Source: Alphaproteobacteria bacterium
GTDB lineage: Bacteria; Pseudomonadota; Alphaproteobacteria; Rs-D84
Assembly (NCBI GenBank): GCA_017535105.1
Contig: JAFXUI010000001.1
Coordinates: 80,945-144,944, forward strand
Length of the DNA: 64,000 nucleotides
Direction of reading: 5' to 3'
How positions within the stretch are numbered: the first letter of the stretch is position 1; each line of letters starts with the position of its first letter. Of the stretch, positions 1-64,000 are shown piece after piece. The notes below the pieces were generated by a model. The model saw nothing but the letters and a program-made list of their open reading frames with translations, did no database searches and was not told where the DNA came from. The position numbers and the translations under genes are program-made.

Positions 1-424
1 CTTGCATATCGCGTGCCGGGTGATATGGCGGTGTATTTAATGCAGTAAAGTTGTGCCAATCATCTTCGACCTCTGGTCCGGTCCAAACTGTAAAACCAAA
101 AGATTCCAAAATAGTTGATAATTCATAAAGTGCCATTGTTAATGGGTGCAACGTTCCACGATTTTCCGGCATCGGATTAAGCGATGGGTCCAATTTTTCG
201 CCTTTTAATGCCGCCATTAAAACCGCGTTTTCAATTTCTGACTGGCGTTGACGGAACAATTCGCGCAGTTCGGTATTTTCAACATTTAACGCCGCACGTT
301 CATCATTACTTAAATCTTTCATTTGTTTAAGGCGCGCCGTCATTGTACCGTTTTTACCGAAAGTCGCGGTATACAACGCCTGGAGTTCTTCCAAAGTTTT
401 AATATTTTTTATCTTTTCCTGCAT
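1..424 (-). CDS. pheS: Phenylalanine--tRNA ligase alpha subunit, N-terminal part (gene runs off window start)
   Basis: Reverse-strand translation from ATG at 424-422 gives MQEKIKNIKTLEELQALYTATFGKNGTMTARLKQMKDLSNDERAALNVE...HPARDMQ, typical PheS N-terminus; canonical position downstream of rpmI-rplT. Confidence 0.8.
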   Translation of the reverse strand, partial: MQEKIKNIKTLEELQALYTATFGKNGTMTARLKQMKDLSNDERAALNVENTELRELFRQRQSEIENAVLMAALKGEKLDPSLNPMPENRGTLHPLTMALYELSTILESFGFTVWTGPEVEDDWHNFTALNTPPYHPARDMQ

Positions 425-436
425 CATTTACACCTT

Positions 437-475
437 TATAAAAAAACAAGACCGTCCTTGGACGGTCTTATTATT
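437..475 (-). terminator. Rho-independent terminator/attenuator between rplT and pheS
   Basis: Inverted repeat AAGACCGTCC-TTGG-GGACGGTCTT followed on minus strand by GTTTTTTTAT. Confidence 0.6.
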
Positions 476-502
476 ACAAAACAAAATACGTCCGCCAAGG
501 GT

Positions 503-871
503 TTATTTATTATCCCCTGCGCTAAATCGTTTTGCTGTATCAACCAATTTGATGAAGTTTTCGTCTGAATCATAGGCCATTTGTGCCAAAACCTTGCGGT
601 CCAGGGCAACACCCGCCTTTTTCAAACCATTCATAAATTGGCTGTATGTAAGTCCTTGTGAACGTACCGCGGCATTGATACGAACAATCCACAAACCACG
701 AAATTCACGTTTTTTAACGCGACGATCGCGATATGCGTATTGACCCGCTTTTTCGGTTTTTTCACGGGCGGCACGATATGTTGTGCTGTGACGACCCAGA
801 TAACCTTTGGCACGTGCCAAGATTTTATTGTGTTTTTGTTTAACGGTTGTTCCGCGTTTTACTCTTGCCAT
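503..871 (-). CDS. rplT: 50S ribosomal protein L20
   Basis: 122-aa [27 protein letters not shown]...; strong L20 signature, basic. Confidence 0.95.
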
Positions 872-887
872 AACTTGCCCCCTTTAC

Positions 888-1091
888 TTATTTCAAACCA
901 TACGGGGCCAAGATTTTTGCCTGACCGACCATGTTTTCGTTCAAATACTGTGGTTTCGAACCCGCGTTATTCGCACGTTTCGATTTATTACGCAGCAGTT
1001 TTTTGTGAGCATTTCTGGCAACGCGAATTTTTCCCGTCGCAGTCATAGATGCGCGCTTTTTCAAGTACGACTTTGTTTTTAATTTTGGCAT
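888..1091 (-). CDS. rpmI: 50S ribosomal protein L35
   Basis: 67 aa MPKLKTKSYLKKRASMTATGKIRVARNAHKK...; start ATG at 1091-1089 preceded by AGAGG; the ORF-track entry 888..1364 is an upstream over-extension. Confidence 0.9.
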   Translation of the reverse strand: MPKLKTKSYLKKRASMTATGKIRVARNAHKKLLRNKSKRANNAGSKPQYLNENMVGQAKILAPYGLK

Positions 1092-1229
1092 TTTAACCTC
1101 TTTTTTTAACAATCCTGGTGGCAGCCAATTGCCACTTTGGACATTCAACGGCTTGTATTTTGGCATAATAAAACAAAAAATCAAGTTTTTATTGAATGTT
1201 CGATTTTTAGTGTATAAACTGAAAAAACA

Positions 1230-2051
1230 ATGATAGAAAAATCGACATCTTCCAAAATGCTGACCCTTATAAAGTCTGCGATTGCGGCGGCTGTCCTTCC
1301 GATTTTGTTTATCTATATTATGATTGCCAAACCCGATTATCGCATTATGAACGGGCTGGCACACATTGTTTTACCGGTCGCAAATGTCGTTGGCGATATT
1401 ATCACGTGGCCCGTACGCATTGTTGGCAACACAATCGCCGATATTCACGAAATGTCCATATTGCGTTCTGAAAATGCCGAGTTGCGCGTACGTCTGGACG
1501 AAGCGATGAACCGCAACAATGCTTGCGATATTGCGATTGCCGAAAATGACTCTCTTGTACATCAAATTGGTATCGCACGTCAGATTCCACACCGAACAAT
1601 CATCGCCGATGTTATTCATGATAATCGCACACTGCACCACAATACCTTTATAATAAATCGTGGTAAAACAGATGGGGTTGATTCTGGAATGGTGGTTGTT
1701 TCGCCATCAAATCAATTTGCGGGGGTTGTTATTGATGCGGGTGAAAACTTTGCGCGGGTGCGTTCTGTCACAGATTCCGAAACAAACATCGCAATTCATA
1801 TCGCCGGGTACGAGGTTTATGGTTTTCTAACTGGTAATGCCTCACGTACACCAACGGTCGGACTGTTCAGTGACCCACAATTCAAACCCGCGAAAGACTT
1901 AACTTTGGTGACAAGTGGTATCAGTGGTGTTTTACCGTCTGGTATTTTTGTTGGAAAAATGAAAAACTCAACCGATGTTGATGTATTACAACCGGGTCGC
2001 TTGTCGCGTGTAATTGTATTAAAATTTGATACACCTTTGGAATACAGATGA
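1230..2051 (+). CDS. mreC: Rod shape-determining protein MreC
   Basis: 273 aa, N-terminal TM, coiled region ENAELRVRLDEA, C-terminal beta domain typical of MreC; followed by mreD-mrdA-rodA. Confidence 0.8.
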   Translation: MIEKSTSSKMLTLIKSAIAAAVLPILFIYIMIAKPDYRIMNGLAHIVLPVANVVGDIITWPVRIVGNTIADIHEMSILRSENAELRVRLDEAMNRNNACDIAIAENDSLVHQIGIARQIPHRTIIADVIHDNRTLHHNTFIINRGKTDGVDSGMVVVSPSNQFAGVVIDAGENFARVRSVTDSETNIAIHIAGYEVYGFLTGNASRTPTVGLFSDPQFKPAKDLTLVTSGISGVLPSGIFVGKMKNSTDVDVLQPGRLSRVIVLKFDTPLEYR

Positions 2052-2506
2052 AAGAAAACATTATAAAATCTTTGCGCACATTATTCCCGTTTTTGTCGGT
2101 GATATTTTTGTGGCGTTTAAGTATTCCGTTTTGGAACCCCGGTGGCATCTTGGCCATCATACCAATATTTTATTGTACCTTCATAAAACCAACACCGTGG
2201 TTTATGCCGTTTGGTTTAATCTTTTCTTTTTTGCTTGATTATAATTTGGGCGCACTGTGCTATTGGACAGCGCTGTATTGCCTGTGCTATGCGTTAAACG
2301 GATTTCAAAGTTTTATTGATATCCAGCATCGCGATTTTAATTCAATCGATATGTTTATGATATACATTGGTTTGGGGTTGGTGTTTTTTGTAATTGCCAA
2401 TCTGAACTGGACCACGTTTGGTCGAACAATTTGGTTGTTTATCTATATGACTGTGTTATATATGCCAATAACAAGAACCATTGACAGGGTAAAAAATGAT
2501 AGATAA
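2048..2506 (+). CDS. mreD: Rod shape-determining protein MreD (polytopic membrane protein)
   Basis: 152-aa hydrophobic ORF overlapping mreC stop (ATGA) and positioned between mreC and mrdA. Confidence 0.6.
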   Translation: MKENIIKSLRTLFPFLSVIFLWRLSIPFWNPGGILAIIPIFYCTFIKPTPWFMPFGLIFSFLLDYNLGALCYWTALYCLCYALNGFQSFIDIQHRDFNSIDMFMIYIGLGLVFFVIANLNWTTFGRTIWLFIYMTVLYMPITRTIDRVKNDR

Positions 2507-4271
2507 AGAAGTCGCCCGCACTTTTGATCGCCGCAGTGCCCTGTTTTTATCAGGGGGTGCGATTTTAACATCATTACTTGTTTTGCGTATGTTACAAATG
2601 CAGGTTTTTAACTATCGCGACTTCTTGAAAAAAAGCGAAAACAATTCTTTTCGTATTCAAATAAATATGCCGCAACGCGGAAGAATATTAGCAAATGATA
2701 ATTCACCAATATCGCGCGATGTGGCTATTTACCGCATATACATCGTTCCCGAAGAATCTGAAAACGTTGATGAATTGGTTGATATTGTCGCAAATGAATT
2801 ACACCTGCGCGAAAAAAGAATTAAACGCATCAGGGAAAAAATCGCAAAACAACCTGCGTTTCAACCGGTATTGGTGACACAAACAACCGATTGGAACAGA
2901 CTTGCGAAAATCCAGGCGAAAAACTTGCCGGGCCTGCGTGTTGCAAATGGATATTCACGCATATATGAATTGGGGGCGGCCGGTTCGCAATTTTTTGGAT
3001 ATGTTGGTGAACCCGCAAAGCCAATCGCCGCGGCACCATTTTATACAACGGGTATTTCGGGTCTTGAAAAAAGATATAACAATGATTTGGCGGGAACACC
3101 CGGACAAACCGTTATGATAACAAACGCACTTGGGCGTGTTACCGGCGAAGACAAAACACAATTTGTTGATTCAATTCCGGGCCTGGACGTAAAAACAACA
3201 ATCAATATGAATGTCCAACGGACATTATACACCGAATTAAATAAACATCGTTCGGGGTGTGGCGTTGTGCTGAATATCGAAAACGGCGATATATTGGCAA
3301 TGGTTTCGACCCCCAGTTTTGATCCGAACCTTTTTACATCGGACGATGGCGATGATTATATCGCCGCATTGCGTGATGATATTGCAAAACCATTTATGAA
3401 CAAAGCGGTCGAAGGTTTATATCCACCCGGCTCAACATTCAAAATTGTCGTTGCGTTGGCAGCGTTGGAATCGGGCGCTATATCGCCGAAAAAGTCTGTA
3501 TTTTGTCCGGGTCATTGGGACTATGGTGACCGCCGTTATCATTGCTGGGAACAAAAGGGTCACGGTTGGGTTGACTTGGCGCACGCCCTTAAACATTCTT
3601 GCGACATATATTTTTATCAATTGGCATTAAAGATTGGTATTGATGCGATTAAACGTATGGCGGTCAAACTGGGATTCACAGAAAAATATATGGGCGACAT
3701 TATTGCGCGCGAAATGCCGGGCGTTATCCCAGACAGACGGTGGAAAGAACGCAATGTTGGTGCAACATGGGTGAACGGCGATACGGTTATTTCCGGTATT
3801 GGCCAGGGATTTATCTTAACAAATTGTCTGCAACTGGCGACTATGCTGGCGCGCGTCACCACAAATCGCAAGGTTAAACCCCGCCTTATATGGTCTGAAA
3901 AAACACCTTCGTTTTCATCATTGAATATCAAAGAACAAAATATCAAGGCTGTTTTGACCGGATTGGAAGAAGTGTTAAAACCCGGTGGTACCGCATCTGG
4001 CAGCGCAATAAATGTTAAAGGGCTACGCATGGGCGGAAAAACTGGAACGTCCCAGGTGCGTACGATTTCCAAGGCCGAACGTAAAACAGGTGTTTTGACC
4101 AACGAGCAATTAAAATGGAGTATGCGTAACCACGGACTTTTTGTTGGATACGCACCAACGAACAATCCACGTTATGTTGTCGCGGTTATTACCGAACATT
4201 CGGGCGGATCGGGTCCGGCGGCAAAAACAACCGCGGCGGTTATGCGCGAATTATTAAAGACGGGGGCATAA
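2496..4271 (+). CDS. mrdA: Penicillin-binding protein 2 (peptidoglycan D,D-transpeptidase MrdA)
   Basis: 591 aa; TM anchor, STFK (SxxK), SCD (SxD as in PBP2 SAD), KTGT motifs. Confidence 0.9.
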   Translation: MIDKEVARTFDRRSALFLSGGAILTSLLVLRMLQMQVFNYRDFLKKSENNSFRIQINMPQRGRILANDNSPISRDVAIYRIYIVPEESENVDELVDIVANELHLREKRIKRIREKIAKQPAFQPVLVTQTTDWNRLAKIQAKNLPGLRVANGYSRIYELGAAGSQFFGYVGEPAKPIAAAPFYTTGISGLEKRYNNDLAGTPGQTVMITNALGRVTGEDKTQFVDSIPGLDVKTTINMNVQRTLYTELNKHRSGCGVVLNIENGDILAMVSTPSFDPNLFTSDDGDDYIAALRDDIAKPFMNKAVEGLYPPGSTFKIVVALAALESGAISPKKSVFCPGHWDYGDRRYHCWEQKGHGWVDLAHALKHSCDIYFYQLALKIGIDAIKRMAVKLGFTEKYMGDIIAREMPGVIPDRRWKERNVGATWVNGDTVISGIGQGFILTNCLQLATMLARVTTNRKVKPRLIWSEKTPSFSSLNIKEQNIKAVLTGLEEVLKPGGTASGSAINVKGLRMGGKTGTSQVRTISKAERKTGVLTNEQLKWSMRNHGLFVGYAPTNNPRYVVAVITEHSGGSGPAAKTTAAVMRELLKTGA

Positions 4272-4272
4272 A

Positions 4273-5421
4273 ATGCAACACGCTCAGACACGCGTTTCTA
4301 ATGCAGATATGATGCGGTTATCTGAAAAGATGTCGCGTTTTTCGTGGGCATTATTTGCGCCGGTATGTATTGTTTTGGCAATGTCCATTGTCGTGCTGTA
4401 TTCTGCGGGACACGGGTCGTGGCAACCGTTTGCTTTTTCACAACTGATGAAAATACTTTTGGGGTTGGTTGTATTTTTCTTTGTCTCATTATCAAATATT
4501 AAACCGTGGATAAAGTCTGCGTATCTTATATATGCCATTGCACTTATTATGATTATTCTTGTGACATTTGTCGGGCACACGGGTATGGGGGCGCAACGTT
4601 GGCTAAACCTTGGATTTATACACATACAGCCGTCCGAATTTATTAAAATCGCACTTGTTATGGCGTTGGCACGATATTTTGCGTGGATGAATTCCACCGA
4701 ACTTACCCAGATTAAACATTATATCATACCCGTATTTTTATTGCTTGTTCCGTTTGGTTTAATTGTAGCCCAACCCGATTTAGGAACCGCATTGTCATTG
4801 GCACTTATTACCGTTGGTGTATTTTATATTGTTGGTGCACCAAAAAAATGGTTTGCAATTGCGTTAATACTTGGGATATTGGCGGCGCCAGCGGTTTGGT
4901 TTGGCGGTATGCACGATTACCAGCGTGACCGAATAATTACATTTATCAACCCCGATTATGATGCGCGCGGAGTGGGGTACCAAATAACCCAGGCAAAAAT
5001 CGCATTTGGCAGTGGCGGCTTTACAGGCAAGGGTTATATGCAAGGCTCACAATCACAGCAATCGTTTTTACCAGAAAAACAAACAGATTTTATCTTCACA
5101 ATGCTTGGGGAAGAGTTTGGTTTTATCGGCGCATTATCACTGCTTATTTTGTACAGTTGGATAATCATTATACTGTTCTGGTGCGCCAAAACGTGCCGAA
5201 ATCGGTTTGGTCAATTAATGTGTTTCGGTTTTATGTTGAACTTTTTTATTTATTACTTTATAAATATTGCCATGGTTTTGGGACTGATGCCAACTGTGGG
5301 CGTGCCATTACCGCTTATGTCGTTCGGCGGCAGCAGTTTGCTTTCAATTATGTTTGGATTCGGACTTGCCCAAAACGCACATATTCATAAAGACCAACAA
5401 TTGTCTGCCAAAGGAAGTTAA
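4273..5421 (+). CDS. rodA: Peptidoglycan glycosyltransferase RodA (SEDS family)
   Basis: 382-aa polytopic protein of FtsW/RodA/SpoVE family immediately after mrdA. Confidence 0.9.
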   Translation: MQHAQTRVSNADMMRLSEKMSRFSWALFAPVCIVLAMSIVVLYSAGHGSWQPFAFSQLMKILLGLVVFFFVSLSNIKPWIKSAYLIYAIALIMIILVTFVGHTGMGAQRWLNLGFIHIQPSEFIKIALVMALARYFAWMNSTELTQIKHYIIPVFLLLVPFGLIVAQPDLGTALSLALITVGVFYIVGAPKKWFAIALILGILAAPAVWFGGMHDYQRDRIITFINPDYDARGVGYQITQAKIAFGSGGFTGKGYMQGSQSQQSFLPEKQTDFIFTMLGEEFGFIGALSLLILYSWIIIILFWCAKTCRNRFGQLMCFGFMLNFFIYYFINIAMVLGLMPTVGVPLPLMSFGGSSLLSIMFGFGLAQNAHIHKDQQLSAKGS

Positions 5422-5423
5422 AT

Positions 5424-7688
5424 ATGAATTTAATGATTGTTGAATCCCCATCAAAAGCAAAAACAATTGAAAAGTACCTGGGCAGCGGTTGGCGTGTTAT
5501 TGCATCGGTCGGTCATGTTCGTGATTTGGTACCCGAAAACGGTAGTGTTGATACCGAACACGACTTTCAAATGCGTTGGCAAATTATGCCGGGCAAAGAA
5601 AAACAATTAAAACTTATTACCGATGAATTGAAAAAAGCAGATGCAGTATATTTGGCATCCGATCCTGACCGTGAAGGAGAGGCAATTGCCTGGCACATTC
5701 TGGATATTTTGACATCTAAAAAATTATTGGCGAACAAACGCGTTTATCGTGTCGCTTTTCACGAAATCACTAAAAAAGCGGTCCAGGCCGCAATTGAAAA
5801 CCCGCGTGAGATTGACACAAACCTTGTTGACGCATATTTGGTACGGCGCGCATTGGACTATTTAATCGGGTTTAGTATTTCGCCATTACTGTGGCGGCGC
5901 AATCTGGGTAAATCGGCCGGCCGTGTACAAAGTGTTGCGGTAAAATTAGTTGTTGATCGTGAACGCGAAATTGAAGCATTCAAACCAACAGAATATTGGT
6001 CTGTGGATGCTGTATGTGGCATAAATGGTGCAACATTTAAATCTGCACTTACCAAATTCAATGGTAACAAGGTTGAAAAAATGACCATTGAAAATAAAAC
6101 AATGGTCGATGATATTTTATCAAAAATCGGTACACCGATTATACTGGCACACGTTGTGAACATTGAACGCAAGAAAACAACACGTCACAGCGCGGCACCA
6201 TTTACCACCAGCACGTTACAACAGGAAGCCGCCCGTAAATTATACTTTTCATCAAAGCGCACAATGGCTGCGGCCCAGAAGTTGTATGAAGCAGGCTTTA
6301 TTACATATATGCGTACGGACGCGACAAATTTGTCGGTGGACGCAGTGAACGACATTCGTACATACATAAATAATACATACGGTGAAAAGTTTGTTCCAAA
6401 ATCACCAAATGTTTATGTCACCAAATCTAAAAACGCCCAAGAAGCACACGAAGCAATCCGTCCAACCCATTTTGATAATGATGCGCCTAATTTGTCTGGG
6501 GACGAAGCAAAATTGTATGACTTAATCTGGAAGCGCACAATTGCGTGCCAAATGACAATGGCCGAATTTGATTCTGTCACCGCCGATATTGAAACAGATA
6601 ACAGGGTGGCGATTTTCCATGCGGTTGGTACAACCCGTACATTTGACGGCTTTATGCGTGTTTATATCGAAGATACCGATGATGAAGAATCTGATGGCGA
6701 AACGAAATTACCACCAATGAATATCGGTGATGAAATTGCAATATCGGAACTTCTTCACGAACAACACTTTACTCAACCGCCGGCAAGATATACCGAAGCG
6801 TCCCTGGTTAAAAAATTGGAAGAATTGGGTATTGGTCGTCCATCAACATACGCAACAATTATGTCAACGATTGTTGACCGCGACTATGTTGAACAGGATA
6901 AACAACACCGTTTTCACGCAACACCGGGTGGCTGGGTAATCGCATCTTATCTGGATAAATACTTTAACGAATTGGTTGATGTGAACTTTACCGCAAAAAC
7001 CGAAGATACCTTGGACGATGTTTCCAACGGAAAAACAGACAAATTGGACGCACTTACGGCTTTCTGGAATCCGACAAAAACAATGATTGATGGCGCGCGT
7101 GGCATAACCACAACCGAAATCATTGATCAAATAAACCACTTTATGCATGAACACCTGTTCAATGACGGTAATGACAAATGCCCATTGTGTGGTGGCAAAC
7201 TGGGAATTAAATTATCAAAGTTTGGCGCGTTCATCGGTTGTGAAAATTATCCGAAATGTAATTACACTAAAAAATTGGGCGTATCTGAAAATACCACGCA
7301 CAGCGATGAACAAGAAACTAAAAAACCACAGTTTACTAATGTTGATTTGGGCGATGGTATTTCGTTCCGCGTTGGAAAATTTGGCCCATACGTCACAAAC
7401 GGTGTAAAAAATGTATCGGCGAAAAAATATACGGCTGACACAATGACACTGGAAATAGCGCGCGAATTGTTATCGGCCGACACTAAAAAGGCTGAACCCG
7501 AAAAATTGGGTAAAAACCCAGTAACGAATGCGGAAATATATTATTACCCAACAGGTCGCTATGGCGCATACATATCATCAAATCGTGTAAATGTTTCGGT
7601 CAACGATAAACCAGACCTGGAAACCGCGATTGATTTGATAAACAACAAAAAACCAAGTTCACGTAAATTTATCCGGCACAAAAAATAA
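5424..7688 (+). CDS. topA: DNA topoisomerase I
   Basis: 754 aa; MNLMIVESPSKAKTIEKYLG Toprim start, active-site region, C-terminal C4 zinc ribbon CPLCGG...CENYPKC. Confidence 0.95.
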   Translation: MNLMIVESPSKAKTIEKYLGSGWRVIASVGHVRDLVPENGSVDTEHDFQMRWQIMPGKEKQLKLITDELKKADAVYLASDPDREGEAIAWHILDILTSKKLLANKRVYRVAFHEITKKAVQAAIENPREIDTNLVDAYLVRRALDYLIGFSISPLLWRRNLGKSAGRVQSVAVKLVVDREREIEAFKPTEYWSVDAVCGINGATFKSALTKFNGNKVEKMTIENKTMVDDILSKIGTPIILAHVVNIERKKTTRHSAAPFTTSTLQQEAARKLYFSSKRTMAAAQKLYEAGFITYMRTDATNLSVDAVNDIRTYINNTYGEKFVPKSPNVYVTKSKNAQEAHEAIRPTHFDNDAPNLSGDEAKLYDLIWKRTIACQMTMAEFDSVTADIETDNRVAIFHAVGTTRTFDGFMRVYIEDTDDEESDGETKLPPMNIGDEIAISELLHEQHFTQPPARYTEASLVKKLEELGIGRPSTYATIMSTIVDRDYVEQDKQHRFHATPGGWVIASYLDKYFNELVDVNFTAKTEDTLDDVSNGKTDKLDALTAFWNPTKTMIDGARGITTTEIIDQINHFMHEHLFNDGNDKCPLCGGKLGIKLSKFGAFIGCENYPKCNYTKKLGVSENTTHSDEQETKKPQFTNVDLGDGISFRVGKFGPYVTNGVKNVSAKKYTADTMTLEIARELLSADTKKAEPEKLGKNPVTNAEIYYYPTGRYGAYISSNRVNVSVNDKPDLETAIDLINNKKPSSRKFIRHKK

Positions 7689-7692
7689 GTAA

Positions 7693-9324
7693 ATGGCAAA
7701 GACATATAACAACAACTTCACAGATGAATTGCGGCAACGTTTATCAATTGTCGATGTTATATCACGCCGCGTGCCACTTACGAAAAAAGGCCAAAATTTT
7801 TGGGGCTGCTGCCCATTTCATAGTGAAAAAACCCCGTCTTTTTCAGTAAGTGAAGATAAGGGTTTTTACCATTGCTTTGGTTGTGGTGAACATGGCGACA
7901 TTATTTCATTCACAATGAAATCTGAAAATGTCGATTTCAAAACAGCAATTCGCGAATTGGCCGATATGGCTGGAATAAAGGTTCCAGAATACAAACCAAA
8001 AGATGCGGCAACCGTTGCACGCGAAGAATCTTATGTAAAAATCACAGATGATGCCGCAACTGCTTTCCAGAAAAAATTATTTGAGCCCGCAGGCACGCAC
8101 GCACTGGAATACATTCGTGGTCGTGGCTTTACCGACGAAATGATTAAAAAGTACAGACTCGGTTATGCGCCAAAGAATAATTTGATATCCGGTACATTCA
8201 CGAACGTAAAGCCTGATGCCTTGATTGCAACTGGACTTGTCCGCCGTGGCGATTATGGGCTGTATGATTTCTTTCGTGATAAATTAATGTTCCCGATTTT
8301 TAATGCGCACGGCCAGGTTGTCGCGTTTTCAGGCCGGTCATTGGACGGTTCGGAACCAAAATATATCAACACGACCGATACCGAAATGTTTCACAAGCGG
8401 CAAACAATATTTGGCTTTAACTTTGCGCGTGAGGCTATCCACCGTGCAAATCGCTCTATTGTGGTTGAGGGGCAAATAGACGCAATCCAAATGCAATGTA
8501 ACGGTTTTGGTGAAACTGTCGCGCCATTGGGCACGGCACTGACCGAAGATCACATCGCGCTTTTGTGCAAGGCGAACCGTAATATCACATTTTGCTTTGA
8601 TGGTGATGCCGCCGGACAAAAGGCGGCGGTGCGCGCCTGTAATATAGTGTTGCCATTTTTGCGCGATAACTCGGACGTTCGGTTTGCATTTGTGACGGGT
8701 GGCAAAGACCCCGATGAAGTGTTAAAGACGGGTGGGGCGATTGCCATGCGCAAAATTATTGACGGCGCAACACCAATAATCGACTTTTTATGGGACACAA
8801 CTAATAAAAGTTATTTAATATCTACACCGGGCGGACGGACCCAGGCTGAAAAGTTCCTTAAATCCCAGATTGAAAAAATCACTGACATTGAATTCCGGCG
8901 CGAAATTGAAAACGAATACAACTCTCGCAAGTTCAATCAATGGCACAAATGGAAAAAGAACGCCGACACAACGCCGGCGGTCGATTTACCCGCGGTTGAC
9001 GACATAACAAAAAACACCCTTATATATATTGTCGCACATTTCCCAGACGTTGTTGAAAAATACGGCGACTTTTTATCATCATTAAACATTGACTTTGATA
9101 CGGACGCGGGCGCGGAATTAAAATTTGATGCGATGGCGGCTGAACGATATGTCGTGTCACTTAAACTGCAACGTTATATACAAAAATTAAATAATGACAA
9201 AAAAGCGGCGGTGCAATCTATGCTGGCCGGCGATGTTGGCGCGGGTGCGTTGGTTGACAAAATAAATGTCGATATTGCCACCGCAAATGACAAACTTGAA
9301 CAACTTTTAAATGCCGACTTGTAA
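7693..9324 (+). CDS. dnaG: DNA primase
   Basis: 543 aa; CHC2 zinc finger CCPFHSEKTPSFSV...YHCFGCGEHGD, Toprim domain. Confidence 0.95.
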   Translation: MAKTYNNNFTDELRQRLSIVDVISRRVPLTKKGQNFWGCCPFHSEKTPSFSVSEDKGFYHCFGCGEHGDIISFTMKSENVDFKTAIRELADMAGIKVPEYKPKDAATVAREESYVKITDDAATAFQKKLFEPAGTHALEYIRGRGFTDEMIKKYRLGYAPKNNLISGTFTNVKPDALIATGLVRRGDYGLYDFFRDKLMFPIFNAHGQVVAFSGRSLDGSEPKYINTTDTEMFHKRQTIFGFNFAREAIHRANRSIVVEGQIDAIQMQCNGFGETVAPLGTALTEDHIALLCKANRNITFCFDGDAAGQKAAVRACNIVLPFLRDNSDVRFAFVTGGKDPDEVLKTGGAIAMRKIIDGATPIIDFLWDTTNKSYLISTPGGRTQAEKFLKSQIEKITDIEFRREIENEYNSRKFNQWHKWKKNADTTPAVDLPAVDDITKNTLIYIVAHFPDVVEKYGDFLSSLNIDFDTDAGAELKFDAMAAERYVVSLKLQRYIQKLNNDKKAAVQSMLAGDVGAGALVDKINVDIATANDKLEQLLNADL

Positions 9325-9353
9325 TTTTTTCTTTTTCCCCCTTAATTTTTTTC

Positions 9354-9383
9354 TTGTACAAGTGGCGCTTTTTATGGTATAAT
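9354..9383 (+). promoter_or_regulatory. Sigma70-like promoter with extended -10 (TTGTAC -35, TGgTATAAT)
   Basis: TTGTAC at 9354-9359, 18-nt spacer, TGg+TATAAT at 9375-9383; AAGGAG RBS at 9397-9402. Confidence 0.5.
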
Positions 9384-9409
9384 GAATAACAATTGAAAGG
9401 AGAATGTCG

Positions 9410-11611
9410 ATGAAATCGCTTTTCACGCTTGTTATTGCGCTATTTTTGGTGGCACCGGTTCACGCCGAAACTGACGTGTCTTCGCGTGGCACATCACGTG
9501 TTTTACCATCGGGGGCAACTGCGATTGGTTCTGGGCGTGCGTCTGGAACGGTTGCAACTTCTCGTGGTGCACGTACTGCGACGGCGAATGTTGCGCGTCG
9601 TGCTACAACCGCCCGTACGGCTACACAAACCCCGGGTGTTGTTGCGCGTGTTGGAACGCAAACTGTTGCCGTAACGGAAAGTGGATCTTCCACCCGTATC
9701 GGTTCACGCGTACCGGGTGTTGCACGTGCCCCATCGATCAGTGTTTCATCATCGACAACGACTATTACTAAACCAACAGTCGAAGAAACAATTTCCACAA
9801 TGGAATCTGTTGCGGAATTGTCCGATCACTGCAAGGCACAATATATGGCGTGTATGGATAACTTCTGTAACGTCTTGGACGATAACCAGGGTCGTTGCAC
9901 ATGTAGTAAGAATGTCCGTAACTATGAAAAGACCGAAGAAGCATTGAAAACAGCAACCGAAGAATTGCAAGATGTTGCACAAAAGATTCAATACATCGGT
10001 TTGACAAGTGAAGAAATTGTTACATTGTTCACTCAGACAGAGGCTGAATTGGCAATGCAAAACAATTCGGACAGCACGAAACTTAAAAATGACCTTGATC
10101 GTATTAAAAATATGATTGTTGGTGTTAAAAGTGGTTCCGCCAGTTCAATTGGTGATACTACTTCGGGCATCAGTTTGGACTTGTCCAATCTGTTAAGTTT
10201 CAATATCGACAGTACTGGCTTTGATATCACATCATTGTTCACAACAACAACAAACAACAACACTGCAGCAATCACCAATCAACGTGGTGAAGCATTATAT
10301 AAAAGTGCTGCGGCACGTTGTAAAGCGGCTGTGTTGAACAGTTGTGCGTCCCAAGGTGTTGAAATTGGTGTTATCGTCAATTACTATGATATGGAAATTG
10401 ATAAACAGTGCATCTTGTACGAACGTGCGTTGACCGATGCAAATGATCAAATGGTTGCAACGGTGCGTAATGCAAAGACCGTTTTACAAAAGGCACGTTT
10501 GATGGTTGCACAGCAAAAGAATCAATATGACCTGCGTGGTTGTATCAGTGCGCTTGATTCATGTATGCAAGACGACTATGTCTGTGGCACTGATTACGAA
10601 GATTGTGTTGACCCATCTGGTAAATATATCGTAGATGGCGAAGTCGTAGCTGGTTCGATGCCTGGTATATCTGGTGGTATGTGGAAAAAGACAACCACCT
10701 CAGGATCAGGCTCCAGTGCCACCACAACGACAACCACTGAAGCCAACGCACAAAAGGGTTTATATATGACATGGAATCATGGTTCAAGTGGTTCTGAGAA
10801 AAACATTTGGTCACCAAAGGAAGCAGCAACTGGATATATCCCCTATACGATACAACAGTATATTGCTGATACCGTGTCATTAAGCAGTGCGACAAATGGT
10901 GCGACATCATCTGAAATGTCAGTGTATCTGCAGAACAAGCTGGGTTATCATGATGATGCGACCGGCCGTAACTATGGTATGTGCATATCGGTATTGAATA
11001 AATGCCAAGATTACACATACAGCGGTGGTAAATATACACCAGAAGGTAGTGCTGTGATTGCCGGATGGATGGAACGTGCATTACGTCAGATTAAGGTAAC
11101 TCAAGATACTATCTTGTCAAAGTATGCTCAGAGCTGTATTTCCGACGTAACATCATGCTTAAGCCAGAATAACTATTCATTCTATGCATCATCGTCTGCA
11201 TCAGCGGCATCTTCGTCTAATCCGACAAATATGGCGATTAGAGCTTGCTTGCCGGTTATCAATACTTGCCGTTCGGTTACATTAGGCCTTACCGACAAAG
11301 ACGTGACTATTGATGATTTGGATCCGATTTATAAATGGTTGGATGCTGCTATCGCAACATCGTTCAAAGATTCTTGTCAAAAGACTGGTGGAACATGGAC
11401 AGACGCAACTGGTGTGTGTGCATGTGCAACGGGATCAACATTGTCAAATGGTGCTTGTACTCCTCCTGCATTACCAAAGACACAAGCCGCGTGTAGTGGT
11501 ATAGCCAATGCAGAATGGAAAAACAGTGCATGTGCTTGTAAGTCTAATTATACTCCTGACTACAGTGGTTCAGTGGCAGCGTGTGTTGCGACAACGACAT
11601 CAGGCACCTAA
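9410..11611 (+). CDS. Large secreted cysteine-rich protein (signal peptide, R/T/A-rich low-complexity N-region, about 40 Cys in C-terminal two-thirds); function unknown
   Basis: ORF 9404..11611; ATG at 9410 has better RBS spacing; MKSLFTLVIALFLVAPVHA signal peptide; repeated CxC and CxxC motifs to the C-terminus. Confidence 0.7.
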   Translation: MKSLFTLVIALFLVAPVHAETDVSSRGTSRVLPSGATAIGSGRASGTVATSRGARTATANVARRATTARTATQTPGVVARVGTQTVAVTESGSSTRIGSRVPGVARAPSISVSSSTTTITKPTVEETISTMESVAELSDHCKAQYMACMDNFCNVLDDNQGRCTCSKNVRNYEKTEEALKTATEELQDVAQKIQYIGLTSEEIVTLFTQTEAELAMQNNSDSTKLKNDLDRIKNMIVGVKSGSASSIGDTTSGISLDLSNLLSFNIDSTGFDITSLFTTTTNNNTAAITNQRGEALYKSAAARCKAAVLNSCASQGVEIGVIVNYYDMEIDKQCILYERALTDANDQMVATVRNAKTVLQKARLMVAQQKNQYDLRGCISALDSCMQDDYVCGTDYEDCVDPSGKYIVDGEVVAGSMPGISGGMWKKTTTSGSGSSATTTTTTEANAQKGLYMTWNHGSSGSEKNIWSPKEAATGYIPYTIQQYIADTVSLSSATNGATSSEMSVYLQNKLGYHDDATGRNYGMCISVLNKCQDYTYSGGKYTPEGSAVIAGWMERALRQIKVTQDTILSKYAQSCISDVTSCLSQNNYSFYASSSASAASSSNPTNMAIRACLPVINTCRSVTLGLTDKDVTIDDLDPIYKWLDAAIATSFKDSCQKTGGTWTDATGVCACATGSTLSNGACTPPALPKTQAACSGIANAEWKNSACACKSNYTPDYSGSVAACVATTTSGT

Positions 11612-11631
11612 TGCCTTGGTTTAACAAATCA

Positions 11632-11660
11632 ACCGCCCAATCGGGCGGTTTTTTGTTTTG
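11632..11660 (+). terminator. Rho-independent terminator
   Basis: AACCGCCCAATCGGGCGGTTTTTTGTTTT. Confidence 0.6.
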
Positions 11661-11713
11661 GTATTCTTACTTGTGTCATTCCCGCGAAGGCGGGAATCTA
11701 TTGCCCCGCAGGG
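11660..11713 (+). repeat. Palindromic interspersed repeat, copy A (TGTCATYCCCGCGAAGGCGGGRATCYANTGCCCCRCAGGG family)
   Basis: 46-nt identity with copy B at 11829; internal hairpin TTCCCGC-GAAG-GCGGGAA. Confidence 0.7.
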
Positions 11714-11828
11714 TTTATTATGCTTACATGCGGCGCATCGTTCGCAACATTGTTGCTCACTTTAGATACCCACCTGCGTGGGTATGACGACTTTTTTGAT
11801 TATTCTTATACTATATTTTTCTTGTCGC

Positions 11829-11880
11829 GGTATTCTTACTTGTGTCATTCCCGCGAAGGCGGGAATCTATTGCCACGCAG
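11829..11880 (+). repeat. Palindromic interspersed repeat, copy B (direct repeat of copy A, 169 bp downstream)
   Basis: ggtattcttacttgtgtcattcccgcgaaggcgggaatctattgcc identical to copy A. Confidence 0.7.
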
Positions 11881-11888
11881 TGACCACT

Positions 11889-12209
11889 TTACATATTATG
11901 ATCATATCCAAAAGCTTCTAAAACTTCTGGATATAAATCTTTCCAATCAGGATTTTTCTGAATAATCAACCGTAATTTCCAATTACGATTCCATTTTTTC
12001 AATTCTCTCTCACGATAAACCATATTATTCATATCATCAATTTGTTCATAATATACCAGAATATTACAATTATATTTCGCAGTGAAAGAGTTCGGATAAA
12101 CTTTGTTTTTATGCTCAAATACACGACCAACTAAATCAGATGTTGAACCAATGTATAATGTTCCCATTGGTGCACTTGCCATAATATAAATATAACCGTG
12201 TTTTTCCAT
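11889..12209 (-). CDS. GIY-YIG nuclease family protein (UPF0213-like)
   Basis: MEKHGYIYIMASAPMGTLYIGSTSDLVGRVFEHK... GIY...YIG motif with conserved R and E; ORF-track start 12233 is a TTG extension, ATG at 12209. Confidence 0.75.
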   Translation of the reverse strand: MEKHGYIYIMASAPMGTLYIGSTSDLVGRVFEHKNKVYPNSFTAKYNCNILVYYEQIDDMNNMVYRERELKKWNRNWKLRLIIQKNPDWKDLYPEVLEAFGYDHNM

Positions 12210-12250
12210 ACTGAAAATTTTAACAATAACCAATTATTATTGCAAGTTGA

Positions 12251-12290
12251 CCCTGTGGGGCAGTGGATCCCCGCCTTCGCGGGGATGACA
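12251..12290 (-). repeat. Palindromic interspersed repeat, copy C (inverted orientation)
   Basis: Reverse complement tgtcatccccgcgaaggcggggatccactgccccacaggg matches family consensus and copy D nearly exactly. Confidence 0.7.
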
Positions 12291-12354
12291 ATAAAACGAA
12301 ATATGCGTAGAAATCACTGTTTTTGTATCACAACAGGATAATGTGTCACACCAC

Positions 12355-13434
12355 TTAATTATTAAACAGGAAGTGGCATATATCACCGTCCGCCATTACG
12401 TAATCACGACCAACTGTACGCATTTTACCGGCTTCTTTGACCGCTAATTCACCGCCTAATTCCAACCAATCAGATGGTGATATAATTTCCGCACGAATAA
12501 AACCCTTTTCGAAATCTGTATGAATCTTACCCGCGGCTTGGGGTGCCGTCATACCGCGCGTTATTGTCCATGCGTGTGCTTCCTTTGGCCCCACAGTATA
12601 GAACGTTTGTAAACCCAACGTGTCATAACCGGTTTTTATAACCTGGTCCAAACCAGATTCATTTAACCCCAGTTCCGTTAAAAACATCTTTCTTTCGTCC
12701 ACGTCTACAATTTGCGCGATTTCCATTTCTATTTTTGATGAAATTATTAGTACTGGCGCATCATTTCCGATTTTATTTTTAACCATATCGGAATATTTAT
12801 TGCCCGTTGCCGCAGATTCTTCATCAACATTACATACATAAATTACCGGCTTTGCAGTTAATAAATTAAATGGCGCGGCATTTACACCCGACTTTCGTGC
12901 CGGTGTGCCAGATTCCAGACCCGATTTAATTGTATTTGCGTCTGCCAATAATTTTATCGCATCTTTATCCAGGCCGTGCGCTTTTTTCTCAAGATTTTTT
13001 ATTTGTTTTTCAATACTTTCAAGGTCGGCCAATGCAAGTTCTGTTTCAATTGTATCAATATCCGCAAGTGGATCAATTTTACCGTTTACGTGTACAATAT
13101 CATCATTTTCAAAGCAACGTACCACGTGAATTATCGCGTCCGTAGATAATATATTCCCAAGGAATTTATTACCCAAACCTTCACCGGTTGATGCACCACG
13201 AACAAGCCCCGCAATATCAACAATTTCAAGTTGTGTTGGTATAATTTTCGCCGCGTTCACTGTTTTTGCCAATTCCAATAAAGTCGCATCCGGTACAACC
13301 ACGTGACCGGTATTTGGCTCAATGGTACAAAACGGATAATTTTGCGCGTCCGCCGCGGCGCTTTGTGTCAGCGCATTAAACAGTGTTGATTTTCCAACAT
13401 TCGGCAACCCAACAATTCCACAATTGAATCCCAT
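12355..13434 (-). CDS. ychF: Ribosome-binding ATPase YchF (Obg-family GTPase-like)
   Basis: 359 aa; MGFNCGIVGLPNVGKSTLFNALT G1 motif, TGS C-terminal domain. Confidence 0.95.
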   Translation of the reverse strand: MGFNCGIVGLPNVGKSTLFNALTQSAAADAQNYPFCTIEPNTGHVVVPDATLLELAKTVNAAKIIPTQLEIVDIAGLVRGASTGEGLGNKFLGNILSTDAIIHVVRCFENDDIVHVNGKIDPLADIDTIETELALADLESIEKQIKNLEKKAHGLDKDAIKLLADANTIKSGLESGTPARKSGVNAAPFNLLTAKPVIYVCNVDEESAATGNKYSDMVKNKIGNDAPVLIISSKIEMEIAQIVDVDERKMFLTELGLNESGLDQVIKTGYDTLGLQTFYTVGPKEAHAWTITRGMTAPQAAGKIHTDFEKGFIRAEIISPSDWLELGGELAVKEAGKMRTVGRDYVMADGDICHFLFNN

Positions 13435-13454
13435 ATAAAAATCCTTTATAATTT

Positions 13455-14144
13455 ATGCGTAATATGTCATACATGTGGGAAAATTTCAATATAAAACCAA
13501 TGCCCGCGGAAACAATTGTTTACCGCGATGGTGAATATTGCGCCGAACTTTCTACAATAAAAAATGGCCCGATAAATAAAAATTATGTTTTACCAGTTCA
13601 TATTATTTATGTTGGTGAAATTGCCGGTAAAAAAGAATTAAATATCGATGTAAATATCGATAATCAACCGGTCTTTTTATCGGTAAATATAAAAAATAAA
13701 TTACCGGCCTTTTTTAATATTTTTATCAAAAACACCGGTAAAAATTCTGAAATTCGTGGGCATATTATTTTGGATAATAATGGTTCATTGGAATATAATT
13801 GTACCGCCGAACATTTGTCGGCAAATACCGGTGTTTTTTTACAAAATAAACTTATTGCTAATAAAAATTCTGTATCTAAATTATCGGGTGTCGCAATTAT
13901 AAATAAAGATTGTCCGGAATGTAATTCAGATATATCTTTTTCAGCCATCGCTGATAAAGATGCAAAAATTGAATTTTTACCGGCGCAGCGCATTTCGTCC
14001 GTACCACAAAATGCGGGGCACAGTGCATCGATTTATTCACCTAAACCAATCCAGATTCAATTTTTACGTTCAGCCGGTTTATCATCAACTGAAATTACTG
14101 ACGTTATGCGTGAAGCATTTATAAACGATTTTTCATTATTTTAA
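13455..14144 (+). CDS. SufB/SufD-family protein, short form (SufD-like C-terminal beta-helix)
   Basis: C-terminal HSASIYSPKPIQIQFLRSAGLSSTEITDVMREAFINDF aligns with the SufD C-terminus (HGATVGQLDDEALFYLRSRGISQQDAQQMIIYAF); only 229 aa and no sufB/sufC neighbours; start uncertain because the divergent gap to ychF is only 20 bp. Confidence 0.45.
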   Translation: MRNMSYMWENFNIKPMPAETIVYRDGEYCAELSTIKNGPINKNYVLPVHIIYVGEIAGKKELNIDVNIDNQPVFLSVNIKNKLPAFFNIFIKNTGKNSEIRGHIILDNNGSLEYNCTAEHLSANTGVFLQNKLIANKNSVSKLSGVAIINKDCPECNSDISFSAIADKDAKIEFLPAQRISSVPQNAGHSASIYSPKPIQIQFLRSAGLSSTEITDVMREAFINDFSLF

Positions 14145-14149
14145 TAAAA

Positions 14150-14181
14150 AAAGTATTCATAAGAAAATATCCTTATGAATA
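14150..14181 (-). terminator. Rho-independent terminator downstream of rpmJ (bidirectional hairpin)
   Basis: GTATTCATAAG-aaaatatc-CTTATGAATAC, followed on minus strand by TTTTTTTA. Confidence 0.55.
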
Positions 14182-14218
14182 CATAAAAATACCGTTATGC
14201 ATAATGCATAATTCAGAT

Positions 14219-14353
14219 TTATTTTTTCTTAAAGCCTTGTTTTGCTTTTAACTTTGGATTATCAGGATCAATCAAGATAACCTGTTTACCACGACGAATT
14301 TGTTTAATATTGCCGCGTTTTTTCCAAGCCTTTAATGAACTTAAAAATTTCAT
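14219..14353 (-). CDS. rpmJ: 50S ribosomal protein L36 (alpha/mitochondrial type, cysteine-free)
   Basis: 44-aa ORF absent from the ORF track: MKFLSSLKAWKKRGNIKQIRRGKQVILIDPDNPKLKAKQGFKKK; matches alphaproteobacterial L36 pattern MKxxxSLKxxKxRxxxxxxVRRxGxxYVINKxNPRxKARQG. Confidence 0.75.
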   Translation of the reverse strand: MKFLSSLKAWKKRGNIKQIRRGKQVILIDPDNPKLKAKQGFKKK

Positions 14354-14448
14354 ATCTAAATCCTTTTTGCAGGGGTGATTATACATGCTTTTTCTAAAAA
14401 ATCAAATAATTATTATATTTTTTGTTGTTTTTATTGTACCTGTTTATA

Positions 14449-14643
14449 TTGTTGAAAAAAGTTATTAGTAATTTTTTAACAAGTTTTTAACAATTTTTTC
14501 CCAGAAATCTAATATTTTTTAACAAATTGTTGAAAAAATAATCATTATTTTAACATGTTGAAAAATACCTATTTTTGAACCAAATAAACTTTTTCATAAA
14601 AACACTTTTTATACTTGTTAAAAATTGTTGAAATTATTATAAT
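14449..14643 (+). promoter_or_regulatory. AT-rich control region upstream of virB3: four copies of TTGTTGAAAAA (14449, 14527, 14555, 14625), interleaved TTAACAA motifs, promoter TTGTTA(14616)-16 nt-TATAAT(14638)
   Basis: Direct repeats seen in sequence; -35/-10 spacing 16; GGAGAG RBS before ATG 14663. Confidence 0.45.
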
Positions 14644-14662
14644 TCAATCATTCGGAGAGAAA

Positions 14663-14959
14663 ATGAAACAGCAAGTATTGAAAGCTTTGGCAAATCCTGC
14701 GCGCATATTTTACGTGCCGTATAATTTGGCCGTGCTTAATTTTGCCGTACAATTCATTGTTTTTATGATATTTTTTATGATTGATTTATTTATAAACCAG
14801 GCGAATATGACAATTTCACCATTGTATTTTTTAATATCGGTGATAATTGTTCATTCTGTGTTGGGTGTGTTTTGTAAAAGGGATCCGCAACTGGGTCAGA
14901 TTGTGGTGGCCAAGATTCAGTTGTTTAAAAGAAAAATACCGGGAAAATTGGTGGCGTAA
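14663..14959 (+). CDS. virB3: Type IV secretion system protein VirB3/TrbD family
   Basis: About 99 aa from ATG 14663 (ORF track starts earlier at 14615); LKALANPARIFYVPYNLAVLNF matches VirB3 motif (LxKGLTRPxMxxGVPy), two TM helices; stop overlaps virB4 start. Confidence 0.7.
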   Translation: MKQQVLKALANPARIFYVPYNLAVLNFAVQFIVFMIFFMIDLFINQANMTISPLYFLISVIIVHSVLGVFCKRDPQLGQIVVAKIQLFKRKIPGKLVA

Positions 14960-17380
14960 ATGAACGAATTTTTTAATTATTTTGCCGGTGGTGGATATTC
15001 TATAACCATGACGATTTTGGTTATGGCGGTTATTTTCGTATTTATTGTTTTAATGCTTTATATCCCATCATTGTCGCGCCGCATATTCCCAAGTTTTGGT
15101 TATCGTCATTATGCGAATTATTTGCCGTTCAAAAATGTCTATAATGATAACACGATATCTTTGACCGATGGGTCACTGTTGCGTGTGTATCGTGTGTCTG
15201 GTGTCCAGACCAGTATGCAAGATGACGCGACCCGCGAAAAATTCTTGGATTTACGTGCGCAATTATTTAATCAAATTCGTGATCCAAATGTGACGTTACG
15301 TTTTTACATGGTGCGTGATGCGGCGGCGGATAATGAAAACTATGAATTTGATAATCAGGTTTTACAGGGTATTTATAACAAATGGCGCGCCCAGGGTTTA
15401 CGTATATTTATAAATAATTATTATATTGTGATTTCTGTGGCTGGTGGTGGCGCGCGTGAAAAATTAAATCAATATTGTAATTATATTGAATCAATATTGG
15501 CGGCGTATAAACCAAAGGTATTGAATAATAATACACGTGATAATATGGCGCGATTCTTTGGTCGTATTTTATCACCGATAAGCAAGCCCGCCCCGGTCGT
15601 TGCCGATAATAAAATTGCAGAGGCAGTGACGGTTGACGATGTTATATTTGAACGTGATGGAATTGTCCGCTATGTCAGTGGGGGCGCGCAAATGTTTGCG
15701 GCGGCGTTATCTTTCCGTATATCGCCAGATTATCTGGACGAAGATTTCTTTAATTCAATATCAACCATACAAACAGAAATGATTTGTATGAATGGTTTTC
15801 ATATCATGGGAACGGCGGATATTGAATCAACATTTCGTCAACGTAAATCAACCGCAGACGAAAATGAAACATCTACATTGGCCCAGGTGTCGGCGGCGCA
15901 AAGTGCGATGGACGAAAACATTTCTGGAAACCAGAGTTTGGTAAATTACTATCCGCTGTTTGTGATATTTGGTGCGACCGTTGAAGAATTAAACAAGTAT
16001 GTTGATGAGTTCAAAAAGATATCGGCATCGTTTGGTGTATCGCCAATTGTTGAAACATTTGCGTCAAAGGTTTCTTGGTTTTCACAAATACCGGGATTTG
16101 ATGTTTTCCCACGCAGTTTCAAGTTGCTGTCAAAAACGGCGGCGGTTTGTATCCCGATGTCCAGCACGCCACGCGGAATTGAAAATTCTGATTGGGGTCC
16201 GGGACCATTGGTTGTTTTCCCAACGGCCCAGGGTACACCATATATGTTCCAATTCCATGTTTCAGACAAACCAACCGCGGTGGGACATACATTAACAATC
16301 GGTCCAACCGGTGGTGGTAAAACAACTTTGTTCAGTTTTTTAATCGCGCAATCGTTGCGTCACCCAAAACTGAAAGCGTTTTTCTTTGACAGAAACAAGG
16401 GTGCCGAAATATTCACTTTGGCGGTTGGTGGAAAATATATCACTATGCGGGGCAAGGAAAAGAATACCGATCCAATGGCGAAAACTTTTGAAACGCGGTT
16501 GAATCCATTAAAGATGCCGGATACACCGGAAAATCGCGCGTTTTTGCGTCGTTGGTTTGCGATTATATCGGGACAAAATGACGCGGCGTCCGCCGATGAA
16601 ATTGCACGTGCGGTTTCGGTCAACTTTGATTATTTGTCGGACAAGGATAGGGTGCTGAAAAACCTTTGGGAAAGTTGTTTTTCGTCCAGTGGCGAAATGC
16701 GTGCGCCATTAAAGAAGTGGGTTGACCCATTACAATATGGCGATATGTTTAATGAAGACAGCGATACACTTGATTTGGGTGCGCGTCTTACAACATTTGA
16801 TTTTACCGATATTTTACAGGACGAGGTTTTATCGCCTGCGGTTATTTCATACATATTGCACCGTATAAACACGACAACGGTATCTGGTGGAAATCCATCA
16901 CTTATTATGATTGATGAAACAGCGCCAATGTTGGAAAACAAAATGTTCCGCGATAACTTTATTGCCGGCTTACAAGAAGGGCGCAAAAACCGTCAGGCAT
17001 ATATGGTCGCGTTCCAGCGCGCAAACGTTTTGGATAAACTTGGTATTGGTGATGTTGTTCGTGGCCAGGCGCAAACGGTATTATTCTTCCGTAATCCAGC
17101 CGCCGATGCGGGCGACTATGCACATTGGAATCTGAACCCGTTGGAAATGGCATTTATCCAGGGCAAGGCATATCCAAACTTGAAACGTGCGGTATTGTTG
17201 TCGCGTCCGGTAAATGGGGAATCGGTCATATTAAATACGGAACTTGGTGGGCTGGGCAATTTATTGCGCCTGTTTGAATCGGGTCGTCCATCGGTATTAC
17301 TGGCCGAAGAATTGTATAAAATGTATGGCGCGAATTTTGTTGCGGAATATCTGAAAAAGCAATCTGGCGGAAATGTTTAA
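14960..17380 (+). CDS. virB4: Type IV secretion system ATPase VirB4/TrbE/CagE family
   Basis: 806 aa; Walker A GPTGGGKTTL, Walker B LIMIDETAP; size and architecture of VirB4. Confidence 0.9.
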   Translation: MNEFFNYFAGGGYSITMTILVMAVIFVFIVLMLYIPSLSRRIFPSFGYRHYANYLPFKNVYNDNTISLTDGSLLRVYRVSGVQTSMQDDATREKFLDLRAQLFNQIRDPNVTLRFYMVRDAAADNENYEFDNQVLQGIYNKWRAQGLRIFINNYYIVISVAGGGAREKLNQYCNYIESILAAYKPKVLNNNTRDNMARFFGRILSPISKPAPVVADNKIAEAVTVDDVIFERDGIVRYVSGGAQMFAAALSFRISPDYLDEDFFNSISTIQTEMICMNGFHIMGTADIESTFRQRKSTADENETSTLAQVSAAQSAMDENISGNQSLVNYYPLFVIFGATVEELNKYVDEFKKISASFGVSPIVETFASKVSWFSQIPGFDVFPRSFKLLSKTAAVCIPMSSTPRGIENSDWGPGPLVVFPTAQGTPYMFQFHVSDKPTAVGHTLTIGPTGGGKTTLFSFLIAQSLRHPKLKAFFFDRNKGAEIFTLAVGGKYITMRGKEKNTDPMAKTFETRLNPLKMPDTPENRAFLRRWFAIISGQNDAASADEIARAVSVNFDYLSDKDRVLKNLWESCFSSSGEMRAPLKKWVDPLQYGDMFNEDSDTLDLGARLTTFDFTDILQDEVLSPAVISYILHRINTTTVSGGNPSLIMIDETAPMLENKMFRDNFIAGLQEGRKNRQAYMVAFQRANVLDKLGIGDVVRGQAQTVLFFRNPAADAGDYAHWNLNPLEMAFIQGKAYPNLKRAVLLSRPVNGESVILNTELGGLGNLLRLFESGRPSVLLAEELYKMYGANFVAEYLKKQSGGNV

Positions 17381-17984
17381 GAAAATCTTTATTTTGCCGA
17401 TAATGTTTTTTTGCTTTTCTGCAAATGCCAATGAATGTATGGCGTATAAAATAAAACCAAAAATCACAATCACAACCCCCGAATATGAAAAGCACGTTGT
17501 CCAATCAAAAAAGCCAATGAATCTGCTGCATGGCAACGTTGTTGCAACATTGGTTGATAACTATGATATTGTCGTGGAAATTAGCAAAATAAAAGATGGT
17601 TATTGTGTTGGTTTGAAATCGGTTGCGGCAACAATAGGGTACACCGATTTTATGGTAAAAATAGATTCCCGACATGGTGTAAATACTTGTTCGTACAAGG
17701 CGATATTAAATCACGAAAACCGGCACATAGACGCATACATATCGGTAATTGACGATAATAAACAAGATTTATACGATGCGATTTATTCGGCGGCAGACAG
17801 TATAATGCCGATATTTGTAAAGTCGCAAATGGACGCGGACAGCGCCGTTGAAAAAATGAACAGCGAATTACAAACACACCCCGATGTTGTTCTGGCGATA
17901 CAAAAGATTCACGCAGATGAAGAGATAAAAAATAAAAATATAGATAAACAAGAAAACTATTCTGAATTGAAAAGTTGTTTATAA
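17373..17984 (+). CDS. Secreted protein with HENRH (HExxH) motif; possible DUF922-like zinc metallopeptidase; co-transcribed with virB4
   Basis: Signal peptide MFKKIFILPIMFFCFSANA; NHENRHIDAY motif; 8-nt overlap with virB4 end. Confidence 0.55.
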   Translation: MFKKIFILPIMFFCFSANANECMAYKIKPKITITTPEYEKHVVQSKKPMNLLHGNVVATLVDNYDIVVEISKIKDGYCVGLKSVAATIGYTDFMVKIDSRHGVNTCSYKAILNHENRHIDAYISVIDDNKQDLYDAIYSAADSIMPIFVKSQMDADSAVEKMNSELQTHPDVVLAIQKIHADEEIKNKNIDKQENYSELKSCL

Positions 17985-17988
17985 CAAA

Positions 17989-18010
17989 AACCGCCAAGAT
18001 GGCGGTTTTT
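17989..18010 (+). terminator. Bidirectional rho-independent terminator
   Basis: AAAAACCGCCAAGATGGCGGTTTTT. Confidence 0.65.
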
Positions 18011-18027
18011 ATGTACATAGCGACTTT

Positions 18028-18282
18028 TTATTTTTGATTATCTGGGTTATTTGGGTCATCGTGAATATATTTTACAAAGTCATCAATCTTTTGTCCGGTC
18101 GAAGATAAAATCTTGGCAATACTGCCGGTTGATGGCCAACGTGGTTGACCAAATTTTGACCAGCGTTTGCTTTTATTAAATGTTGTTGGGTCTAAACCAC
18201 TTGACCGCGCAAGGCCCGAACAAGACATTCCGTGTTCGCACGCAAATTTTTCAATTGCCAACCATATCTGATCATGTGTCAT
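18028..18282 (-). CDS. Small HTH DNA-binding protein, phage CI/LexA-N-terminal-like family (paralog 1)
   Basis: 84 aa from ATG 18282 with GGGGAGAG RBS: MTHDQIWLAIEKFACEHGMSCSGLARSSGLDPTTFNKSKRWSKFGQPRWPSTGSIAKIL...; no peptidase S24 domain. Confidence 0.7.
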   Translation of the reverse strand: MTHDQIWLAIEKFACEHGMSCSGLARSSGLDPTTFNKSKRWSKFGQPRWPSTGSIAKILSSTGQKIDDFVKYIHDDPNNPDNQK

Positions 18283-18359
18283 TTTTCTCTCCCCGTTTTT
18301 GTTTTTCGGAACAGTTGAATTATGTGGCAAAAAAAGGCTTATTTTCAATAGGTTGGTTA

Positions 18360-18367
18360 TCCTAGGA
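18360..18367. promoter_or_regulatory. Palindromic motif TCCTAGGA (CCYAGGAA half-site family) upstream of paralog 1
   Basis: Perfect 8-nt palindrome about 78 bp upstream of the minus-strand HTH gene start. Confidence 0.3.
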
Positions 18368-18541
18368 AATATTAGAACAAATAAAAATGATGATATGTTT
18401 TTATAAAAATACATAAAATATATTAGGAAAAATTGTCAATTTATAATAGATATTTATGTGCTGTATGTACCTGTTTTCCAAGTTTTTTTAATATAACGAT
18501 TCCTTTTTTAGAAACCCATTACATAAAAATGGGATAACAAA

Positions 18542-18565
18542 AATTCCCAGGAATTAAAATATAAT
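18542..18565 (+). promoter_or_regulatory. Operator-like palindrome AATTCCcaGGAATT abutting -10 TATAAT (18560-18565) of paralog 2
   Basis: 6-nt perfect arms with 2-nt centre, immediately upstream of TATAAT and 32 nt before AAGGAG-ATG of gene 18597. Confidence 0.4.
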
Positions 18566-18596
18566 GGACCGCGGTCATACAAAAAAGGAGATTAAA

Positions 18597-18824
18597 ATGA
18601 CTCATCAAGAGATCTGGCAAGCCATTGATAATTTCGCTTTTCAGCAAAAGATGTCTTGTTCTGGATTAGCAAAATTTGCAGGTTTAGATGCGACAACATT
18701 TAACAAAAGCAAACGTTGGTCTAAATATGGACAACCGCGGTGGCCGTCCACAGGCAGTATTGCCAAAATATTAAACTCTACGGGGAAAACAATAAGCGAT
18801 TTTATAAAATGTATTTGTGACTGA
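18597..18824 (+). CDS. Small HTH DNA-binding protein, paralog 2 of 18028..18282 (divergently oriented)
   Basis: 75 aa from ATG 18597 (AAGGAG 6 nt upstream): MTHQEIWQAIDNFAFQQKMSCSGLAKFAGLDATTFNKSKRWSKYGQPRWPSTGSIAKIL...; about 75% identical to paralog 1. Confidence 0.7.
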   Translation: MTHQEIWQAIDNFAFQQKMSCSGLAKFAGLDATTFNKSKRWSKYGQPRWPSTGSIAKILNSTGKTISDFIKCICD

Positions 18825-18868
18825 TATATTTTTATTTACAACAATATTTATGTGTATAAGATAAGAAT

Positions 18869-19627
18869 ATGTCTACATTAAAATCAAAAATACTTTTATT
18901 GAAAGAACTATTGGCACTGAAGGAAGTTGTTGATAAGGGTAGTATCCAAACCGCCGCTGGTGAAAACGGCATTAAAAATTCTAATCTATCCACTTTGATT
19001 AAAAATTTGGAAGATAGATTTAATACTAAACTTATCAACCGTGGTGTCGGTGGCAGTCAACCGACAAATTCAACCCAGATGATATACAACGATATTTGTG
19101 CCATAGAAGAAATACTTAACAAAATCACAGAAAACTTTGTTGATATGGACTCTTTGTCTGGGTCTGTTTCTGTCTGGACAGAAGAGGGCTTAATCGGCAG
19201 TTTTATTCTTAAAGATTTGTCAGAGTTTTATGCGAAATATCCAAAAATTCGTCTTGAATTGTTGATGAAGCAAGAACCCGATATTTCCACAATGGATATT
19301 TTGATTATCAAATCAAAAATTCACCCAAATATTCATGGGCATATTTTGTTCAAGTTCAAGACATCGCTGAAATTCTATGCAAGTAAAAAATACCTTAATG
19401 AACGCGGCGTTCCGAAAAACATAAACGATTTATTGGAAAATCACGATTTGTGTATGTCAAGTCGCTATATGAATTTACCGGAATACAAGGGGTTGATGAA
19501 ACGGGCAAAGCACCTGAATACCACATCAGATTCACTGGCGTTGATATACCGACTTGTTAATGATGGTGATGGTATAACGTTTTCCCATCGTGGTTTGAAG
19601 AATGCAGTAAAGAACTTGTGTGTTTAG
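18869..19627 (+). CDS. LysR-family transcriptional regulator, apparently frameshifted (C-terminal about 45 aa continue in another frame to 19770)
   Basis: N-terminal HTH LKELLALKEVVDKGSIQTAAGENGIKNSNLSTLIKNLEDRFNTKLINR; LysR substrate-binding domain; downstream frame encodes ...ELVCLEDLDFNFETEIQCICRTEIAESPKVQAFVNFFIDF, a typical LysR C-terminus. Confidence 0.65.
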   Translation: MSTLKSKILLLKELLALKEVVDKGSIQTAAGENGIKNSNLSTLIKNLEDRFNTKLINRGVGGSQPTNSTQMIYNDICAIEEILNKITENFVDMDSLSGSVSVWTEEGLIGSFILKDLSEFYAKYPKIRLELLMKQEPDISTMDILIIKSKIHPNIHGHILFKFKTSLKFYASKKYLNERGVPKNINDLLENHDLCMSSRYMNLPEYKGLMKRAKHLNTTSDSLALIYRLVNDGDGITFSHRGLKNAVKNLCV

Positions 19628-19787
19628 AAGATTTAGATTTTAATTTTGAAACTGAAATTCAGTGTATTTGCCGAACGGAAATCGCCGAATCACCAAAGGT
19701 CCAGGCATTTGTGAATTTCTTTATAGATTTCTGCACCGGCCACAATGTTCCAATTGATATTTATTATTGATGGAAAAAGGAAAATAA

Positions 19788-20324
19788 ATGAAAATATATT
19801 TTGATATGGACGGAGTGTTGGCGCATTTTGATGCTATGCGTCCAAACGATAAAGATTTGAATCATCCAAGTGAAGATTTATCGCCAGAAAAACGTATTGC
19901 AAAGAAGTTATTCTGGCAGGAAATAGAAAAACAACCGAATTTTTGGCGCGATATCCCAGTGATGCCGAATACTGAAAATTTGTTAACGACCGCGTTTGAT
20001 ATGGGGGAAATATTTGTTCTTAGTAAAACACCAGGGGCTAAAAAGTTTATTGGTGGTCAAAAATATGTTGACTTTGTTGCAAATGAAAAACGTAAATGGA
20101 TAGCAAAACATTTAAATAAATTTTTTGATGAAAAACATGTGATTATTTGTGATGGATATAAGGGTGAATTAATGCATCCTCTGAAAACAGATATATTGGT
20201 TGATGATAGACAAGAAAATATAAAAGAGTGGGAATCATACGGTGGAGTTGGTGTTTTGTTTACCAATGCGGTTGATACAGCAAAAAGGTTGCTTTTACTA
20301 AAAAGTCGTACAAACATAAAATAA
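19788..20324 (+). CDS. HAD-superfamily 5'(3')-deoxyribonucleotidase (NT5C family, phage-associated type)
   Basis: MKIYFDMDGVLAHFD motif I (DxDGV), 178 aa, AAAAAGGAAAA RBS. Confidence 0.7.
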   Translation: MKIYFDMDGVLAHFDAMRPNDKDLNHPSEDLSPEKRIAKKLFWQEIEKQPNFWRDIPVMPNTENLLTTAFDMGEIFVLSKTPGAKKFIGGQKYVDFVANEKRKWIAKHLNKFFDEKHVIICDGYKGELMHPLKTDILVDDRQENIKEWESYGGVGVLFTNAVDTAKRLLLLKSRTNIK

Positions 20325-20341
20325 GATTCTTTAACTAATTC

Positions 20342-20372
20342 AAAAGTGGTGAAAATCGCCACTTTTATTTTT
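20342..20372 (+). terminator. Rho-independent terminator after NT5C gene
   Basis: AAAAGTGGTGAAAATCGCCACTTTTATTTTTAG. Confidence 0.6.
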
Positions 20373-20373
20373 A

Positions 20374-20390
20374 GGGTGGAGAGTGGATTT
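20374..20390. repeat. Duplicate of tRNA-fMet 3'-end segment (13-nt exact match GGAGAGTGGATTT to 20562-20574); att-like scar
   Basis: GGGTGGAGAGTGGATTT versus tRNA region TGGTTGCGGAGAGTGGATTT; a chance 13-mer match in 64 kb is expected about 0.002 times. Confidence 0.5.
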
Positions 20391-20524
20391 CCCTCGGCAT
20401 AAATGCCTGCGGGCAAATTTGTAGTTGCTTGAACTTCGCTTGCGCTTGTTCTCGCATACAAATTTTGAACCGGCAACTGCGTTGCGGGTCGCAAACCACG
20501 TCCAACAACAAATTAAATAAAAAA

Positions 20525-20547
20525 CACGCCACAAGGGCGTTTTTTTA
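20525..20547 (-). terminator. Terminator downstream of tRNA-fMet (bidirectional hairpin)
   Basis: ACGCCACAAGGGCGT flanked by A-run and T-run. Confidence 0.6.
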
Positions 20548-20554
20548 TTTAAAC

Positions 20555-20631
<77 letters not shown>

Positions 20632-20644
20632 ATAAGTGCTGTTT

Positions 20645-20672
20645 ATTATATACTAAAATCACCAAGTGTCAA
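20645..20672 (-). promoter_or_regulatory. Consensus sigma70 promoter for tRNA-fMet (TTGACA-16 nt-TATAAT on minus strand)
   Basis: Reverse complement catTTGACActtggtgattttagtaTATAATaaacagcacttat then tRNA 5' end. Confidence 0.65.
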
Positions 20673-20706
20673 ATGAAATGTGGAAAATATGTCCGTGCTT
20701 TTCGGT

Positions 20707-20746
20707 TGTCATCCCCGCGAAGGCGGGGATCCAGTGCCCCGCAGGG
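20707..20746 (+). repeat. Palindromic interspersed repeat, copy D
   Basis: tgtcatccccgcgaaggcggggatccagtgccccgcaggg. Confidence 0.7.
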
Positions 20747-20799
20747 AATTTATAATTGTGTCGCGACAAAGTCGCGTGCATTGTTATTTACTGTCTGCG

Positions 20800-20835
20800 A
20801 CGCAGTGGATACCGGCCTTCGCCGGTATGACGAGT
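20800..20835 (-). repeat. Palindromic interspersed repeat, diverged copy E (inverted)
   Basis: Reverse complement cactcgtcataccggcgaaggccggtatccactgcg; same architecture with CCGGCGAAGGCCGG core. Confidence 0.5.
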
Positions 20836-20909
20836 GTGATGTATTCTTTGTACCGGTCACTAACGTCGCACCCTTGCATATTGCTTTTTTTATTGCTAAA
20901 CTTGTGAAC

Positions 20910-21713
20910 ATGGCAAAAAAGAAAAGTTTGTTTAGACGGGTATGGAAGGGGTTTTGGGACATTGTTTTAAGCATTGGGCTTATACAATGGCTGATTGCCG
21001 TACTTATTGCGACACCAATTTGGTTTGTATATTTGACAAGTCGTATAAAAATTACGGGCTATGAAATATTTAAGCAATACCGGAAAAAACCGGCCATATT
21101 TGTATTCTGGCATGGGCGCAGTATGATGTTATCGCCAATTATTGCGGTTGGTGGTATGCGGGCGTATGCAATATCCAGCAAGCATCACGATGGGCGCATA
21201 ATGGCCAAGGTGCAACGTTTATTCGGTTTGCGTCCGATTTACGGGTCAACAACGGACGGTGGGTTGTCGGTGTTGCGTGGCGGTTTGCGCGTGTTGGCGG
21301 ACGGTCGCTATTCGTTGTGTATTTCACCAGACGGGCCGGGGGGACCATCGTTGCGTGTTCAAGACGGCGCGTTATATTTTGCTAAAATGAGTGGTGCGCC
21401 AATTATTCCAGTGTGTTATTCTGCATCGCGTGCATGGTTTATGAATCGCTGGGACCGGTATTTAATTGTGAAACCTTTTTCACGTGTAAAGTGTGTTTTG
21501 GGTGATCCGATTTTTGTGCCACGTCGTGCGACTGAAACAGAGTTTAATGAAATCAAAAATTCGCTTGAAAAATATATGGTTGATATGGTCCATAAAATGG
21601 ACGGCGAATTTAATCATAAAATGGTAGAGCAAGATTACAAGGCGGGTCGGTTCAAGCGGGAATTGCGTGCGGCACGTGCCGAACGCCGCAATAAAAAGAA
21701 AGGGTTGATATAA
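20910..21713 (+). CDS. DUF374-domain lysophospholipid acyltransferase-family protein (classically linked to kdtA/lpxK)
   Basis: 267 aa from ATG 20910 (ORF-track N-extension overlaps the tRNA and repeats and is spurious); TM anchor then IFVFWHGRSMM...; TAATG overlap with lpxK. Confidence 0.7.
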   Translation: MAKKKSLFRRVWKGFWDIVLSIGLIQWLIAVLIATPIWFVYLTSRIKITGYEIFKQYRKKPAIFVFWHGRSMMLSPIIAVGGMRAYAISSKHHDGRIMAKVQRLFGLRPIYGSTTDGGLSVLRGGLRVLADGRYSLCISPDGPGGPSLRVQDGALYFAKMSGAPIIPVCYSASRAWFMNRWDRYLIVKPFSRVKCVLGDPIFVPRRATETEFNEIKNSLEKYMVDMVHKMDGEFNHKMVEQDYKAGRFKRELRAARAERRNKKKGLI

Positions 21714-22615
21714 TGAAAACGCCATATTGGTTTATGCATAAAACTTTGCTGGCTTTTATTTTGGTGCCGTTTTCATGGGTATATTATGGCGTATCGCGCG
21801 CGGTGTTCGGTGTTCGTAAAATGCGTGCCTATAAATCAAAACGACCGGTTATTTGTATTGGAAATATTTTGGCGGGTGGGGTTGGTAAAACACCAATTGT
21901 TCGTGAAATTGCGACATATTTAGACGCACCGGTGGTTATGCGTGGATACAAGAAATCGGCGCATACAGGAAATATTGGGGACGAGGCGACAATGCTTTCG
22001 CGTGCCGGTTTAATTGTTCATACGGGTAATCGCAAAAGTAATGTTATGCTGCTGGATCGTCAGCGCGATAAATCGCCAATAGTTATGGACGATGGATTAC
22101 AAAACCCAACGGTTGAAAAAAATATTTCAATAGTGGTGTTTGATGAATCTATTGGTTTTGGAAATGGGTTTTTATTGCCGGCGGGTCCATTACGCGAACC
22201 GCGTGATCATATTGCAAATGCCGATGCGATTATGATTGTACGTTCCAAGAATCGCAAAAAAAACTTTACGATTCCAACGGGTGTGCCGGTATTCTATGCG
22301 ACAAATCAAACCATATCGCCGTATGATGAAAAAACACCGATTGTTGCGTTTGCGGGAATTGGTTACCCAAAAAAGTTTTTTGCGTGCTTAAATAACGTTG
22401 TTGCGCGTCGCGCGTTTCCAGACCATTATCAGTACACAGATGCCGATATTGAAAAACTGTTAAAGTTGGCGAAAAGCAAAAAAGCAAAATTAGTCACGAC
22501 TGAAAAAGACTGGGTGCGGTTGCCAGAAAGCGTACGTGATAAAATAAAGTTCGCGACACTGAAAACAGAGATTCAAGGCGACTTTTGGAATTGGTTGGGG
22601 GAGAAATTAAAATGA
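21713..22615 (+). CDS. lpxK: Tetraacyldisaccharide 4'-kinase
   Basis: 300 aa; CIGNILAGGVGKTP P-loop signature of LpxK. Confidence 0.9.
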   Translation: MKTPYWFMHKTLLAFILVPFSWVYYGVSRAVFGVRKMRAYKSKRPVICIGNILAGGVGKTPIVREIATYLDAPVVMRGYKKSAHTGNIGDEATMLSRAGLIVHTGNRKSNVMLLDRQRDKSPIVMDDGLQNPTVEKNISIVVFDESIGFGNGFLLPAGPLREPRDHIANADAIMIVRSKNRKKNFTIPTGVPVFYATNQTISPYDEKTPIVAFAGIGYPKKFFACLNNVVARRAFPDHYQYTDADIEKLLKLAKSKKAKLVTTEKDWVRLPESVRDKIKFATLKTEIQGDFWNWLGEKLK

Positions 22616-23553
22616 CCACATTATTAAAAACTATAAAATTAGTGGGCAAAGGTATTCATTCGGGGTTGTCAGTTGAAATAAAAATCAAACCGTCAAAAAA
22701 GCCGGGTATTTTCTTTCAGCGCGTTGACATCGCAGGGTCAAAACCGATGCCCGCAAAATACGATAATGTGGGTGAGGCGAAAATGCGCAACACCACGATT
22801 GGCGCTGTATCGGGCGCGCATGTACAAACAGTTGAACATTTAATGGCGGCATTATTTATTTGTGGTGTGGACAGTGCGTTGGTTGAAATAAATGGGGCGG
22901 AAACACCAATTATGGACGGCAGTGCGTTTTTGTTCATAAATGAAATTATGCGGGCCGGTGTGACGCGCGGAAAAATGCGTAAGATTATTGTTAAAAAGCC
23001 GGTTGTCGCCTATACACGTGAAGTGCGACGTGAATTACCAAAACTGTTTCGGTTGAAATTATGGATTGCTGACAAAATCGCGCATCGTAAAAGTGATGGT
23101 TTTGTAAAACTTTCGCCAAATGATGGAAAATCATTGGATATAACTGCGACACTGGTTTATCCAGAAAAAATTATTGGTTCACAAACATATTCTTATGCTT
23201 TTGACGGAACAAAAAAGTCTGCGAACACGTTTATAAAGCAAATTGCACGTGCGCGTACTTTTGGAAAATATTCCGAATGGGAATACCTTAAAAAACACGG
23301 TATGGGGCGGGGCGCAGACGAAACAAATGTAATCGCGCTGAATAACGCAGGTGATGGAACATTAAACAAACTTATGTGGCCGGACGAATTTGTGCGACAC
23401 AAGATAATTGATGCGGTTGGCGATATGGCAACATCGGGTGGTATCATTTGTGGAAAACTGGAATCATATAAGGGAAGTCATGCACTGAATAATATCGTGT
23501 TGAAAAAGTTGTTCAGTGATGTTGAAAATTATGATATAGTTGAAGAGAAATAA
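22612..23553 (+). CDS. lpxC: UDP-3-O-acyl-N-acetylglucosamine deacetylase
   Basis: 313 aa from ATG 22612 (GGGAGA RBS): MTTLLKTIKLVGKGIHSG...HVQTVEHLMAAL..., LpxC hallmarks; ATGA overlap with lpxK. Confidence 0.9.
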   Translation: MTTLLKTIKLVGKGIHSGLSVEIKIKPSKKPGIFFQRVDIAGSKPMPAKYDNVGEAKMRNTTIGAVSGAHVQTVEHLMAALFICGVDSALVEINGAETPIMDGSAFLFINEIMRAGVTRGKMRKIIVKKPVVAYTREVRRELPKLFRLKLWIADKIAHRKSDGFVKLSPNDGKSLDITATLVYPEKIIGSQTYSYAFDGTKKSANTFIKQIARARTFGKYSEWEYLKKHGMGRGADETNVIALNNAGDGTLNKLMWPDEFVRHKIIDAVGDMATSGGIICGKLESYKGSHALNNIVLKKLFSDVENYDIVEEK

Positions 23554-23569
23554 AAATACGGGGGAAACT

Positions 23570-23950
23570 ATGAAGAAAATATTTGCTTTATTGGGAATTC
23601 TTGCACTGGCGGCATGTGGCGGTATGATTAAAAATGAAAACGGCAGTGAATTTATCACCCAATTAGACGCGGAACCAATCGGTTGTACATTTTTGTATAA
23701 ATTGGAAACAGAGGTCAGTGTTTATGATGCCGAAGATGCACGCCGGTATATGGAAAACCGTATCGCAGACCAGGCACGTCCGGGTAATGCGTACTGGATT
23801 GTTTCCCAACGTACAAAACCAAATGAATGGGTAATATTTGGCCCAGAACGTTCGTTTGTCTTGGTTGCAAACGTGTATGATTGTCCACACCCAAGTAATA
23901 TGCGCACTGCGCGTGACGGTGGGTCGGCGACAGCATCGTATGGGTATTAA
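23570..23950 (+). CDS. Lipoprotein of unknown function
   Basis: MKKIFALLGILALAACGG lipobox; GGGGGA RBS; 126 aa. Confidence 0.6.
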   Translation: MKKIFALLGILALAACGGMIKNENGSEFITQLDAEPIGCTFLYKLETEVSVYDAEDARRYMENRIADQARPGNAYWIVSQRTKPNEWVIFGPERSFVLVANVYDCPHPSNMRTARDGGSATASYGY

Positions 23951-23976
23951 TAAATCTGGTTTTTTTATAAGATTTT

Positions 23977-24012
23977 GTCCCGTCAATAAAAATGACGGGA
24001 TTTTTTATTCTG
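23977..24012 (+). terminator. Strong rho-independent terminator
   Basis: GTCCCGTCAATAAAAATGACGGGATTTTTTATT. Confidence 0.75.
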
Positions 24013-24025
24013 TGTTTGCCAAGGC

Positions 24026-25330
24026 GTGTTATTTTGTGTTATAATTACACAAAAGCAGAGAGAGAAATTGACAAATCAAACAGTAACGGTTCGTAAAAGG
24101 AAGTATGCCGTTGATCTTTTTTGGCAACCGGTGTCTTCGCGTGGGGGTGGGCGCAGTGGCGCGCACCGTCTTGCGCATGAAATTGATGGCCGTTACAGCC
24201 TGTATATCGAATACAACCAAATGATTGGCCTTGCCATGCGCAAGAGCGGCGCACGGCGCGGAATGGCATCTGCGGCAGCCGAGGTTGTAGAAGCAATGTC
24301 GGAACATTCGACATTTTTGGCGGCGTTTGAAATAAATGGCGGTTTTTATATTGTTGCGGTTCGTAACGGTATTATTTTACAAGATAAATTTTATGATTCT
24401 GAATCTGCGGCACGAAATGAATATTCGGCACTTGCGGAAATGCCTGATTGGGCGGCCTTTATCGCGCCAAGTGCATGGGGAATGCCACGTGCGGTTGAAT
24501 ATAAATTGGAAGATGTTATAACCGGCCATTCGCATGCGACATTGCGGTCGATAAGTTTATATGGTTCGCTGATTGTTTCGGTTGGTTTAATTGTTTTGTT
24601 TGTCGGAACAATGCTCTGGATTTTCAGTGACCCGATTGTACAAACGGTTTCACCACGTTCAGAAATTGGAAAGGTTGATTCTGAATTGGCTGCGGAATAT
24701 AAACGCCAGGTTGAACAGAAAAACAAACAGTTAGATGCGGAATATAACATCGAAAAGAAATTACCCCCAGAACCGATTGTTTTGCCGTACGAAATTTTGC
24801 CGGATATGATGGGGCGGGCCGATGTTTGCTATCGTGCGATTGGATTTTTAATGCAACAGATTCCGGGTTGGATTCAAACACGTGTAAAGTGTGACGAAAC
24901 ACACGCAACGGCACAAATTCGTCGTTCGTTTGGAACGTTGGGTGATTTTTATACTGTGGCATCTGATTTGATGCCGGGCGCATACGTTCAAGAATTGTCT
25001 GATGATTTGGTTTCTGTGCGTGTTAAATTGCCAGACGTTGATATTGTCCCAAGTCAAGATGAACGTGATGCGGATACAATTGTTCGTGATGTGACAACAC
25101 TGTTCCAGGGTATAAATACATCGGCGGAAATTCACGCGGTCACAGACACGGTGACAAATGGTGTTGATACTGAAAACTTTGATATCGTTGAAATTGCAGC
25201 ATCGTCAAAAATGGTGCCAATGCAGTTTATGCAAATATTTGCAGATTTCGGCGGTGTTTATTTGACGGCGTGTGATTGGAATTATTCTAATCGCACATGG
25301 AACTATGAGGTGATAATCTATGCTAAATAA
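24026..25330 (+). CDS. Bitopic inner-membrane assembly protein, GspL/BfpC/PilO(R64)-like (cytoplasmic about 180 aa, one TM, periplasmic about 220 aa); first gene of orphan T2SS/T4bP-like cluster
   Basis: Single TM LYGSLIVSVGLIVLFVGTMLWIF mid-protein; architecture and position before PilP-like protein, GspE ATPase and GspF platform; likely real start TTG 24068 after TGtTATAAT (24037-24045) and GAGAGAGA RBS. Confidence 0.45.
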   Translation: MLFCVIITQKQREKLTNQTVTVRKRKYAVDLFWQPVSSRGGGRSGAHRLAHEIDGRYSLYIEYNQMIGLAMRKSGARRGMASAAAEVVEAMSEHSTFLAAFEINGGFYIVAVRNGIILQDKFYDSESAARNEYSALAEMPDWAAFIAPSAWGMPRAVEYKLEDVITGHSHATLRSISLYGSLIVSVGLIVLFVGTMLWIFSDPIVQTVSPRSEIGKVDSELAAEYKRQVEQKNKQLDAEYNIEKKLPPEPIVLPYEILPDMMGRADVCYRAIGFLMQQIPGWIQTRVKCDETHATAQIRRSFGTLGDFYTVASDLMPGAYVQELSDDLVSVRVKLPDVDIVPSQDERDADTIVRDVTTLFQGINTSAEIHAVTDTVTNGVDTENFDIVEIAASSKMVPMQFMQIFADFGGVYLTACDWNYSNRTWNYEVIIYAK

Positions 25331-26015
25331 AATAAAAATGTTTATGGTGTGTGTGCTTGTTGGTGGCATGTTTGCAACCACAGCGTCATATTCCGCGACC
25401 GAAGAAATATTGGTTGATGATGTTGATATGGAAGAAGTTTCGGCCGATGCGGTTGCGAACTATGATGTTTCGGGCAGTGTGTTCCAACAAATAACCGATT
25501 TGGAACAAGAAAAAGTTTTAATGCAACTTGAAAAAGAACGCGCACAACTGGATTTAGATTTAGACAGATTGGCCGCAGAAAAAATAAAACTGCACATGGA
25601 AATTGATGCGTTGTCTGGCCGCGCAGATGTACAACAGCAAGAACTGGAAACCCAAATGGCAAAATTGGAAGCAGAAGCCGTACGTTTGGAAAAAGAAAGA
25701 GAAAAATTAGAAGCCGAAGATGAAAAACCAACTGCGTCTTCAAAATCATCATCGGGTTCTTCGTCCAGTTTGTTTGCCGAAGAAGAAAAGAAAGACAATC
25801 CTATTTCCAAAAAATATAAATTGGTGAATGTTATTGGTGCGGGTTCCCAACTTCAGGCAACAATTGCAGATTTGGCAACCGGTCAAAACAAACGTATTTC
25901 AGCAGGACGTGTTTTAGATGGATATGTTGTTAAATCTATATCGCTGGACGAAGGTGTTGTGTTGGTCAAAGGTTCCGACACACAAACATTAAACGTGAAC
26001 AACAACTCAAAATAA
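25320..26015 (+). CDS. PilP/GspC-like periplasmic protein (N-terminal anchor, coiled coil, Ser-rich linker, C-terminal beta domain)
   Basis: MLNKIKMFMVCVLVGGMFATTASYSA; coiled coil LEQEKVLMQLEKERAQLDLDLDRLAAEKIKL...; C-terminal KYKLVNVIGAGSQLQATIADLATGQNKRISAGRVLDGYVVKSISLDEGVVLVKG resembles PilP/GspC HR domain. Confidence 0.45.
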   Translation: MLNKIKMFMVCVLVGGMFATTASYSATEEILVDDVDMEEVSADAVANYDVSGSVFQQITDLEQEKVLMQLEKERAQLDLDLDRLAAEKIKLHMEIDALSGRADVQQQELETQMAKLEAEAVRLEKEREKLEAEDEKPTASSKSSSGSSSSLFAEEEKKDNPISKKYKLVNVIGAGSQLQATIADLATGQNKRISAGRVLDGYVVKSISLDEGVVLVKGSDTQTLNVNNNSK

Positions 26016-26028
26016 TTTAAGTGAAAAA

Positions 26029-27669
26029 ATGAAAAATCAAGAAGACGATTTTTTTGGTAATGTTGGCGCACAAGATCAAAAACCATCTGTTCCAGCAGGG
26101 TTGGAAAACGCCGAAAATAAAGATATCATAGAATATCTGTTTTCCAACGGTAATCGTCTGTTGACTGCGACGGGTGGGACAATGGAATTGTCCCGTGATA
26201 TGCAGAGTTTCATTGCCTATTTTTCGGGTGGTGAAATTATTATTTCACGTACACACCAATATGATGGTCGTGTGTTGGCGTTCATAGATTTATTAAAACG
26301 GCGTTCACATGTTGTACGCAAACCATTCTATTCTGATTTGGGTTTGGTTTCTGGTATTTATAAGGCATACGAAGGGCACATCGGCAGTAGTGCGCGTGGC
26401 GGTCACGAATATGACAACCAGATGCAGAAAGATTTTGTCGATATTATCGCCAAAGCAGCAGCTCAAAAAGTTTCGGATATTCATATTGAGGTTGGTGACC
26501 AAACAACAATATATTTCCGTATTGATGGCAGTATGCAACCAGTATTGGAATATAACGCGGCGTGGGGTGAAGCTTTTGTTCGTGCCGCATTTGCATCGGC
26601 GGATATGTCGAACGCGAACTATGCGCAAAATGAATATCAATCTGCACAAAAAGACGGTCGTACACCGTTGCGCGGAACGCGTGATTTATATTTGCCGGCC
26701 GGTATTTTAAGTATTCGTATGCAGTTTAATCCGATTGCATTTGGGTCGCGTTATGTTGTCATGCGACTGTTATACGATAACCCAACCGAAGGAATTAAAA
26801 CCGAACAGGAATTCAGTCCGTATGAACAAAAATTATTGATGCGTATGCGTTCATTTCCAACGGGTTTGGTAATTGTTGCGGGTCCAACAAGTTCTGGTAA
26901 ATCAACGACATTGGTACGCAATATGTCAATGATGTTAAAGGAACGTAATTATGAAATAAATATGATTACGGTGGAAAATCCTGTTGAACAAAAAATTTTC
27001 GGTGCACACCAAATGCCCGTTACAAACGCAATGAACGAAGAGCAACGTGACGAAGCGTACACCGAAGCATTGGCGGCCGCATTGCGCAGTGACCCCGATA
27101 CATTGATGGTTGGTGAAATTCGAACGCTGGCGGCGGCACAATTAACTTTGCGTGGTGCATTGTCGGGTCACAATGTTTGGACAACATTACATGCTAATTC
27201 GGCAATGGCGGCATTGACGCGACTGCTTGATATGGGTATCGAAAGTTTCAAGTTAAAAGAAGAAACGTTGATGCGTGGTTTAATATCAATGCGTTTATTC
27301 AAAAAGGTTTGTCCGCATTGTCATGAACCTTTGATTAATCACCCAGAAAATCCGGCGTATAAACGTGTTCTGGACGCATTCGGCGAAATAGGATTAAAGC
27401 AAGTGTATATTCGTGGTCCGGGCTGTGATTTGTGTAAAGGCACAGGTACACTGGGGCGTATCAAGGCGGGTGAGGTTATTATTACCAACAGTGAATTTTT
27501 ATCACTTGCGTTGTCGGGTAAAACAGATGAGGCAGTGAAATACTGGCTTGAAGAAATGGACGGTCGTACGTTGAAAGAAGCCGCATCAGAATTGATGTTG
27601 TTGGGTGTAATTAGTGTTGATGAACTGGAACGTTGGGTTGGATTGCTTGACAGACCGGGGGTGTATTAA
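26029..27669 (+). CDS. GspE/PilB-family secretion ATPase (T2SS E / type IVb pilus assembly ATPase; R64 PilQ / BfpD / TcpT-like)
   Basis: 546 aa; Walker A GPTSSGKSTT, Walker B DTLMVGEIR, His box TTLHANSA, tetracysteine CPHC...CDLC zinc motif. Confidence 0.85.
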   Translation: MKNQEDDFFGNVGAQDQKPSVPAGLENAENKDIIEYLFSNGNRLLTATGGTMELSRDMQSFIAYFSGGEIIISRTHQYDGRVLAFIDLLKRRSHVVRKPFYSDLGLVSGIYKAYEGHIGSSARGGHEYDNQMQKDFVDIIAKAAAQKVSDIHIEVGDQTTIYFRIDGSMQPVLEYNAAWGEAFVRAAFASADMSNANYAQNEYQSAQKDGRTPLRGTRDLYLPAGILSIRMQFNPIAFGSRYVVMRLLYDNPTEGIKTEQEFSPYEQKLLMRMRSFPTGLVIVAGPTSSGKSTTLVRNMSMMLKERNYEINMITVENPVEQKIFGAHQMPVTNAMNEEQRDEAYTEALAAALRSDPDTLMVGEIRTLAAAQLTLRGALSGHNVWTTLHANSAMAALTRLLDMGIESFKLKEETLMRGLISMRLFKKVCPHCHEPLINHPENPAYKRVLDAFGEIGLKQVYIRGPGCDLCKGTGTLGRIKAGEVIITNSEFLSLALSGKTDEAVKYWLEEMDGRTLKEAASELMLLGVISVDELERWVGLLDRPGVY

Positions 27670-27670
27670 T

Positions 27671-28741
27671 ATGAGTCGTTTGGACCTTTGGTATGCACGT
27701 TTAGTTTTTCGTATGAATACGGAAAAACGTATGGCGACACTTCGTAAGTTGGCGTCACTGTTGCGTAACGACTTTACATTAATGGACGCATTAAACCGTA
27801 TTGAAATGATTGAATCGCACGGTGGCACAAAACCCAATGAACCGTTCGCGATTGTTATGCGCCAGTGGCAGAAAAACCTTGAACGTGGTATGAGTTTTTC
27901 CGATACGACGCGCGGTTGGTTGCCAGATGATGAAACACTTTTGGTGACAAGTGGTAATATTTCTAATTTGGTTGTTGCACTTGAAAACACAACACGTGTG
28001 GTCGAAGGCGCAGAACGTATCCGCCGTGCTATGCGTAATGCGTTGGCGTACCCGTTGTTTTTGTTAGCATTAACATTTGGTATAATCGTTATGGTTGGAT
28101 TGTACCTTGTTCCGCCATTGATTGAGGTTGCCGGTAACGGTATTATATGGCGTGGTGTTGCCGGTGGCTTGATTTCTTTATCTGACTTTATGGTGGTAAG
28201 TTGGTATTGGTTTGTTATAGGTATGTTCTTGCTGTTCGTGTTTGTCGGTCTGTCTTTGGAAAATTGGTCGGGCCGTTTGCGTGCCAAGTTCGATAAAATA
28301 CCACCATGGAACATTTATAAAATTCGTATATCGGTTGGTTGGTTGATGTCATTATCATCAATGGTTGCGGCGGGTATTACAATGCCGGACGCAATGCGTA
28401 TGTTGGCGGATAATTCAAGCAAGTATTTGCGCGATATATTGGAAGAAACATTACACAATATCGCAAACGGTGAAAACTTGGGCCAGGCATTGTTAAATAC
28501 TGGACGTGATTTTCCAAACTCTGAAATCATCGGTGACTTGATGATTTACGCAGATATGAATGATTTTGATAAAAACTTAACAGCCATAGCCAATGACTAT
28601 CTGAATGATTCTGTGCGCAAAATGGAAGCAATATCGAATGTGTTAAACAGTATCGGTATTTTAATGGTTTCTGGAATAATCGCATGGGTGGTTTTGGGAA
28701 CGTTCCAGATGCAAGATCAAATCACAGCGGCATTAAGTTAA
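27671..28741 (+). CDS. GspF/PilC-family inner-membrane platform protein
   Basis: 356 aa from ATG 27671 (TAATATG overlap with the ATPase gene); two cytoplasmic repeats and three TMs, typical GspF architecture. Confidence 0.8.
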   Translation: MSRLDLWYARLVFRMNTEKRMATLRKLASLLRNDFTLMDALNRIEMIESHGGTKPNEPFAIVMRQWQKNLERGMSFSDTTRGWLPDDETLLVTSGNISNLVVALENTTRVVEGAERIRRAMRNALAYPLFLLALTFGIIVMVGLYLVPPLIEVAGNGIIWRGVAGGLISLSDFMVVSWYWFVIGMFLLFVFVGLSLENWSGRLRAKFDKIPPWNIYKIRISVGWLMSLSSMVAAGITMPDAMRMLADNSSKYLRDILEETLHNIANGENLGQALLNTGRDFPNSEIIGDLMIYADMNDFDKNLTAIANDYLNDSVRKMEAISNVLNSIGILMVSGIIAWVVLGTFQMQDQITAALS

Positions 28742-28757
28742 AGTTGAAATAAAAAAA

Positions 28758-28782
28758 TACCGGCAAATGCCGGTATTTTTTA
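28758..28782 (+). terminator. Bidirectional rho-independent terminator (CCGGCAAATGCCGG family)
   Basis: AAAAAAATACCGGCAAATGCCGGTATTTTTTATT. Confidence 0.7.
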
Positions 28783-28793
28783 TTGTTTTTTTA

Positions 28794-29363
28794 TTACACC
28801 ATAAATGGCAGATTTTCCAAAGTTCCTTCGGCCACACGGACGTTTACGTCAATCATCATAAACACTGAATCTGGTGTTTTTGGAAAGTCGCCAGAAAAGA
28901 GCGAAGTGTCCAACAAGTGCGAAGTGTTGACCGATATTTTGGTTATTAAATGGTCATCGTCCAGAAGTGTATAAATTGGCCCAATATCACGTGGTGTGTT
29001 TTCGCCAATTTCGTGTTCATTTTGCGGACAACGCAAACCATCAAACAATGTTTTAATGCGGTTATCAATATCAGAACGTGAAACGCCGACAATTTCGGGG
29101 TGTAACATTTGGATATCCAGTTCCGCAATAAGTTTCAAACTGGGGGTTATAATTGGGTTCCAATCAATTCCGCCAATATGCCGGGTAATAATCGGGCTTT
29201 TTGTTGGATTTGGCATCATAAATTGGGTCAATTTGTCCCATGGGCTGTGTTCAATCAGTTTCTTTAATTGTGGGTGAAACTGCATACGAATATCAGATAT
29301 ATGCTGGGCGCGCTTTTTTGGGTTCACCAAAATGTCGCCAAAGTATAATAACTTGAATTTCAT
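28794..29363 (-). CDS. Hypothetical protein (189 aa), second gene of a two-gene overlapping module
   Basis: ORF MKFKLLYFGDILVNPKKRAQHISDIRMQF...; ATGA overlap with the upstream 86-aa gene; no recognisable motif. Confidence 0.55.
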   Translation of the reverse strand: MKFKLLYFGDILVNPKKRAQHISDIRMQFHPQLKKLIEHSPWDKLTQFMMPNPTKSPIITRHIGGIDWNPIITPSLKLIAELDIQMLHPEIVGVSRSDIDNRIKTLFDGLRCPQNEHEIGENTPRDIGPIYTLLDDDHLITKISVNTSHLLDTSLFSGDFPKTPDSVFMMIDVNVRVAEGTLENLPFMV

Positions 29364-29620
29364 TTGTTCTTTCCTTTGATTTCGTTCAATATTTCAATGA
29401 ATTTTTGTTGGGCGGGTTCTTCTGGGCGCAGATGAAGCCGGCCGTGGTCAGACGTAATTATTTCGTATAATCTGTTACTTACCTTTACTGTGGCGCGCCG
29501 CAAATATGCCTTTTTCATTGCTTTTTCAACAAGTTCGCGTTCTTCTTCGTGCTTTTTCGCATATTGCGGACCGGTCAAAAAATCGGCCTTTGTAAAGTAT
29601 TGAGATTTTGCTGCTGGCAT
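29360..29620 (-). CDS. Hypothetical small protein (86 aa), first gene of the two-gene module
   Basis: MPAAKSQYFTKADFLTGPQYAKKHEEERELVEKAMKKAYLRRATVKVSNRLYEIITSDHGRLHLRPEE...; 4-nt overlap with downstream gene. Confidence 0.5.
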   Translation of the reverse strand: MPAAKSQYFTKADFLTGPQYAKKHEEERELVEKAMKKAYLRRATVKVSNRLYEIITSDHGRLHLRPEEPAQQKFIEILNEIKGKNK

Positions 29621-29693
29621 AGTGTTTTTCCCCTTAGTTTTTTGTTATTTTCCTTGAAAATTATACCATAAATTGCTATCTTTTACACGTTAA

Positions 29694-32111
<2,418 letters not shown>

Positions 32112-32132
32112 AACACAACAAAGGGGTGGGGG

Positions 32133-32459
32133 ATGGCAGAATACAAAATCTCGGACGATGGAACGATTGTCTATGAAGATAGGGTGTCATTATCGTCCGA
32201 GAAAACGCCAGAAGAAGAGATGTATGCGGAATACAATAAACTGGTGTACGATGTAATTGATCACCCCGAACGTTTTACCACCGCAGAAATTGTCGCAAAA
32301 AAACAGCGTATGAAGGAAATAGAAGCAAGCGGTGTAAAACTGAACAATGACAAAGCCTTAAAATTCAAAATGGCGCGTATTCCAATTAAACAACAACCGG
32401 TTGATGGCGCAAATGTTTTGACAGCGCATATAGCAAAGTTTAAAAAAGAAAATGATTAG
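32133..32459 (+). CDS. Hypothetical protein (108 aa)
   Basis: AAAGGGGTGGGGG RBS; ORF overlaps next gene by 8 nt. Confidence 0.5.
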   Translation: MAEYKISDDGTIVYEDRVSLSSEKTPEEEMYAEYNKLVYDVIDHPERFTTAEIVAKKQRMKEIEASGVKLNNDKALKFKMARIPIKQQPVDGANVLTAHIAKFKKEND

Positions 32460-33096
32460 TTTTTCAAAAGATTGGTTTATAAATCTGGAATCACAAATTC
32501 GTGAAATGCACGCCGATTCTGATGCCCAAAGTTTTGATGAAATAAAAAACAATTTATCACACCCGAAAAAATTTAACCCGACCGAATTTGCCGATATGTG
32601 TGCTTATGTGATTTTGGCGGGTGGCTTTTCACAAAAAACAGCGAAAAAGATTCATTCGAAAATTACCGAACACTTACATAAAAATGGTTCGGATGTTGAT
32701 GGGTTGTTGGCGCTGTTTAATAACAAAAATAAAATAAATGCGATTGTGAAAATCTGGAACGATAAAGACGCGCTGTGCCGCGCATATTACGGCATAGACG
32801 GTTTAGATGAAAAGTTAGATTTTTTATCAAAATTGCCACATGTTGGAAAAATTACAGCAAATCATTTGGCGCGCAACTTGGGTGAAAATGTTGTGAAATA
32901 TGATATCTGGATTCAGCGTCTGGGGGGCGCATACGCAAACAAAAGTTTTAATGTTGATAATGGAAAATTAAATCCAGAAATAAAAAAAGCGTGCGATGAG
33001 ATGTTTGCGAAATTGTCGCGCGAAACGGGTTTGCCAATCGGCTATATTGATGTGGTATTATGGAAAGCATGTCAAATTGGTTTGGTAAAATTATAG
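32452..33096 (+). CDS. HhH-GPD superfamily DNA glycosylase (3-methyladenine glycosylase MagIII/AlkA-like)
   Basis: Helix-hairpin-helix LPHVGKITANHLARNLG; 214 aa. Confidence 0.6.
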   Translation: MISFSKDWFINLESQIREMHADSDAQSFDEIKNNLSHPKKFNPTEFADMCAYVILAGGFSQKTAKKIHSKITEHLHKNGSDVDGLLALFNNKNKINAIVKIWNDKDALCRAYYGIDGLDEKLDFLSKLPHVGKITANHLARNLGENVVKYDIWIQRLGGAYANKSFNVDNGKLNPEIKKACDEMFAKLSRETGLPIGYIDVVLWKACQIGLVKL

Positions 33097-33099
33097 GAC

Positions 33100-33768
33100 T
33101 TGGATATGGACGTAAAAATAGAACAATCTTGGAAAGATGCACTGTCAGCGGAATTTGATAAAGATTATTTTATCAAATTGACCGACTTTGTCCGCAACGA
33201 ATATAAATCTGGCAAACAGATTTTTCCGGCGGCAAAAAACATCTTTAATGCGTTCAACCTGTGTCCGCTTTCCGATGTGCGCGTTGTGATAATCGGTCAA
33301 GACCCGTATCATGAACCCGGCCAAGCGCACGGCTTGTGTTTTTCTGTATTGCCACCAACACCAATTCCGCCATCGTTGCAAAATATTTATAAAGAAATAG
33401 AAAATGATTTGGGGCGACCATCATCAACACATGGTGATTTGACCCATTGGGCAGAGCAGGGTGTGCTGTTATTAAATGCAACATTGACTGTTCGGGCACA
33501 CGCGGCGGCATCACACGCGGGAATGGGCTGGGAGCAATTTACCGATGCGGTAATCGCGGAATGCGCAAAGCGTGAAAACATTGTTTATATGCTGTGGGGC
33601 AGTTATGCGCAACGCAAGGCGCAAATTGTTGATGCAAATAAAAACCTTGTCCTGAAAAGTGTTCACCCGTCACCATTATCGGCATATCACGGATTTTTTG
33701 GTAATCATCATTTCAGCCAGGCAAATGAATATCTGGTTGCGCATGGCAAACAACCGATAGATTGGTAA
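33100..33768 (+). CDS. ung: Uracil-DNA glycosylase (family 1)
   Basis: VIIGQDPYHEPGQAHGL water-activating loop, HPSPLS, 222 aa. Confidence 0.9.
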   Translation: MDMDVKIEQSWKDALSAEFDKDYFIKLTDFVRNEYKSGKQIFPAAKNIFNAFNLCPLSDVRVVIIGQDPYHEPGQAHGLCFSVLPPTPIPPSLQNIYKEIENDLGRPSSTHGDLTHWAEQGVLLLNATLTVRAHAAASHAGMGWEQFTDAVIAECAKRENIVYMLWGSYAQRKAQIVDANKNLVLKSVHPSPLSAYHGFFGNHHFSQANEYLVAHGKQPIDW

Positions 33769-33775
33769 TTGTTGC

Positions 33776-33803
33776 TTGCAATCGCAAAAATGTCTGTTAT
33801 AAT
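33776..33803 (+). promoter_or_regulatory. Promoter for tRNA-Met: TTGCAA-16 nt-TGtTATAAT
   Basis: -35 33776-33781, extended -10 33795-33803, tRNA 5' end at 33815. Confidence 0.55.
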
Positions 33804-33814
33804 GCGTACGCTTT

Positions 33815-33891
33815 GGCGGGATAGCTCAGCTGGTTAGAGCAGTGGAATCATAATCCACGTGTCGGGGGTCCGAGTCCCTCTCCCGCTACCA
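33815..33891 (+). tRNA. tRNA with anticodon CAT (elongator Met or lysidine-modified Ile2)
   Basis: GGCGGGATAGCTCAGCTGGTTAGAGCAGTGGAATCATAATCCACGTGTCGGGGGTCCGAGTCCCTCTCCCGCTACCA; cloverleaf with G1:T72 and one T-stem wobble; T-loop TCCGAGT (C at position 55). Confidence 0.8.
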
Positions 33892-33905
33892 CTAATTTAA
33901 AAAAA

Positions 33906-33928
33906 CACCGGCATTTGCCGGTGTTTTT
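33906..33928 (+). terminator. Bidirectional terminator (CCGGCATTTGCCGG family)
   Basis: AAAAACACCGGCATTTGCCGGTGTTTTTAC. Confidence 0.7.
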
Positions 33929-34289
33929 ACATAAGGAATATCAGGTATATCCACAATAACACAACAGATGTGATTGTTATAAAGACAATCGCACTGCCGA
34001 TGTCTTTGGCGCGTTTAGACAGTTTGTTCTTTTCCGGACCAATACGATCAACAACCGTTTCAATCGCGGTGTTGATAAGTTCTGCAAGTATGATAAAGAC
34101 CAAAGAAAATATCATCAAAATATGCGATATTGTTGGCACGTCTATGAAGAACTGTATTGCGATACCAATAATACAAAGAATTAAATCTTGGCGAAAGGCA
34201 GCCTCGGTCCTAAAAACAGAGGCAAGGCCACTGAAAGAATAGCCAAAAGCGTGAATTATGCGGTTTATTCCGGTATATTTTGATTTCAT
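33927..34289 (-). CDS. dgkA: Diacylglycerol kinase (prokaryotic DgkA)
   Basis: 120 aa, three TMs, EAAFRQDL.. DgkA signature. Confidence 0.85.
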   Translation of the reverse strand: MKSKYTGINRIIHAFGYSFSGLASVFRTEAAFRQDLILCIIGIAIQFFIDVPTISHILMIFSLVFIILAELINTAIETVVDRIGPEKNKLSKRAKDIGSAIVFITITSVVLLWIYLIFLM

Positions 34290-35704
34290 TTCTTTTTCCC
34301 CGATGCAAGATAGTAATACAAATCGTTCTTTTGTTCCATATTTTGTTGTAATTCTGAATCGTTATAGCGTTCGCGCAGGGTTTGTATGTTTTCGCACCGC
34401 TTGGTCAGTGATACCCCCAAACCTAAACGGCAACCGTCAATTATGCCACCCGCAGATTCGATAACGGTTGGAAAGAAATCCATTGCGGTTATCGGGCGAT
34501 TAAAGTTGGCACCATCAAAAACGTTTGTGTTGATAAATACGTTTGATAATGTGCGATTGTCAATCTTGGTCAATGTTTCCATAAGTGTACCAGCGCTTTG
34601 TGCATGATCATCGACAAGAATAATGACTGCGGTTGGGTCGGCCTTGCGAAACCATTTTACAAAGTCGCCAATAATTTTATCGTCGCACATTGTGATATCC
34701 GCCATTGTTTCTTGGGGAAAACCAAGTTTACGACAATATTCGGTTGGATAACCTTTTAAATGGGTGTTTACCGTTTCCATAAATATAAAATAGGGCTTTT
34801 TAGATTTTATAATGTCTTGGATAATTGGTTTAGAATATTCAAACAATGTGCCATCATCAACACCACCAAATAAACGTTCGGGTGTTCCCATATTCTTCTG
34901 GACAATATCGGCATATATTTTTTCGCCGTCCAGTATTGTTTCAAAACCCATACGTCGCATAAAGTTTTCTTTTAATGAAAAGCGACCGGTTGCCGGAAAT
35001 ATAGACCACGTTTGATAGCCATTGTTTTGGAATATTGTGCCAATGCCGTCTTTGACACCAAGCATTTTTTCAATCTTTCTTATTCGGGTATAGAATAATG
35101 GCAGTCCAGTTGTAAAACCGGTTATCGCCGCGATTGTATGTGACAAACCAGATATAGAATTATAATTGTTGAAAGATATATTTTTCTTTTCAAGTTCGGT
35201 TATTTCGGGTGTCAGTATTGGGTTAAATACATCTGGGTTGCCGTATGCCTTTTCAATACTTTCAAGTGCGATAAACAAAACATTACGTTTTTTTGACCAC
35301 GTTATATTTACCATGTCGGGCGCAACATATTCTGATTCATAAAAGTTAGATTTATGAAAATTGAAAAAACTGCCCAGTTCTATTTTGCTGACCGACATTT
35401 CAAATATCAACCAGACAAAACACAGTCCAAGCAATATTGGCGCAACAAAACGTTTGGAACGAAAGATGTGGCAAATTATCATAATCGCGGCTGCAATTCC
35501 CAATGCTGGCATAAAACAATCTTTGATAAAAGACATAAGAAGTTCAGAATCAGTGCCGGTTGCACCGGTGCTTAATACAATTGCGATTTCGTCGAAATTT
35601 ACACGCTTGAACATGTGTTGAACCCAATGAATAGACCGCGTTAAAAACAAAACAAAAAATGATGTCGCGAATATTGCTGAAAGCCTTGATAGTGTCGTTT
35701 TCAT
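34286..35704 (-). CDS. Sulfatase/LTA-synthase-family membrane transferase (phosphoglycerol or phosphoethanolamine transferase-like); generates DAG for DgkA
   Basis: 472 aa; N-terminal TMs then alkaline-phosphatase-superfamily domain (LFIALESIE..., VDDHAQSAG); ATGA overlap with dgkA. Confidence 0.75.
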   Translation of the reverse strand: MKTTLSRLSAIFATSFFVLFLTRSIHWVQHMFKRVNFDEIAIVLSTGATGTDSELLMSFIKDCFMPALGIAAAIMIICHIFRSKRFVAPILLGLCFVWLIFEMSVSKIELGSFFNFHKSNFYESEYVAPDMVNITWSKKRNVLFIALESIEKAYGNPDVFNPILTPEITELEKKNISFNNYNSISGLSHTIAAITGFTTGLPLFYTRIRKIEKMLGVKDGIGTIFQNNGYQTWSIFPATGRFSLKENFMRRMGFETILDGEKIYADIVQKNMGTPERLFGGVDDGTLFEYSKPIIQDIIKSKKPYFIFMETVNTHLKGYPTEYCRKLGFPQETMADITMCDDKIIGDFVKWFRKADPTAVIILVDDHAQSAGTLMETLTKIDNRTLSNVFINTNVFDGANFNRPITAMDFFPTVIESAGGIIDGCRLGLGVSLTKRCENIQTLRERYNDSELQQNMEQKNDLYYYLASGKKK

Positions 35705-35853
35705 AATTCTTTTCTCTTAGGTTTAAGTATACAAGGATTTTAGTCATAAAACGCGCAATAAACAAATAAAAAATAATGCATATAAACAATTTCCAAAAAA
35801 TAATAGAATTTGATAAAATATGTACTAACATACCAATATCAAATGTGAGAGAG

Positions 35854-36597
35854 ATGAAACAAACACCAGTTGTATCTTTGGATAAAATTAATAAAAGTTT
35901 TCCACTGGAAGTGGGTGGTGAACAACAGGTGCTTTTCAATATCAACATTAAAATATATCCCGGTGAATTTGTTGCAATTATGGGGCCGTCTGGTTCGGGT
36001 AAGTCAACTTGTATGAATCTTATTGGTGCGTTGGATACCGCAACATCTGGGGTGTATGAATTATATGGGCGCGATATTACGACAATGTCACCGGACGAAT
36101 TGGCGACGGTTCGTAATGAATATATCGGCTTTGTGTTCCAGAACTTTAATTTATTACCAAAGCGCAGTGTGTTGGACAATGTTATGTTGCCATTGATGTA
36201 TCGCGGTTTGCCCATGACCGAACGTGTGCGGCGTGCGCGTGAAATGCTGAAACTTGTTGATTTGGAAAAGTTCGAAACATATTTACCAACACAACTTTCT
36301 GGTGGTATGAAACAGCGTGTTGCGATTGCGCGTGCGTTGGCGGGTGATCCGAAAATTATTTTGGCTGACGAACCAACTGGTGCATTGGACAGTAAAATGG
36401 GGAATGAAATTTTACGGTTTTTTAAGAAATTAAATAAAGAAATGGGTATAACGATTATTATGATTACGCACGAATTTGATATTGCCAGTTATGCTAATCG
36501 TATTATTCATATCTATGACGGACATATCGTCTATGATGGGCCGGTGCCGAAAAATGAATCTGTGTTAATCAAGGCGGAACAAAAGGTACGCAAGTAA
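35854..36597 (+). CDS. ABC transporter ATP-binding protein (MacB/LolD/FtsE-like)
   Basis: Walker A GPSGSGKST, signature LSGGMKQRVAIARAL, Walker B ILADEPTGALD; start ATG 35854 after GAGAGAG. Confidence 0.9.
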   Translation: MKQTPVVSLDKINKSFPLEVGGEQQVLFNINIKIYPGEFVAIMGPSGSGKSTCMNLIGALDTATSGVYELYGRDITTMSPDELATVRNEYIGFVFQNFNLLPKRSVLDNVMLPLMYRGLPMTERVRRAREMLKLVDLEKFETYLPTQLSGGMKQRVAIARALAGDPKIILADEPTGALDSKMGNEILRFFKKLNKEMGITIIMITHEFDIASYANRIIHIYDGHIVYDGPVPKNESVLIKAEQKVRK

Positions 36598-37814
36598 TGA
36601 CATTTTATGATGTTATGAAAGAATCTTGGTTGTCAATCAGTGGGAATAAAATCCGTTCTTTCCTGACGGTGTTGGGTATTGTCATTGGTGTTATGGCGGT
36701 TGTGATTATGGTTGCGGTTGGCGAAACGGTGCAACAATCAATTACAGAACAATTTTCATCACTTGGTACAAATACAATTATGATTCGTGCCGGTGCGGCA
36801 CAAAGTGCCGGTGTGCGTACGGGAAATCGTATGACACTTACGATGGACGATGCAGAGGCACTTGCGCGGTTGCCCGATGTTGCGGCGGTAAGTCCGGTTG
36901 AAAACAGTGGTGCCCAGGTTGTATATGGAAATAAAAACTGGTCAACGTCAATGGTGGGTGTATATCCGGGATATCAAACCGTCCAAAATATCGAAATGAA
37001 ATATGGGGCGTTCTTTACACAGTCGGCGGTTCGTAATGCATCAACGTATGCTGTGATTGGACCAGATACCGCCGAAGAATTGGGAATGCCGGAAAATCCA
37101 GTGGGCGAGGTTATCCGTGTTCGTAATACACCACTGACGGTTATTGGTGTGACAAAGGCCAAGGGTGATTCTGGAATGGGGTCCCAGGACGATATGGTTA
37201 TTGTTCCAATCACGACATTAAAGAAAAGATTGTCCGGAAGTCGTTTTCCAAACTCTGTGAATATGATAAGTATTAAATTATATGCGGATGCGGATAACGA
37301 TATTGTGACCGAACAAATCACGGCACTTTTGCGTGAACAGCATAAATTAAAAGAAACGGCTGTTGATGATTTTCAAATTACAGATATGAAACAAGTGCTG
37401 GAAACAATGGAAACAGTCAGCGGTTACTTGAAACTGTTGTTGGTTGCGATTGCGGCGGTGTCACTGTTGGTTGGTGCGATTGGTATTATGAATATGATGT
37501 TGGTATCGGTGACCGAACGTACACACGAAATTGGTATACGCAAGGCAATAGGTGCCCAGGAAAAAATCATAATAATTCAGTTCTTGTCTGAATCGGTGTT
37601 GATATCTTTTATCGGTTCAATGGTTGGGCTTCTTTTGGGGGTTGGTTTGTCCCAGGGGGTCGGTCGTTTTGTTTTGGAATATAATGTCCCGTTCAGTATT
37701 TGGCCAGTTGTGTTATCGGTGACGGTGGCGGTTGTTGTGGGCCTGACGTCGGGGGTTATGCCGGCGATTAAGGCAGCAAAATTAAACCCAATCGACAGTT
37801 TGCGATATGAATAA
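36597..37814 (+). CDS. ABC transporter permease, FtsX/MacB family with periplasmic MacB_PCD domain
   Basis: 405 aa; N-terminal TM, large periplasmic domain, C-terminal three TMs; ATGA overlap with ATPase gene. Confidence 0.85.
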   Translation: MTFYDVMKESWLSISGNKIRSFLTVLGIVIGVMAVVIMVAVGETVQQSITEQFSSLGTNTIMIRAGAAQSAGVRTGNRMTLTMDDAEALARLPDVAAVSPVENSGAQVVYGNKNWSTSMVGVYPGYQTVQNIEMKYGAFFTQSAVRNASTYAVIGPDTAEELGMPENPVGEVIRVRNTPLTVIGVTKAKGDSGMGSQDDMVIVPITTLKKRLSGSRFPNSVNMISIKLYADADNDIVTEQITALLREQHKLKETAVDDFQITDMKQVLETMETVSGYLKLLLVAIAAVSLLVGAIGIMNMMLVSVTERTHEIGIRKAIGAQEKIIIIQFLSESVLISFIGSMVGLLLGVGLSQGVGRFVLEYNVPFSIWPVVLSVTVAVVVGLTSGVMPAIKAAKLNPIDSLRYE

Positions 37815-37826
37815 ATATTGAAAAAG

Positions 37827-37846
37827 CCGGCAAATGCCGGTTTTTT
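37827..37846 (+). terminator. Terminator (CCGGCAAATGCCGG family)
   Basis: AAAAAGCCGGCAAATGCCGGTTTTTTATT. Confidence 0.7.
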
Positions 37847-37933
37847 ATTATGCCTAAATACATATTGATTTTTGGGCAACCGTCTATTAAAATGAAATCA
37901 CTTTAATTATAAGAAAAGTCAAGGAATACCGAA

Positions 37934-38554
37934 ATGGCAGATAAAGAAGATATGAAAAAATTGTCAATGGAAGAAATGATTGAACAAATGGATGCGGCAA
38001 AAAAAGTCAATCCGCTTGATTTGTCGTCTGATCAAGATTTGTCGATTGCATTGATGAACCTTATTTCATTGGAAGAACATTTCTTTTTCAGTGGCGCGAA
38101 AACAGGCAAGCCTGGTTTTTACGATTTAATCAACACCGTTCGCGAAATGCGTAAAACATTGATGACGCGTATTGTTGATAAATCATCGGCCGAAGGTGGC
38201 GAAGTATGGTGTATATCAAAACACTTGTTGGCCGCATCAATGCGTTTGATGGAGGTTGGAACCAAGGCACTGGGCGCCGGCAATAAAGAAGATGCCTATG
38301 CGATGTTCGAAAAATCATACGATTTGTATTCTCTGTTTTGGGGATTGAATATGCACCTGATTGATTTGGGTGGCGTTCATGAACAAATCCCAGAGTTTTA
38401 TGAGGCGGTAATTGTTAAAAAAGATGACGATAAATCGGCCGAAACAAAAGACGAAAAAAAGCCGGCAAATACTGGTGAAAAAAGTGGTGAAAAGTCTGCG
38501 GTTAAACGTCTTGGGGCTTGGGTCAAAAACAAGGTGAATTGTTGTTTGGAATAA
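37934..38554 (+). CDS. Hypothetical protein (206 aa, acidic/Lys-rich C-terminal tail)
   Basis: ORF with AAGGAATACC RBS region; no recognisable family. Confidence 0.5.
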   Translation: MADKEDMKKLSMEEMIEQMDAAKKVNPLDLSSDQDLSIALMNLISLEEHFFFSGAKTGKPGFYDLINTVREMRKTLMTRIVDKSSAEGGEVWCISKHLLAASMRLMEVGTKALGAGNKEDAYAMFEKSYDLYSLFWGLNMHLIDLGGVHEQIPEFYEAVIVKKDDDKSAETKDEKKPANTGEKSGEKSAVKRLGAWVKNKVNCCLE

Positions 38555-38574
38555 ACAGGTACAAGAAATAAAAA

Positions 38575-38598
38575 CACCGGCGATTGCCGGTGTTTTTT
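38575..38598 (+). terminator. Bidirectional terminator (CCGGCGATTGCCGG family)
   Basis: AAAAACACCGGCGATTGCCGGTGTTTTTTGA. Confidence 0.7.
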
Positions 38599-38604
38599 GA
38601 TTAA

Positions 38605-39009
38605 TTATCTTTGCTTGTTTTTATACTTTTCCGCAAAGAACTTTTTACAAACATGTTTTATCATAAATGGGTCGGTGCAATTGCCGGCTTCTATATTTTT
38701 AAGACAATCTTCGCGTTTGCATTTGCATTCTTGTTCTGGTTTATATCTTAAATCCAGATGCAAAGAATTGTACAAATATTGTAAATCGTGTTGTTCGGTT
38801 TGTGAAATGGCGATCTTACCACTGTTGAAAAAACACGCTTCGATACTTTCGATACATGAATCTTGTGGAATGTTCTTTATTTTATACAAGTGCTTTAAGT
38901 ATCTTTTAAGTTTGCGTTCAGACAAAGTTCCACAGTGCAATGGCTTTTTGCCGTCCAACCACGTGCCCATAAAGTCGATTAATTCAATATCGTTTTGTAT
39001 TTTTTTCAT
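38605..39009 (-). CDS. Hypothetical Cys-containing protein (about 134 aa from internal ATG; ORF track 38605..39054)
   Basis: MKKIQNDIELIDFMGTWLDGKKPLHCG...CKCKREDCLKNIEAGNC...; starting at 39009 avoids overlap with upstream small gene. Confidence 0.4.
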   Translation of the reverse strand: MKKIQNDIELIDFMGTWLDGKKPLHCGTLSERKLKRYLKHLYKIKNIPQDSCIESIEACFFNSGKIAISQTEQHDLQYLYNSLHLDLRYKPEQECKCKREDCLKNIEAGNCTDPFMIKHVCKKFFAEKYKNKQR

Positions 39010-39014
39010 TTTCT

Positions 39015-39260
39015 TTAGCGTTGTTTGTTCATTTGTTGAGATTTGCGTGCGCATGCAAGTGTCGCGGCAAGTGACAATAAGCCCGTGCCATATACTGCGC
39101 CTGTGGTGGCACGACTTGGAATATTCAGGTGTGCGCGTTCTTCGGCGGTTGCGAATTCACGTGCGTCATCGCTGCCTGCGCCACCAAGTATTAAAAAGAA
39201 ACTAATAGCGCCAAAAACCAATGCGCGTTTGTCCCATTTATTCATTTTTAATTTTTCCAT
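39015..39260 (-). CDS. Small membrane protein (81 aa, two hydrophobic segments)
   Basis: MEKLKMNKWDKRALVFGAISFFLILGGAG...TTGAVYGTGLLSLAATLACA. Confidence 0.4.
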   Translation of the reverse strand: MEKLKMNKWDKRALVFGAISFFLILGGAGSDDAREFATAEERAHLNIPSRATTGAVYGTGLLSLAATLACARKSQQMNKQR

Positions 39261-39370
39261 GGTTTTATCCTTTGGTTAGATTGTACATAATATAACACAA
39301 AACACAGGTTTGTCAACCTAATATTGAAAAATCAAATTGACTTAAAATCGGGGTGTGGCAAAATCAAATT

Positions 39371-40090
39371 ATGAGAATTGATGTTGTGCTTGTTGATTTG
39401 GGGTTGTTTGAATCGCGGACGCGTGCAGCAAATGCTGTGCGGGACGGGGCGGTGTTCTATGGCGATGTGGCGGTGACTAAACCCAGTTTTGATGTCGAAA
39501 ACCCCGATTTAATCTCGGTTCGGGGGGCGGTTATGCCCTATGTTTCGCGCGGCGGGTTAAAGTTAGAGCATGCGCTGGATATTTTCCATATTGATATGGC
39601 GGGTCGCAATATGATTGATATTGGCTCGTCCACTGGGGGCTTTTGTGATGTTGCGTTGCACCGTGGGGTCGGGCATATTTTGGCGGTCGATACTGGCACC
39701 GACCAGATGCATAAATCTTTACGCGATAACCCAAAAATAGATTTACACGAACAGACCGATTTTCGCGTCTTGGACGATTCTTTGTTGCGCGATATCGACA
39801 TTGCTACGATTGATGTTTCGTTTATTTCGGTGACGAAAATCTTGGACAAATTGGCAACTTTGCCGAAATTACGCGATGTTGTATGCCTTATAAAGCCACA
39901 ATTTGAGTGCGGACCCGAAATATCGGCAAAATATCGCGGTGTAATTCGGGACGCGGCGGTTCATAAAGCCGTTGTGGAAAATGTGGTTGCGGCGTTTAGC
40001 ACACATGGCTTTACGTGCCGTGGTACGACCCTGTCACCAATTGCCGGCGGATCTGGTAATACCGAGTTTTTAGCCCATTTTGTAAAATAA
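39371..40090 (+). CDS. tlyA: TlyA-family 23S/16S rRNA (cytidine-2'-O)-methyltransferase (hemolysin A-like)
   Basis: MRIDVVLVDLGLFESRTRA (S4 domain), YVSRGGLKLEHAL, FtsJ-like MTase GSSTGGF; ORF track starts at GTG 39353. Confidence 0.85.
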   Translation: MRIDVVLVDLGLFESRTRAANAVRDGAVFYGDVAVTKPSFDVENPDLISVRGAVMPYVSRGGLKLEHALDIFHIDMAGRNMIDIGSSTGGFCDVALHRGVGHILAVDTGTDQMHKSLRDNPKIDLHEQTDFRVLDDSLLRDIDIATIDVSFISVTKILDKLATLPKLRDVVCLIKPQFECGPEISAKYRGVIRDAAVHKAVVENVVAAFSTHGFTCRGTTLSPIAGGSGNTEFLAHFVK

Positions 40091-40100
40091 CACTAACAAC

Positions 40101-40129
40101 TTGATTATTTGGAAAGTGCGGTTTATAAT
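40101..40129 (+). promoter_or_regulatory. Promoter for tRNA-Thr: TTGATT-17 nt-TATAAT
   Basis: -35 40101-40106, -10 40124-40129, tRNA 5' end 40141. Confidence 0.55.
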
Positions 40130-40140
40130 GGCCGAGCGTT

Positions 40141-40214
40141 GCCCTAATAGTCTAGTGGTAAAACACGTCCTTGGTAAGGACGAGTCGCAAGTCCGATTCT
40201 TGCTTAGGGCACCA
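40141..40214 (+). tRNA. tRNA-Thr (anticodon GGT)
   Basis: GCCCTAATAGTCTAGTGGTAAAACACGTCCTTGGTAAGGACGAGTCGCAAGTCCGATTCTTGCTTAGGGCACCA; perfect acceptor and anticodon stems; T-loop TCCGATT (C55). Confidence 0.8.
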
Positions 40215-40231
40215 CGAATGTATAATCTGGC

Positions 40232-40256
40232 TGGCGCTTTTGCCCGCCATTTTTTT
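40232..40256 (+). terminator. Terminator after tRNA-Thr
   Basis: TGGCGCTTTTGCCCGCCATTTTTTTATTT. Confidence 0.55.
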
Positions 40257-40275
40257 ATTTATTTATTGTTTTTTG

Positions 40276-40284
40276 TGGTATAAT
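40276..40284 (+). promoter_or_regulatory. Extended -10 promoter element TGgTATAAT for gene 40310
   Basis: TGgTATAAT 40276-40284, AAAAAGGAG RBS 40295-40303. Confidence 0.45.
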
Positions 40285-40309
40285 TACCGCGATAAAAAAG
40301 GAGATTTGT

Positions 40310-40870
40310 ATGCCAAAAGTAAGTGAGAAAAAAATGTTGGCAGAGATTTTGAACGCGATGTTCAGTGGTGAAAAAATTATTGTTGAAACAACTGGGGTTA
40401 AGTTTTTTAACCTTTATAAAGTGTTCGTCAAAGAACCACAAATACTTACCAAAGAGGGTTCCAAACATTACGGATTGGAACATTCTAACAATGTTTTTGC
40501 TGCTAAAAGCATCAAGGTTGGTCGTGATATAATGATTAAGCGCAATGGTAAAAACTTTATTATACGCACATCAAATGGCGAATTGATATTGCCGTATGCG
40601 CTGAATTCCGATATGGGTTATATTTGGGTCGCACTGGGCAGTATTTACCAAAATGGTCAAGATGATATGGTACGTGTTGCCAGTGTTTTAACAAGACAGT
40701 TGCGCGATATTGATTTGCGCGCACTTACGCGTAGCGTTGCTTTACATGGTGCAAATGTGAAAGAAAAACCAAATAAGTATGAAGAAGCGATTGCGCAATT
40801 AAAAGAAATGGGTATCCAGCCAAAACGATTGATGGCATATATCCAAAAGAAACAAAAAGAAAACGATTAA
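40310..40870 (+). CDS. Hypothetical protein (186 aa)
   Basis: Good promoter, RBS and terminator (40873-40905); no recognisable family. Confidence 0.55.
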   Translation: MPKVSEKKMLAEILNAMFSGEKIIVETTGVKFFNLYKVFVKEPQILTKEGSKHYGLEHSNNVFAAKSIKVGRDIMIKRNGKNFIIRTSNGELILPYALNSDMGYIWVALGSIYQNGQDDMVRVASVLTRQLRDIDLRALTRSVALHGANVKEKPNKYEEAIAQLKEMGIQPKRLMAYIQKKQKEND

Positions 40871-41120
40871 AAAAAAGACGGGTAACCCCCGGTTTTTTTA
40901 TATTACTTGCAAATCTGATTTTTTGGGTTTATTATGTGTCTACAAAATTTTTCGGGGGCGGGGCGTTGACGTGTCTGACAATCACAGAGTCCTTGAACCC
41001 ATAAAAAGTAATAAATGCGGGGTGGCACCGCGCAAAGATTTGCGCCCCTGCGAATGAATTAAAATAGGGTGCCGAAATCCAATTTTGAATTTTTGTGCCC
41101 GAAATTTAAAAGGGGTCAAA

Positions 41121-42893
41121 ATGTTATCGTTAAAATCAAAGTATCGTACACATACTTGTGGCGAACTGAATGAAAAAAACGTTGGTGAAACTGTAACTCT
41201 GTCGGGGTGGGTACATCGTAAGCGCGACCATGGGTCATTGTTGTTCGTGGACTTGCGCGATAATTATGGTGTTACCCAGATTGTTTTTGATGGTGGTAAT
41301 GAAGCGTTGGAACGTGTTCATCCGGAATCAGTGATTCAAATTACAGGTATGGTTGTCGCGCGTGACGCAGAACAAATAAATGACAAAATTCCAACGGGTC
41401 ATATTGAAATTCAGGCAACTGACTGGCGTGTTTTAACTGCGGCTGCTGCATTACCATTCCCAGTATTTGGTGATGAAGATATTGGCGAAGAATTGCGCTA
41501 TAAATATCGTTTCTTGGACTTGCGTCGTGAAAAATTACACAAAACAATTTTGACACGCAACAAGATGATGAAGTGGTTGCGTGATAAAATGTGGGATTTG
41601 GGATTTTCAGAATTCCAAACACCATTGCTTACCGCTGATTCACCAGAAGGGGCGCGTTGCTTCTTGGTTCCATCGCGTTTGCATCATGGTAAATTCTATG
41701 CGTTGCCCCAGGCACCACAGATGTTTAAACAGTTGTTACAGGTTGCGGGCTTTGATAGGTATTTCCAAATCGCACCATGTTTTCGTGATGAAGATTTGCG
41801 TGCCGACAGATTGTTGGAATTTTATCAGTTAGATATTGAAATGTCTTTTGTCGACCAGGGTGATATCCAGGCGGTTGGTGAAGCGGTTATGCCAGAATTG
41901 GTTCGTGCCTTTGCGCCAGACGCAAATATCTATCCGGAAATTCCACATATTTCATACGATGAAGCAATGTTGAAATATGGGTCGGATAAACCAGATTTGC
42001 GTAACCCGATTTTAATTTCAGATGTAAGTGAAATATTCCGCGGTTCTGATTTTGGAATCTTTGCGAACGCGGTTGAAAACGGCAGTGTTGTTCGTGCAAT
42101 TCCCGCACCAAATACCGCCGATAAGCCACGTTCATGGTTTGATAAATTGGGCGAGTACGCGACCAAGGAATTAGGCCTGGGCGGTTTGGGATATATCGTT
42201 TTCGCAGAAGAAGCCAAGGGCCCAGTTGCGAAAAAGTTAGACCCAGAACGTATCGCAAAATTACATGAAATTGCGGGCGACAGTGCATCGTTGTTCTTTA
42301 TTTGCGATGGCCAAGAAAACGCGTCCAAGGCCGCCGGCAAATTGCGTAATAAACTTGGGGCAGATTTGGGTTTGGTCAAAGAACGCGACTTTGCATTTTG
42401 TTGGGTTGATAACTTCCCATTCTTTGAACCAGATGAAGATCGTGGTGGTGCACCAAAGTTCACACACAACCCATTTTCATACCCGATTGTCGATTCAATC
42501 GAAGAATTATCAACGCGCGATCCGTTTACAATCAAGGCAGCGCAGTTCGATATGGTTTTGAACGGTTTGGAAATCTGCAGTGGTGGGCTTCGTAACTATA
42601 ACCCAGAAATTATGAAAAAGTGCTTTGATATCGCTGGCTATCCGATTGAAGCGGTTGAAAAGAACTTTTCAGCATTGTACACCGCCTTCCAATATGGCGC
42701 GCCACCGCACGGCGGATGCGCATTTGGTATTGACCGGTTGGTTTCAGAAATAACCGGATTTGGCGACAGTGTCCGTGATACTGTTGCGTTCCCGGCCAAC
42801 CAACGTGGACAAGATTTGTTGATGGGTTCACCGAATGAGGTTACCGAACAACAATTACGTGATGTTCATATCCAGGTCAGAAAAAAGAACTAA
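41121..42893 (+). CDS. aspS: Aspartate--tRNA ligase
   Basis: 590 aa from ATG 41121 (AAAAGGGG RBS); OB-fold N domain, class II motifs (FRDEDLRADR, GGAPPHGG...). Confidence 0.95.
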   Translation: MLSLKSKYRTHTCGELNEKNVGETVTLSGWVHRKRDHGSLLFVDLRDNYGVTQIVFDGGNEALERVHPESVIQITGMVVARDAEQINDKIPTGHIEIQATDWRVLTAAAALPFPVFGDEDIGEELRYKYRFLDLRREKLHKTILTRNKMMKWLRDKMWDLGFSEFQTPLLTADSPEGARCFLVPSRLHHGKFYALPQAPQMFKQLLQVAGFDRYFQIAPCFRDEDLRADRLLEFYQLDIEMSFVDQGDIQAVGEAVMPELVRAFAPDANIYPEIPHISYDEAMLKYGSDKPDLRNPILISDVSEIFRGSDFGIFANAVENGSVVRAIPAPNTADKPRSWFDKLGEYATKELGLGGLGYIVFAEEAKGPVAKKLDPERIAKLHEIAGDSASLFFICDGQENASKAAGKLRNKLGADLGLVKERDFAFCWVDNFPFFEPDEDRGGAPKFTHNPFSYPIVDSIEELSTRDPFTIKAAQFDMVLNGLEICSGGLRNYNPEIMKKCFDIAGYPIEAVEKNFSALYTAFQYGAPPHGGCAFGIDRLVSEITGFGDSVRDTVAFPANQRGQDLLMGSPNEVTEQQLRDVHIQVRKKN

Positions 42894-42899
42894 GAAAAA

Positions 42900-42922
42900 G
42901 CCGGTATTTACCGGCTTTTTTT
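42900..42922 (+). terminator. Bidirectional terminator (CCGGTATTTACCGG family)
   Basis: AAAAAGCCGGTATTTACCGGCTTTTTTTATAC. Confidence 0.7.
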
Positions 42923-42925
42923 ATA

Positions 42926-45400
42926 CTAAAATCTGTCGTGATTTTTCACAAATTGTCGCATATATGACGGGTCAAAGTTTTGCATAATTTCCGACAATGA
43001 ATAGATGCGTTCACCATTTGGTTGAATTGTTAAATCAATTGGTGCGGGCTCTGGTGCAGTGCCACGCATAACGATATAGAATTGTGCGGACATTGCGCCG
43101 TCATCTATCTTTAATGCGCCGGTTGCGTCAACGTGCGGAAGCGAAAGTTCCATCGCCTTGGTCGTGTGGAAATTGCCACGATCAAAATGTCCGACCAAAT
43201 GTAATGATTTCAATTTTGTTTTACCATCGTTCAATGCATCAGATAACGCATATTCTGCATTTAATATCGTTATGTTTTCTGCCGAGGCAAAGAAATTGTC
43301 TGTGCCAATGCCATAGATATATCCGCCGGTAAATGTTAAATCAATATCGCCGTTCAGGTTGTATTCGATATCGTGCGCAATACGGCCCGATGTTGTCATA
43401 GATATATCACCAGTGATGTAGGCGGTTTCAATATTTAATGGCATTGTATCGCGCAATAACAAACCACGTGTTTCGAATTTATTTAATTGTAATGTTATAT
43501 CATAATTTGTTCCGTCACGTATAATAGATGCAAGTATATTGCCACGTGCGTTATCGGTAATTGAAAACGTTTGTTTGTTTTTCTTTAGTGAATAAACAAA
43601 ATTATTATATTCGACATTGTCAAAAATCATTTTATCCGTAGATAAAGATATATTCATTCCAATATCAAACGGAATCATCAATGGGTGCATTGATAAAAAC
43701 GACAATTCTTCGTATTTATCCATATATGATGGTTGCAACAAGGAATCGATATTTAACACATCTGATTTTAATGTGATGTTATTACCAACGGCCGACCCCG
43801 TAAATACGTGATTTGCAACATTAATTGTTAAATCGGATATAACCTTGTTTTTATATTCGCCAGATACAGTATAAACAGAATCACGCAGGAAACTTAAATC
43901 GACGTTCGGAAACCATACCTTGTAATTATCGCCATAGATATAAAAGAATCCGTTTTGTATTGCCATTTGCCATGTTTTGTTGTGTGGACGAAATACAACC
44001 GCACCAGATTCCCACTCAACATCACCAACGGCATTTGCCATTTGTTCTGGTAAAAATGGTAGTTTTACACCCAACCAATCAAGTGTTTTATTGCGTGCGA
44101 ATTTGAATTCTGGACGCACTTTGTCGCCGTCAATGTATAGTGTTCCGGCAGCGTCAGCAAATTCAAAATCTACAACACCATGTGTACCGAATTGCATTGC
44201 GTATTTTTGTACAGTGTCCATGTCCGGCATTTTTATATTTGCGCGGGCGGTGATATCAAACTCGTCGCCTTTGACAAATAACGACCCGGATAAATTGCCA
44301 TGGGTATATTCGCTGCATTGCCAACTTTTTGGTCCGCCACTGAACAGGCAAGATGTGGTTTTATTATGTAACGGCACAACCAACATAACATTGTGTGCGC
44401 CGTCCGAATCAATATAGCCACCAGTTATTGCGATGTCATCTGCGATAATGTTTTTTATCTGTAATTTATCATCGGTTCCAACCGCAGAAATTTTTATATG
44501 ATTAAAAGTGTCTTTACCAAATTTCAAGTTGCCATAAAAATCAACGTTTACATTTGTATTGTGTAAAAGTTTTGGGGAATCGGCCAAAAAAGATAAATCA
44601 TAATCAAAATCATCGGAATATAACTGGACATCACGGTGACCATCGGGGGCCAGTTTAATATTACCAGTCACATTATTTACGACAATATTTCTGAAATTAA
44701 AACCGCGACCACCGTCCCATTGAAGATCCATTGTGATGTTTACAGGAAAATCTATTCTGGGTTTAGAAAATTCGAACCAATCATTTATGTTGTCTGTTTC
44801 AATAGCAAGTTGGCCTGCCGCCGAACCATCATCAAATAATTTACCGATTATTTCCAGATTGACGTTTTTGTTGCGAATTATAAATTCATCATTTTCAAAA
44901 GTGACATCATACTTATGTTGCGGTGTACGTACAGTGCCGTTAAAACGTCCGTTCATCAATTCACCACGTATAATGTCATAATCGTGCGACATAAATTCAA
45001 TGCGTGAATTATAAAGAGTGACCGGAACATGAAAGTCAACGGTATACAAACTGTCCACTTTGAACTTTGCGCCATATATCGAAATTGGCCCAGTCAGGCG
45101 AGCGTGGTGCGGGTGAATAATGCTGTGAAAAGACGCATCAAATGCGCCGGCATCGATTGTTCCAAACGGCAAAACAATATCATGGGCGACAACAGTTGCG
45201 CGTCCCAATAAACTGAAGTTTATATCGCCACGAATATCAATGGTAAGGCCGGTCTGGGCCTTGACCGCCGATTCCAGTTCGGTTTTAAGGTTATTTAATG
45301 TAAATGCGGTGGGAATAAATATGATGGCAAGAGCGGCGGCAACGACAATGCCGACGACCGTCCAACCGAACCTGCGCTTATATCTGGGCTTGATTGCCAT
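42926..45400 (-). CDS. AsmA-family outer-membrane biogenesis protein (AsmA/TamB-like, N-terminal TM anchor)
   Basis: About 824 aa from ATG 45400 (GGGGAAGAGAGAG RBS): MAIKPRYKRRFGWTVVGIVVAAALAIIFIP...; long beta-rich repetitive periplasmic domain; ORF-track N-extension overlaps uvrB and is spurious. Confidence 0.75.
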   Translation of the reverse strand: MAIKPRYKRRFGWTVVGIVVAAALAIIFIPTAFTLNNLKTELESAVKAQTGLTIDIRGDINFSLLGRATVVAHDIVLPFGTIDAGAFDASFHSIIHPHHARLTGPISIYGAKFKVDSLYTVDFHVPVTLYNSRIEFMSHDYDIIRGELMNGRFNGTVRTPQHKYDVTFENDEFIIRNKNVNLEIIGKLFDDGSAAGQLAIETDNINDWFEFSKPRIDFPVNITMDLQWDGGRGFNFRNIVVNNVTGNIKLAPDGHRDVQLYSDDFDYDLSFLADSPKLLHNTNVNVDFYGNLKFGKDTFNHIKISAVGTDDKLQIKNIIADDIAITGGYIDSDGAHNVMLVVPLHNKTTSCLFSGGPKSWQCSEYTHGNLSGSLFVKGDEFDITARANIKMPDMDTVQKYAMQFGTHGVVDFEFADAAGTLYIDGDKVRPEFKFARNKTLDWLGVKLPFLPEQMANAVGDVEWESGAVVFRPHNKTWQMAIQNGFFYIYGDNYKVWFPNVDLSFLRDSVYTVSGEYKNKVISDLTINVANHVFTGSAVGNNITLKSDVLNIDSLLQPSYMDKYEELSFLSMHPLMIPFDIGMNISLSTDKMIFDNVEYNNFVYSLKKNKQTFSITDNARGNILASIIRDGTNYDITLQLNKFETRGLLLRDTMPLNIETAYITGDISMTTSGRIAHDIEYNLNGDIDLTFTGGYIYGIGTDNFFASAENITILNAEYALSDALNDGKTKLKSLHLVGHFDRGNFHTTKAMELSLPHVDATGALKIDDGAMSAQFYIVMRGTAPEPAPIDLTIQPNGERIYSLSEIMQNFDPSYMRQFVKNHDRF

Positions 45401-45461
45401 ACTCTCTCTTCCCCTTGTTTTTTGATTATAATAGATTATATTGTTATTTGTGAATAAAAAA

Positions 45462-47453
45462 ATGGCGAAAAAAGTATTTAATCTTGAAAGTTCGTACGCC
45501 CCCATGGGCGACCAGCCTAACGCGATTTCTGAATTGGTGGCGGGGGTGCGTTCTGGCCGGAAATCCCAGGTTTTGCTGGGGGTGACGGGTTCGGGCAAAA
45601 CGTTTACAATGGCGAACGTGATTGCAGAATTGGGGCGGCCGGCACTTATTATGGCACCAAACAAGATTTTGGCGGCGCAACTTTATACCGAAATGAAATC
45701 GTTTTTTCCGCACAATCATGTCGAATATTTTGTGTCTTACTATGATTATTATCAGCCAGAAGCATACTTGCCGACAACCGATACATATATCGATAAAGAC
45801 GCATCAATAAATGACCAATTGGACCGTATGCGTCACAGTGCAACGCGCGCAATGTTAGAAGAACGTGATGTTATCGTTGTTTCATCGGTATCTTCTATTT
45901 ATGGTATGGGATCGCCCGAACAATATTCGTCTATGAAATTGTCATTACATACTGGTGACAAAATAGGGGTCGGTGACGTTATGCATGCGCTGGTCGATAT
46001 TCAATACAAGCGTAATGATATGGCACCAGAACGTGGTGATTTTCGTGTGCGCGGTGATACACTGGATATTTTCCCATCGCATTCGGTTGATCGTGGGTGG
46101 AAACTGTCTTTCTTTGGTGACGAAATTGATGAGATATGGGAGTTTGATACATTAACAGGCGCCAAACTTGGAAAACTTGATTATGTTGCGGTGTACCCAA
46201 ATACACACTATGCAACCCCAATGCCCAGTATTGTCAGTGCGATTGGTGAAATTAGACACGACTTGGACGAACGGTTGAAATATTTTCATGACAATATGAA
46301 ATATATTGAAGAACAACGTTTGCGCGAACGTGTGAACTTTGATATTGAAATGATGGAATCAACCGGAACATGTCGCGGAATTGAAAATTATTCGCGTTAT
46401 TTGTCGGGGCGCGCGCCTGGTGAACCGCCACCAACATTGTTTGAATATTTACCACGTGATGCGATTTTGTTTATTGATGAAAGCCATGTGACTGTTCCGC
46501 AAATTGGCGCAATGTCGCGTGGGGACAGGGCGCGCAAGGAAACGTTGTCGCAATATGGTTTTCGGTTGCCGGCATGTGTGGATAATCGACCGTTGACATT
46601 TGAAGAGTGGGATAAACTGCGTCCGCAAACAATTTTTGTTTCGGCAACACCTGCAGAATGGGAATTAAACCAGTCGGGTGGAATTGTTTCCGAACAGGTT
46701 ATTCGACCAACGGGGCTGCTTGATCCAATGTGTGATGTGCGACCAACCGAACACCAGGTTGATGATTTGCTGGATACATTAAAAACAATATCGGGGCGTG
46801 CGCTGGTCACAACGCTTACCAAAAAAATGGCGGAACAATTAACGGACTATTTAAATGAAAATGGTGTTCGTGCGCGATACCTGCACAGCGATATTGAAAC
46901 GTTGGAACGTATTGATTTGTTGCGTGATTTGCGTATGGGTAAATATGATGTGTTGGTTGGAATCAATTTATTGCGTGAAGGATTGGACGTACCCGAATGT
47001 GAATTGGTCGCAATTATGGACGCGGATAAAGAGGGGTTCTTGCGTTCAACTCGTTCACTGATTCAGACAATTGGACGTGCGGCGCGAAACGCAAATGGTC
47101 GCGTAATTTTATATGGCGATACAATAACCGATTCAATGCGCGCAGCGCTTTCTGAAACGGCGCGTCGTCGTGAAAAACAAATGGCATATAACACGGAACA
47201 CAACATTATACCACAGACGATATCCAAAGCGATATTTGATGAGGTTGGGGCAAAAGAAACCAAAACAGACAAAGCGCGCAAGTTTATATATGATAAATCT
47301 GGTGGTGTTATGGACGCGGAAAGTTTGCGTGATGAAATTAAGAAATTGACGAAACAGATGCGTAAGGCCGCCGAAGATTTAGAGTTTGAAACGGCCGCCG
47401 AATTGCGCGATACTATACACAAGTTGGAAGACGATTTGTTATTGTTGGAGTAA
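45462..47453 (+). CDS. uvrB: Excinuclease ABC subunit B
   Basis: MAKKVFNLESSYAPMGDQPNAI..., GVTGSGKTFT Walker A, helicase motifs, C-terminal UvrC-interaction coil. Confidence 0.97.
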   Translation: MAKKVFNLESSYAPMGDQPNAISELVAGVRSGRKSQVLLGVTGSGKTFTMANVIAELGRPALIMAPNKILAAQLYTEMKSFFPHNHVEYFVSYYDYYQPEAYLPTTDTYIDKDASINDQLDRMRHSATRAMLEERDVIVVSSVSSIYGMGSPEQYSSMKLSLHTGDKIGVGDVMHALVDIQYKRNDMAPERGDFRVRGDTLDIFPSHSVDRGWKLSFFGDEIDEIWEFDTLTGAKLGKLDYVAVYPNTHYATPMPSIVSAIGEIRHDLDERLKYFHDNMKYIEEQRLRERVNFDIEMMESTGTCRGIENYSRYLSGRAPGEPPPTLFEYLPRDAILFIDESHVTVPQIGAMSRGDRARKETLSQYGFRLPACVDNRPLTFEEWDKLRPQTIFVSATPAEWELNQSGGIVSEQVIRPTGLLDPMCDVRPTEHQVDDLLDTLKTISGRALVTTLTKKMAEQLTDYLNENGVRARYLHSDIETLERIDLLRDLRMGKYDVLVGINLLREGLDVPECELVAIMDADKEGFLRSTRSLIQTIGRAARNANGRVILYGDTITDSMRAALSETARRREKQMAYNTEHNIIPQTISKAIFDEVGAKETKTDKARKFIYDKSGGVMDAESLRDEIKKLTKQMRKAAEDLEFETAAELRDTIHKLEDDLLLLE

Positions 47454-47456
47454 AAA

Positions 47457-47852
47457 ATGGAATACATATTAAATAATATTGATGAAACACGTGCGTGGGC
47501 GCGCGAATTTGCGAAAACTTTACATGCACCGGTTTGTGTTGCGTTGCACGGTGATTTGGGTATGGGAAAGTCCGAGATTGCACGTACAGTAATACAAACA
47601 CTGCGTGGTGCAGATACGATTGTGCCAAGTCCGACATTTACAATTGTACAATCATATGATGGTATTTCGCATTTCGATTTATACCGCATAAATGATAGGT
47701 CAGAATTGGTTGAAATTGGTTTGCCGTATGCAATTGCAAATGACATTACACTTATTGAATGGCCCAATATTGCGTCCGATATGTTGCCCGAAAATACGAT
47801 ACATGTTTATATCACAGAACACGGTTCCGGCCGCAAAATTGTTGTAAAATAA
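47457..47852 (+). CDS. tsaE: tRNA threonylcarbamoyladenosine biosynthesis protein TsaE (YjeE)
   Basis: 131 aa; VALHGDLGMGKSEIAR P-loop, typical TsaE. Confidence 0.85.
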   Translation: MEYILNNIDETRAWAREFAKTLHAPVCVALHGDLGMGKSEIARTVIQTLRGADTIVPSPTFTIVQSYDGISHFDLYRINDRSELVEIGLPYAIANDITLIEWPNIASDMLPENTIHVYITEHGSGRKIVVK

Positions 47853-47854
47853 AA

Positions 47855-47876
47855 GCCGGCATTTACCGGCTTTTTT
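47855..47876 (+). terminator. Bidirectional terminator (CCGGCATTTACCGG family)
   Basis: AAAAGCCGGCATTTACCGGCTTTTTTATT. Confidence 0.7.
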
Positions 47877-49650
47877 ATTGTTTTTTTAACAGTGATTGTA
47901 CGGCGACCGGAAAATCATTACTGCGGGCAAGGTATGCGCCCGATATCAATAAATCAGCTCCAGCTTCCCAACAACGTTGCGCTGTTTTTTCGTTTATTCC
48001 GCCGTCCACAGAAATTGTGAATTTTAATCCATATTTTTTACGTGTCGCCGCCAAGACAGAAATTTTATGTAAGCATGCCGGCATAAATTCTTGACCCGTC
48101 GCACCGGGTTCAACGGCCATTACCATCACTTCATCTAAATCACGCAAAATAGGTTTCAATATAGTTGGTGATGTATCTGGATTTAACGCAACACCCGCGC
48201 GCCGCCCAGATGCTTTGATTGTGCGTATCGCGCTTTTTACACCTGATGTGTTTGTTGAAACAATTACCGTATCGGCACCCGCCGCAATTGCGTCTGCCGC
48301 CCATGCGTTCGGACTTTCGGTCATTAAATGTACGTGCAGATGGGCGGTTGTTCGTGCGCGAATTGCGCGCAGTTGTTCAATACTGCCCGTGATTTTATTT
48401 ACATATAATCCATCCATTATATCAACGTGCAACATTGATATACCCGCCGCATCGAAAGTCGTGTATGTGGTTGCATCGTTCATGTTAAAGCACATCGTGC
48501 TTGGCAAAATCGGAACAAATATATGACGTTTTTTGGGCTTCTTATGAAACAATTTTAATATGCCGTCCATGCGATGTGAAATGCGTTCATTGCGTGCGAT
48601 AATTTTTGCCCGCGCATCGGCAGTTTGATTCCATATATGTTCACTTAAAGATTGGACAATCGCATCAACGTGTGCGCTTTCGGTTGGTACACCAAATGAA
48701 CTTGATATAAAGTCAACAACCCCATCGGCATCTGATGCGCCGCCCGTCACGATAATTTTTGTTGGTTGATGTTTTTCGATTGTCTGGGCTGCTGCGTATT
48801 TAATGTCTTCGATAATATTTGTCATATATGGCACGACAATATCATTTATATCGGCACGTGAAAAATCATATGCAACATCGGCGGGGGCAAAACGGTCGGT
48901 TTCTTTTGGTAACATGGTGAACACGGCACGTTTAATACGGTCGGCATCTATAAACGGTACATCAAACTTTTCAGATATGGCCGTTGTTATATTTGTGCCA
49001 CCATTTTTTGTTTTATAGTGCCAAAGGGGGCCACGGTCTGACCAAATGGACGCGGTTGTGAACATCGCGCCCAAATCAATAAACATTATTGTTTCGTGTG
49101 GCTTATGAAATGCAGAGTTTAATACAAATTGTGAATCATAAAAACCATTTGGCTGGATAAGCGCGTGACGCAAGAATGTATTTATTTCCTCAACACTGGC
49201 ACGGTTATAAAATATTGCGCCGAATACAGAAATCAATTGATTATCAATATGTCCAATTGGGGTCAACATATTATGCATATGTGGCGATGTATATTGTAAT
49301 GGAATAATATGCATCGCAAAGTGGCCGTCGGGTGTTGTGATTTGTGCCGCCTGGTGTCGGACATCGCCAGCGGTTATTTTGTGTTCGTTCGACCATATTG
49401 TGTTTTTCGCAACAATGCTGAATACAGATTCACCAAAATTGCCAGTGATATATGCGTTATCAAAATGGCGACCGATTTGTGATTCCAGTTCATCAACCAC
49501 AGATTTTATCGCATAAACAGTATCTGTTGATTCGGCGACAAACATTGCCGACTTTACAATTCGCGCATTACGAACGCGGTGCGCAATACCATGTACCGCC
49601 GATGATCCAATATCCAAACACAAAAAAGCAGAATCAATAAGATGGTTCAT
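47875..49650 (-). CDS. ftsA: FtsA-like actin-family ATPase (about 370 aa) continuing in frame into a complete ribulose-phosphate 3-epimerase domain (about 220 aa); apparent FtsA-Rpe fusion
   Basis: N-part LCLDIGSSAVHGIA (phosphate 1), IMFIDLGAMFTTASIW (phosphate 2), IIVTGGASDADGV (adenosine); basic ILKLFHKKPKKRH tail; C-part ILPS...MLHVDIMDG...VMAVEPGATGQEF...ISVDGGIN = Rpe signatures; positioned after ftsQ where ftsA then ftsZ are expected. Confidence 0.7.
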   Translation of the reverse strand: MNHLIDSAFLCLDIGSSAVHGIAHRVRNARIVKSAMFVAESTDTVYAIKSVVDELESQIGRHFDNAYITGNFGESVFSIVAKNTIWSNEHKITAGDVRHQAAQITTPDGHFAMHIIPLQYTSPHMHNMLTPIGHIDNQLISVFGAIFYNRASVEEINTFLRHALIQPNGFYDSQFVLNSAFHKPHETIMFIDLGAMFTTASIWSDRGPLWHYKTKNGGTNITTAISEKFDVPFIDADRIKRAVFTMLPKETDRFAPADVAYDFSRADINDIVVPYMTNIIEDIKYAAAQTIEKHQPTKIIVTGGASDADGVVDFISSSFGVPTESAHVDAIVQSLSEHIWNQTADARAKIIARNERISHRMDGILKLFHKKPKKRHIFVPILPSTMCFNMNDATTYTTFDAAGISMLHVDIMDGLYVNKITGSIEQLRAIRARTTAHLHVHLMTESPNAWAADAIAAGADTVIVSTNTSGVKSAIRTIKASGRRAGVALNPDTSPTILKPILRDLDEVMVMAVEPGATGQEFMPACLHKISVLAATRKKYGLKFTISVDGGINEKTAQRCWEAGADLLISGAYLARSNDFPVAVQSLLKKQ

Positions 49651-49660
49651 TTTGTTGCTT

Positions 49661-50350
49661 TTATTTTATTAGTACACGTGCCGCATCACGCATATCAATT
49701 ACTTTTATATTCTTGGATAAAATATTCTGTTTTTCGTTCATTGTGTGTAAACCGTGAATCGCGCCAATCGGGTTGTTTTCGGGCAACATAATCGTAATTC
49801 CGTCATTTGTAACGATGTTCCAGCGGCGATTTTCAATCCATTCCATATAGTTTATTTTGTCGGCCAAAACGTGTGCCGCAGATGTGATTTCGGTGATGTT
49901 GTCGGGTAATGTTCCACGAAACACGATTGCGGTTGAATCATGCGCATCAAGTGGTGTATGAACAATGGTTCCATCACCAGATAATGGATAAAAATATTCA
50001 CCGTCGGTCCATTGTGCAACCGCGCGATACAGGCGCACATGTATACGTAATGTGCCATTTGGCATACGGCGTGTAGCGGAATATTGAACGGTTGGAACCT
50101 CATCAATACGGCGGTTTAAGGAATCAATGCTTAATGAATTTGTACGTGCGCCCAATGCCGATTTTGCAACCATTTCAATTTGGGACAAATCATCACCGTC
50201 TGTGGCATCGGCCGCGATAGAAATGTTATGAATGGTCGCAAGTTTTCCGTGACCCAATCCGGTCATAATTATTCGGGTCGCAAAATACACCCCAAACGCA
50301 ATTGCGCACACAAAATACAGCCAAAACAACAAGGAACGTTTCATGGCCAT
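49661..50350 (-). CDS. ftsQ: Cell division protein FtsQ (POTRA domain)
   Basis: 229 aa; N-terminal TM MAMKRSLLFWLYFVCAIAFGVYFATRI, POTRA-like region, ...RDAARVLIK end. Confidence 0.75.
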   Translation of the reverse strand: MAMKRSLLFWLYFVCAIAFGVYFATRIIMTGLGHGKLATIHNISIAADATDGDDLSQIEMVAKSALGARTNSLSIDSLNRRIDEVPTVQYSATRRMPNGTLRIHVRLYRAVAQWTDGEYFYPLSGDGTIVHTPLDAHDSTAIVFRGTLPDNITEITSAAHVLADKINYMEWIENRRWNIVTNDGITIMLPENNPIGAIHGLHTMNEKQNILSKNIKVIDMRDAARVLIK

Positions 50351-50382
50351 AATTATATCATAAAATTACGTGATTACAAAAA

Positions 50383-50763
50383 TTATCTTGCCCGAAGCAA
50401 ATATCCGCGCCGAAACATACATTTACGGTACGAGCCAACCGACTTTGACGTGGTGTTGCGTGGAACAGACAGTAAGCACCGTTGTCCAATGTCACGGTAT
50501 TCATTTGATTGGAACGTGACCCACAGACCGTCCCAGTCGGGCATCATACTGCTCTGATTTGGGGCAAGCAGTTTCGCGATTCTTGACCGGGTTTGATACG
50601 GTTTTGTTTCAATGCCCAGGCATGCCTTGTGATCGCGGACGAATTGTTCGGTGGTTACCGCCTCATTTTCCCAATTCAGAATAGTTGCGTCATCAAGTGA
50701 CCCACTGTTGATTGATGCACATGCCCCCAAAAGCAAAAATAAACATAAAAATTTTATTCTCAT
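50383..50763 (-). CDS. Lipoprotein of unknown function
   Basis: MRIKFLCLFLLLGACAS lipobox. Confidence 0.5.
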   Translation of the reverse strand: MRIKFLCLFLLLGACASINSGSLDDATILNWENEAVTTEQFVRDHKACLGIETKPYQTRSRIAKLLAPNQSSMMPDWDGLWVTFQSNEYRDIGQRCLLSVPRNTTSKSVGSYRKCMFRRGYLLRAR

Positions 50764-50833
50764 AATTCTTATTATAATTTATTTGCGTTATGGGGGCAAT
50801 AGTTTTTATAATACATAAAACAAGGAAGGATTT

Positions 50834-51166
50834 TTGCACATGGCATTATCGGTTCAGAACTTTATAAAGTTGGCAAATTATTACAACCAGACAACGATGG
50901 TAATGTCGGCAATTTGCGTGCAAAAGGGCGGAATTCCAATGGAAAATTATGTCGGCCGTATGTATGCCGCCGATGTTTTAGAGTTTATTGTTGAATATGC
51001 ACGGCGGTTAAAATCTGATTCAAAAATCGCGATACCGGCGGACGTAGCAAAAGTGATTGAACGGTTTAATGTCGAATATGAACGGGTAAAAAATTTAACA
51101 ACCCCGTCACAAAAACCAATTTATGAGATGACTTTGGAAGAGTTTGAAAAGTTTATGAATATCTGA
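50834..51166 (+). CDS. Hypothetical protein (110 aa)
   Basis: ORF only. Confidence 0.4.
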   Translation: MHMALSVQNFIKLANYYNQTTMVMSAICVQKGGIPMENYVGRMYAADVLEFIVEYARRLKSDSKIAIPADVAKVIERFNVEYERVKNLTTPSQKPIYEMTLEEFEKFMNI

Positions 51167-51182
51167 AACAAGAGGGAAACAG

Positions 51183-52520
51183 ATGATAAAGCGTATAAGG
51201 TTTTTAATTTTTGGTCTTGTTATTATCGGCCTGTGCGGGTGTCAGATGGTAAAGCAAAACCAAGAAGTTGAACCAGAATATGATACGGTCACGGTTGTGA
51301 ACAATTTGGTCATTGACGAAAACTCTGTGCCAATCTTTCCGAAAAAAGCCGCGCTGACCACCGATACGGCACGCCGTTTTTCAATTGAATTGCCAAAACG
51401 GTGCAGTGTTGATTGGAATAATCAAAATGTTGTTTCTGTGGTGCCCGAAGAAAAAATAGAAATAGTGCGCTTGGATATGGGCGATGAATTGCCGGCACTG
51501 AAAGTTTCTGATTATGAATTTAAGCAGTTGACGGTGCGTCAAGCACTGGAAAAACTGTTGGACGGTACAGACATTGATGTTGTCGAAGATAGTACAATGA
51601 CCGAAAAAATATCGGGAACAATATCTTCGGGCGCATTGTCGGACGCGGTTGAATTAATGGCAAAAATGGGTCATGTGTATTATTCATATGACGAAGATGA
51701 GGGTGCAATTCATTTAAATCATCGCGCAAAGTGGCTTATTAAAATGCCACAAAATGAAACGATAATTATGGCATTGCTGGACGCGATGCATGGTGCCGAT
51801 ATGCGTAATTTGCTTGTTGACTGGAATGACAAGACAATTGGATTTGAGGGGAATTATCAAACTGAACGCGAAGTGTCCAAAATAATTGCGGATATTGCGT
51901 CCAAGAAATATATGATTGCGTGGGATATAGATGTGTACCGCGTATATCCACGTACAGACAATCCGATTATCTGGATGAATTTGTTCCCGGCATTTGGTGA
52001 CAAGAATATAAAAATGTCTATCCCAGGTGTTGTTGGACGTACGGTTGTTGTTGGACCGGAAATAAACACAAAAACATTACAAGAATTTATGTATCAACAG
52101 GCAAACGTTGTTCTGATATCCCAGGGGACATTTGCAATTCCAAATGGTTGGCAATCACGATTTGATATTGGCCAATGTGGCAAAGAAGAAAGATTGGAAA
52201 CCGATTTGATTATTGGTGCAACAGCGAAATATGGCGACTATGGTGGCCGTGACAAAATTGATGCGAAAATCGTATTGCGTACATCAAATGGCGAATTGTC
52301 TTCATTTACAATTCCGTCCAGTATTGGTGACAATTACATAATCGTTGGTATTCCGACACACTCGTTCGTAACAACACCGGAAACGTTGATAAGTCCGTTT
52401 GCAGAACTTGTTGTGTTTATGTCGCCACGTTTGATATCGATTGTTGATGCGGCAACGGCTAAAAAATCTGGGACGGGTGCGCTGGTCGGTGATGCGTTAC
52501 GGGCGTTCTTGAACGAATAG
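51183..52520 (+). CDS. Outer-membrane lipoprotein, possibly a divergent secretin-like protein (STN/N0-like segment and C-terminal ELVVFMSPRLI motif); directly upstream of lolC/E-lolD
   Basis: Signal and lipobox MIKRIRFLIFGLVIIGLCGC; QLTVRQALEKLLDGTDIDVVED resembles secretin/TonB N-terminal STN domain; C-terminal ...NYIIVGIP...AELVVFMSPRLISI resembles secretin C-terminal motif; weak overall. Confidence 0.3.
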   Translation: MIKRIRFLIFGLVIIGLCGCQMVKQNQEVEPEYDTVTVVNNLVIDENSVPIFPKKAALTTDTARRFSIELPKRCSVDWNNQNVVSVVPEEKIEIVRLDMGDELPALKVSDYEFKQLTVRQALEKLLDGTDIDVVEDSTMTEKISGTISSGALSDAVELMAKMGHVYYSYDEDEGAIHLNHRAKWLIKMPQNETIIMALLDAMHGADMRNLLVDWNDKTIGFEGNYQTEREVSKIIADIASKKYMIAWDIDVYRVYPRTDNPIIWMNLFPAFGDKNIKMSIPGVVGRTVVVGPEINTKTLQEFMYQQANVVLISQGTFAIPNGWQSRFDIGQCGKEERLETDLIIGATAKYGDYGGRDKIDAKIVLRTSNGELSSFTIPSSIGDNYIIVGIPTHSFVTTPETLISPFAELVVFMSPRLISIVDAATAKKSGTGALVGDALRAFLNE

Positions 52521-52523
52521 GGT

Positions 52524-53783
52524 ATGAATATGTTTTCCAAAATCGAAAAGAAAATTGCATTTCGTTATTTGGCGATGAAAAAGCGCGGATTTGGTTCCGT
52601 TGTTTCGTGGGTGTCGTTGATTGGTATAACATTGGGGGTTGCGACACTTATTGTTGTTATGTCGGTTATGGGTGGATTTCATGACACATTACTTTCACGT
52701 ATTGTCGGAATGAACGGGCATGTTGTTGTTTATCATCAAGATGGCGCGATAAAAGATTATGATTTCTTGATCGAAAAAATAGCCCAGAACAAAATTGTGA
52801 ATTCATACACAACGTCAATCGTTCCGATTGCCGAAGGCCAGGTTATGGCGACCGCAAATGGTAATAATACCGGCGCGATGATACGTGGTATTCGTATGTC
52901 TGATTTGGCCCAGAAAGCATCAACTGGGACACGTATGTATGGAAAACCACTGGACCAGATTGCAGACGGCGAATTGGTTGCGGGCGCATCACTGACACGT
53001 GCGTTAAACGTCACAATGGGTGATAATATATCGTTGGTTTCGGCAAATGGCGCGACCCCAACACCATTTGGAACAATGCCACGTATTATGGCATATCCGG
53101 TTATGACATCGTTTTTTATGGGAATGTATGAGTATGATTCTGGATATATCTTTATGCCGCTTGAAACCGCGCAAAAATATCTGAACATTGGTGATGCGGT
53201 GACACATATTGATTTATTCCTTAAAAATCCCGAAGATACAAGTCGCGTTTTGGACGCGTTGGTGCGTTTATTACCGGACGGTTTTATTGTGCGCGATTGG
53301 CGTGATTTAAATCGTGGGTTTGTTGGTGCGTTACAAGTTGAATCAAACGTAATGTTTTTGATTCTTTTGCTTATCGTGATTGTTGCGGCATTTAATATCG
53401 TGTCAAGTTTGGTTATGTTGGTAAAAGATAAAAATAAAGACATCGCGGTGTTACGCACATTTGGTGTTTCGCGTAAATCAATGATGAAGATATTTATTTT
53501 GTCGGGAACCAGTATTGGTGTAATTGGTGCGTTCTTTGGAATGATATTTGGAATCATTGTCGCAATTTATATCGAACCAATAAGACAATTTTTCCAATGG
53601 GCAACTGGGCGCGATTTGTTCCCAGCGGAATTATATTATTTGTCGGAATTGCCGTCCAAGTTGGTGGCAAGCCAGGTTATCGGCATTGTTGTCTTGGCAA
53701 TTGCGTTGGCGTTTTTGGCAACATTGTACCCGGCGTGGAAGGCGGCAAACACAGATCCAGTCGAAGTATTGCGTAATGAATAG
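52524..53783 (+). CDS. lolE: Lipoprotein-releasing system permease LolC/LolE (FtsX family)
   Basis: 419 aa; MacB/FtsX topology; followed by lolD. Confidence 0.85.
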   Translation: MNMFSKIEKKIAFRYLAMKKRGFGSVVSWVSLIGITLGVATLIVVMSVMGGFHDTLLSRIVGMNGHVVVYHQDGAIKDYDFLIEKIAQNKIVNSYTTSIVPIAEGQVMATANGNNTGAMIRGIRMSDLAQKASTGTRMYGKPLDQIADGELVAGASLTRALNVTMGDNISLVSANGATPTPFGTMPRIMAYPVMTSFFMGMYEYDSGYIFMPLETAQKYLNIGDAVTHIDLFLKNPEDTSRVLDALVRLLPDGFIVRDWRDLNRGFVGALQVESNVMFLILLLIVIVAAFNIVSSLVMLVKDKNKDIAVLRTFGVSRKSMMKIFILSGTSIGVIGAFFGMIFGIIVAIYIEPIRQFFQWATGRDLFPAELYYLSELPSKLVASQVIGIVVLAIALAFLATLYPAWKAANTDPVEVLRNE

Positions 53784-53791
53784 GGGTTAAA

Positions 53792-54502
53792 ATGGCAAGT
53801 ATTCTGAATTCTTTATCAAGGGTTAAACGCGGTGACGTGGTTATGTCGGTGCGCGATATTAAAAAGACCTTTATTGAAGGAGGACAACCATTACACATCT
53901 TACGCGGGGGCGGGTTTGATTTGCACCGTGGGGAAATTATCGCATTGGTTGGGCCATCGGGTTCTGGTAAATCGACATTATTACAATGTGTTGGGTTGCT
54001 GGATAAACCAACATCGGGCAGTATTATTATTTCCGGTACCCCGGTTCAGAAAATGAGTGAAGATGCACGTACCATTGTTCGCCGTAAAAAGATTGGCTTT
54101 GTATATCAACGTCATAATTTATTATCAGATTTTACGGCGGTTGAAAATGTTGAATTGCCAATGTTGGCAAATGGTGTTGAACCCGATATCGCACATCGGC
54201 GTGCATTAAAGTTGTTGCGTGCGGCGGGTGTTGCACATCGTGCGGAACATGTTCCTGGTGAAATGTCTGGTGGTGAGCAACAGCGTACGGCGGTTGCGCG
54301 TGCCTTGGCGAACGAGCCAGAAATATTACTTGCGGACGAACCAACGGGCAGTCTGGACCCGGCGCATGCGACCGCGGTATTTGATCAATTACTTGCGTTG
54401 GTGCGTAAGAATAATATGGCAATGTTGTTCGTTACACACGATATGGGATTGGCAACACGCGCCGACCGAAAAATTACCATTGCAAATGGTATAGTAAAAT
54501 AG
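53792..54502 (+). CDS. lolD: Lipoprotein-releasing system ATP-binding protein LolD
   Basis: Walker A GPSGSGKSTLL, signature MSGGEQQRTAVARAL, Walker B LLADEPTGSLD. Confidence 0.9.
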   Translation: MASILNSLSRVKRGDVVMSVRDIKKTFIEGGQPLHILRGGGFDLHRGEIIALVGPSGSGKSTLLQCVGLLDKPTSGSIIISGTPVQKMSEDARTIVRRKKIGFVYQRHNLLSDFTAVENVELPMLANGVEPDIAHRRALKLLRAAGVAHRAEHVPGEMSGGEQQRTAVARALANEPEILLADEPTGSLDPAHATAVFDQLLALVRKNNMAMLFVTHDMGLATRADRKITIANGIVK

Positions 54503-54537
54503 TTACAATATATAAAAAGAGGACAGAGGAGAGAGAA

Positions 54538-55110
54538 ATGAAAAAGCAAACAAAATCAAAAAAAGCCAGTTCAACCAAGATGGCGAAAGCAATGACGCAC
54601 GCGGTTGTTGTGCACAGTCGTCGCCAGCGTATATATGCGTTTATTGCATTGGCTGGTCTGTTTTTATGTGGTTTGTTTGTTGGTATGGACGTTAAATCGC
54701 GTTCATGTAATATGCCACAAAATGCCGAACCGATTTCCGTAGACGCAATGAATGTTAATGGACCCGAAGATGTTTGTGGCGAAGTCGAACGTTTGTTGGC
54801 GCGTCATTTGCCGGCGGCATCGGATAATGTCGAAGATCGTATTGAACGTGCCAAGATTTATACCAGTATGGCTGAACGCGGTTGCGTTGAAAATATGGAT
54901 ACATATGTTGAATTAGCAGCCCAAGAATTAGATATTGCGCGCGCAATTGATGATGATAATTTTAATCGCCAAGAAACAATCGATATTGTGGAAACATATA
55001 AACGCTTGAATATGAAAGCGGCCGCACAAGAAATTTTCGAAAAGGCGAAAAAATTAACCGACCCAGCGATTGACTTTATTATCCAGGTTGAAAAAATTAT
55101 AAATGAATAA
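54538..55110 (+). CDS. Membrane-anchored hypothetical protein (190 aa)
   Basis: Basic N-terminus, TM IYAFIALAGLFLCGLFVGM, acidic C-domain. Confidence 0.5.
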   Translation: MKKQTKSKKASSTKMAKAMTHAVVVHSRRQRIYAFIALAGLFLCGLFVGMDVKSRSCNMPQNAEPISVDAMNVNGPEDVCGEVERLLARHLPAASDNVEDRIERAKIYTSMAERGCVENMDTYVELAAQELDIARAIDDDNFNRQETIDIVETYKRLNMKAAAQEIFEKAKKLTDPAIDFIIQVEKIINE

Positions 55111-55127
55111 ATAAAAAGGAAAGCAAA

Positions 55128-55823
55128 ATGAAATTGCGGATATTGCTTTTGTGTACATTTGCACTGATTGGAAATGCATTTGCAGACGACGGTGCAAAAA
55201 TTATGGAACGCAAAACGTGCGAGCAGATAAATGGTGAAATCGCATATTTGTCGGGTCTGGACAGTTTAAGTGCAGATGAACAAGCGCAATTGAAGCAATT
55301 GAATCAACAACAACGTTCCTATTGTACGACCAAGGGTGGTGGTCGTCGTGCAATTGCGCGTTCGATGCCATCGCAAGGTACCGCAGAATCAAACCAAATG
55401 ATAATGATAACATCGGACGTGCTGTCGGAATATATCGCGACCAAAAAATCAAATTGTGAAAAGTTGGGCGCGGAAATGGAAAAATTAGCATCTGATACGA
55501 CCAAGGCATATTTGGTTACGGAAATGCACCGCTATTATGATGTTGATTGTGTTGACCACAAAGATGCGGCCGGCACGCCAGCGGCGGTTACAGAAACTGG
55601 CTCTGTGGCGGTGGCTGCCGCGGCGACACCAACCAAGACCGATGAAGAAATCGCGGCTGAATTTGACGCAAATTTGGCGGCGGGGCTTTGTGGTGACGGA
55701 TCAAAACCAAGTCGTTTTGGTTGCTGTGCGGGTGAAACCTTTAAAGATTTGGGTGATTTAGGATTTGCGTGCTGTCCACGTACGGGAAATGTATGCTATC
55801 CGCCAGTAACACCGATAATGTAG
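55128..55823 (+). CDS. Secreted Cys-containing protein of unknown function
   Basis: Signal peptide MKLRILLLCTFALIGNAFA; C-terminal GLCGDGSKPSRFGCCAGE...FACCPRTGNVCYPP. Confidence 0.55.
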   Translation: MKLRILLLCTFALIGNAFADDGAKIMERKTCEQINGEIAYLSGLDSLSADEQAQLKQLNQQQRSYCTTKGGGRRAIARSMPSQGTAESNQMIMITSDVLSEYIATKKSNCEKLGAEMEKLASDTTKAYLVTEMHRYYDVDCVDHKDAAGTPAAVTETGSVAVAAAATPTKTDEEIAAEFDANLAAGLCGDGSKPSRFGCCAGETFKDLGDLGFACCPRTGNVCYPPVTPIM

Positions 55824-55839
55824 TTGGTGGAATATTCAC

Positions 55840-55867
55840 TTGATTTTCATCTGAATTAAGATATAAT
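55840..55867 (+). promoter_or_regulatory. Promoter for tRNA-Gly/Tyr: TTGATT-16 nt-TATAAT
   Basis: -35 55840-55845, -10 55862-55867; tRNA-Gly 5' end at 55888. Confidence 0.55.
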
Positions 55868-55887
55868 CGCCTTGCTTACGAATTATC

Positions 55888-55962
55888 GCGGGCATAGTAC
55901 AAGGGCTAGTACGCAAGCCTTCCAAGCTTGATGTGCGGGTTCGAGTCCCGCTGCCCGCACCA
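55888..55962 (+). tRNA. tRNA-Gly (anticodon TCC)
   Basis: GCGGGCATAGTACAAGGGCTAGTACGCAAGCCTTCCAAGCTTGATGTGCGGGTTCGAGTCCCGCTGCCCGCACCA; all stems perfect. Confidence 0.9.
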
Positions 55963-56046
55963 AGTGAATAGCTGGGTGCCAGTGAATTGGGTAACCTTAC
56001 GCGGCGGACATCAATTCGTTGCTAATAACGCAACTCATTGTGTCCT

Positions 56047-56076
56047 TGGACGTGCGGTTTCCCGCTACCCGCACCA
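56047..56076 (+). repeat. Degenerate duplicate of the tRNA-Gly 3' half (pseudo-tRNA fragment / att-like scar)
   Basis: gacgtgcggtttcccgctacccgcaccaaagt versus tRNA-Gly 3' end gatgtgcgggttcgagtcccgctgcccgcaccaagt. Confidence 0.5.
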
Positions 56077-56090
56077 AAGTTGATAGTTCT

Positions 56091-56177
56091 GGGCGTGCGC
56101 CGGAGTTGGAGAGCCGGGGCAGACTGTAAATCTGTTGGCTTAAGCCTGAGGTGGTTCGAATCCACCCACTCCCACCA
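56091..56177 (+). tRNA. tRNA-Tyr (anticodon GTA, long variable arm)
   Basis: GGGCGTGCGCCGGAGTTGGAGAGCCGGGGCAGACTGTAAATCTGTTGGCTTAAGCCTGAGGTGGTTCGAATCCACCCACTCCCACCA; one acceptor mismatch (C4:T69). Confidence 0.75.
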
Positions 56178-56185
56178 AAAGATAC

Positions 56186-56214
56186 ACCGCACCATAAAGG
56201 TGCGGTTTTTCTTT
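56186..56214 (+). terminator. Terminator after tRNA-Tyr
   Basis: ACACCGCACCATAAAGGTGCGGTTTTTCTTT. Confidence 0.65.
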
Positions 56215-56220
56215 GGATTT

Positions 56221-56335
56221 TATACTGTTCGGGTGGTTTGAAAATAGCATGTCTATAAAACACTAAAAATTACCAATCTTCGAACAGTCAAGATTTTCAA
56301 GGGGTTGCCCCGTTCGAACCCACCGAGGCGGTTTC
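56221..56335. repeat. Two degenerate fragments resembling the tRNA-Tyr T-arm/3' region (one direct CGGGTGGTTTGAAAAT, one inverted CCGTTCGAACCCACCGAGG)
   Basis: Compare tRNA-Tyr CCTGAGGTGGTTCGAATCCACC; located at the boundary of the low-GC segment. Confidence 0.35.
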
Positions 56336-56400
56336 ATTTTATAATTTATATTTTCTGTGGTATAATTTAACATATAAGAATAGAACTTAAAGGATAAAGA

Positions 56401-56649
56401 ATGAAAAAACAAAAAATACAAAATAATTCTCTTAAAGAAGTAGAAGAAGAGTATGCACAAGAACGGAAGCAAAATATATGGTCTGATATAGATGTTGTAA
56501 ATAATACGTTATCAGATATCGACTTAAATGTTGGAAATTTTTATAATGATACAGATGAAAAATTAGAAGAACTTAAAAAATTATTAAAATCTATATATGG
56601 ATTATTGTGGATTGGTTTGATATTGCTCGGTTTTATGGCATTTAAATAA
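56401..56649 (+). CDS. Small hypothetical protein (82 aa, very low GC, C-terminal TM)
   Basis: TGgTATAAT extended -10 at 56358-56366, AAGGA RBS, ORF MKKQKIQNNSLKEVEEEYAQ...LLWIGLILLGFMAFK. Confidence 0.4.
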   Translation: MKKQKIQNNSLKEVEEEYAQERKQNIWSDIDVVNNTLSDIDLNVGNFYNDTDEKLEELKKLLKSIYGLLWIGLILLGFMAFK

Positions 56650-56798
56650 TTATAAAAATTTTAGGTTATATGTTTTAAACATGTACTACAGTTGTTTAAC
56701 CATTTATCTTTAAATTCTTTTATCTGTTGCATTAAATCGGTAAATTCTTGTTTGTTTTCTGCTCGATTAGTGCAAGCTGATTCCCACCAAAAACACAA

Positions 56799-56830
56799 AC
56801 ACCCACGATATGTGGGTGTTTTTGTTTTTG
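56799..56830 (-). terminator. Bidirectional terminator ending the SemiSWEET operon
   Basis: ACACCCACGATATGTGGGTGTTTTTGTTTTT. Confidence 0.55.
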
Positions 56831-56842
56831 GCTATGTATAAA

Positions 56843-57124
56843 TTATCTTTTCTTTCGTTTCTTGTTTTTCAAGTTTATTATCATACACAATATTATCACA
56901 TTGAATACTAAACTGATGCTGTTGAACAATATTATTTGGAATGAATGTAAATATATGCCGTAAGTGAACCAGCATATTAAGCCCAAGCAATATATGATAT
57001 ACATATACAATGAAAGGCCAGATACATTTTTGGTAACAATGGATTTTATTATTTGTGGTAAAAACGCCAAGGTTGTGAAAATGCCGGCCAAATAACCAAT
57101 GATTTCAAATATAACATTGTTCAT
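56843..57124 (-). CDS. SemiSWEET / PQ-loop family small sugar transporter (3-TM)
   Basis: 93 aa; LAFLPQIIKS PQ-loop motif, three hydrophobic helices; AAAGGGG RBS. Confidence 0.6.
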   Translation of the reverse strand: MNNVIFEIIGYLAGIFTTLAFLPQIIKSIVTKNVSGLSLYMYIIYCLGLICWFTYGIYLHSFQIILFNSISLVFNVIILCMIINLKNKKRKKR

Positions 57125-57135
57125 ACAAAACCCCT

Positions 57136-57447
57136 TTATTTCTTTTTCTTGTCGGGTAATTCGGGATAGATGGCGGGGAATAGGGCCGATAAAAATTCGC
57201 GGTTTTCAATATCGGGAATCATTATCATTGGACTTCCGCCCGGATATGGTATTTCCATTTGTGCGTTTGGAATCATTTTGCGCGCGGTGGCGGTTGGCTT
57301 TATCAGAAAACGATTGTCATAGATTCCACCAATAACACGTCCGCGATAGTAAATGATAAATTCGCCCATCATCGCACGATAGTCAATGTCCGGAATGTTG
57401 GACAATTGTTCCAAAACAAAATCTAAAAAATCTTTACTTGATGCCAT
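57136..57447 (-). CDS. TfoX N-terminal domain-like protein
   Basis: 103 aa; FLDFVLEQLSNIPDIDYRAMMGEFIIYYRGRVIGGIYDNRFLIK resembles TfoX_N (Sxy N-domain) pattern. Confidence 0.4.
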   Translation of the reverse strand: MASSKDFLDFVLEQLSNIPDIDYRAMMGEFIIYYRGRVIGGIYDNRFLIKPTATARKMIPNAQMEIPYPGGSPMIMIPDIENREFLSALFPAIYPELPDKKKK

Positions 57448-57452
57448 GGTGT

Positions 57453-57830
57453 TTACTTTGAACGGATTATCACATGCTTAAACCATTGTTCTTGGAACTT
57501 GGTTTGTTCTTCGATTTCTTTATCGGTTATATTTTTTTCATTATCTGGAACGACAACCAATTTGTCATCGTTATCGTCTGTGCGGTGTATTATCGCGCAT
57601 ACGCGACCGGTAAAAGTTTCCAGTGGTGATTTGGGTCCCAAAACATATGCATCTAATTCTTCGCCATCGCCAGATATGGTGTTTGGTATAAATCCATAAT
57701 TTACCAGATATGTGAAACCGTGCTTTGGATGTTTTGTGCCCAATGGTCGATCCATTTTAACAGTGACGGTTTTACCAAGAAAATCGATTGATTGTGTTTG
57801 TTTTGTCATTTTGAACCCCTGTTTATTCAA
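57453..57830 (-). CDS. Inorganic pyrophosphatase-like protein, N- and C-terminally truncated relative to family I PPases
   Basis: YLVNYGFIPNTISGDGEELDAYVLGPKSP...VCAIIHRTDDNDDKLVVVP aligns with E. coli Ppa [24 protein letters not shown]...DEAGEDAKLVAVP; lacks N-terminal E20/K29/R43 region. Confidence 0.55.
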   Translation of the reverse strand: MNKQGFKMTKQTQSIDFLGKTVTVKMDRPLGTKHPKHGFTYLVNYGFIPNTISGDGEELDAYVLGPKSPLETFTGRVCAIIHRTDDNDDKLVVVPDNEKNITDKEIEEQTKFQEQWFKHVIIRSK

Positions 57831-57868
57831 TTATAGTCGTTATTTTGGCGAATAAACAACTAAAAAAA

Positions 57869-57893
57869 CACCGGCATTTACCGGTGTTTTTTT
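57869..57893 (+). terminator. Bidirectional terminator (CCGGCATTTACCGG family)
   Basis: AAAAAAACACCGGCATTTACCGGTGTTTTTTTAT. Confidence 0.7.
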
Positions 57894-57927
57894 ATATTCT
57901 TTTGTTCGTTTTTTCGCAACAAATGAA

Positions 57928-58500
57928 TTACAGCCATTCGTCCGCCCATGTTTTCAATTCGTCTGCGGTTACATCAACTGGGAAACGCGCGCCATTTGGA
58001 ATTGATACATTCGGTGCTAATGGACGCATGTTTTCAGCCGCTTCGGCGGTTGATGGAGTGCTGCCGGACGTAGCAAATGGAATAATTGTTTTTCCAGTAA
58101 AGTCATAAGATGTTAAGAATGTATCAACAATTGATGGTTCGCGACCCCACCAAATTGGAAAACCCAAGAATATGGTGTCGTATTTCGATATGTCGTCAAT
58201 GGTGTTTGCGATAACTGGGCGTGAATCTTTATTGCCCATTTCAATCGAAGAACGGCTTTTGTCATTACGCCAGTTCAAGTCGTCATCGGTATAAAGTATT
58301 TCGGGTTGAATTTCGAATAAATCAGCGCCTGTTGCGGTTGCCAAACGTTCGGCAACCCCACGTGTGTTGCCAGTTGCACTGAAATACGCGACAAGTACAT
58401 TATTATTTGTCATTGTTTTTTCCTTTGCGTTAATGTGTGAAATTGCGAAAAGACCAGCAATAACAATAATCGCGGCGGCGATATAGATAAGTTTTTTCAT
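57928..58500 (-). CDS. Flavodoxin-family protein with N-terminal signal/anchor (exported flavodoxin-like)
   Basis: MKKLIYIAAAIIVIAGLFAISHINA then VLVAYFSATGNTRGVAE flavodoxin FMN-binding loop. Confidence 0.7.
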   Translation of the reverse strand: MKKLIYIAAAIIVIAGLFAISHINAKEKTMTNNNVLVAYFSATGNTRGVAERLATATGADLFEIQPEILYTDDDLNWRNDKSRSSIEMGNKDSRPVIANTIDDISKYDTIFLGFPIWWGREPSIVDTFLTSYDFTGKTIIPFATSGSTPSTAEAAENMRPLAPNVSIPNGARFPVDVTADELKTWADEWL

Positions 58501-58590
58501 GGGGGCTCCTTTTTGTTTTTACCTGTGTTTTATCGTATTGAATTTGATATGTTTTTGCAATAATATAATTGGCATACAAAGGAGTCAAAA

Positions 58591-58842
58591 ATGGCGAATA
58601 TATGTCAAAGTTGCGCAATGCCAATGGAAGACGAAAAACTGTACGGAACAAATGCGGACGGGTCGCAAAACCCAGATTATTGTATCTATTGCTATAAAAA
58701 TGGCGAATTTTTACAGAAAGCGACAATGGAAGAATATATCGAAATGATGGTTCCGTTTGCAGCCCAAGCAGGCATGACGGGCGACCAAATGCGCGAATAT
58801 TGTGCGGCGGTTTATCCAACACTGAAACGGTGGAAAAAATAG
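58591..58842 (+). CDS. Zinc-ribbon domain protein (83 aa)
   Basis: CQSCAMPM...CIYCYKNG two CxxC pairs. Confidence 0.5.
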   Translation: MANICQSCAMPMEDEKLYGTNADGSQNPDYCIYCYKNGEFLQKATMEEYIEMMVPFAAQAGMTGDQMREYCAAVYPTLKRWKK

Positions 58843-58958
58843 GGCGTGTATAATATTTTTTCAGATTGATATTTGGGGCTTTAATGCTTGAAAATCGGGA
58901 AAATATCGACTAACATACAGTACCACAAATAATACAAAAAAATGATTTTGGGGGAATA

Positions 58959-59813
58959 ATGCAAAAAAGTCCACGTGTGTCTGTTTTGACGCCAATTTAT
59001 AATACGAATCCGTCGCATTTATGCGAAATGGTTGAATCTATATTGAATCAGACGTTTACGGATTTTGAATTTTTGATTCTGAATGATTCACCAGACAATA
59101 AAGAGATTGAAAAAATTGTTTTGGGGTACGCGAAAAAAGATAAACGCGTTAAATATTTCAAAAATGACAAAAATATGGGTATTACACCATCGCGTAATAA
59201 ATTGCTTAAAATGGCGCGTGGGGAATATATCGCGATTTTTGATCATGATGATATTTCGGTGCCGAACCGTTTGAAGTTAGAGGTAGATTTTCTTGATAAA
59301 AACCCAAGTATTGGTGTTGTATCGGGCTTTATGCAGAATTTTGGTGCAAAAAACACAATTCGTACGACACCCGAATATGATGTAGATATAAAAATTGCAT
59401 TAACCGATAATTGTGTGTTTTGGCATACGGCGGCAATGATACGTAAATCGGTCTTGGTTGATAATGATATTGAATATGAAGAATATTACAGCCCGTGTGA
59501 AGATTATCGGTTGTTTTCACGTTTGATGAATGTAACGCTTTTTCATGCGTTGCAGACTGTGTTGGTTAATTATCGTATGTCTGAAAATCAAACGTCTGTG
59601 CGTCAAAAGGCGCGTATGAACATTATGCATCATACAATTCAGATGGATATTATTAATCGGTTTCCGGCATATCGCAAGGCGTGGTGTGATTCAGATGCAT
59701 ATACAACACGATTCAGATTACGTTTATTCGGAAAAATTCCATTGTTGAAAATTAAACACAATTGGGTTTTGTTGTTTGAATTTATCCCATTGTTCAAAAT
59801 TAAGTGGAAATAG
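58959..59813 (+). CDS. Glycosyltransferase family 2
   Basis: VSVLTPIYNTNPSHLCEMVESILNQTFTDFEFLILNDSPDN... GT-A DxD-type; GGGGGA RBS. Confidence 0.85.
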   Translation: MQKSPRVSVLTPIYNTNPSHLCEMVESILNQTFTDFEFLILNDSPDNKEIEKIVLGYAKKDKRVKYFKNDKNMGITPSRNKLLKMARGEYIAIFDHDDISVPNRLKLEVDFLDKNPSIGVVSGFMQNFGAKNTIRTTPEYDVDIKIALTDNCVFWHTAAMIRKSVLVDNDIEYEEYYSPCEDYRLFSRLMNVTLFHALQTVLVNYRMSENQTSVRQKARMNIMHHTIQMDIINRFPAYRKAWCDSDAYTTRFRLRLFGKIPLLKIKHNWVLLFEFIPLFKIKWK

Positions 59814-59815
59814 TA

Positions 59816-61060
59816 ATGACGGGTTTGACATATAACACATTAAAGTTATTGTGCGGGCTTATTCCAATAAGTGGATATCGTCGTCTTGCGCGCAGAAAAA
59901 TTCAATCGCGATATATAGCGCCCGAATATGCAAAATGGATTGATGATTTACATAATAACAAATCAAATTTTGTCCCGATTACCGATAAACCATTTAAAAG
60001 AAAATCAGATACGCCAAAAGTATTTGCATATTATTTAACACAATATCATGCGGTGCCAGAAAATGATGCTGCACACGGCAAGGGGTTCACAGAATGGACA
60101 AATGTTGCCGCGGCAACACCGCAATTTGTCGGACACTATCAACCGAAGATACCGTATGATTTGGGATTCTATAATTTGCTGGATATTAATGTTATGCGAC
60201 GCCAGGCCGAATTGGCAAAAATGTATGGCATTTATGGTTGGTGTTTTTATTTTTACTGGTTTTCTGGGAAACAAGTATTGGAAAAACCATTGTATAATTT
60301 TTTGGAATCAGATATAGATATGCATTTCCATTTGTGTTGGGCTAATGAGAATTGGTCAAAGTTGTGGGACGGTGGCAACAAAGAAGTTGTTTTGGAACAA
60401 AAGTTATCAGATGGTGATGCGGAAAAATTCTTTGCAGATATTTTGCCATTTATTCAAGACAAACGTTATGAAAAAATTGATAACAAACCAATATTGATGA
60501 TTTATCGTCCATCGTTGTTTGATTGTGATAAAATAAAATCGTTTTTGGATACGTTGGACAAGTTGGCGCGTGAAAATGGGTTTGATGGTTTTTGGTTTAT
60601 GGCAAGTAATGCGTTCAATTTTAATACCCCCATCGAATATGGTTTTCGTGGTATTATCGAATTCCCACCACATGGATTTGGTAAAAATGTAGATTTTGTA
60701 AAGTGTTTGTGTTTCCCGACAACAACTACATTTTCTGTGGTAAGCCTTTCTCGTTTTATCGGGGACAGGTTGTATATAACAAAACCAAATTACACAGTGT
60801 TTAAGACGGTGTTTCCATCGTGGGACAACACACCGCGCAAGGCTTATTCAAATGGCAAATGTTTCAATATATCTGGGCAAGAATATAAACAATGGTTGTC
60901 TGGGGTTATAAAATGGACCCGTGAAAACAACCCAGAAAATCAACAATACATTTATATCAATGCGTGGAACGAATGGGGCGAAGGCGCAATATTGGAACCA
61001 ACAACACGTTATGGATACAAAAATTTGGAATTAACCAAACAATGTTTAGAAGAAGAATAA
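59816..61060 (+). CDS. WbsX-family polysaccharide biosynthesis glycosyl hydrolase/transferase (Glyco_tran_WbsX)
   Basis: VFAYYLTQYHAVPENDAAHGKGFTEWTNV... family pattern; ORF track starts at GTG 59804. Confidence 0.65.
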   Translation: MTGLTYNTLKLLCGLIPISGYRRLARRKIQSRYIAPEYAKWIDDLHNNKSNFVPITDKPFKRKSDTPKVFAYYLTQYHAVPENDAAHGKGFTEWTNVAAATPQFVGHYQPKIPYDLGFYNLLDINVMRRQAELAKMYGIYGWCFYFYWFSGKQVLEKPLYNFLESDIDMHFHLCWANENWSKLWDGGNKEVVLEQKLSDGDAEKFFADILPFIQDKRYEKIDNKPILMIYRPSLFDCDKIKSFLDTLDKLARENGFDGFWFMASNAFNFNTPIEYGFRGIIEFPPHGFGKNVDFVKCLCFPTTTTFSVVSLSRFIGDRLYITKPNYTVFKTVFPSWDNTPRKAYSNGKCFNISGQEYKQWLSGVIKWTRENNPENQQYIYINAWNEWGEGAILEPTTRYGYKNLELTKQCLEEE

Positions 61061-61081
61061 TTAAAATTAGGCGGAGACAAT

Positions 61082-62176
61082 ATGATAAAGTTTTTAGATC
61101 TTGAAAAAATAAATAATCGTTTTCGTGACGAAATCGACGGGCGTATTGCAAATGTTTTAGATCGTGGGTGGTATTTACTGGGTGGCGAAAATGATAATTT
61201 TTGCGATCATTTTGCAGAATATGTTGGCACGAAATATTGTTTGGGTGTTGCGAATGGTCTGGACGCATTAACATTGATTATTAAAGCATATGATTTTGCG
61301 CCAGGGGACGAAATAATCGTTCCGGCAAATACATATATTGCGACAATTTTATCGATTTCTGAAAATGGTTTAACACCGGTGTTGGTTGAACCAGATATAA
61401 ACACATATAATATCGACCCAAAAAAGATAGAAGAAAAAATTACAGAACGCACGCGCGCAATAATGGTGGTGCATTTATATGGTCGCGCGGTTGAAATGAA
61501 AGAAATTTGGGATTTGGCAAAAAAATATAATCTGAAAGTGTTTGAAGATTGCGCCCAAGCGCATGGTGCAATTTATGATGGTCATCGGGTTGGCAATTTA
61601 AGTGATGCGGCCGCGTTTTCGTTTTATCCTGGTAAAAACCTTGGGGCGTTCGGTGATGCGGGTGCGATAACGACAAATGATGAAGATATTTATAAAAAAG
61701 TGAAAACATTGGCGAACTATGGTTCGGATAAAAAGTATCATTTTCAATATCGCGGTAAAAATAGCCGACTTGATGAAATACACGCAGCTGTTTTAGATGT
61801 AAAGTTGAAATATTTGGACGCCGACAATGAACGTCGTCGGGAAATTGCGCGGTACTATATTGAACATATAACAAATCCAAAAATCGTATTGCCCACGCTT
61901 AATGGTATGGACGAAAAATCGTGTGTTTGGCATGTGTTTCCGGTGCGTACTGAAAACCGCAACGCGTTTCAACAATATTTGACCGATAATGAAATTCAGA
62001 CAATCATTCATTATCCAATTGCGCCGCATAAGCAACCAGCGTATGCGGAATGGAATAATCTGTCATATCCAATTACCGAAGAAATTCACGATACGATAAT
62101 TTCGTTACCTATATCACCAGTAATGACTGATGAAGAGGTAAAAAAAGTAGTGGAGGTTGTAAATGCGTTCAATTAA
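61082..62176 (+). CDS. DegT/DnrJ/EryC1/StrS-family PLP-dependent sugar aminotransferase
   Basis: 364 aa; conserved fold motifs ([23 protein letters not shown]). Confidence 0.9.
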
Positions 62177-63701
62177 CGAGATGTATTTTTCGCACCGTAT
62201 CAAAAACAATCAGCGTGCTTTCTTGCGTATGGAACGCGCGGTTGCGCGTGAACGCGATTTGGCGAAACGTTGCGTGTTGGCAAAACAGGCGGCTGATTTT
62301 GCCGTTATGCATACGACCGATATTTTTTCATCACCGATTGTCGAAGAACCATTTATAACATTGGCGCAAAAAATAAAAATTCCATTATCAAAAAAATACA
62401 CACCAAAAACCACATTGCATGTTATGACGGAATCTTATACCAGCGGTGGTCATACGCGTTGTGTGGAACGTTGGGCGCAACAAATGACAAAATATAAACA
62501 TTCGTGTGTGATTTTGCGCCAACATGCCGACATTCCAAAACAACTTGGGCAAATTATGCGTGATTCGGGTGGTGAATTGATAGTGTTTAATCCGAATGAA
62601 ACAATTGTGCAAAGCGCGATGCGTTTGCGGGAATTGGCATCAAAATATGAATAGATTGTTTTGCATATTCATATGAATGACCCAATCGCGTTGGTTGCAT
62701 TTGGCACAACCGAATTTACACGACCGGTAATATTCTTTAATCATGCTGATCACGCATTTTGGGTGGGTGTTTCAATATCGGACTGGGTTGCTGATTTGAA
62801 TTACAATCGTAATCAACTGACATTAAAAAGTCGTGGTACCAATCGGGCAAGTGTTTTGGGTATTCCGGCGGACAACACGAAATTGTTAAAAATCAGTAAA
62901 ACGGATGCGCGGAAAAAATTGGGATTGCCGTTGGATAAAAAAATTATATTTTCATCGGGTCAGCCGACCAAATATGATCCGCTTGGGCACCCTGATTTCT
63001 CAGACTTGATTCAAGATGTAATAAAGCAAGATAAAAACATTTTGTTCTATATCGCGGGCGCAAATAAAAATGCGATATTTTGGCCAAAAATGTTAAGGAA
63101 ATATCCAAACAATTTGTTTTTGACGGGTCGACTTGATTATGCAACCGAATATCCGATGTATTTGGCGGCATCTGATTTGGTCATAGACAGTTTTCCGGTT
63201 GGTGGTGAAACGGCGGTCATAGATGCTGTAAAGGCGGGGAAACCGGTGTTGACATCGAATCATTTATTCCAGGAAGATTTTTTGACCGAATCCATTGGTT
63301 CTTGTCATGATTACACAGAGTTATTAGAAAAAACTCATAAAATATCAAACGACAGGGCGTTTGCAAAAAAAGTATATCAAGATATATATTCGCGATTCAT
63401 TGATGCCACAGATACAAAAAAATGGACTGATCGGTGCAATAAAATTATCAGCAAACTGCCAAAACAACACAAGGTTTATAAAGTCAAATCTTGTGCCCCA
63501 ACAAAGGATATAACGGTTTATTCTTGGTCGACAACACGTTGGACGGAACCAATTGATAAAGTGTTTTCTTTATCCAGATTTCGTAAATGGCTGATATCGG
63601 TTCATTTAAGCCGACACAGCAGTTTAATACGTATTTGTGGAATATATCTTTTAAACAAACGGAGAAAAAATGAATACAACACCAAAAATTTTACAATTTG
63701 A
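62163..63701 (+). pseudogene. GT-B (GT4-like) glycosyltransferase interrupted by a single in-frame TAG at 62652-62654 (pseudogene or error)
   Basis: ORFs 62163..62654 and 62661..63701 are in the same frame separated by ...SKYE-TAG-IV-LHIHMNDP...; N-part and C-part (DSFPVGGETAVIDAVKAGKPVL) together form one GT-B enzyme. Confidence 0.55.
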
Positions 63702-64000
63702 TATTATGGGTGATGAACGCGGTTGGTTGTGTGTAGCAAATGGTGCAAAGCAGATACCATTTGATATAAAACGCGTATATTGGATATATGGAACTGAACC
63801 CGGGGTTGCACGTGGTAAACATGCGCATCATAAATTGTCGCAAGTTTTGGTTTGTGTTTCTGGGTCTGTTGATATTTATTGTGAATGGGGTGATAAATCA
63901 GAAACATTCACTTTATCAAATGCAAATACAGGTCTGTTGTTAAATGGTTTGTGTTGGCACGAAATGCGTAATTTTTCACCAGACGCTGTTTTGTTGGTAA
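63670..64000 (+). CDS. Cupin-type sugar 3,4-ketoisomerase (FdtA/WxcM-like), 5' part; runs off window
   Basis: GGAG RBS then MNTTPKILQFDIMGDERGWLCVANGAKQIPFDIKRVYWIYG...HAHHKL; typical FdtA start. Confidence 0.6.
   Translation, partial: MNTTPKILQFDIMGDERGWLCVANGAKQIPFDIKRVYWIYGTEPGVARGKHAHHKLSQVLVCVSGSVDIYCEWGDKSETFTLSNANTGLLLNGLCWHEMRNFSPDAVLLV

What the first reader, a model, noticed from the sequence alone, without database searches (positions are those of the whole stretch)
24026..28741. Orphan T2SS/type IVb pilus-like assembly module (GspL-like, PilP-like, GspE ATPase, GspF platform) with no pilin, secretin or prepilin peptidase nearby
Four consecutive co-oriented genes directly after lpxK-lpxC and the lipoprotein gene 23570..23950 encode a bitopic GspL/BfpC-like protein (about 420 aa), a PilP/GspC-like protein (231 aa), a tetracysteine GspE-family ATPase (546 aa) and a GspF-family platform (356 aa). 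The order and sizes mirror PilO-PilP-PilQ-PilR of IncI1 (R64) thin-pilus loci and BfpC/BfpD/BfpE. The operon ends at a terminator with none of the other canonical components (major or minor pilins, secretin, class III signal peptidase) adjacent, and it is embedded in chromosomal housekeeping context. This may be a minimal or remodelled export or pilus machine in a reduced genome, or an inner-membrane subassembly whose remaining parts are dispersed (candidate secretin-like lipoprotein at 51183..52520).
Basis: partly seen in the sequence, partly recalled or inferred. Interest (0 to 1): 0.7.

Follow-up and report, generated by a model that had tools for sequence, protein, structure and literature searches.

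The report
Split-up type IVb pilus motor
These four genes encode the inner-membrane core of a plasmid-R64/BFP-style type IVb pilus in a tiny-genome gut bacterium (Candidatus Enterousia); they only look orphaned, because related genomes keep the pilins and the outer-membrane pore at other chromosomal sites.

Summary
The unit runs promoter, pilO2 (24068..25330), pilP (25320..26015), BfpD/PilQ-type ATPase (26029..27669), PilR-type platform (27671..28741), terminator.

All four assignments were tested and met:
- PilP: TIGR03021 in 39/39 orthologues.
- ATPase: BfpD, E 4e-78.
- Platform: T2SSF.

No pilin, secretin or prepilin peptidase was found in the 64-kb window or in the 10 kb beyond its right end.

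The window comes from Ca. Enterousia (order Rs-D84, genomes under 1 Mb). The four genes are co-conserved in all 85 related loci, mostly next to lpxK-lpxC. dN/dS is 0.04-0.13, similar to the flanking housekeeping genes.

In relatives the other parts sit elsewhere:
- A PilS-type pilin after dnaX.
- Three 400-480-aa pilin-like proteins.
- In a subset, TcpQ plus a PilN-type lipoprotein secretin.

So this is the inner-membrane subassembly of a dispersed type IVb pilus, not a minimal machine.

It is not the orthologue of the canonical secretin.

The parts
24016..24045 (+). sigma-70-like promoter of the four-gene unit (TTGCCA, 18-nt spacer with TG, TATAAT)
   Evidence: Matches 11 of 12 consensus positions and is the best + strand site in 20400..29800. 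It follows the terminator-like hairpin at 23977..24001. This is a consensus match only, with no functional evidence.
24068..25330 (+). pilO2: bitopic PilO2/BfpC-family protein of 420 aa. Cytoplasmic actin-like domain, one TM helix (about residues 164-185), periplasmic domain of four alpha-beta-beta units.
25320..26015 (+). pilP: 231 aa, with signal peptide, long coiled coil, Ser-rich linker and a C-terminal PilP-family domain
   Evidence: TIGR03021 pilP_fam scores 36.5 bits, above the 34.65 cut-off. All 39 of 39 orthologues match it, best E 2.7e-10. The gene overlaps pilO2 by 11 nt.
26029..27669 (+). Type IVb assembly ATPase (R64 PilQ / BfpD type), 546 aa, with Walker A GPTSSGKST and tetracysteine motif CPHC...CDLC
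   Evidence: T2SSE 3.8e-63. The best PDB match is BfpD 8dze, E 4.1e-78, 266 bits, near full length; GspE scores about 155 bits. It is 33-36% identical to ATPases inside R64-like plasmid pil loci. Median identity among relatives is 82%, and dN/dS is 0.039.
27671..28741 (+). Platform protein (R64 PilR / BfpE / GspF family), 356 aa
   Evidence: T2SSF 5.6e-24 in two stretches. It is 32% identical over 356 aa to the Bosea pil-locus platform, E 2e-73. The ATG lies one base after the ATPase stop. dN/dS is 0.052.
28752..28781 (+). Intrinsic-terminator-like hairpin that closes the unit
   Evidence: 13-bp stem, 4-nt loop and a T-run; the strongest such site in the region.
51183..52520 (+). Possible but unproven associated part: a 445-aa lipoprotein with secretin-type N0-N1 domains, 4 nt upstream of lolC/E-lolD
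   Evidence: It has no Pfam family; the STN domain scores only E 0.011. The AF2 model is confident only for about residues 93-190 and intermediate (about 50-60) to residue 240. Foldseek PDB top hits are almost all secretin periplasmic domains: EscC 7.6e-6, BfpB 8.6e-6, MxiD, PilQ, InvG. hhalign against PilN secretins is weak, E 0.015-0.2. More than 1200 homologues exist, the best 120 at 77-94% identity. It is not homologous by BLAST to the clade's canonical secretin.

Best explanation
The four genes form one operon. It encodes the inner-membrane core of an R64/PAPI-1/BFP-class type IVb pilus machine in Candidatus Enterousia, a gut alphaproteobacterium of order Rs-D84 with a genome under 1 Mb.

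Proposed mechanism (inferred from the characterised homologues, not tested here):
- The hexameric BfpD/PilQ-type ATPase docks on the PilR platform and on the cytoplasmic actin-like domain of bitopic PilO2.
- The periplasmic alpha-beta-beta domains of PilO2, together with PilP, bridge to an outer-membrane channel.
- ATP hydrolysis drives processed pilins out of the inner membrane into a growing filament.

The module is not a stand-alone or minimal machine. In this clade the machine is split over several chromosomal loci:
- A 152-aa PilS-type major pilin after dnaX.
- A nearby operon of three 400-480-aa pilin-like proteins, probably a tip or adhesin complex.
- In at least some species, a TcpQ-domain protein plus a PilN-type lipoprotein secretin beside the suf genes.

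The most likely role is a surface pilus for attachment to a partner or host cell. DNA uptake is possible as well. The organism appears to depend on other cells.

Shown here: the identities, the operon structure, co-conservation, purifying selection, and the presence of the other parts in relatives.
Inferred: that the window's own genome carries those parts, the physical assembly, and the biological role.
For: Identity of the four proteins.

Operon signals: promoter-like site, two terminator-like hairpins, overlapping or abutting genes.

Organism: Ca. Enterousia-type MAGs. Published genomes are under 1 Mb and a partner-dependent lifestyle is predicted (PMC12306168).

Co-conservation among 85 related loci (five of the 85 repeat the window's own contig or other loci in the set):
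- PilO2 in 85, PilP in 85, ATPase in 82, platform in 80. The shortfalls coincide with loci that end close to the module (short contigs), which was not checked locus by locus.
- 342 GTDB species representatives encode a PilO2 relative.
- lpxK-lpxC-lipoprotein-pilO2PQR synteny in 73 of 85.
- In 8 loci with another context, exactly the four genes travel together; the lipoprotein gene does not.

Purifying selection: dN/dS is 0.039 for the ATPase, 0.052 for the platform, 0.129 for PilO2 and 0.110 for PilP. For comparison, LpxK is 0.107, LpxC 0.112 and GyrB 0.025.

Other parts in relatives:
- L082:8001-8459 hits PF08805 PilS at 24.1 bits (cut-off 22) plus N_methyl, with leader MKSQSG|RSLIE.
- Three large ORFs carry G|xxxxE/Q class III-type N-termini.
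- The same four-pilin locus recurs in 7 long metagenome contigs, and at least 295 pilin relatives were confirmed.
- L027:39-839 hits PF00263 at 52.7 bits and is 33% identical to E. coli and Bosea pil-locus secretins.
- TcpQ (PF10671) lies directly upstream in L088 and L089.
- None of the 79 pilin loci has pilO2PQR within 10 kb, so dispersal is the rule.
Against: - No pilin, secretin, TcpQ or peptidase could be shown for the window's own genome. Only the 64-kb window, about 10 kb beyond its right end and a close relative's left flank were readable.
- No A24 prepilin peptidase was found in any fetched locus.
- The canonical PilN-type secretin gave only 57 protein clusters, against more than 823 for PilO2. 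Many species may therefore lack it. One copy (L089) has an in-frame stop.
- No PilT-like retraction ATPase was seen.
- The pilin-bearing relatives shown are 52-57% identical in PilO2 to the window's species. The link rests on clade-wide inference.
- dS is about 1.2, so the dN/dS values are rough.
Confidence: 0.7

Rival explanations
1. A truly orphan or minimal machine. In this species the pilins, secretin and peptidase have been lost, and the four proteins have been kept for a remodelled filament-independent role such as an ATP-driven inner-membrane export or import device.
For: Nothing else pilus-like lies in the 64-kb window or in the flanks read. The canonical secretin looks patchy in the clade, with 57 clusters. 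One copy carries a stop codon. The genome is extremely reduced.
Against: PilS-type pilins with the conserved leader are abundant in the same habitats and clade, with at least 295 confirmed. Seven loci share the complete four-pilin arrangement. All four module genes evolve under constraint as strong as lpxC/lpxK. PilO2's periplasmic domain (pLDDT 85-93) and PilP's C-terminal domain are the parts that face a filament and a secretin in characterised systems, and both are retained.
Confidence: 0.1
2. A T2SS-like protein-secretion apparatus. The module drives a short pseudopilus that pushes folded proteins through a secretin, as in the Gsp system, rather than building a surface pilus.
For: The ATPase and platform belong to the shared T2SSE and T2SSF superfamilies. 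GspE and GspF models score next best. PilO2 shares folds with GspL. Some type IVb systems, such as TCP, also secrete a protein (from general knowledge, not tested here).
Against: GspE and GspF scores are far below the family cut-offs: 220 against 630 bits, and 66 against 424 bits. BfpD is the best solved match by more than 110 bits. PF06864 PilO2, TIGR03021 PilP, PF08805 PilS, PF10671 TcpQ and a PilN-type lipoprotein secretin are all type IVb markers. No GspC/D/G-K/M set was seen.
Confidence: 0.08
3. A competence (DNA-uptake) pilus. The same machine, but its main job is binding and importing DNA as a nucleotide source in an organism that lacks nucleotide synthesis.
For: A TfoX_N-like small protein lies at 57136..57447, at 28.3 bits, just below the 30.1 cut-off. 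The lineage lacks nucleotide biosynthesis. Type IV pili commonly serve in DNA uptake (general knowledge).
Against: No ComEA, ComEC or DprA was looked for or seen. No retraction ATPase was found. The TfoX hit is sub-threshold and lies about 28 kb away. R64/BFP-class pili are known for adhesion, aggregation and mating rather than transformation (general knowledge).
Confidence: 0.1
4. A decaying remnant of a horizontally acquired plasmid or ICE pil operon, with no current function.
For: R64-type pil loci are typically on plasmids, ICEs and islands. Only 4 of about 10-14 genes are present here.
Against: All four reading frames are intact. The arrangement is conserved across at least 80 species-level genomes. 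dN/dS is 0.04-0.13. GC content is the same as the flanks, 0.42-0.43. No mobile-element genes are adjacent.
Confidence: 0.02

Closest known systems
IncI1 plasmid R64 thin pilus (pilI-V), and its relatives on P. aeruginosa PAPI-1 and B. pseudomallei Tfp7 (PilO2 family, PF06864)
   Same: The order pilO(2)-pilP-pilQ(ATPase)-pilR(platform) is the same, and all four protein families match. Relatives also carry a PilS-family pilin, TcpQ/PilL-like proteins and a PilN-type lipoprotein secretin.
   Different: Those systems are contiguous 10-14-gene operons on plasmids, ICEs or islands. Here the genes are chromosomal, vertically inherited and split over at least three loci. No pilU peptidase, pilT, pilM or shufflon-type pilV was found. 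Instead of one PilV adhesin there are three 400-480-aa pilin-like proteins. Sequence identity is only 23-36%.
EPEC bundle-forming pilus core: BfpC (bitopic), BfpD (ATPase), BfpE (platform), BfpB/BfpG (lipoprotein secretin complex)
   Different: The bfp operon is a single plasmid cluster that includes bundlin, the BfpP peptidase and the BfpF retraction ATPase. None of these is adjacent here.
Type II secretion inner-membrane platform (GspC/L/M/E/F)
   Same: Same superfamilies for the ATPase and the platform. The GspL-type architecture (actin-like cytoplasmic domain, TM helix, ferredoxin-like periplasmic domain) is shared with PilO2.
   Different: Scores are far below the Gsp equivalog cut-offs. 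No GspC, GspM, GspD or pseudopilin set was found. The type IVb-specific markers are present instead.
Type IVa pilus systems (pilMNOPQ, pilBCD, pilA, minor-pilin operon) and the scattered rvh T4SS of Rickettsiales
   Same: The genes of one envelope machine are dispersed over several chromosomal loci. This is routine for type IVa pili and for Rickettsiales T4SS (general knowledge). The window also has an isolated virB3-virB4 pair.
   Different: The protein families here are the type IVb set (PilO2, PilP-TIGR03021, PilS, TcpQ, PilN), not PilM/N/O/P/Q of type IVa pili.

Membership tests
R64/PAPI-1-type type IVb pilus system | PilO2-family bitopic protein (PF06864; actin-like cytoplasmic domain) | tested here: met
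R64/PAPI-1-type type IVb pilus system | PilP (TIGR03021) encoded next to pilO2 | tested here: met
   36.5 bits, above the 34.65 cut-off. All 39 of 39 orthologues match.
R64/PAPI-1-type type IVb pilus system | Assembly ATPase of the PilQ(R64)/BfpD type with Walker A and a tetracysteine motif | tested here: met
   T2SSE 3.8e-63. BfpD 4.1e-78 over near full length. Motifs read from the translation.
R64/PAPI-1-type type IVb pilus system | Polytopic platform protein (T2SSF; PilR/BfpE) | tested here: met
   T2SSF 5.6e-24. 32% identity to the Bosea pil-locus platform.
R64/PAPI-1-type type IVb pilus system | PilS-type prepilin with a class III signal peptide | tested here: inconclusive
   None in the window. 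Present in relatives of the same clade: L082, L041, L013 and at least 295 metagenome loci, with PF08805 at 24.1 bits. The rest of this genome was not readable.
R64/PAPI-1-type type IVb pilus system | PilN-type lipoprotein secretin (PF00263), with a TcpQ/PilL partner | tested here: inconclusive
   Absent from the window. Present in some relatives: L027, L088, L089, L137. Only 57 clusters were found. The window's 445-aa lipoprotein has secretin-like N0-N1 domains only.
R64/PAPI-1-type type IVb pilus system | Prepilin peptidase (A24; PilU/BfpP). It may be borrowed from another system, as in PAPI-1. | tested here: not met
   No BLAST match and no GxGD[K/R] motif in the window or in about 170 fetched loci. 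Whole genomes could not be searched.
R64/PAPI-1-type type IVb pilus system | All components in one contiguous operon on a plasmid, ICE or island (typical, but not strictly defining) | tested here: not met
   The module is chromosomal, flanked by lpxK-lpxC and gyrB, in 73 of 85 loci. The pilin loci are more than 10 kb away in all 79 metagenome pilin loci; two GTDB loci, L082 and L041, are the exception.
Type II secretion system (Gsp) | GspE and GspF equivalogs at family cut-off, plus GspC, GspD, GspL, GspM and GspG-K | tested here: not met
   GspE scores 220.5 bits against a cut-off of 630. GspF scores 65.6 against 424. No other Gsp family was found in the window.
Type IVa pilus system | PilM/PilN/PilO (PF04350)/PilP/PilQ alignment complex with PilB/PilC | tested here: not met
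   PilB scores 189 bits against a cut-off of 676. The only PilM_2 hit is the FtsA-like ORF at 47875..49650. The PilO and PilN resemblance is at fold level only.

The most novel reading that the evidence does not exclude
Most Enterousia/Rs-D84 genomes may have lost the canonical PilN secretin. They may instead use the highly conserved 445-aa lipoprotein (51183..52520) as a new, Pfam-invisible outer-membrane conduit for the dispersed type IVb pilus, or for the equally scattered VirB T4SS. That protein has secretin-type N0-N1 domains, a C-terminal half with no recognisable family, and is probably co-transcribed with lolCDE. If so, it would be a reduced secretin derivative in an obligate gut symbiont that uses the pilus to tap partner cells.
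Probability: 0.2. Interest if true: 0.7.

Novelty: new member of a known kind. Interest (0 to 1): 0.4.

Why it matters
Ca. Enterousia and order Rs-D84 are uncultured gut bacteria with genomes under 1 Mb. They lack respiration, most biosynthesis and standard transporters, and are predicted to live off other cells (PMC12306168). How they contact a partner is unknown, and that paper reports no pili for them.

A type IVb pilus core as constrained as the flanking housekeeping genes is a concrete candidate for that contact device. It was seen in every related locus examined; 342 species representatives encode a PilO2 relative. It comes with a clade-wide pilin and three very large pilin-like proteins.

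It is also an example of an R64/BFP-class pilus, normally a compact mobile-element operon, that has become a vertically inherited chromosomal system split over several loci.

Methodological point: an 'orphan' call made from one window needs checking against related genomes before a minimal machine is proposed.

Tried and rejected
- PilP against the Bosea locus 'hypothetical' protein by BLASTP was not significant. PilP against PDB gave only coiled-coil noise.
- The first genome scan, with a 37-sequence PilO2 alignment, failed for lack of a conserved stretch. It worked with 19 closer sequences.
- For the 445-aa lipoprotein, AF2 gave mean pLDDT 41.7 with an unfolded C-terminal half. hhalign against PilN-type secretins gave E 0.2, 0.015 and a spurious signal-peptide match. 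BLASTP against the clade's true secretin was not significant. I therefore do not call it a secretin.
- The adjacent 126-aa lipoprotein was rejected as part of the module. A terminator separates it, and it stays with lpxC when pilO2PQR is elsewhere.
- Extending the window: the right flank holds polysaccharide genes. The first look-up for the left flank hit an unrelated short contig. A close relative's left flank holds tRNA synthetases and four small paralogues that are not pilins.
- Motif and BLAST searches for an A24 peptidase in all fetched loci were negative.
- No paper was found that links Rs-D84 or Enterousia to pili.


Full report
OBSERVATION

The four co-oriented ORFs are present as described.
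- Gene 1 is best read from TTG 24068, giving 420 aa. The upstream GTG at 24026 lies inside a near-consensus sigma-70-like promoter, TTGCCA-18(TG)-TATAAT, at 24016..24045. The public gene call on the source contig also gives 420 aa.
- Gene 2 (25320..26015) overlaps gene 1 by 11 nt.
- Gene 3 is 26029..27669.
- Gene 4 is best read from ATG 27671, one base after the ATPase stop. That gives 356 aa, as in all relatives.
- Terminator-like hairpins lie at 23977..24001, after the upstream lipoprotein gene, and at 28752..28781, after gene 4.

The four genes therefore look like one transcription unit. These are consensus matches, not measurements.

IDENTITY OF THE FOUR PROTEINS

ATPase (gene 3):
- It hits Pfam T2SSE at 3.8e-63.
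- Among solved structures it matches BfpD, the assembly ATPase of the EPEC bundle-forming (type IVb) pilus, at 4.1e-78 and 266 bits over almost its full length. GspE and PilB/PilF follow at 123-155 bits.
- GspE and PilB equivalog scores are far below their cut-offs.
- Its best matches in plasmids are ATPases inside R64-like pil loci, at 33-36% identity.
- Walker A (GPTSSGKST) and the tetracysteine motif (CPHC...CDLC) are in the translation.

Platform (gene 4): it hits T2SSF at 5.6e-24. It is 32% identical over 356 residues to the platform of a Bosea plasmid pil locus.

PilP (gene 2): it reaches the curated cut-off of TIGR03021 pilP_fam, 36.5 against 34.65 bits. All 39 of 39 orthologues from related loci match that model.

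PilO2 (gene 1):
- It gives no direct family hit.
- 38 of 40 homologues (54-87% identical) hit PF06864 PAP_PilO. NCBI names several of them 'type 4b pilus protein PilO2'.
- It aligns to Bosea PilO2 at E 3e-19.
- A family profile hits the crystal structures of the cytoplasmic domains of BfpC (2.5e-8) and B. pseudomallei PilO2 (8e-7).
- An AF2 model (pLDDT 73) has a TM helix at about residues 164-185 and a periplasmic domain of four alpha-beta-beta units.
- The paper on PilO2Bp defines PF06864 as the marker of the R64-type variant of type IVb pili (PMC3984277).

WHAT IS NOT IN THE WINDOW

- No ORF in any frame has a class III signal peptide.
- There is no A24 peptidase motif.
- tblastn with pilins, secretins and TcpQ from relatives or reference loci finds nothing in the window. 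The reference A24 peptidase and PilT were compared only with the related loci.
- The other ORFs are housekeeping genes: mreC, PBP2, rodA, topA, dnaG, ychF, lpxK, lpxC, gyrB, ung, aspS, uvrB, ftsQ/A and lolCDE. There are also a virB3-virB4 pair and some proteins of unknown function.
- The 10 kb beyond the right end holds polysaccharide-synthesis genes.
- The left flank of a close relative holds tRNA synthetases.

ORGANISM AND CONSERVATION

The window is part of a 166-kb ENA metagenome scaffold. A scan of GTDB species representatives found 342 genomes that encode a PilO2 relative. The best 80 are MAGs labelled Candidatus Enterousia, Alphaproteobacteria or 'Rickettsiales', from animal and human guts. 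Enterousia (order Rs-D84) has genomes mostly under 1 Mb. It has no respiration and few transporters, and a partner-dependent lifestyle is predicted. The paper that describes this reports no pili for the lineage (PMC12306168).

Results from the 85 related loci examined (five of them repeat the window's own contig or other loci in the set):
- PilO2 and PilP are in all 85. The ATPase is in 82 and the platform in 80; the shortfalls coincide with loci that end close to the module.
- 73 loci keep the order DUF374-lpxK-lpxC-lipoprotein-pilO2-P-Q-R, usually followed by a conserved 189-aa gene and gyrB.
- In eight loci with a different neighbourhood, exactly the four genes move together and the lipoprotein gene does not. 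The module is these four genes.
- Median identities to the window are 82% (ATPase), 72% (platform), 60% (PilP) and 55% (PilO2).
- In 31-39 moderately diverged pairs per gene, dN/dS is 0.039 (ATPase), 0.052 (platform), 0.110 (PilP) and 0.129 (PilO2). For comparison, LpxK is 0.107, LpxC 0.112 and GyrB 0.025. dS is about 1.2, so these values are rough.

The module is functional and vertically inherited, not a relic.

WHERE THE OTHER PARTS ARE

Pilins:
- In L082 and L041 a rearrangement has placed the module next to dnaX.
- Between dnaX and an OmpA/Skp pair lies a 152-aa gene. It hits PF08805 PilS at 24.1 bits (cut-off 22) and N_methyl, with the leader MKSQSG|RSLIEVIGVLAI.
- On the other strand an operon encodes three proteins of 458, 406 and 438 aa. 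Their N-termini are pilin-like: G|SFLMQ, G|ASITE and G|NMLME. A zinc-ribbon membrane protein and a secreted protein follow.
- L013 has a second pilin type, G|RSMIE.
- A scan of metagenome contigs with these pilins confirmed at least 295 relatives.
- Fourteen of those loci have the pilin beside a dnaX homologue; 13 also have the OmpA-family gene and 10 the Skp gene. Seven long loci carry all four pilin-like genes in the same arrangement.
- None of the 79 pilin loci has pilO2PQR within 10 kb.

Secretin:
- In L027, a species with the usual lpxC synteny, the C-terminal part of a true secretin lies 9 kb upstream. It hits PF00263 at 52.7 bits and is 33% identical to the secretins of the E. coli and Bosea pil loci.
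- Its homologues are lipoproteins of about 545 aa, which JGI labels 'type IVB pilus formation R64 PilN family'.
- A TcpQ-domain protein (PF10671) precedes them, next to the suf genes.
- Only 57 clusters were found, against more than 823 for PilO2. One copy has an in-frame stop. The canonical secretin may therefore be patchy in the clade. The word-based prefilter of that search makes this tentative.

Peptidase: no prepilin peptidase was found in any fetched locus.

- It is a lipoprotein 4 nt upstream of lolC/E-lolD. It has more than 1200 homologues, the best 120 at 77-94% identity.
- It has no Pfam family; STN scores only E 0.011.
- It has no BLAST similarity to the clade's true secretin.
- hhalign matches to PilN secretins are weak, E 0.015-0.2. 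Two of the three comparisons align the start of the secretin domain; the third gave only a spurious signal-peptide match.
- The AF2 model is poor overall (pLDDT 41.7). It is confident for about residues 93-190 and intermediate to about residue 240.
- That part matches almost exclusively secretin N0-N1 domains in PDB: EscC 7.6e-6, BfpB 8.6e-6, MxiD, PilQ, InvG and XcpQ.
- N0-like domains also occur in T4SS lipoproteins; DotD is in the hit list.

I record it as having secretin-like N-domains, with its function unresolved.

INTERPRETATION

The finding is the inner-membrane subassembly of an R64/BFP-class type IVb pilus: PilO2, PilP, the assembly ATPase and the platform. In Enterousia its genes are dispersed over several chromosomal loci. 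How the machine works is inferred from the characterised homologues. That the window's own genome holds the pilins, the channel and a peptidase is inferred from relatives and could not be checked with the tools available.

The reading as a minimal machine, the T2SS reading and the relic reading are each disfavoured, for the reasons given under the rival explanations.

The system is a new member of a known kind, with an organisation that is unusual for type IVb pili. Its interest lies in the organism: it is a plausible device for contacting partner cells in an uncultured gut lineage with a reduced genome.

Noticed in passing
window 14615..17984 (+): An isolated virB3 (PF05101, 6.2e-9), virB4 (806 aa, CagE_TrbE_VirB) and 203-aa secreted protein, with no other virB genes in the window. 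A VirB4 homologue lies within 10 kb of the pil module in 33 of the related loci, on either strand. This suggests a T4SS scattered over the chromosome, as in Rickettsiales.
   Followed up: partly
window 51183..52520 (+), followed by 52524..54502: A 445-aa lipoprotein with no Pfam family. Its best 120 homologues are 77-94% identical. The partly confident model matches secretin N0-N1 domains. It lies 4 nt upstream of lolC/E-lolD, which suggests co-transcription with the lipoprotein-sorting ABC transporter.
   Followed up: partly
window 57136..57447 (-): A 103-aa protein matches the TfoX N-terminal domain (1.9e-6, 28.3 bits, just under the 30.1 cut-off). TfoX/Sxy proteins regulate competence and pilus genes in other bacteria.
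   Followed up: no
window 28794..29363 (-): A 189-aa gene directly downstream of the module on the opposite strand. It is among the most conserved in the region (median 85% identity, dN/dS 0.02) yet has no Pfam or NCBIfam family. By eye it carries a RusA-like DIDN..K...D.L motif; this was not tested.
   Followed up: partly
window 47875..49650 (-): A single 591-aa ORF combines an FtsA/PilM_2-like N-terminal part with a full ribulose-phosphate 3-epimerase domain (residues 391-573). This is either a gene fusion or two genes read through in this assembly.
   Followed up: no
window 18028..18414 (-) and 18564..18824 (+): A divergently oriented pair of small paralogous proteins. They share a long near-identical stretch (…MTH.QIW.AI..FA….MSCSGLA..(S/A)GLD.TTFNKSKRWSK(F/Y)GQPRWPSTGSIAKIL…). 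It looks like a duplicated HTH regulator pair next to a LysR-type gene.
   Followed up: no
L089 5536..7167: In one relative the canonical PilN-type secretin gene has a single in-frame stop codon about two-thirds of the way in. This may be a pseudogene, or an assembly or recoding artefact. In L088 the same gene is interrupted only by a run of N.
   Followed up: partly
L082 965..5914 (-), and the same region in L041, L091-L095, L098, L102: A conserved operon of three unusually large (400-480 aa) proteins with pilin-type N-termini, followed by a zinc-ribbon membrane protein (175 aa) and a secreted 169-aa protein. None has a Pfam family, apart from a weak sub-threshold zinc-ribbon match in the 175-aa protein. 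It may be a novel pilus tip or adhesin complex.
   Followed up: partly
L171 17681..19705 (-): Four tandem paralogous genes of 147-167 aa with no Pfam family, between ileS and gidA in a close relative of the window's organism. They are not pilins.
   Followed up: no
window 9404..11611 (+): A 735-aa secreted protein (signal peptide MSMKSLFTLVIALFLVAPVHA) with no Pfam family, between dnaG and a GIY-YIG gene. It could be a surface protein.
   Followed up: no

Follow-up and report, generated by a model that had tools for sequence, protein, structure and literature searches.

The actin-like protein FtsA anchors the division apparatus in the inner membrane; its seat on the membrane and its organisation of the division ring are believed to require an amphipathic helix at a free C-terminus. 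Structures have been solved for the FtsA proteins of Thermotoga maritima (1E4G and 4A2A), Vibrio maritimus (7Q6I) and E. coli (7Q6D). A related actin fold is found in PilM (2YCH and 5EOX), whose genes belong to pilMNOPQ operons. Ribulose-phosphate 3-epimerases (Rpe), exemplified by the Streptococcus pyogenes enzyme (2FLI), are obligate oligomers that form dimers or hexamers. Several metabolic enzymes moonlight as division regulators, namely UgtP of B. subtilis, OpgH of E. coli and GdhZ and KidO of Caulobacter, the latter two being alphaproteobacterial precedents for physical contact between an enzyme of central metabolism and the early division machinery. All of these are separate proteins, which bind FtsZ reversibly, whereas in the locus described here the enzyme is covalently joined to FtsA. 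The fusion lineage is Candidatus Enterousia/order Rs-D84, which comprises Alphaproteobacteria of the gut whose genomes measure roughly 0.75-1 Mb. For Rs-D84 genomes, a non-oxidative pentose-phosphate pathway including Rpe has been reported; FtsA, FtsZ and cell division are not mentioned in that paper (PMC12306168). A literature search returned no paper describing FtsA and ribulose-phosphate 3-epimerase as a fusion.

The window, by which we mean the whole 64-kb stretch of DNA that was analysed, encodes a gene that begins with ATG, specifies 591 amino acids as a single open reading frame (ORF) and is referred to here as ftsA::rpe (Table 1). The sequence-only reading had described this ORF, located after ftsQ, as an FtsA that is followed by a complete Rpe; the ORF list, the Pfam and NCBIfam matches and the structure matches all bear this out, and the motifs quoted in it (ILKLFHKKPKKRH, ILPS, HVDIMDG, VMAVEPGATGQEF and ISVDGGIN) are present in the protein. 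The pair ftsQ-ftsA::rpe is headed by ftsQ, whose stop lies 10 nt upstream of the ftsA::rpe start codon, and the fusion gene thus occupies the place right behind ftsQ in the dcw cluster that is typical of ftsA. The same holds for every related locus for which a gene list was returned, one of which (L083) has the gene order ftsI-ftsQ-fusion. Downstream, the stops of ftsA::rpe and of the convergent gene tsaE are separated by a GC-rich hairpin, and uvrB, likewise convergent, follows. The hairpin is likely a bidirectional terminator, so that no gene downstream of the fusion would be co-transcribed with it. ftsZ had been reported as missing from its expected position behind ftsA, and this is the case both here, where tsaE and uvrB are found instead, and in every relative examined. 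The tubulin signature GGGTG[ST]G is absent from all frames of the window and was found neither in 82 related loci (1.5 Mb in total) nor in 8 further loci. Likewise, tblastn searches with each of the two domains revealed no second ftsA or rpe within the window.

Table 1. Coordinates of the ftsA::rpe gene, its segments and its neighbouring features in the window.
Feature	Position	Strand	Basis or description
Whole ftsA::rpe fusion ORF	47875..49650	-	591 codons, stop codon at 47875..47877
FtsA domain, aa 1-343	48622..49650	-	AF2 model, Foldseek, TIGR01174, invariant motifs
Tail and linker, aa 344-380	48511..48621	-	AF2 secondary structure and pLDDT, alignment, dN/dS
Rpe domain, aa 381-591	47878..48510	-	PF00834, NF004076, phmmer and Foldseek against 2FLI
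ftsQ, 229 aa	49661..50350	-	Pfam FtsQ_DivIB_C, E 3e-9
GC-rich hairpin	47851..47874	.	9 pairs, 5 of them G-C; A-run and T-run flanks, T-rich tail

Profile searches place the borders of the two domains at aa 41-337 for a weak FtsA match and at aa 381-587 for Rpe. In the N-terminal half, TIGR01174 aligns over model positions 46-355 of 371 (E 9e-17) and reaches 61.2 bits, which is below its cutoff of 175.85; the Pfam model FtsA (PF14450) scores 25.8 bits (E 1.5e-5; cutoff 31.8), and the Pfam search of the window protein gave no match to SHS2_FTSA (PF02491). Since the protein remains below the curated FtsA cutoffs, its identity as FtsA rests on its fold, its gene position and transitive homology. 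The AlphaFold2 (AF2) model has a mean pLDDT of 84.9 and, together with the Foldseek matches, reveals for this domain an actin/HSP70 fold in which subdomain 1B is replaced by 1C (SHS2), a feature shared with the solved FtsA structures; the 1C region comprises approximately aa 75-162 and contains β-α-β elements, with a loop of low confidence at residues 122-138. The best Foldseek structures are FtsA proteins, with 7q6i_B on top (E 6e-20; TMt, the TM-score normalised to the target, 0.71); FtsA structures align over 355-388 columns with TMt values of 0.61-0.71, at a sequence identity of only 13-16%. The complete FtsA-type actin fold that had been proposed from the sequence is therefore recovered at the structural level. 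The nucleotide-binding motifs D13-x-G15, D192-x-G194 and G303-G304 are invariant in all 81 orthologues; in some deep relatives, the phosphate-1 DxG, phosphate-2 DxG and adenosine GG motifs are degenerate. Sequence-level membership of the window protein in the FtsA family is transitive, as the least diverged fusion, P0152, exceeds the gathering thresholds of both Pfam models, SHS2_FTSA and FtsA, and obtains 165 bits with TIGR01174 (E 2.5e-48). Furthermore, the nearest unfused relatives of the FtsA half all exceed the TIGR01174 equivalog cutoff. Judged by sequence and model, aa 1-343 are best explained as a divergent, fast-evolving FtsA orthologue of the lineage.

PF00834 matches the C-terminal half with 157.7 bits (E 3e-46; cutoff 21.1) and NF004076 with 178.8 bits, above the cutoff of 165; the Rpe equivalog model TIGR01163 reaches 161.1 bits, which is below the cutoff of 212.6, and NF007266 (allulose-6-P 3-epimerase) gives a comparable match that is also below cutoff (E 4e-42). 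In a phmmer comparison with 2FLI (E 2e-40), aa 382-587 are paired with residues 7-214 of the 220-residue chain; Foldseek superimposes the domain on 2fli_A with a TMt of 0.92 and an rmsd of 1.4 Å, and the sequence identity is 36%. The (β/α)8 barrel is complete, as the sequence-only reading had stated. H408, D410, H441 and D549, which are invariant in 81/81 orthologues, align to His34, Asp36, His67 and Asp176 of 2FLI (numbering counted from the alignment), which we take to be the metal ligands and the acid/base pair in S. pyogenes numbering. With all four residues in place, the Rpe half is catalytically equipped and, as far as the sequence allows this to be judged, looks active. Two motifs are non-canonical, with YVNK in place of FVPN and PGATGQ in place of PGFGGQ; together with the TIGR01163 score below cutoff, these changes suggest that the substrate specificity may have shifted. 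In contrast to the S. pyogenes enzyme, the Rpe domain of the fusion lacks a start codon of its own, its strand β1 continues from the FtsA tail, and it would be tethered instead of free in the cytosol.

Both domains are connected by a segment that the sequence-only reading had characterised as a basic, amphipathic-like tail. Indeed, the AF2 model contains a long helix with an amphipathic stretch at aa 344-367, followed by the polybasic, disordered segment KKPKKRH, and the linker comprising aa 368-380 is predicted to be disordered. The median maximum hydrophobic moment of the tail is 0.70, which ranks at the 98th percentile when all windows of the same protein are compared. Over aligned positions 364-377, the net charge is +6. 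In the window protein itself, the tail is only moderately amphipathic, with a hydrophobic moment of 0.5-0.6. Its composition resembles that of the C-termini of unfused FtsA proteins, and aa 344-380 are presumed to be a remnant of the FtsA membrane-targeting sequence, now located internally. The fusion shares with FtsA proteins the DxG/DxG/GG motifs, the position behind ftsQ and an amphipathic basic helix after the core, but differs from them in that this helix is followed by a 211-aa enzyme domain and that ftsZ is not the next gene.

The arrangement is not specific to the genome studied here. Orthologous ORFs of 588-598 codons are intact in all 83 genes compared, which come from different species, and more than 120 clusters of 588-596 aa (90% identity level) were found at identities down to 60%, nearly all of which carry both the FtsA and the Rpe Pfam domains. 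The top 80 loci, each from a genome of a different species, all match from residue 3 to residues 585-591. The junction is almost free of gaps in the orthologue alignment, and F378, P380, P383 and S384 are invariant or nearly so. dN/dS amounts to 0.094 for FtsA, 0.32 for the tail and 0.069 for Rpe (266-334 informative sequence pairs), which indicates purifying selection on each of the three segments. When proteins related to the FtsA half are clustered at 50% identity, the closest representatives, which reach down to 24% identity, are 552-623 aa long, fragments aside; nearly all of these deep relatives are fusions too, each placed behind ftsQ. An Rpe domain was confirmed in eight of ten such representatives tested, the two exceptions being P0126, which is cut by a contig end, and P0226, a long FtsA without an Rpe domain. 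The pairwise identities of the FtsA and Rpe halves correlate, with r = 0.76 for 81 sequences and r = 0.72 for 15 deep members; this co-divergence of the two halves indicates that the fusion arose once, long ago. FtsA-Rpe is a genuine fusion within a single ORF, which is ancient, conserved across the whole lineage and predicted to yield a single polypeptide. Of the two interpretations that had been offered from the sequence, a very unusual fusion or a lost stop, the former is thus upheld by frames that are open in every orthologue and in fusions sharing only 24-50% identity.

We consider it probable that an old, fixed fusion of FtsA, its retained tail and Rpe forms one bifunctional and probably membrane-tethered protein of 591 aa; the invariance of the FtsA motifs and of the four Rpe residues in the Enterousia set makes this the best reading. 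Historically, ftsZ may have left its position behind ftsA, after which rpe came to sit there, and the ftsA stop codon would have been lost in the common ancestor of the Rs-D84/Enterousia-like clade. The tail (aa ~344-380) would have been retained in this process, no longer terminal and continuing straight into strand β1 of the Rpe barrel. In such a protein, the role of FtsA at the membrane, presumably reached through the tail, would be combined with Rpe activity, so that one polypeptide would serve both purposes, possibly as the sole FtsA and the sole Rpe of the genome. The Rpe activity would then serve the truncated non-oxidative pentose-phosphate pathway while being held at the membrane or at the division site. 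The appended domain may, in addition, cross-link FtsA protomers, since Rpe enzymes are dimeric or hexameric.

A different view holds that the Rpe module has been co-opted to structure or regulate the division protein, with catalysis being secondary or dispensable; the fusion would then persist owing to the effect of the barrel on FtsA and not for the sake of metabolism. The barrel could be a hub for oligomerisation, or it could sense pentose phosphates and thereby link division to carbon status, and both the enzymes with known roles in division control and the obligate oligomerisation of Rpe provide a general background for such a role. Support comes from the sublineage P0134/P0271, in which at least nine full-length variants, on contigs of up to 198 kb, keep an intact ORF of 589-590 aa even though three of the four Rpe metal ligands (H408Y, D410T, D549C) and the PGxxGQ phosphate loop are gone. 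The FtsA motifs of this AT-rich lineage (25% GC) are degenerate, too. That the fusion is kept with both active sites destroyed means that the architecture can be maintained for non-catalytic reasons, and it gives a hint of a structural role. For the catalytically dead Rpe-like half, dN/dS is still 0.20, and the length from tail to barrel is fixed across the family. However, the evidence for dead sites is derived from one sequence pair, the lineage is the one with degenerate FtsA motifs, and the whole P0134/P0271 protein may be decaying or changing its function. Moreover, the clade of the window protein has all catalytic residues in 81/81 sequences and a dN/dS of 0.07 in the Rpe domain, as expected for a working enzyme. 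We regard such a co-option as rather unlikely.

A bifunctional single protein also has to be distinguished from a continuous ORF with two products, which could arise if translation also started internally, close to the junction, or if a protease cut the basic linker. In that case, FtsA and Rpe would each act on their own, and the fusion would be no more than a space-saving way to encode both. The disordered, polybasic linker would be a plausible cleavage site, start-type codons are found at aligned position 382 in 54 of 81 genes and at M390 in all of them, and a sigma-70-like match (TTCACA-17-TAAAAT, positions 48580-48552 on the minus strand) lies just upstream of the junction. Initiation at either codon, however, would remove part or all of strand β1 (F378-S384), which is near-invariant, and the TTG codon at L367, which the sequence-only reading had put forward as a possible rpe start, is a start-type codon in only 8/81 orthologues; with the universal ATG (M390) located inside the barrel, a separate Rpe made from an internal start was rejected. 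Shine-Dalgarno (SD)-like motifs precede codons 382 and 390 in 1/81 and 0/81 genes, respectively, a weak test given that the start of the fusion itself has no SD motif and that such motifs are present in 18 of the 39 genes of the window. Promoter-like matches in the region occur at chance level (12 versus an expected 13.3 ± 3.5). In addition, the frame and the length of the tail are kept at the protein level among proteins that are 24-50% identical, which is more than an RNA signal alone would need. Taken together, production of two separate proteins appears improbable.

The identity of the N-terminal half has to be considered as well, since it might be another actin-fold ATPase, PilM-like or EutJ-like, with the true ftsA encoded elsewhere. 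Pfam PilM_2 matches it with 28.9 bits (E 7e-7), above the cutoff of 27 and slightly better than Pfam FtsA, and genes for a T2SS/T4P-type ATPase and platform protein are present in the window. FtsA nevertheless remains the best structural match, PilM structures being secondary Foldseek hits with TMt values of only 0.51-0.66, and TIGR01174 is the best NCBIfam actin-family match, the pilM model giving an E-value of 5e-4. Family members that have diverged less exceed the Pfam cutoffs for SHS2_FTSA and FtsA, all of the closest unfused relatives qualify as FtsA equivalogs, and the gene is invariably found behind ftsQ, a location that differs from that of pilM genes. We thus regard a PilM-like or EutJ-like origin of this half as very unlikely. 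That two ordinary genes were merged by an error in assembly or sequencing, or by a recent stop loss private to this genome, has next to no probability: the out-of-frame TAA and the TTG at the junction on which the idea was based do exist, but chance alone would be expected to produce both in AT-rich sequence, and the TTG is rarely a start-type codon in orthologues, while the same continuous ORF, with a nearly gap-free junction under purifying selection, is present in 83/83 independent assemblies from different species and samples and in homologues down to 24% identity, a divergence across which a shared systematic error is implausible, so that these comparative data refute a lost stop or indel.

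In public annotation, the fusion protein is named only "ribulose-phosphate 3-epimerase"; surveys of gene content will therefore score ftsA as missing in these uncultured gut symbionts and rpe as an ordinary cytosolic enzyme. This affects a clade for which at least 80 species-level genomes were verified and which probably comprises several hundred genomes in total. The helix that FtsA is thought to require in a free, terminal form is buried in this clade between FtsA and a 24-kDa oligomeric enzyme, and this arrangement is kept down to ~24% identity. The clade thus offers a natural experiment on how much cargo the membrane anchor of FtsA tolerates and on the hard-wiring of metabolism to division. 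It is tempting to speculate, although we think it doubtful at present, that, throughout an order of gut Alphaproteobacteria with reduced genomes, the division anchor FtsA has permanently acquired a TIM-barrel enzyme of central metabolism as a structural or regulatory module, which is kept even where its catalytic residues are lost. If true, this would be the first metabolic enzyme that is covalently built into the divisome, in a lineage in which ftsZ is not found at the dcw locus.

One open reading frame encodes an FtsA-type actin ATPase followed by a ribulose-phosphate 3-epimerase (Rpe), as confirmed by the ORF listing and by the split into Pfam and NCBIfam domains; all motifs cited in the sequence-only reading were found in it. 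Its ATG lies 10 nt past the stop codon of an FtsQ-type gene. The N-terminal part matches the FtsA-type actin ATPase model TIGR01174 of NCBIfam weakly (E 9e-17, model positions 46-355 of 371) and the Pfam families FtsA (E 1.5e-5) and PilM_2 (E 7e-7), and a strong Rpe match covers aa 381-587 (PF00834 of Pfam, E 3e-46; 178.8 bits against NF004076 of NCBIfam, cutoff 165). An AlphaFold2 model built from 24 homologues (mean pLDDT 84.9) is folded like actin up to about aa 343, continues as a long helix (aa 344-367) and a disordered basic stretch (aa 368-380), and forms a TIM barrel from aa 381 onwards. In Foldseek searches, the best PDB match of the N-terminal half is V. maritimus FtsA (7q6i_B, E 6e-20, TM-score normalised to the target 0.71), followed by FtsA of E. 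coli, T. maritima and S. aureus, with PilM ranking lower; the C-terminal half superimposes on Rpe 2fli_A with a target-normalised TM-score of 0.92 and an rmsd of 1.4 A. The domain calls are thus upheld by HMMs, model and fold comparison. P0152, the least diverged fusion, lies above the Pfam thresholds for SHS2_FTSA and FtsA and reaches 165 bits against TIGR01174, and all nearest unfused relatives pass the FtsA equivalog cutoff. The FtsA scores of the window protein are below the curated cutoffs; therefore, its N-terminal half is identified as FtsA from the fold, from where the gene lies and by transitive homology. H408, D410, H441 and D549 align to H34, D36, H67 and D176 of S. pyogenes Rpe (numbering counted from the alignment), to which the 2FLI study reportedly assigns the roles of metal ligand and acid/base catalyst. 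No variation occurs in these four residues or in the FtsA DxG/DxG/GG motifs among the 81 Enterousia-type sequences.

Coordinates of the fusion gene, its neighbours and two deep relatives
Feature	Coordinates	Strand	Description
ftsA::rpe fusion ORF	47875..49650	-	Single ORF, 591 codons, ATG start
FtsQ gene, 229 aa			Upstream of the fusion; FtsQ/DivIB C-terminal domain match, E 3e-9
Hairpin	47851..47874		Downstream of the fusion
P0134/P0271 fusions	L088:10001-11770 and L091:5415-7187		25%-GC sublineage

Separate FtsA and Rpe products might still arise from this ORF by internal initiation or cleavage; however, the conserved strand beta-1 of the barrel, whose residues F378, P380, P383 and S384 are invariant or close to it, lies upstream of every conserved start codon and argues against this. 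The sole fully conserved ATG, M390, is located inside the barrel, and the TTG at L367, proposed earlier as an rpe start, corresponds to a start-type codon in no more than 8 of the 81 orthologues. More than 120 clusters with sizes of 588-596 aa (570 aa in one case) and identities between 100% and 60% emerged when 5.8 billion clustered proteins were searched; almost every one carries both Pfam domains. In GTDB genomes, scanned at one per species, 462 candidate stretches were detected; the best 80 each belong to a different species-level MAG, and every one of them aligns with query residues 3 to 585-591. In the set of these 80 loci, two further contigs and the window, each of the 83 extracted genes is an uninterrupted ORF of 588-598 codons, and the FtsA-Rpe junction is nearly gapless in the alignment. 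By the Nei-Gojobori method (266-334 informative pairs), dN/dS amounts to 0.094 in the FtsA part, 0.069 in the Rpe part and 0.32 in the tail between them (aa 341-377); the tail value indicates that the linker is translated in this frame and under selection. A lost stop codon or 1-nt error private to this genome, the second reading offered from the sequence, is excluded by the intact ORFs, the two-domain clusters and the nearly gapless junction under selection. An SD-like motif precedes only 18 of the 39 window genes and is absent before the fusion (window 49651-49670), ftsQ (50351-50380) and a 126-aa gene just upstream of ftsQ. A TATAAT box lies within a few bases of the ATG of both ftsQ and the 126-aa gene, a placement that would fit leaderless transcripts; promoter-like hits in the region are not above chance in number.

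The amphipathic helix that targets canonical FtsA to the membrane forms its C-terminal end, and the nearest unfused relatives have the typical pattern of W/F/I plus K/R at their C-termini. The fusion retains a comparable element, placed between its two domains. Across the 81 sequences, the hydrophobic moment of the best 11-residue window in the aligned region 350-377 has a median of 0.70, which corresponds to the 98th percentile for the protein itself; the median net charge over aligned positions 364-377 is +6, and the family consensus reads ..RW..R..RI.KIFHRKPKKR..; the window protein's own tail is less amphipathic (hydrophobic moment 0.5-0.6). Since the amphipathic basic tail is kept, a membrane anchor, whose membrane binding we infer, likely sits between the FtsA and Rpe domains, and the barrel starts about 10 residues past it.

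Fusion-bearing records are assigned to Candidatus Enterousia, uncultured Alphaproteobacteria or 'Rickettsiales' from the guts of humans, ruminants, horses and chickens, and include a circular MAG of 958,618 bp (OZ007020.1). Enterousia belongs to the GTDB order Rs-D84, whose members have genomes of 0.75-1.0 Mb, lack most biosynthesis and possess a non-oxidative pentose-phosphate pathway without transaldolase; the study lists Rpe but is silent on FtsA, FtsZ and cell division (PMC12306168). When 1.84 billion 50%-identity representatives were scanned completely with HMMER, using only the N-terminal 372 residues as query, the closest clusters other than fragments proved to be 552-623 aa long, at identities as low as 24%; ordinary FtsA proteins of 390-450 aa do not appear before about E 1e-10, and their identity is 22-27%. 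Of ten such closest-cluster proteins tested with Pfam, eight were confirmed to have the Rpe domain; of the other two, P0126 (430 aa) is cut by its contig end, and P0226, a long FtsA, has no Rpe domain. The identities of the two halves correlate pairwise (r = 0.76 in 81 sequences, 0.72 in 15 deep members), and both halves have been inherited together since one ancient fusion event.

Two groups of deep relatives have altered active sites. In the AT-rich P0134/P0271 sublineage, the ORF is intact at 589-590 aa, with nine or more variants of full length. Its proteins lack three of the four metal ligands of Rpe (substitutions H408Y, D410T and D549C) as well as the PGxxGQ phosphate loop and the DxG and GG motifs of FtsA. 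For the single pair available, dN/dS is 0.36 in the FtsA-like half and 0.20 in the Rpe-like half. This constraint on an intact ORF despite lost active sites, although thin with one pair, suggests that the two-domain scaffold is useful in itself and hints at a non-catalytic role; it concerns another sublineage, as the window's own clade keeps both active sites fully. P0143, P0150 and P0151 (loci L086 and L090) retain the Rpe catalytic residues, but in their FtsA half Tyr takes the place of the phosphate-1 Asp, and Asn or His that of the phosphate-2 Asp; these substitutions suggest that some members of the family have lost FtsA nucleotide handling.

As the sequence-only reading had noted, ftsZ is missing from its expected place: the hairpin is followed by tsaE and uvrB, convergent with the fusion, and no frame of the 64-kb window contains a tubulin signature. 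ftsZ was found neither in about 1.5 Mb of 82 related loci nor in 8 further loci, and the window holds no second ftsA or rpe. The suggested look at orthologous arrangements revealed that deep relatives keep the order ftsQ-fusion, one locus reading ftsI-ftsQ-fusion-rpmB, and that ftsZ never adjoins the fusion in the loci examined. The 126-aa ORF (window 50383-50763, minus strand, as ftsQ) has no Pfam hit; it may encode a lipoprotein, because its N-terminus is signal-peptide-like with a Cys (MRIKFLCLFLLLGAC), and the deep-relative loci L086, L088 and L091 have an equally sized gene at this place. Divergent from ftsQ-ftsA::rpe runs an operon (50834-55823, plus strand) for 110-aa and 445-aa proteins, a LolC/E-like permease (MacB_PCD + FtsX), a LolD-like ABC ATPase and 190-aa and 231-aa proteins, the 445-, 190- and 231-aa ones without Pfam hits. 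Its core (proteins of ~107 and ~440 aa, permease and ATPase) adjoins the ftsQ-fusion pair in the same three loci, still adjacent at only about 25-30% identity of the fusions.

In E. coli, lpxC follows ftsZ; here it is joined to lipid A genes (a DUF374-containing 372-aa protein, lpxK and lpxC, 20595-23553, plus strand), and the organism appears to make lipid A. The genes for MreC, a 152-aa protein that is probably MreD, a PBP2-type transpeptidase and a RodA-type (FtsW/RodA/SpoVE family) protein follow in order at 1230-5421 (plus strand); thus, the elongation machinery is present and clustered, and ftsQ and ftsA lie apart from the rest of the dcw cluster. The gene dnaG is followed immediately by an ORF of 735 aa (9404-11611, plus strand) that lacks a Pfam match at E <= 1e-5; many bacteria have rpoD at this place. 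The window also encodes a VirB4/TrbE-type type IV secretion ATPase and a separate T2SS-E type ATPase with a T2SS-F platform protein (14960-17380 and 26029-28741, plus strand); secretion or pilus machinery is therefore kept in a genome of about 0.9 Mb.

Most likely, the fusion is a bifunctional polypeptide that would provide the FtsA of this lineage and a predicted Rpe activity at the inner face of the membrane, the latter being the activity credited to these genomes by published metabolic reconstructions. Most plausibly, ftsZ left the locus, the ftsA stop codon was lost beside rpe, and the fusion would then have been fixed under strong genome streamlining. Rpe enzymes are dimers or hexamers; speculatively, the appended domain could therefore also bundle FtsA protomers. 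Both domains belong to well-known families and the unusual part is the architecture, for which full-text literature searches found no describing paper. The nearest conceptual precedents are UgtP, OpgH and GdhZ/KidO, metabolic enzymes that regulate division as separate proteins, whereas here the enzyme domain and FtsA share one polypeptide. We do not claim a new biochemical principle; the fusion would, however, surprise division specialists and is easily testable. NCBI and JGI label the 570-620-aa fusion proteins, including the window protein, only as 'ribulose-phosphate 3-epimerase', so that annotation-based surveys would score ftsA as absent from these genomes.

Follow-up and report, generated by a model that had tools for sequence, protein, structure and literature searches.

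A flexible-gene slot 3' of a tRNA-Gly/tRNA-Tyr pair and a tRNA-linked hairpin cassette in Candidatus Enterousia

The DNA 3' of the tRNA-Gly/tRNA-Tyr pair in the window (the whole 64,000-nt stretch of DNA analysed) is best explained, with a probability of about 65%, as a flexible-gene slot with gene-scale turnover, the pseudo-tRNA-Gly between the two tRNA genes being an arm of a hairpin cassette. The host belongs to Candidatus Enterousia, uncultured gut Alphaproteobacteria with genomes of <1 Mb. A sequence-only reading had proposed repeated integration and decay at a tRNA hotspot. The hotspot is borne out by variable content in ~47 species, a strain difference, serine-recombinase elements and tRNA 3'-end copies flanking inserts; decay is not supported, the genes being intact and having homologues in sister species.

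The tRNA pair and the hairpin cassette

The following features define the pair and its spacer:

55840..55867, + strand: promoter-like site TTGATT-16-TATAAT upstream of the tRNA pair (consensus scan, 10/12 matches, pattern only)
55888..55962, + strand: tRNA-Gly, anticodon UCC (ARAGORN; Rfam tRNA 70.7 bits)
55963..56076, + strand: family-A hairpin cassette, 114 nt (comparison with strain L004, RNAalifold, copies in relatives)
55989-55996, + strand: cassette left arm, which includes GGGTAACC
56006-56045, + strand: cassette central hairpin with apical stem-loop GTTGC-TAATAAC-GCAAC
56044..56076, + strand: degenerate copy of the tRNA-Gly 3' half, forming the cassette's 3' arm (local alignment)
56056-56063, + strand: cassette right arm GGTTTCCC
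56077..56090, + strand: native 14-nt Gly-Tyr spacer aagttgatagttct, the entire spacer in L004
56091..56177, + strand: tRNA-Tyr, anticodon GUA (ARAGORN; Rfam tRNA 38.5 bits)

Both tRNA calls of the earlier reading were reproduced by ARAGORN and Rfam, and the adjacency of the two genes is kept in ~47 Enterousia species. Where the slot between them is empty they lie 5-7 nt apart, and a signal scan of the window found no terminator-like hairpin between them; from its sequence, the pair looks co-transcribed.

The tRNA-Gly 3'-half copy is real (it aligns locally with a score of 31, whereas 2000 shuffles averaged 13.7 and never exceeded 24) and carries a 4-nt deletion in the T-loop, but it is an arm of a conserved structured cassette and not a private decay product. 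No tRNA covariance-model match at E <= 10 was obtained for this copy or for the post-tRNA-Tyr pieces, all previously read as tRNA fragments. RNAalifold folds the cassette into a 26-pair rod (paired at 99.6%, with 4 compensatory pairs), compared with 35-49% pairing in slid-partner controls, and the window copy has an MFE of -42.7 kcal/mol (z = -2.86). Compensatory changes occur in 9/9 pairs of the lower stem, GGGTA(T/A)CC co-varies with GG(A/T)TTCCC across the family, and changes in the left arm follow those in the tRNA-specific right arm. The invariance of the apical hairpin is partly an ascertainment artefact, since that core was the pattern of the metagenome scan. Many of the G-U pairs in the cassette stem from one related subgroup.

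The cassette is absent from strain L004, which is 98% identical to the window, so that its presence or absence, with ~20-nt direct repeats, separates near-identical strains. It occurs in 9 other Enterousia species and is scattered over at least 6 lineages on the LolE/LolD tree. Metagenomes yielded 24 copies, located after tRNA-Gly(UCC), tRNA-Gly(CCC), tRNA-Leu(UAG) and tRNA-Glu(CUC), every one ending in the 3' end of its own adjacent tRNA; the changes of a variant tRNA-Gly were mirrored in its adjoining cassette. Family members stand immediately behind a tRNA gene and close with a second copy of its last ~20-30 nt, from the T-loop on. The duplicated segment ranges from ~20 nt to, in L139, the tRNA end and a further 78 nt, which does not fit a transposase making a fixed staggered cut. 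Copy number is low (one in the window, none elsewhere in 1.87 Mb of loci), and the modules are arranged as mosaics (A+B, A+C, T1+T4). A search of the literature found no matching paper.

These cassettes are most likely non-autonomous insertion modules that would enter at the T-loop or 3' end of a tRNA gene, leaving a working tRNA and a displaced copy; between tRNA-Gly and tRNA-Tyr the module would presumably be transcribed into a stable rod-like spacer RNA. Against insertion, the scattered distribution could come from repeated loss by repeat-mediated deletion rather than from gain.

A tentative and rather unlikely alternative is that the cassettes serve mainly as functional RNAs, structured spacers or trailers in tRNA transcripts (for example a decoy, a protein-binding RNA or a signal for processing), that the tRNA 3'-end copy is re-used as the strand that closes a helix, and that they spread between species by homologous recombination via the flanking tRNA genes. 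The closeness of the tRNA genes and the missing terminator-like hairpin imply that the cassette is presumably transcribed, and its co-varying structure, with a left arm that follows the right, would suit such a role. So would its nucleotide identity of ~80-89% between species whose neighbouring proteins are merely 30-40% identical, and the cloverleaf-like four-way junction fold (z = -3.0) of a second family. G-U pairs do exceed A-C mismatches on the tRNA-sense strand (27 vs 7), though many of them belong to the one subgroup, and in 21/26 copies the antisense strand has a fold of equal or greater stability (mean -36.6 vs -34.4 kcal/mol). Moreover, ~18 species have no Gly-Tyr spacer element at all, which makes it dispensable, and no Rfam family matches the cassette.

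Genes and signals of the islet

Downstream of tRNA-Tyr the window contains:

56178..56334, + strand: conserved 157-nt post-tRNA-Tyr block (75-85% identity at the same place in at least 11 other species; also in L092)
56186-56206, + strand: terminator in the 157-nt block (signal scan)
56279-56284, + strand: TTCGAA in the 157-nt block
56312-56324, + strand: T-loop-like GTTCGAACCCACC in the 157-nt block
56338..56366, + strand: promoter-like site with TG-extended -10 TGGTATAAT, for the 82-aa ORF (signal scan)
56401..56649, + strand: 82-aa ORFan with a C-terminal hydrophobic helix (composition)
56797..56821, no strand: bidirectional terminator-like hairpin at the 82-aa ORF/SemiSWEET boundary (signal scan)
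56843..57124, - strand: SemiSWEET (PQ-loop) transporter, 93 aa (NF037968 90.1 bits, cut-off 80; PF04193 39.9 bits)
57136..57447, - strand: TfoX_N-like protein, 103 aa (PF04993 28.3 bits, under the gathering score of 30.1)
57453..57809, - strand: short pyrophosphatase (PPase)-fold protein, 118 aa (PF00719 48.2 bits)
57861..57894, no strand: bidirectional terminator-like hairpin between flavodoxin and the three-gene unit (signal scan; same hairpin in L014 and L116)
57928..58500, - strand: Flavodoxin_4 protein, 190 aa, with a hydrophobic N-terminal segment (PF12682 188 bits; NF005501 201.9 bits, cut-off 198)
58591..58842, + strand: Zn_ribbon_2 protein, 83 aa (PF12674 103.9 bits)
58959..64000, + strand: start of an 11.6-kb surface-polysaccharide cluster (profile matches to GT2, WbsX, DegT, GT1)

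Two fragments resembling the T-arm of tRNA-Tyr, one direct and one inverted, had been placed after this gene. Only GTTCGAACCCACC is a significant match (12/13, P ~0.003); the resemblance of the piece at 56229-56245 is not significant, and the "inverted" fragment was rejected as the palindromic TTCGAA of the same site read on the other strand. All lie in the conserved 157-nt block and are not private debris. L004 diverges completely right after 56334, several species diverge past the second TTCGAA of the block, where L010 has a ~1-kb insert, and TGnTATAAT-like boxes also lie 3' of the block in other species.

The roughly 2.5 kb once called markedly AT-rich shrinks to 56335-57124 (GC 0.256-0.291), the part below the ~1st percentile of 400-nt windows from the rest of the window. 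Genome-mean GC (0.413) is seen in the genes for TfoX (0.413), flavodoxin (0.429) and Zn-ribbon (0.433), the PPase-like gene has a GC of 0.381, and mildly low GC (0.35-0.38) extends beyond 58850 up to the window end. SemiSWEET owes its low GC to amino-acid content, as its third-codon-position GC is a normal 0.415. The only compositionally foreign gene is the 82-aa ORF (GC 0.245, third-position GC 0.169, z = -4.3), which has a single related cluster, at 83% identity, among 1.84 billion representatives and matches no family profile; its segment alone among the islet genes looks recently acquired.

Profiles confirmed all five protein domain calls, TfoX_N below its gathering score. The minus-strand arrangement of the PPase-fold, TfoX-like and SemiSWEET genes also stands, with spacers of 11 and 5 nt as reported and terminators on either side, and the three genes are predicted to form one unit. 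For the PPase-fold gene the TTG start at 57830 was rejected in favour of ATG at 57809, and a -10 box (57835-57830) and an AGGGG ribosome-binding site can be read from the sequence.

This protein had been taken for a truncated and probably inactive pyrophosphatase. Its match covers profile positions 30-121 of 153, and it belongs to a family with 6684 homologues, the best 120 of which are 107-147 aa long, with a typical length of ~117 aa. The predicted structure, a compact fold modelled with confidence (pLDDT 89.7), finds only family I PPases among its top PDB matches (query-normalised TM-scores 0.65-0.68), equivalents of E. coli Y51, Y55, D65, D70, D97, D102 and K104 are retained, and the Asp/Lys metal-binding cluster is invariant across the short family. 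Family length, modelled fold and cluster thus do not support the reading as truncated and probably inactive.

Homologues of the islet genes are 58-87% identical in sister species. SemiSWEET has 65-80% identical homologues in related genomes, including at non-tRNA loci; TfoX_N-like shares 77% identity with its counterpart at this locus in L014 and 63% with that of L093, which adjoins a PPase-like gene; flavodoxin is 73% (L014) and 58% (L145) identical at the same locus, as is Zn_ribbon_2 (87%) in L014. With promoter-like and terminator-like signals present as well, SemiSWEET, TfoX_N-like, PPase-fold, flavodoxin and Zn-ribbon are intact lineage-typical genes, not decaying foreign cargo.

Turnover of the slot across Enterousia

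The comparison covered 80 Enterousia loci and ~47 species, the majority of relatives being fragmented MAGs, and absence here means absence within a 10-kb flank, not from the whole genome. The DNA 3' of tRNA-Tyr differs in nearly all of these species before conserved core genes follow, and also within the species of the window (L004). In the window the accessory stretch is ~14.5 kb long (56,178 to ~70.6 kb window-equivalent), not ~2.5 kb, and consists of the small-gene islet and the polysaccharide cluster, which continues beyond the window with FdtA, an acetyltransferase, a TPP enzyme, a pyruvyl transferase and GT92; core genes (AMP-ligase, Xth, AddB) resume at ~71.2 kb window-equivalent (L087). 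Within the window's clade the slot is empty in L012, contains SemiSWEET and the PPase-like gene only in L116, and contains TfoX, flavodoxin and Zn-ribbon in L014; the window combines all of these genes with the polysaccharide cluster. Content turns over among relatives, while subsets of genes with host-like GC recur at the same slot in differing combinations (L014, L093, L116, L145, L090-92), which speaks against the "unrelated" proteins of the sequence-only reading.

This pattern has led us to propose that one or two slot genes at a time are acquired, lost or reshuffled, with near-identical tRNA genes, recurring bidirectional terminators and short repeated modules as the likely substrates, and that recombinase-borne elements are occasionally added. 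Counting against this proposal, the islet carries neither an integrase nor, at <= 3 mismatches, another copy of the tRNA-Tyr 3' end.

That successive integrase-mediated islands entered tRNA-Gly and tRNA-Tyr and then decayed, leaving att scars as the tRNA-like pieces and leftover cargo as the small genes, a dead pyrophosphatase included, is quite unlikely. The T-loop is a classic crossover place of tRNA-targeting integrases, and the identity between cassette and tRNA begins there, but cassette length and boundaries are constant across many species and four tRNAs and the stems change in a compensatory manner, unlike random deletion remnants. Direct repeats of tRNA 3' ends do enclose the window's Gly cassette and, in L004, a 167-bp insert (18-bp tRNA-Tyr repeat). 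In L092 every one of a series of tandem units finishes with the tRNA-Tyr 3' end, and a 2.4-kb two-gene unit there is bounded by repeats of that end plus terminator; the far side of the window's islet, however, has no flanking or att repeat. A large serine recombinase with DUF2924 directly follows tRNA-Tyr in two species (L038, L040), yet no tyrosine integrase was found at the slot in ~47 species, where recombinases are of serine type only, and the window's accessory stretch and its immediate surroundings are free of recombinases, transposases and integrases. Integration-derived tRNA gene fragments are a known annotation problem (PMC9897764), which favours the scars; neither the core nor the ends of the cassette occur in any viral contig, and the genes are intact, conserved and recurrent at the locus.

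It is very unlikely that the genus started out with the full tRNA-linked gene set and varies only by differential loss in shrinking genomes, with no insertion. The same genes do occupy the slot in distant species (L093, L145, L090-92), islet gene GC follows each host genome, and Enterousia is known for reduced genomes (PMC12306168). On the other side, the genes vary in order and in neighbours (in the window, but not in L116, TfoX separates SemiSWEET from the PPase-like gene; flavodoxin adjoins TfoX in L014 and the PPase-like gene in L145), the 82-aa ORFan is extreme in composition, GT2/WbsX of the polysaccharide cluster are shared with L007 only, and strain-level differences and recombinase elements occur at the slot.

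Comparison with known systems

The short PPase has the fold of family I soluble inorganic pyrophosphatases (probability 1.0 to many solved PPases) and their conserved Asp/Lys metal-binding cluster, but is ~117 rather than ~175 aa long, has no residue aligned with E. coli E20, K29, E31, Y141 or K142, and scores below the NCBIfam equivalog cut-offs (38.5 bits vs 200).

The 3' external transcribed spacer of E. coli leuZ is a small RNA from a tRNA operon. The cassette would resemble such spacer and trailer RNAs in coming from between or after tRNAs and, presumably, in being freed by tRNA processing; those RNAs, however, are not known as tRNA 3'-end mimics or as insertion polymorphisms common to different tRNA loci. 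With MITEs and palindromic repeats (REP/BIME, ERIC, Correia, Rickettsia palindromic elements, Neisseria intergenic mosaic elements) the cassette shares a ~100-nt imperfect palindrome, a rod fold, mosaic modules and presumed co-transcription with neighbours. It differs in being low-copy and strictly directly after tRNA genes, and in a right arm that copies the local tRNA 3' end, a long and variable duplication instead of a short fixed target-site duplication.

Further counterparts are att-site scars and the decayed integrase-less elements in tandem described for streptococcal ICEs. Short units bounded by direct repeats of the target 3' end, and their arrays (L013, L061, L092), are alike in Enterousia, but here genomes and viral contigs yielded neither a parent element nor a cognate integrase, the units keep their length and boundaries from species to species and from tRNA to tRNA, and the internal hairpins co-vary. 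Lastly, the slot resembles tRNA-linked genomic islands and flexible islets in its variable accessory genes 3' of a tRNA, its tRNA 3'-end repeats and its surface-polysaccharide cluster. Unlike those islands, the slot in the window genome lacks an integrase, its islet is not bounded by an attR-type repeat, and its small genes are host-like in composition, recur in the genus and turn over singly.

A variable gene slot behind a tRNA pair

The tRNA-Gly and tRNA-Tyr genes on which this region is anchored are real, ARAGORN and Rfam being in agreement on both. The features around them are as follows.

55840-55867: promoter-like site upstream of tRNA-Gly and tRNA-Tyr
55888-55962: tRNA-Gly(UCC)
55963-56076: Gly cassette, a 114-nt hairpin element (family A)
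56044-56076: degenerate copy of the tRNA-Gly 3' half, inside the 128-nt Gly-Tyr spacer
56091-56177: tRNA-Tyr(GUA)
56178-56334: conserved block
56186-56206: terminator after tRNA-Tyr

Downstream lies an islet of small genes, whose ORFs, domain calls (TfoX_N excepted) and 11- and 5-nt spacers were given correctly in the sequence-only reading. The SemiSWEET protein, a single PQ-loop unit of ~90 aa, scores 90.1 bits against NF037968 (cut-off 80) and 39.9 against PF04193 (cut-off 22); flavodoxin_4 (NF005501, 201.9 bits, cut-off 198) and Zn_ribbon_2 (PF12674, 103.9 bits, cut-off 22.5) are also above their cut-offs. The TfoX_N-like protein falls just below the Pfam threshold (PF04993, 28.3 bits against a gathering score of 30.1, profile positions 1-56 of 91), and the 82-aa ORF is an ORFan. 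The PPase-like, TfoX-like and SemiSWEET genes make up a transcription unit enclosed by two bidirectional terminators. Searches of the islet genes for phage or defence functions gave weak matches only in PHROGs and none in PADLOC. Elsewhere in the window, a 591-aa gene by ftsQ (47875-49650, minus strand) has precomputed Pfam matches to FtsA/PilM-like proteins and to ribulose-phosphate 3-epimerase, an unusual fusion if real.

Candidatus Enterousia comprises uncultured gut and rumen Alphaproteobacteria of the order Rs-D84 with genomes below ~1 Mb and no standard sugar transporters (PMC12306168). A set of 80 loci from its species and relatives was retrieved with the LolE protein, and the Gly-Tyr pair was seen in about 47 of them. 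Positions 53,001-64,000 match a 166-kb metagenome scaffold at 100% over the compared 11 kb, and core genes resume at ~71.2 kb in window-equivalent coordinates. Within the window's own clade, what lies in the slot 3' of tRNA-Tyr differs from species to species.

Table. Content of the slot 3' of tRNA-Tyr (L-numbers are fetched loci of related genomes)
L012: empty
L116: SemiSWEET and PPase-like only
L014: TfoX, flavodoxin and Zn-ribbon
L007: polysaccharide cluster
Window: all gene types of L116, L014 and L007

More distant species carry PPase-like and TfoX genes (L093), flavodoxin and PPase-like genes (L145), or a PPase-like gene with a Zn-ribbon fusion and GT2 (L090-92), always 3' of this tRNA pair, including where the pair itself has changed location. 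Subsets of the same genes thus recur at the same locus, with order and content varying per species. The earlier idea of a tRNA hotspot stands; that of decay and unrelated cargo does not, as lineage-typical genes recur 3' of the same pair in related species.

The islet is immediately 3' of tRNA genes and varies among relatives, as tRNA genomic islands do. Integrase-mediated islands contain an integrase and are bounded by attL and attR, whereas the window's islet has neither: no integrase or recombinase was found among its ORFs or among the genes called between it and the core genes of this genome, and no second AATCCACCCACTCCCACCA with up to 3 mismatches occurs in 21 kb. Bounding by a direct repeat of a tRNA 3' end was found for the 114-nt Gly cassette only. 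Two species have a serine recombinase and DUF2924 at the slot, and in L092 a two-gene unit is bounded by tRNA-Tyr-end repeats.

Further out, a gene for a 150-aa Mtd_N protein (phage tail/major tropism determinant N-terminal; L087 17915-18367, ~70.6-71.0 kb window-equivalent) lies at the distal end of the accessory DNA, adjoining core genes; a 141-aa gene of L014, considered as its homologue, showed no homology. Towards the distal end of the polysaccharide cluster, a further contig from this species (L002, 9845-11180) has a 234-aa gene and DsbA in place of the 311-aa acetyltransferase and TPP enzyme of L001/L087, which is either strain variation or misassembly.

For the region as a whole, the reading with the best support is a flexible slot behind the tRNA pair that is shared across the genus. 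Small genes typical of the lineage would be shuffled singly within it and larger blocks occasionally added, a route of entry that we infer. The islet indicates that even bacteria with genomes below 1 Mb keep a dedicated place for trying small accessory genes (a sugar transporter, redox proteins, a minimal pyrophosphatase-fold protein) and a surface-polysaccharide cluster.

Base composition gives a narrower picture than the AT-rich 2.5 kb proposed earlier. Against a mean GC of 0.413 in the rest of the window, the sole outlier is 56335-57124, and TfoX, flavodoxin and Zn-ribbon are at mean GC. Atypical composition is a further trait of integrase-mediated islands; here, everything but that outlier falls inside the range of the genome. 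Third-codon-position GC is 0.169 in the 82-aa ORF. In SemiSWEET the low GC stems from the first and second codon positions. Homologues of this gene, 65-80% identical in related genomes and in some cases beside housekeeping genes, are equally low at non-tRNA loci. Mildly low GC extends through the polysaccharide genes. Strongly AT-rich stretches also occur elsewhere in the window (13351-15150 and 18151-19200, with 400-nt GC down to 0.22), so the tRNA locus is not alone in its low GC.

The PPase-like protein

The PPase-like gene had been regarded as truncated and probably inactive. We take the ATG at 57809 as its start, giving 118 aa, because a -10 box and ribosome-binding site fit. The protein has 6684 homologues, the best 120 of which are 107-147 aa long, and its predicted structure (pLDDT 89.7), whose top 50 PDB matches are all family I pyrophosphatases, indicates the PPase beta-barrel fold. 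Eleven residues are invariant in the short-PPase family: D20, R21, Y34, Y38, D48, E50, D53, D79, D81, D82 and K83. We take the active site of the E. coli enzyme to consist of E20, K29, E31, R43, Y51, Y55, D65, D67, D70, D97, D102, K104, Y141 and K142. Of these, Y51, Y55, D65, D70, D97, D102 and K104 are kept in the alignment, D67 is replaced by E, and E20, K29, E31, Y141 and K142 are without an aligned counterpart; the invariant D20-R21 may correspond to E. coli D42-R43. The family's other invariant residues line up with E. coli Y51, Y55, D65, D67, D70, D97, D102 and K104. The N-terminal residues E20, K29 and E31 are unaligned, as had been noticed, yet the protein is not a fragment, given a large family of similar length, a confident fold and invariant residues. 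The residues equivalent to the metal cluster are invariant, and the earlier view of a dead pyrophosphatase is not supported; with the N- and C-terminal residues unaligned, the protein may or may not be active.

Short PPase-fold genes lie 18 nt after tRNA-Arg in L095 (5908-6357) and 466 nt after tRNA-Arg in L144 (3459-4336), both in unrelated contexts, hinting at a recurring link with tRNA genes. A literature search for short PPases beside TfoX found nothing specific. With thousands of members, and found directly after tRNA genes in at least these two unrelated contexts, the family represents a minimal, as yet uncharacterised form of a textbook enzyme.

tRNA-like pieces and the conserved block

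Several pieces around the pair had been described as pseudo-tRNA debris. The copy of the tRNA-Gly 3' half is present and significant: it aligns with a score of 31, where shuffled sequences reach 24 at most, and has a 4-nt deletion in the T-loop. After tRNA-Tyr, the sole significant T-arm piece is GTTCGAACCCACC at 56312-56324 (12/13 matches, P ~0.003): the similarity of 56229-56245 to tRNA-Tyr is not significant, and the "inverted" copy is nothing but this palindromic TTCGAA site on the opposite strand. The Gly 3' half and the Tyr T-arm thus qualify as tRNA fragments by similarity to part of a tRNA gene. At E <= 10 the tRNA covariance model recovered the two real genes only, leaving all tRNA-like pieces without a score; scans with the Rfam 15 curated models at gathering threshold and E <= 10 returned real tRNAs and terminator-driven noise only, and ARAGORN found no tmRNA.

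Nor are the T-arm pieces a private decay product, for they are located in a block (56178-56334) that is 75-85% identical at the same position in at least 11 other species and recurs in L092. Several species diverge directly after the block's second TTCGAA. L010 has a ~1-kb insert at this site, beyond which part of the block recurs, and L004, a strain of the window's species, diverges completely after 56334, with a different minus-strand gene. Variable DNA thus begins where the block ends. The final motif of the block in other species is a perfect GTTCGAATCCACC with unrelated sequence behind it, and a decayed attR would look different. L006 equals the window up to 56681 and continues in GC-rich unrelated sequence (L006 2537-2824); this is probably an assembly chimera, and the locus was set aside.

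Structured cassettes after tRNA genes

In L004, 98% identical upstream, the Gly-Tyr spacer is 14 nt long and the cassette is absent, so that 55963-56076 is a clean presence/absence difference of 114 nt with a flanking repeat of ~20 nt. The spacer is 5-7 nt in 18 species, and nine others have a cassette of 113-115 nt. These fall in at least six lineages scattered on the LolE/LolD tree, and the cassette is ~89% conserved between species in which adjoining proteins are 30-40% identical. It folds as a rod (MFE -42.7 kcal/mol, z = -2.86); the consensus has 26 pairs, 99.6% paired, with 4 compensatory changes, against 35-49% in slid-partner controls.

A single metagenome scan with the apical core as query pattern gave 24 further family-A copies, directly 3' of tRNA-Gly(UCC), a variant tRNA-Gly(UCC), tRNA-Gly(CCC), tRNA-Leu(UAG) or tRNA-Glu(CUC); the L120 and L121 copies have no tRNA gene within ~400 nt. 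The 3' terminus of the copies is their own tRNA's 3' end from the T-loop onward, and the outer left arm tracks this tRNA-specific right arm. Pairs were counted on an ungapped, anchored alignment (MAFFT mis-gapped the Leu subgroup), and compensatory changes occur in 9/9 lower-stem pairs of the wider set, GGGTA(T/A)CC co-varying with GG(A/T)TTCCC. The invariance of the apical hairpin is partly due to the copies having been found by that core. A structural regular expression run over 1.87 Mb of loci for diverged copies gave nothing beyond those with the exact core.

A second group, family T, shares this architecture and consists of 110-170-nt cassettes after tRNA-Tyr and its terminator in 17 species and strain L004; they are partly in tandem, and their termini duplicate the tRNA-Tyr 3' end exactly. 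Their hairpins co-vary, and a four-way junction is closed by pairing of the 5' arm with the tRNA-derived strand. In L004 (5872-6055) a 167-bp insert after tRNA-Tyr, absent in the window, is enclosed by an 18-bp repeat that corresponds to the tRNA-Tyr 3' end. The window has its own member at the initiator tRNA:

20555-20631: initiator tRNA-Met
~20372-20505, minus strand: family-T member, 134 nt, after the initiator tRNA-Met

Flanked by a terminator on either side, this member has as its terminus aaatccactctcc, which reproduces the tRNA-fMet 3' end imperfectly, and it folds into a four-way junction (MFE -44.7 kcal/mol, z = -3.0). Cassettes are mosaics of modules (combinations A+B, A+C and T1+T4), the same modules occurring at different tRNAs.

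The window also holds a palindromic repeat made up of gtcattcccgcgaaggcgggaatc then tattgccccgcaggg (ATTCCC-N8-GGGAAT plus TGCCCCGCAGG), motifs of which are also found within tRNA-linked cassettes:

11660-11712, plus strand: palindromic repeat
11830-11882, plus strand: palindromic repeat
12246-12290, minus strand: palindromic repeat
20706-20745, plus strand: palindromic repeat

Two inverted copies bound a small, AT-rich GIY-YIG nuclease gene (11889-12233, minus strand; PF01541, 50 bits; third-codon-position GC 0.219), and because they flank the gene, the whole suggests a mobile unit.

Nature of the cassettes

The pseudo-tRNA-Gly is best regarded as part of a structured cassette and not as debris. 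Families A and T may together form a class of tRNA-anchored modules, hitherto undescribed, in gut Alphaproteobacteria with small genomes, a whole reading to which we give a probability of roughly 0.4. The modules are ~100-170 nt long and constrained in structure, and between them they follow at least six different tRNA genes, with a 3' terminus that copies the 3' end of their own tRNA and pairs with a matching 5' arm. Neither family was matched in Rfam families, viral contigs or papers, and a literature search on tRNA-linked hairpin elements found nothing specific. Exact scans of IMG/VR with the family-A core, the Gly cassette end and the tRNA-Tyr 3' end gave no matches; two matches to a family-T motif, both in GC-rich coding DNA, are due to chance, as probably are 17 matches to a 16-mer.

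The cassette may be mainly mobile DNA, functional RNA or an att-type scar. As non-autonomous mobile elements, modules could insert at the T-loop and restore the tRNA. They could instead be structured RNAs carried on tRNA transcripts; in family A, G-U versus A-C counts favour the sense strand, while folding energies slightly favour the antisense strand (21/26 copies). The modules may also mark boundaries for single-gene swaps into and out of the slot. If the cassettes are what they seem, they would represent a novel type of tRNA-targeted element or of RNA linked to tRNAs, and annotators are warned that "tRNA fragments" are sometimes not debris.

In its terminal inverted repeats and hairpin fold the Gly cassette resembles MITEs and palindromic repeats. 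These have many dispersed copies and a short, fixed target-site duplication, whereas family A occurs once in the 64-kb window, with no other copy in 1.87 Mb of loci, and the tRNA segment duplicated at its cassettes ranges from 20 to ~95 nt. As swap boundaries, the tRNA-anchored modules would be loosely comparable to the recombination sites of integron cassettes.
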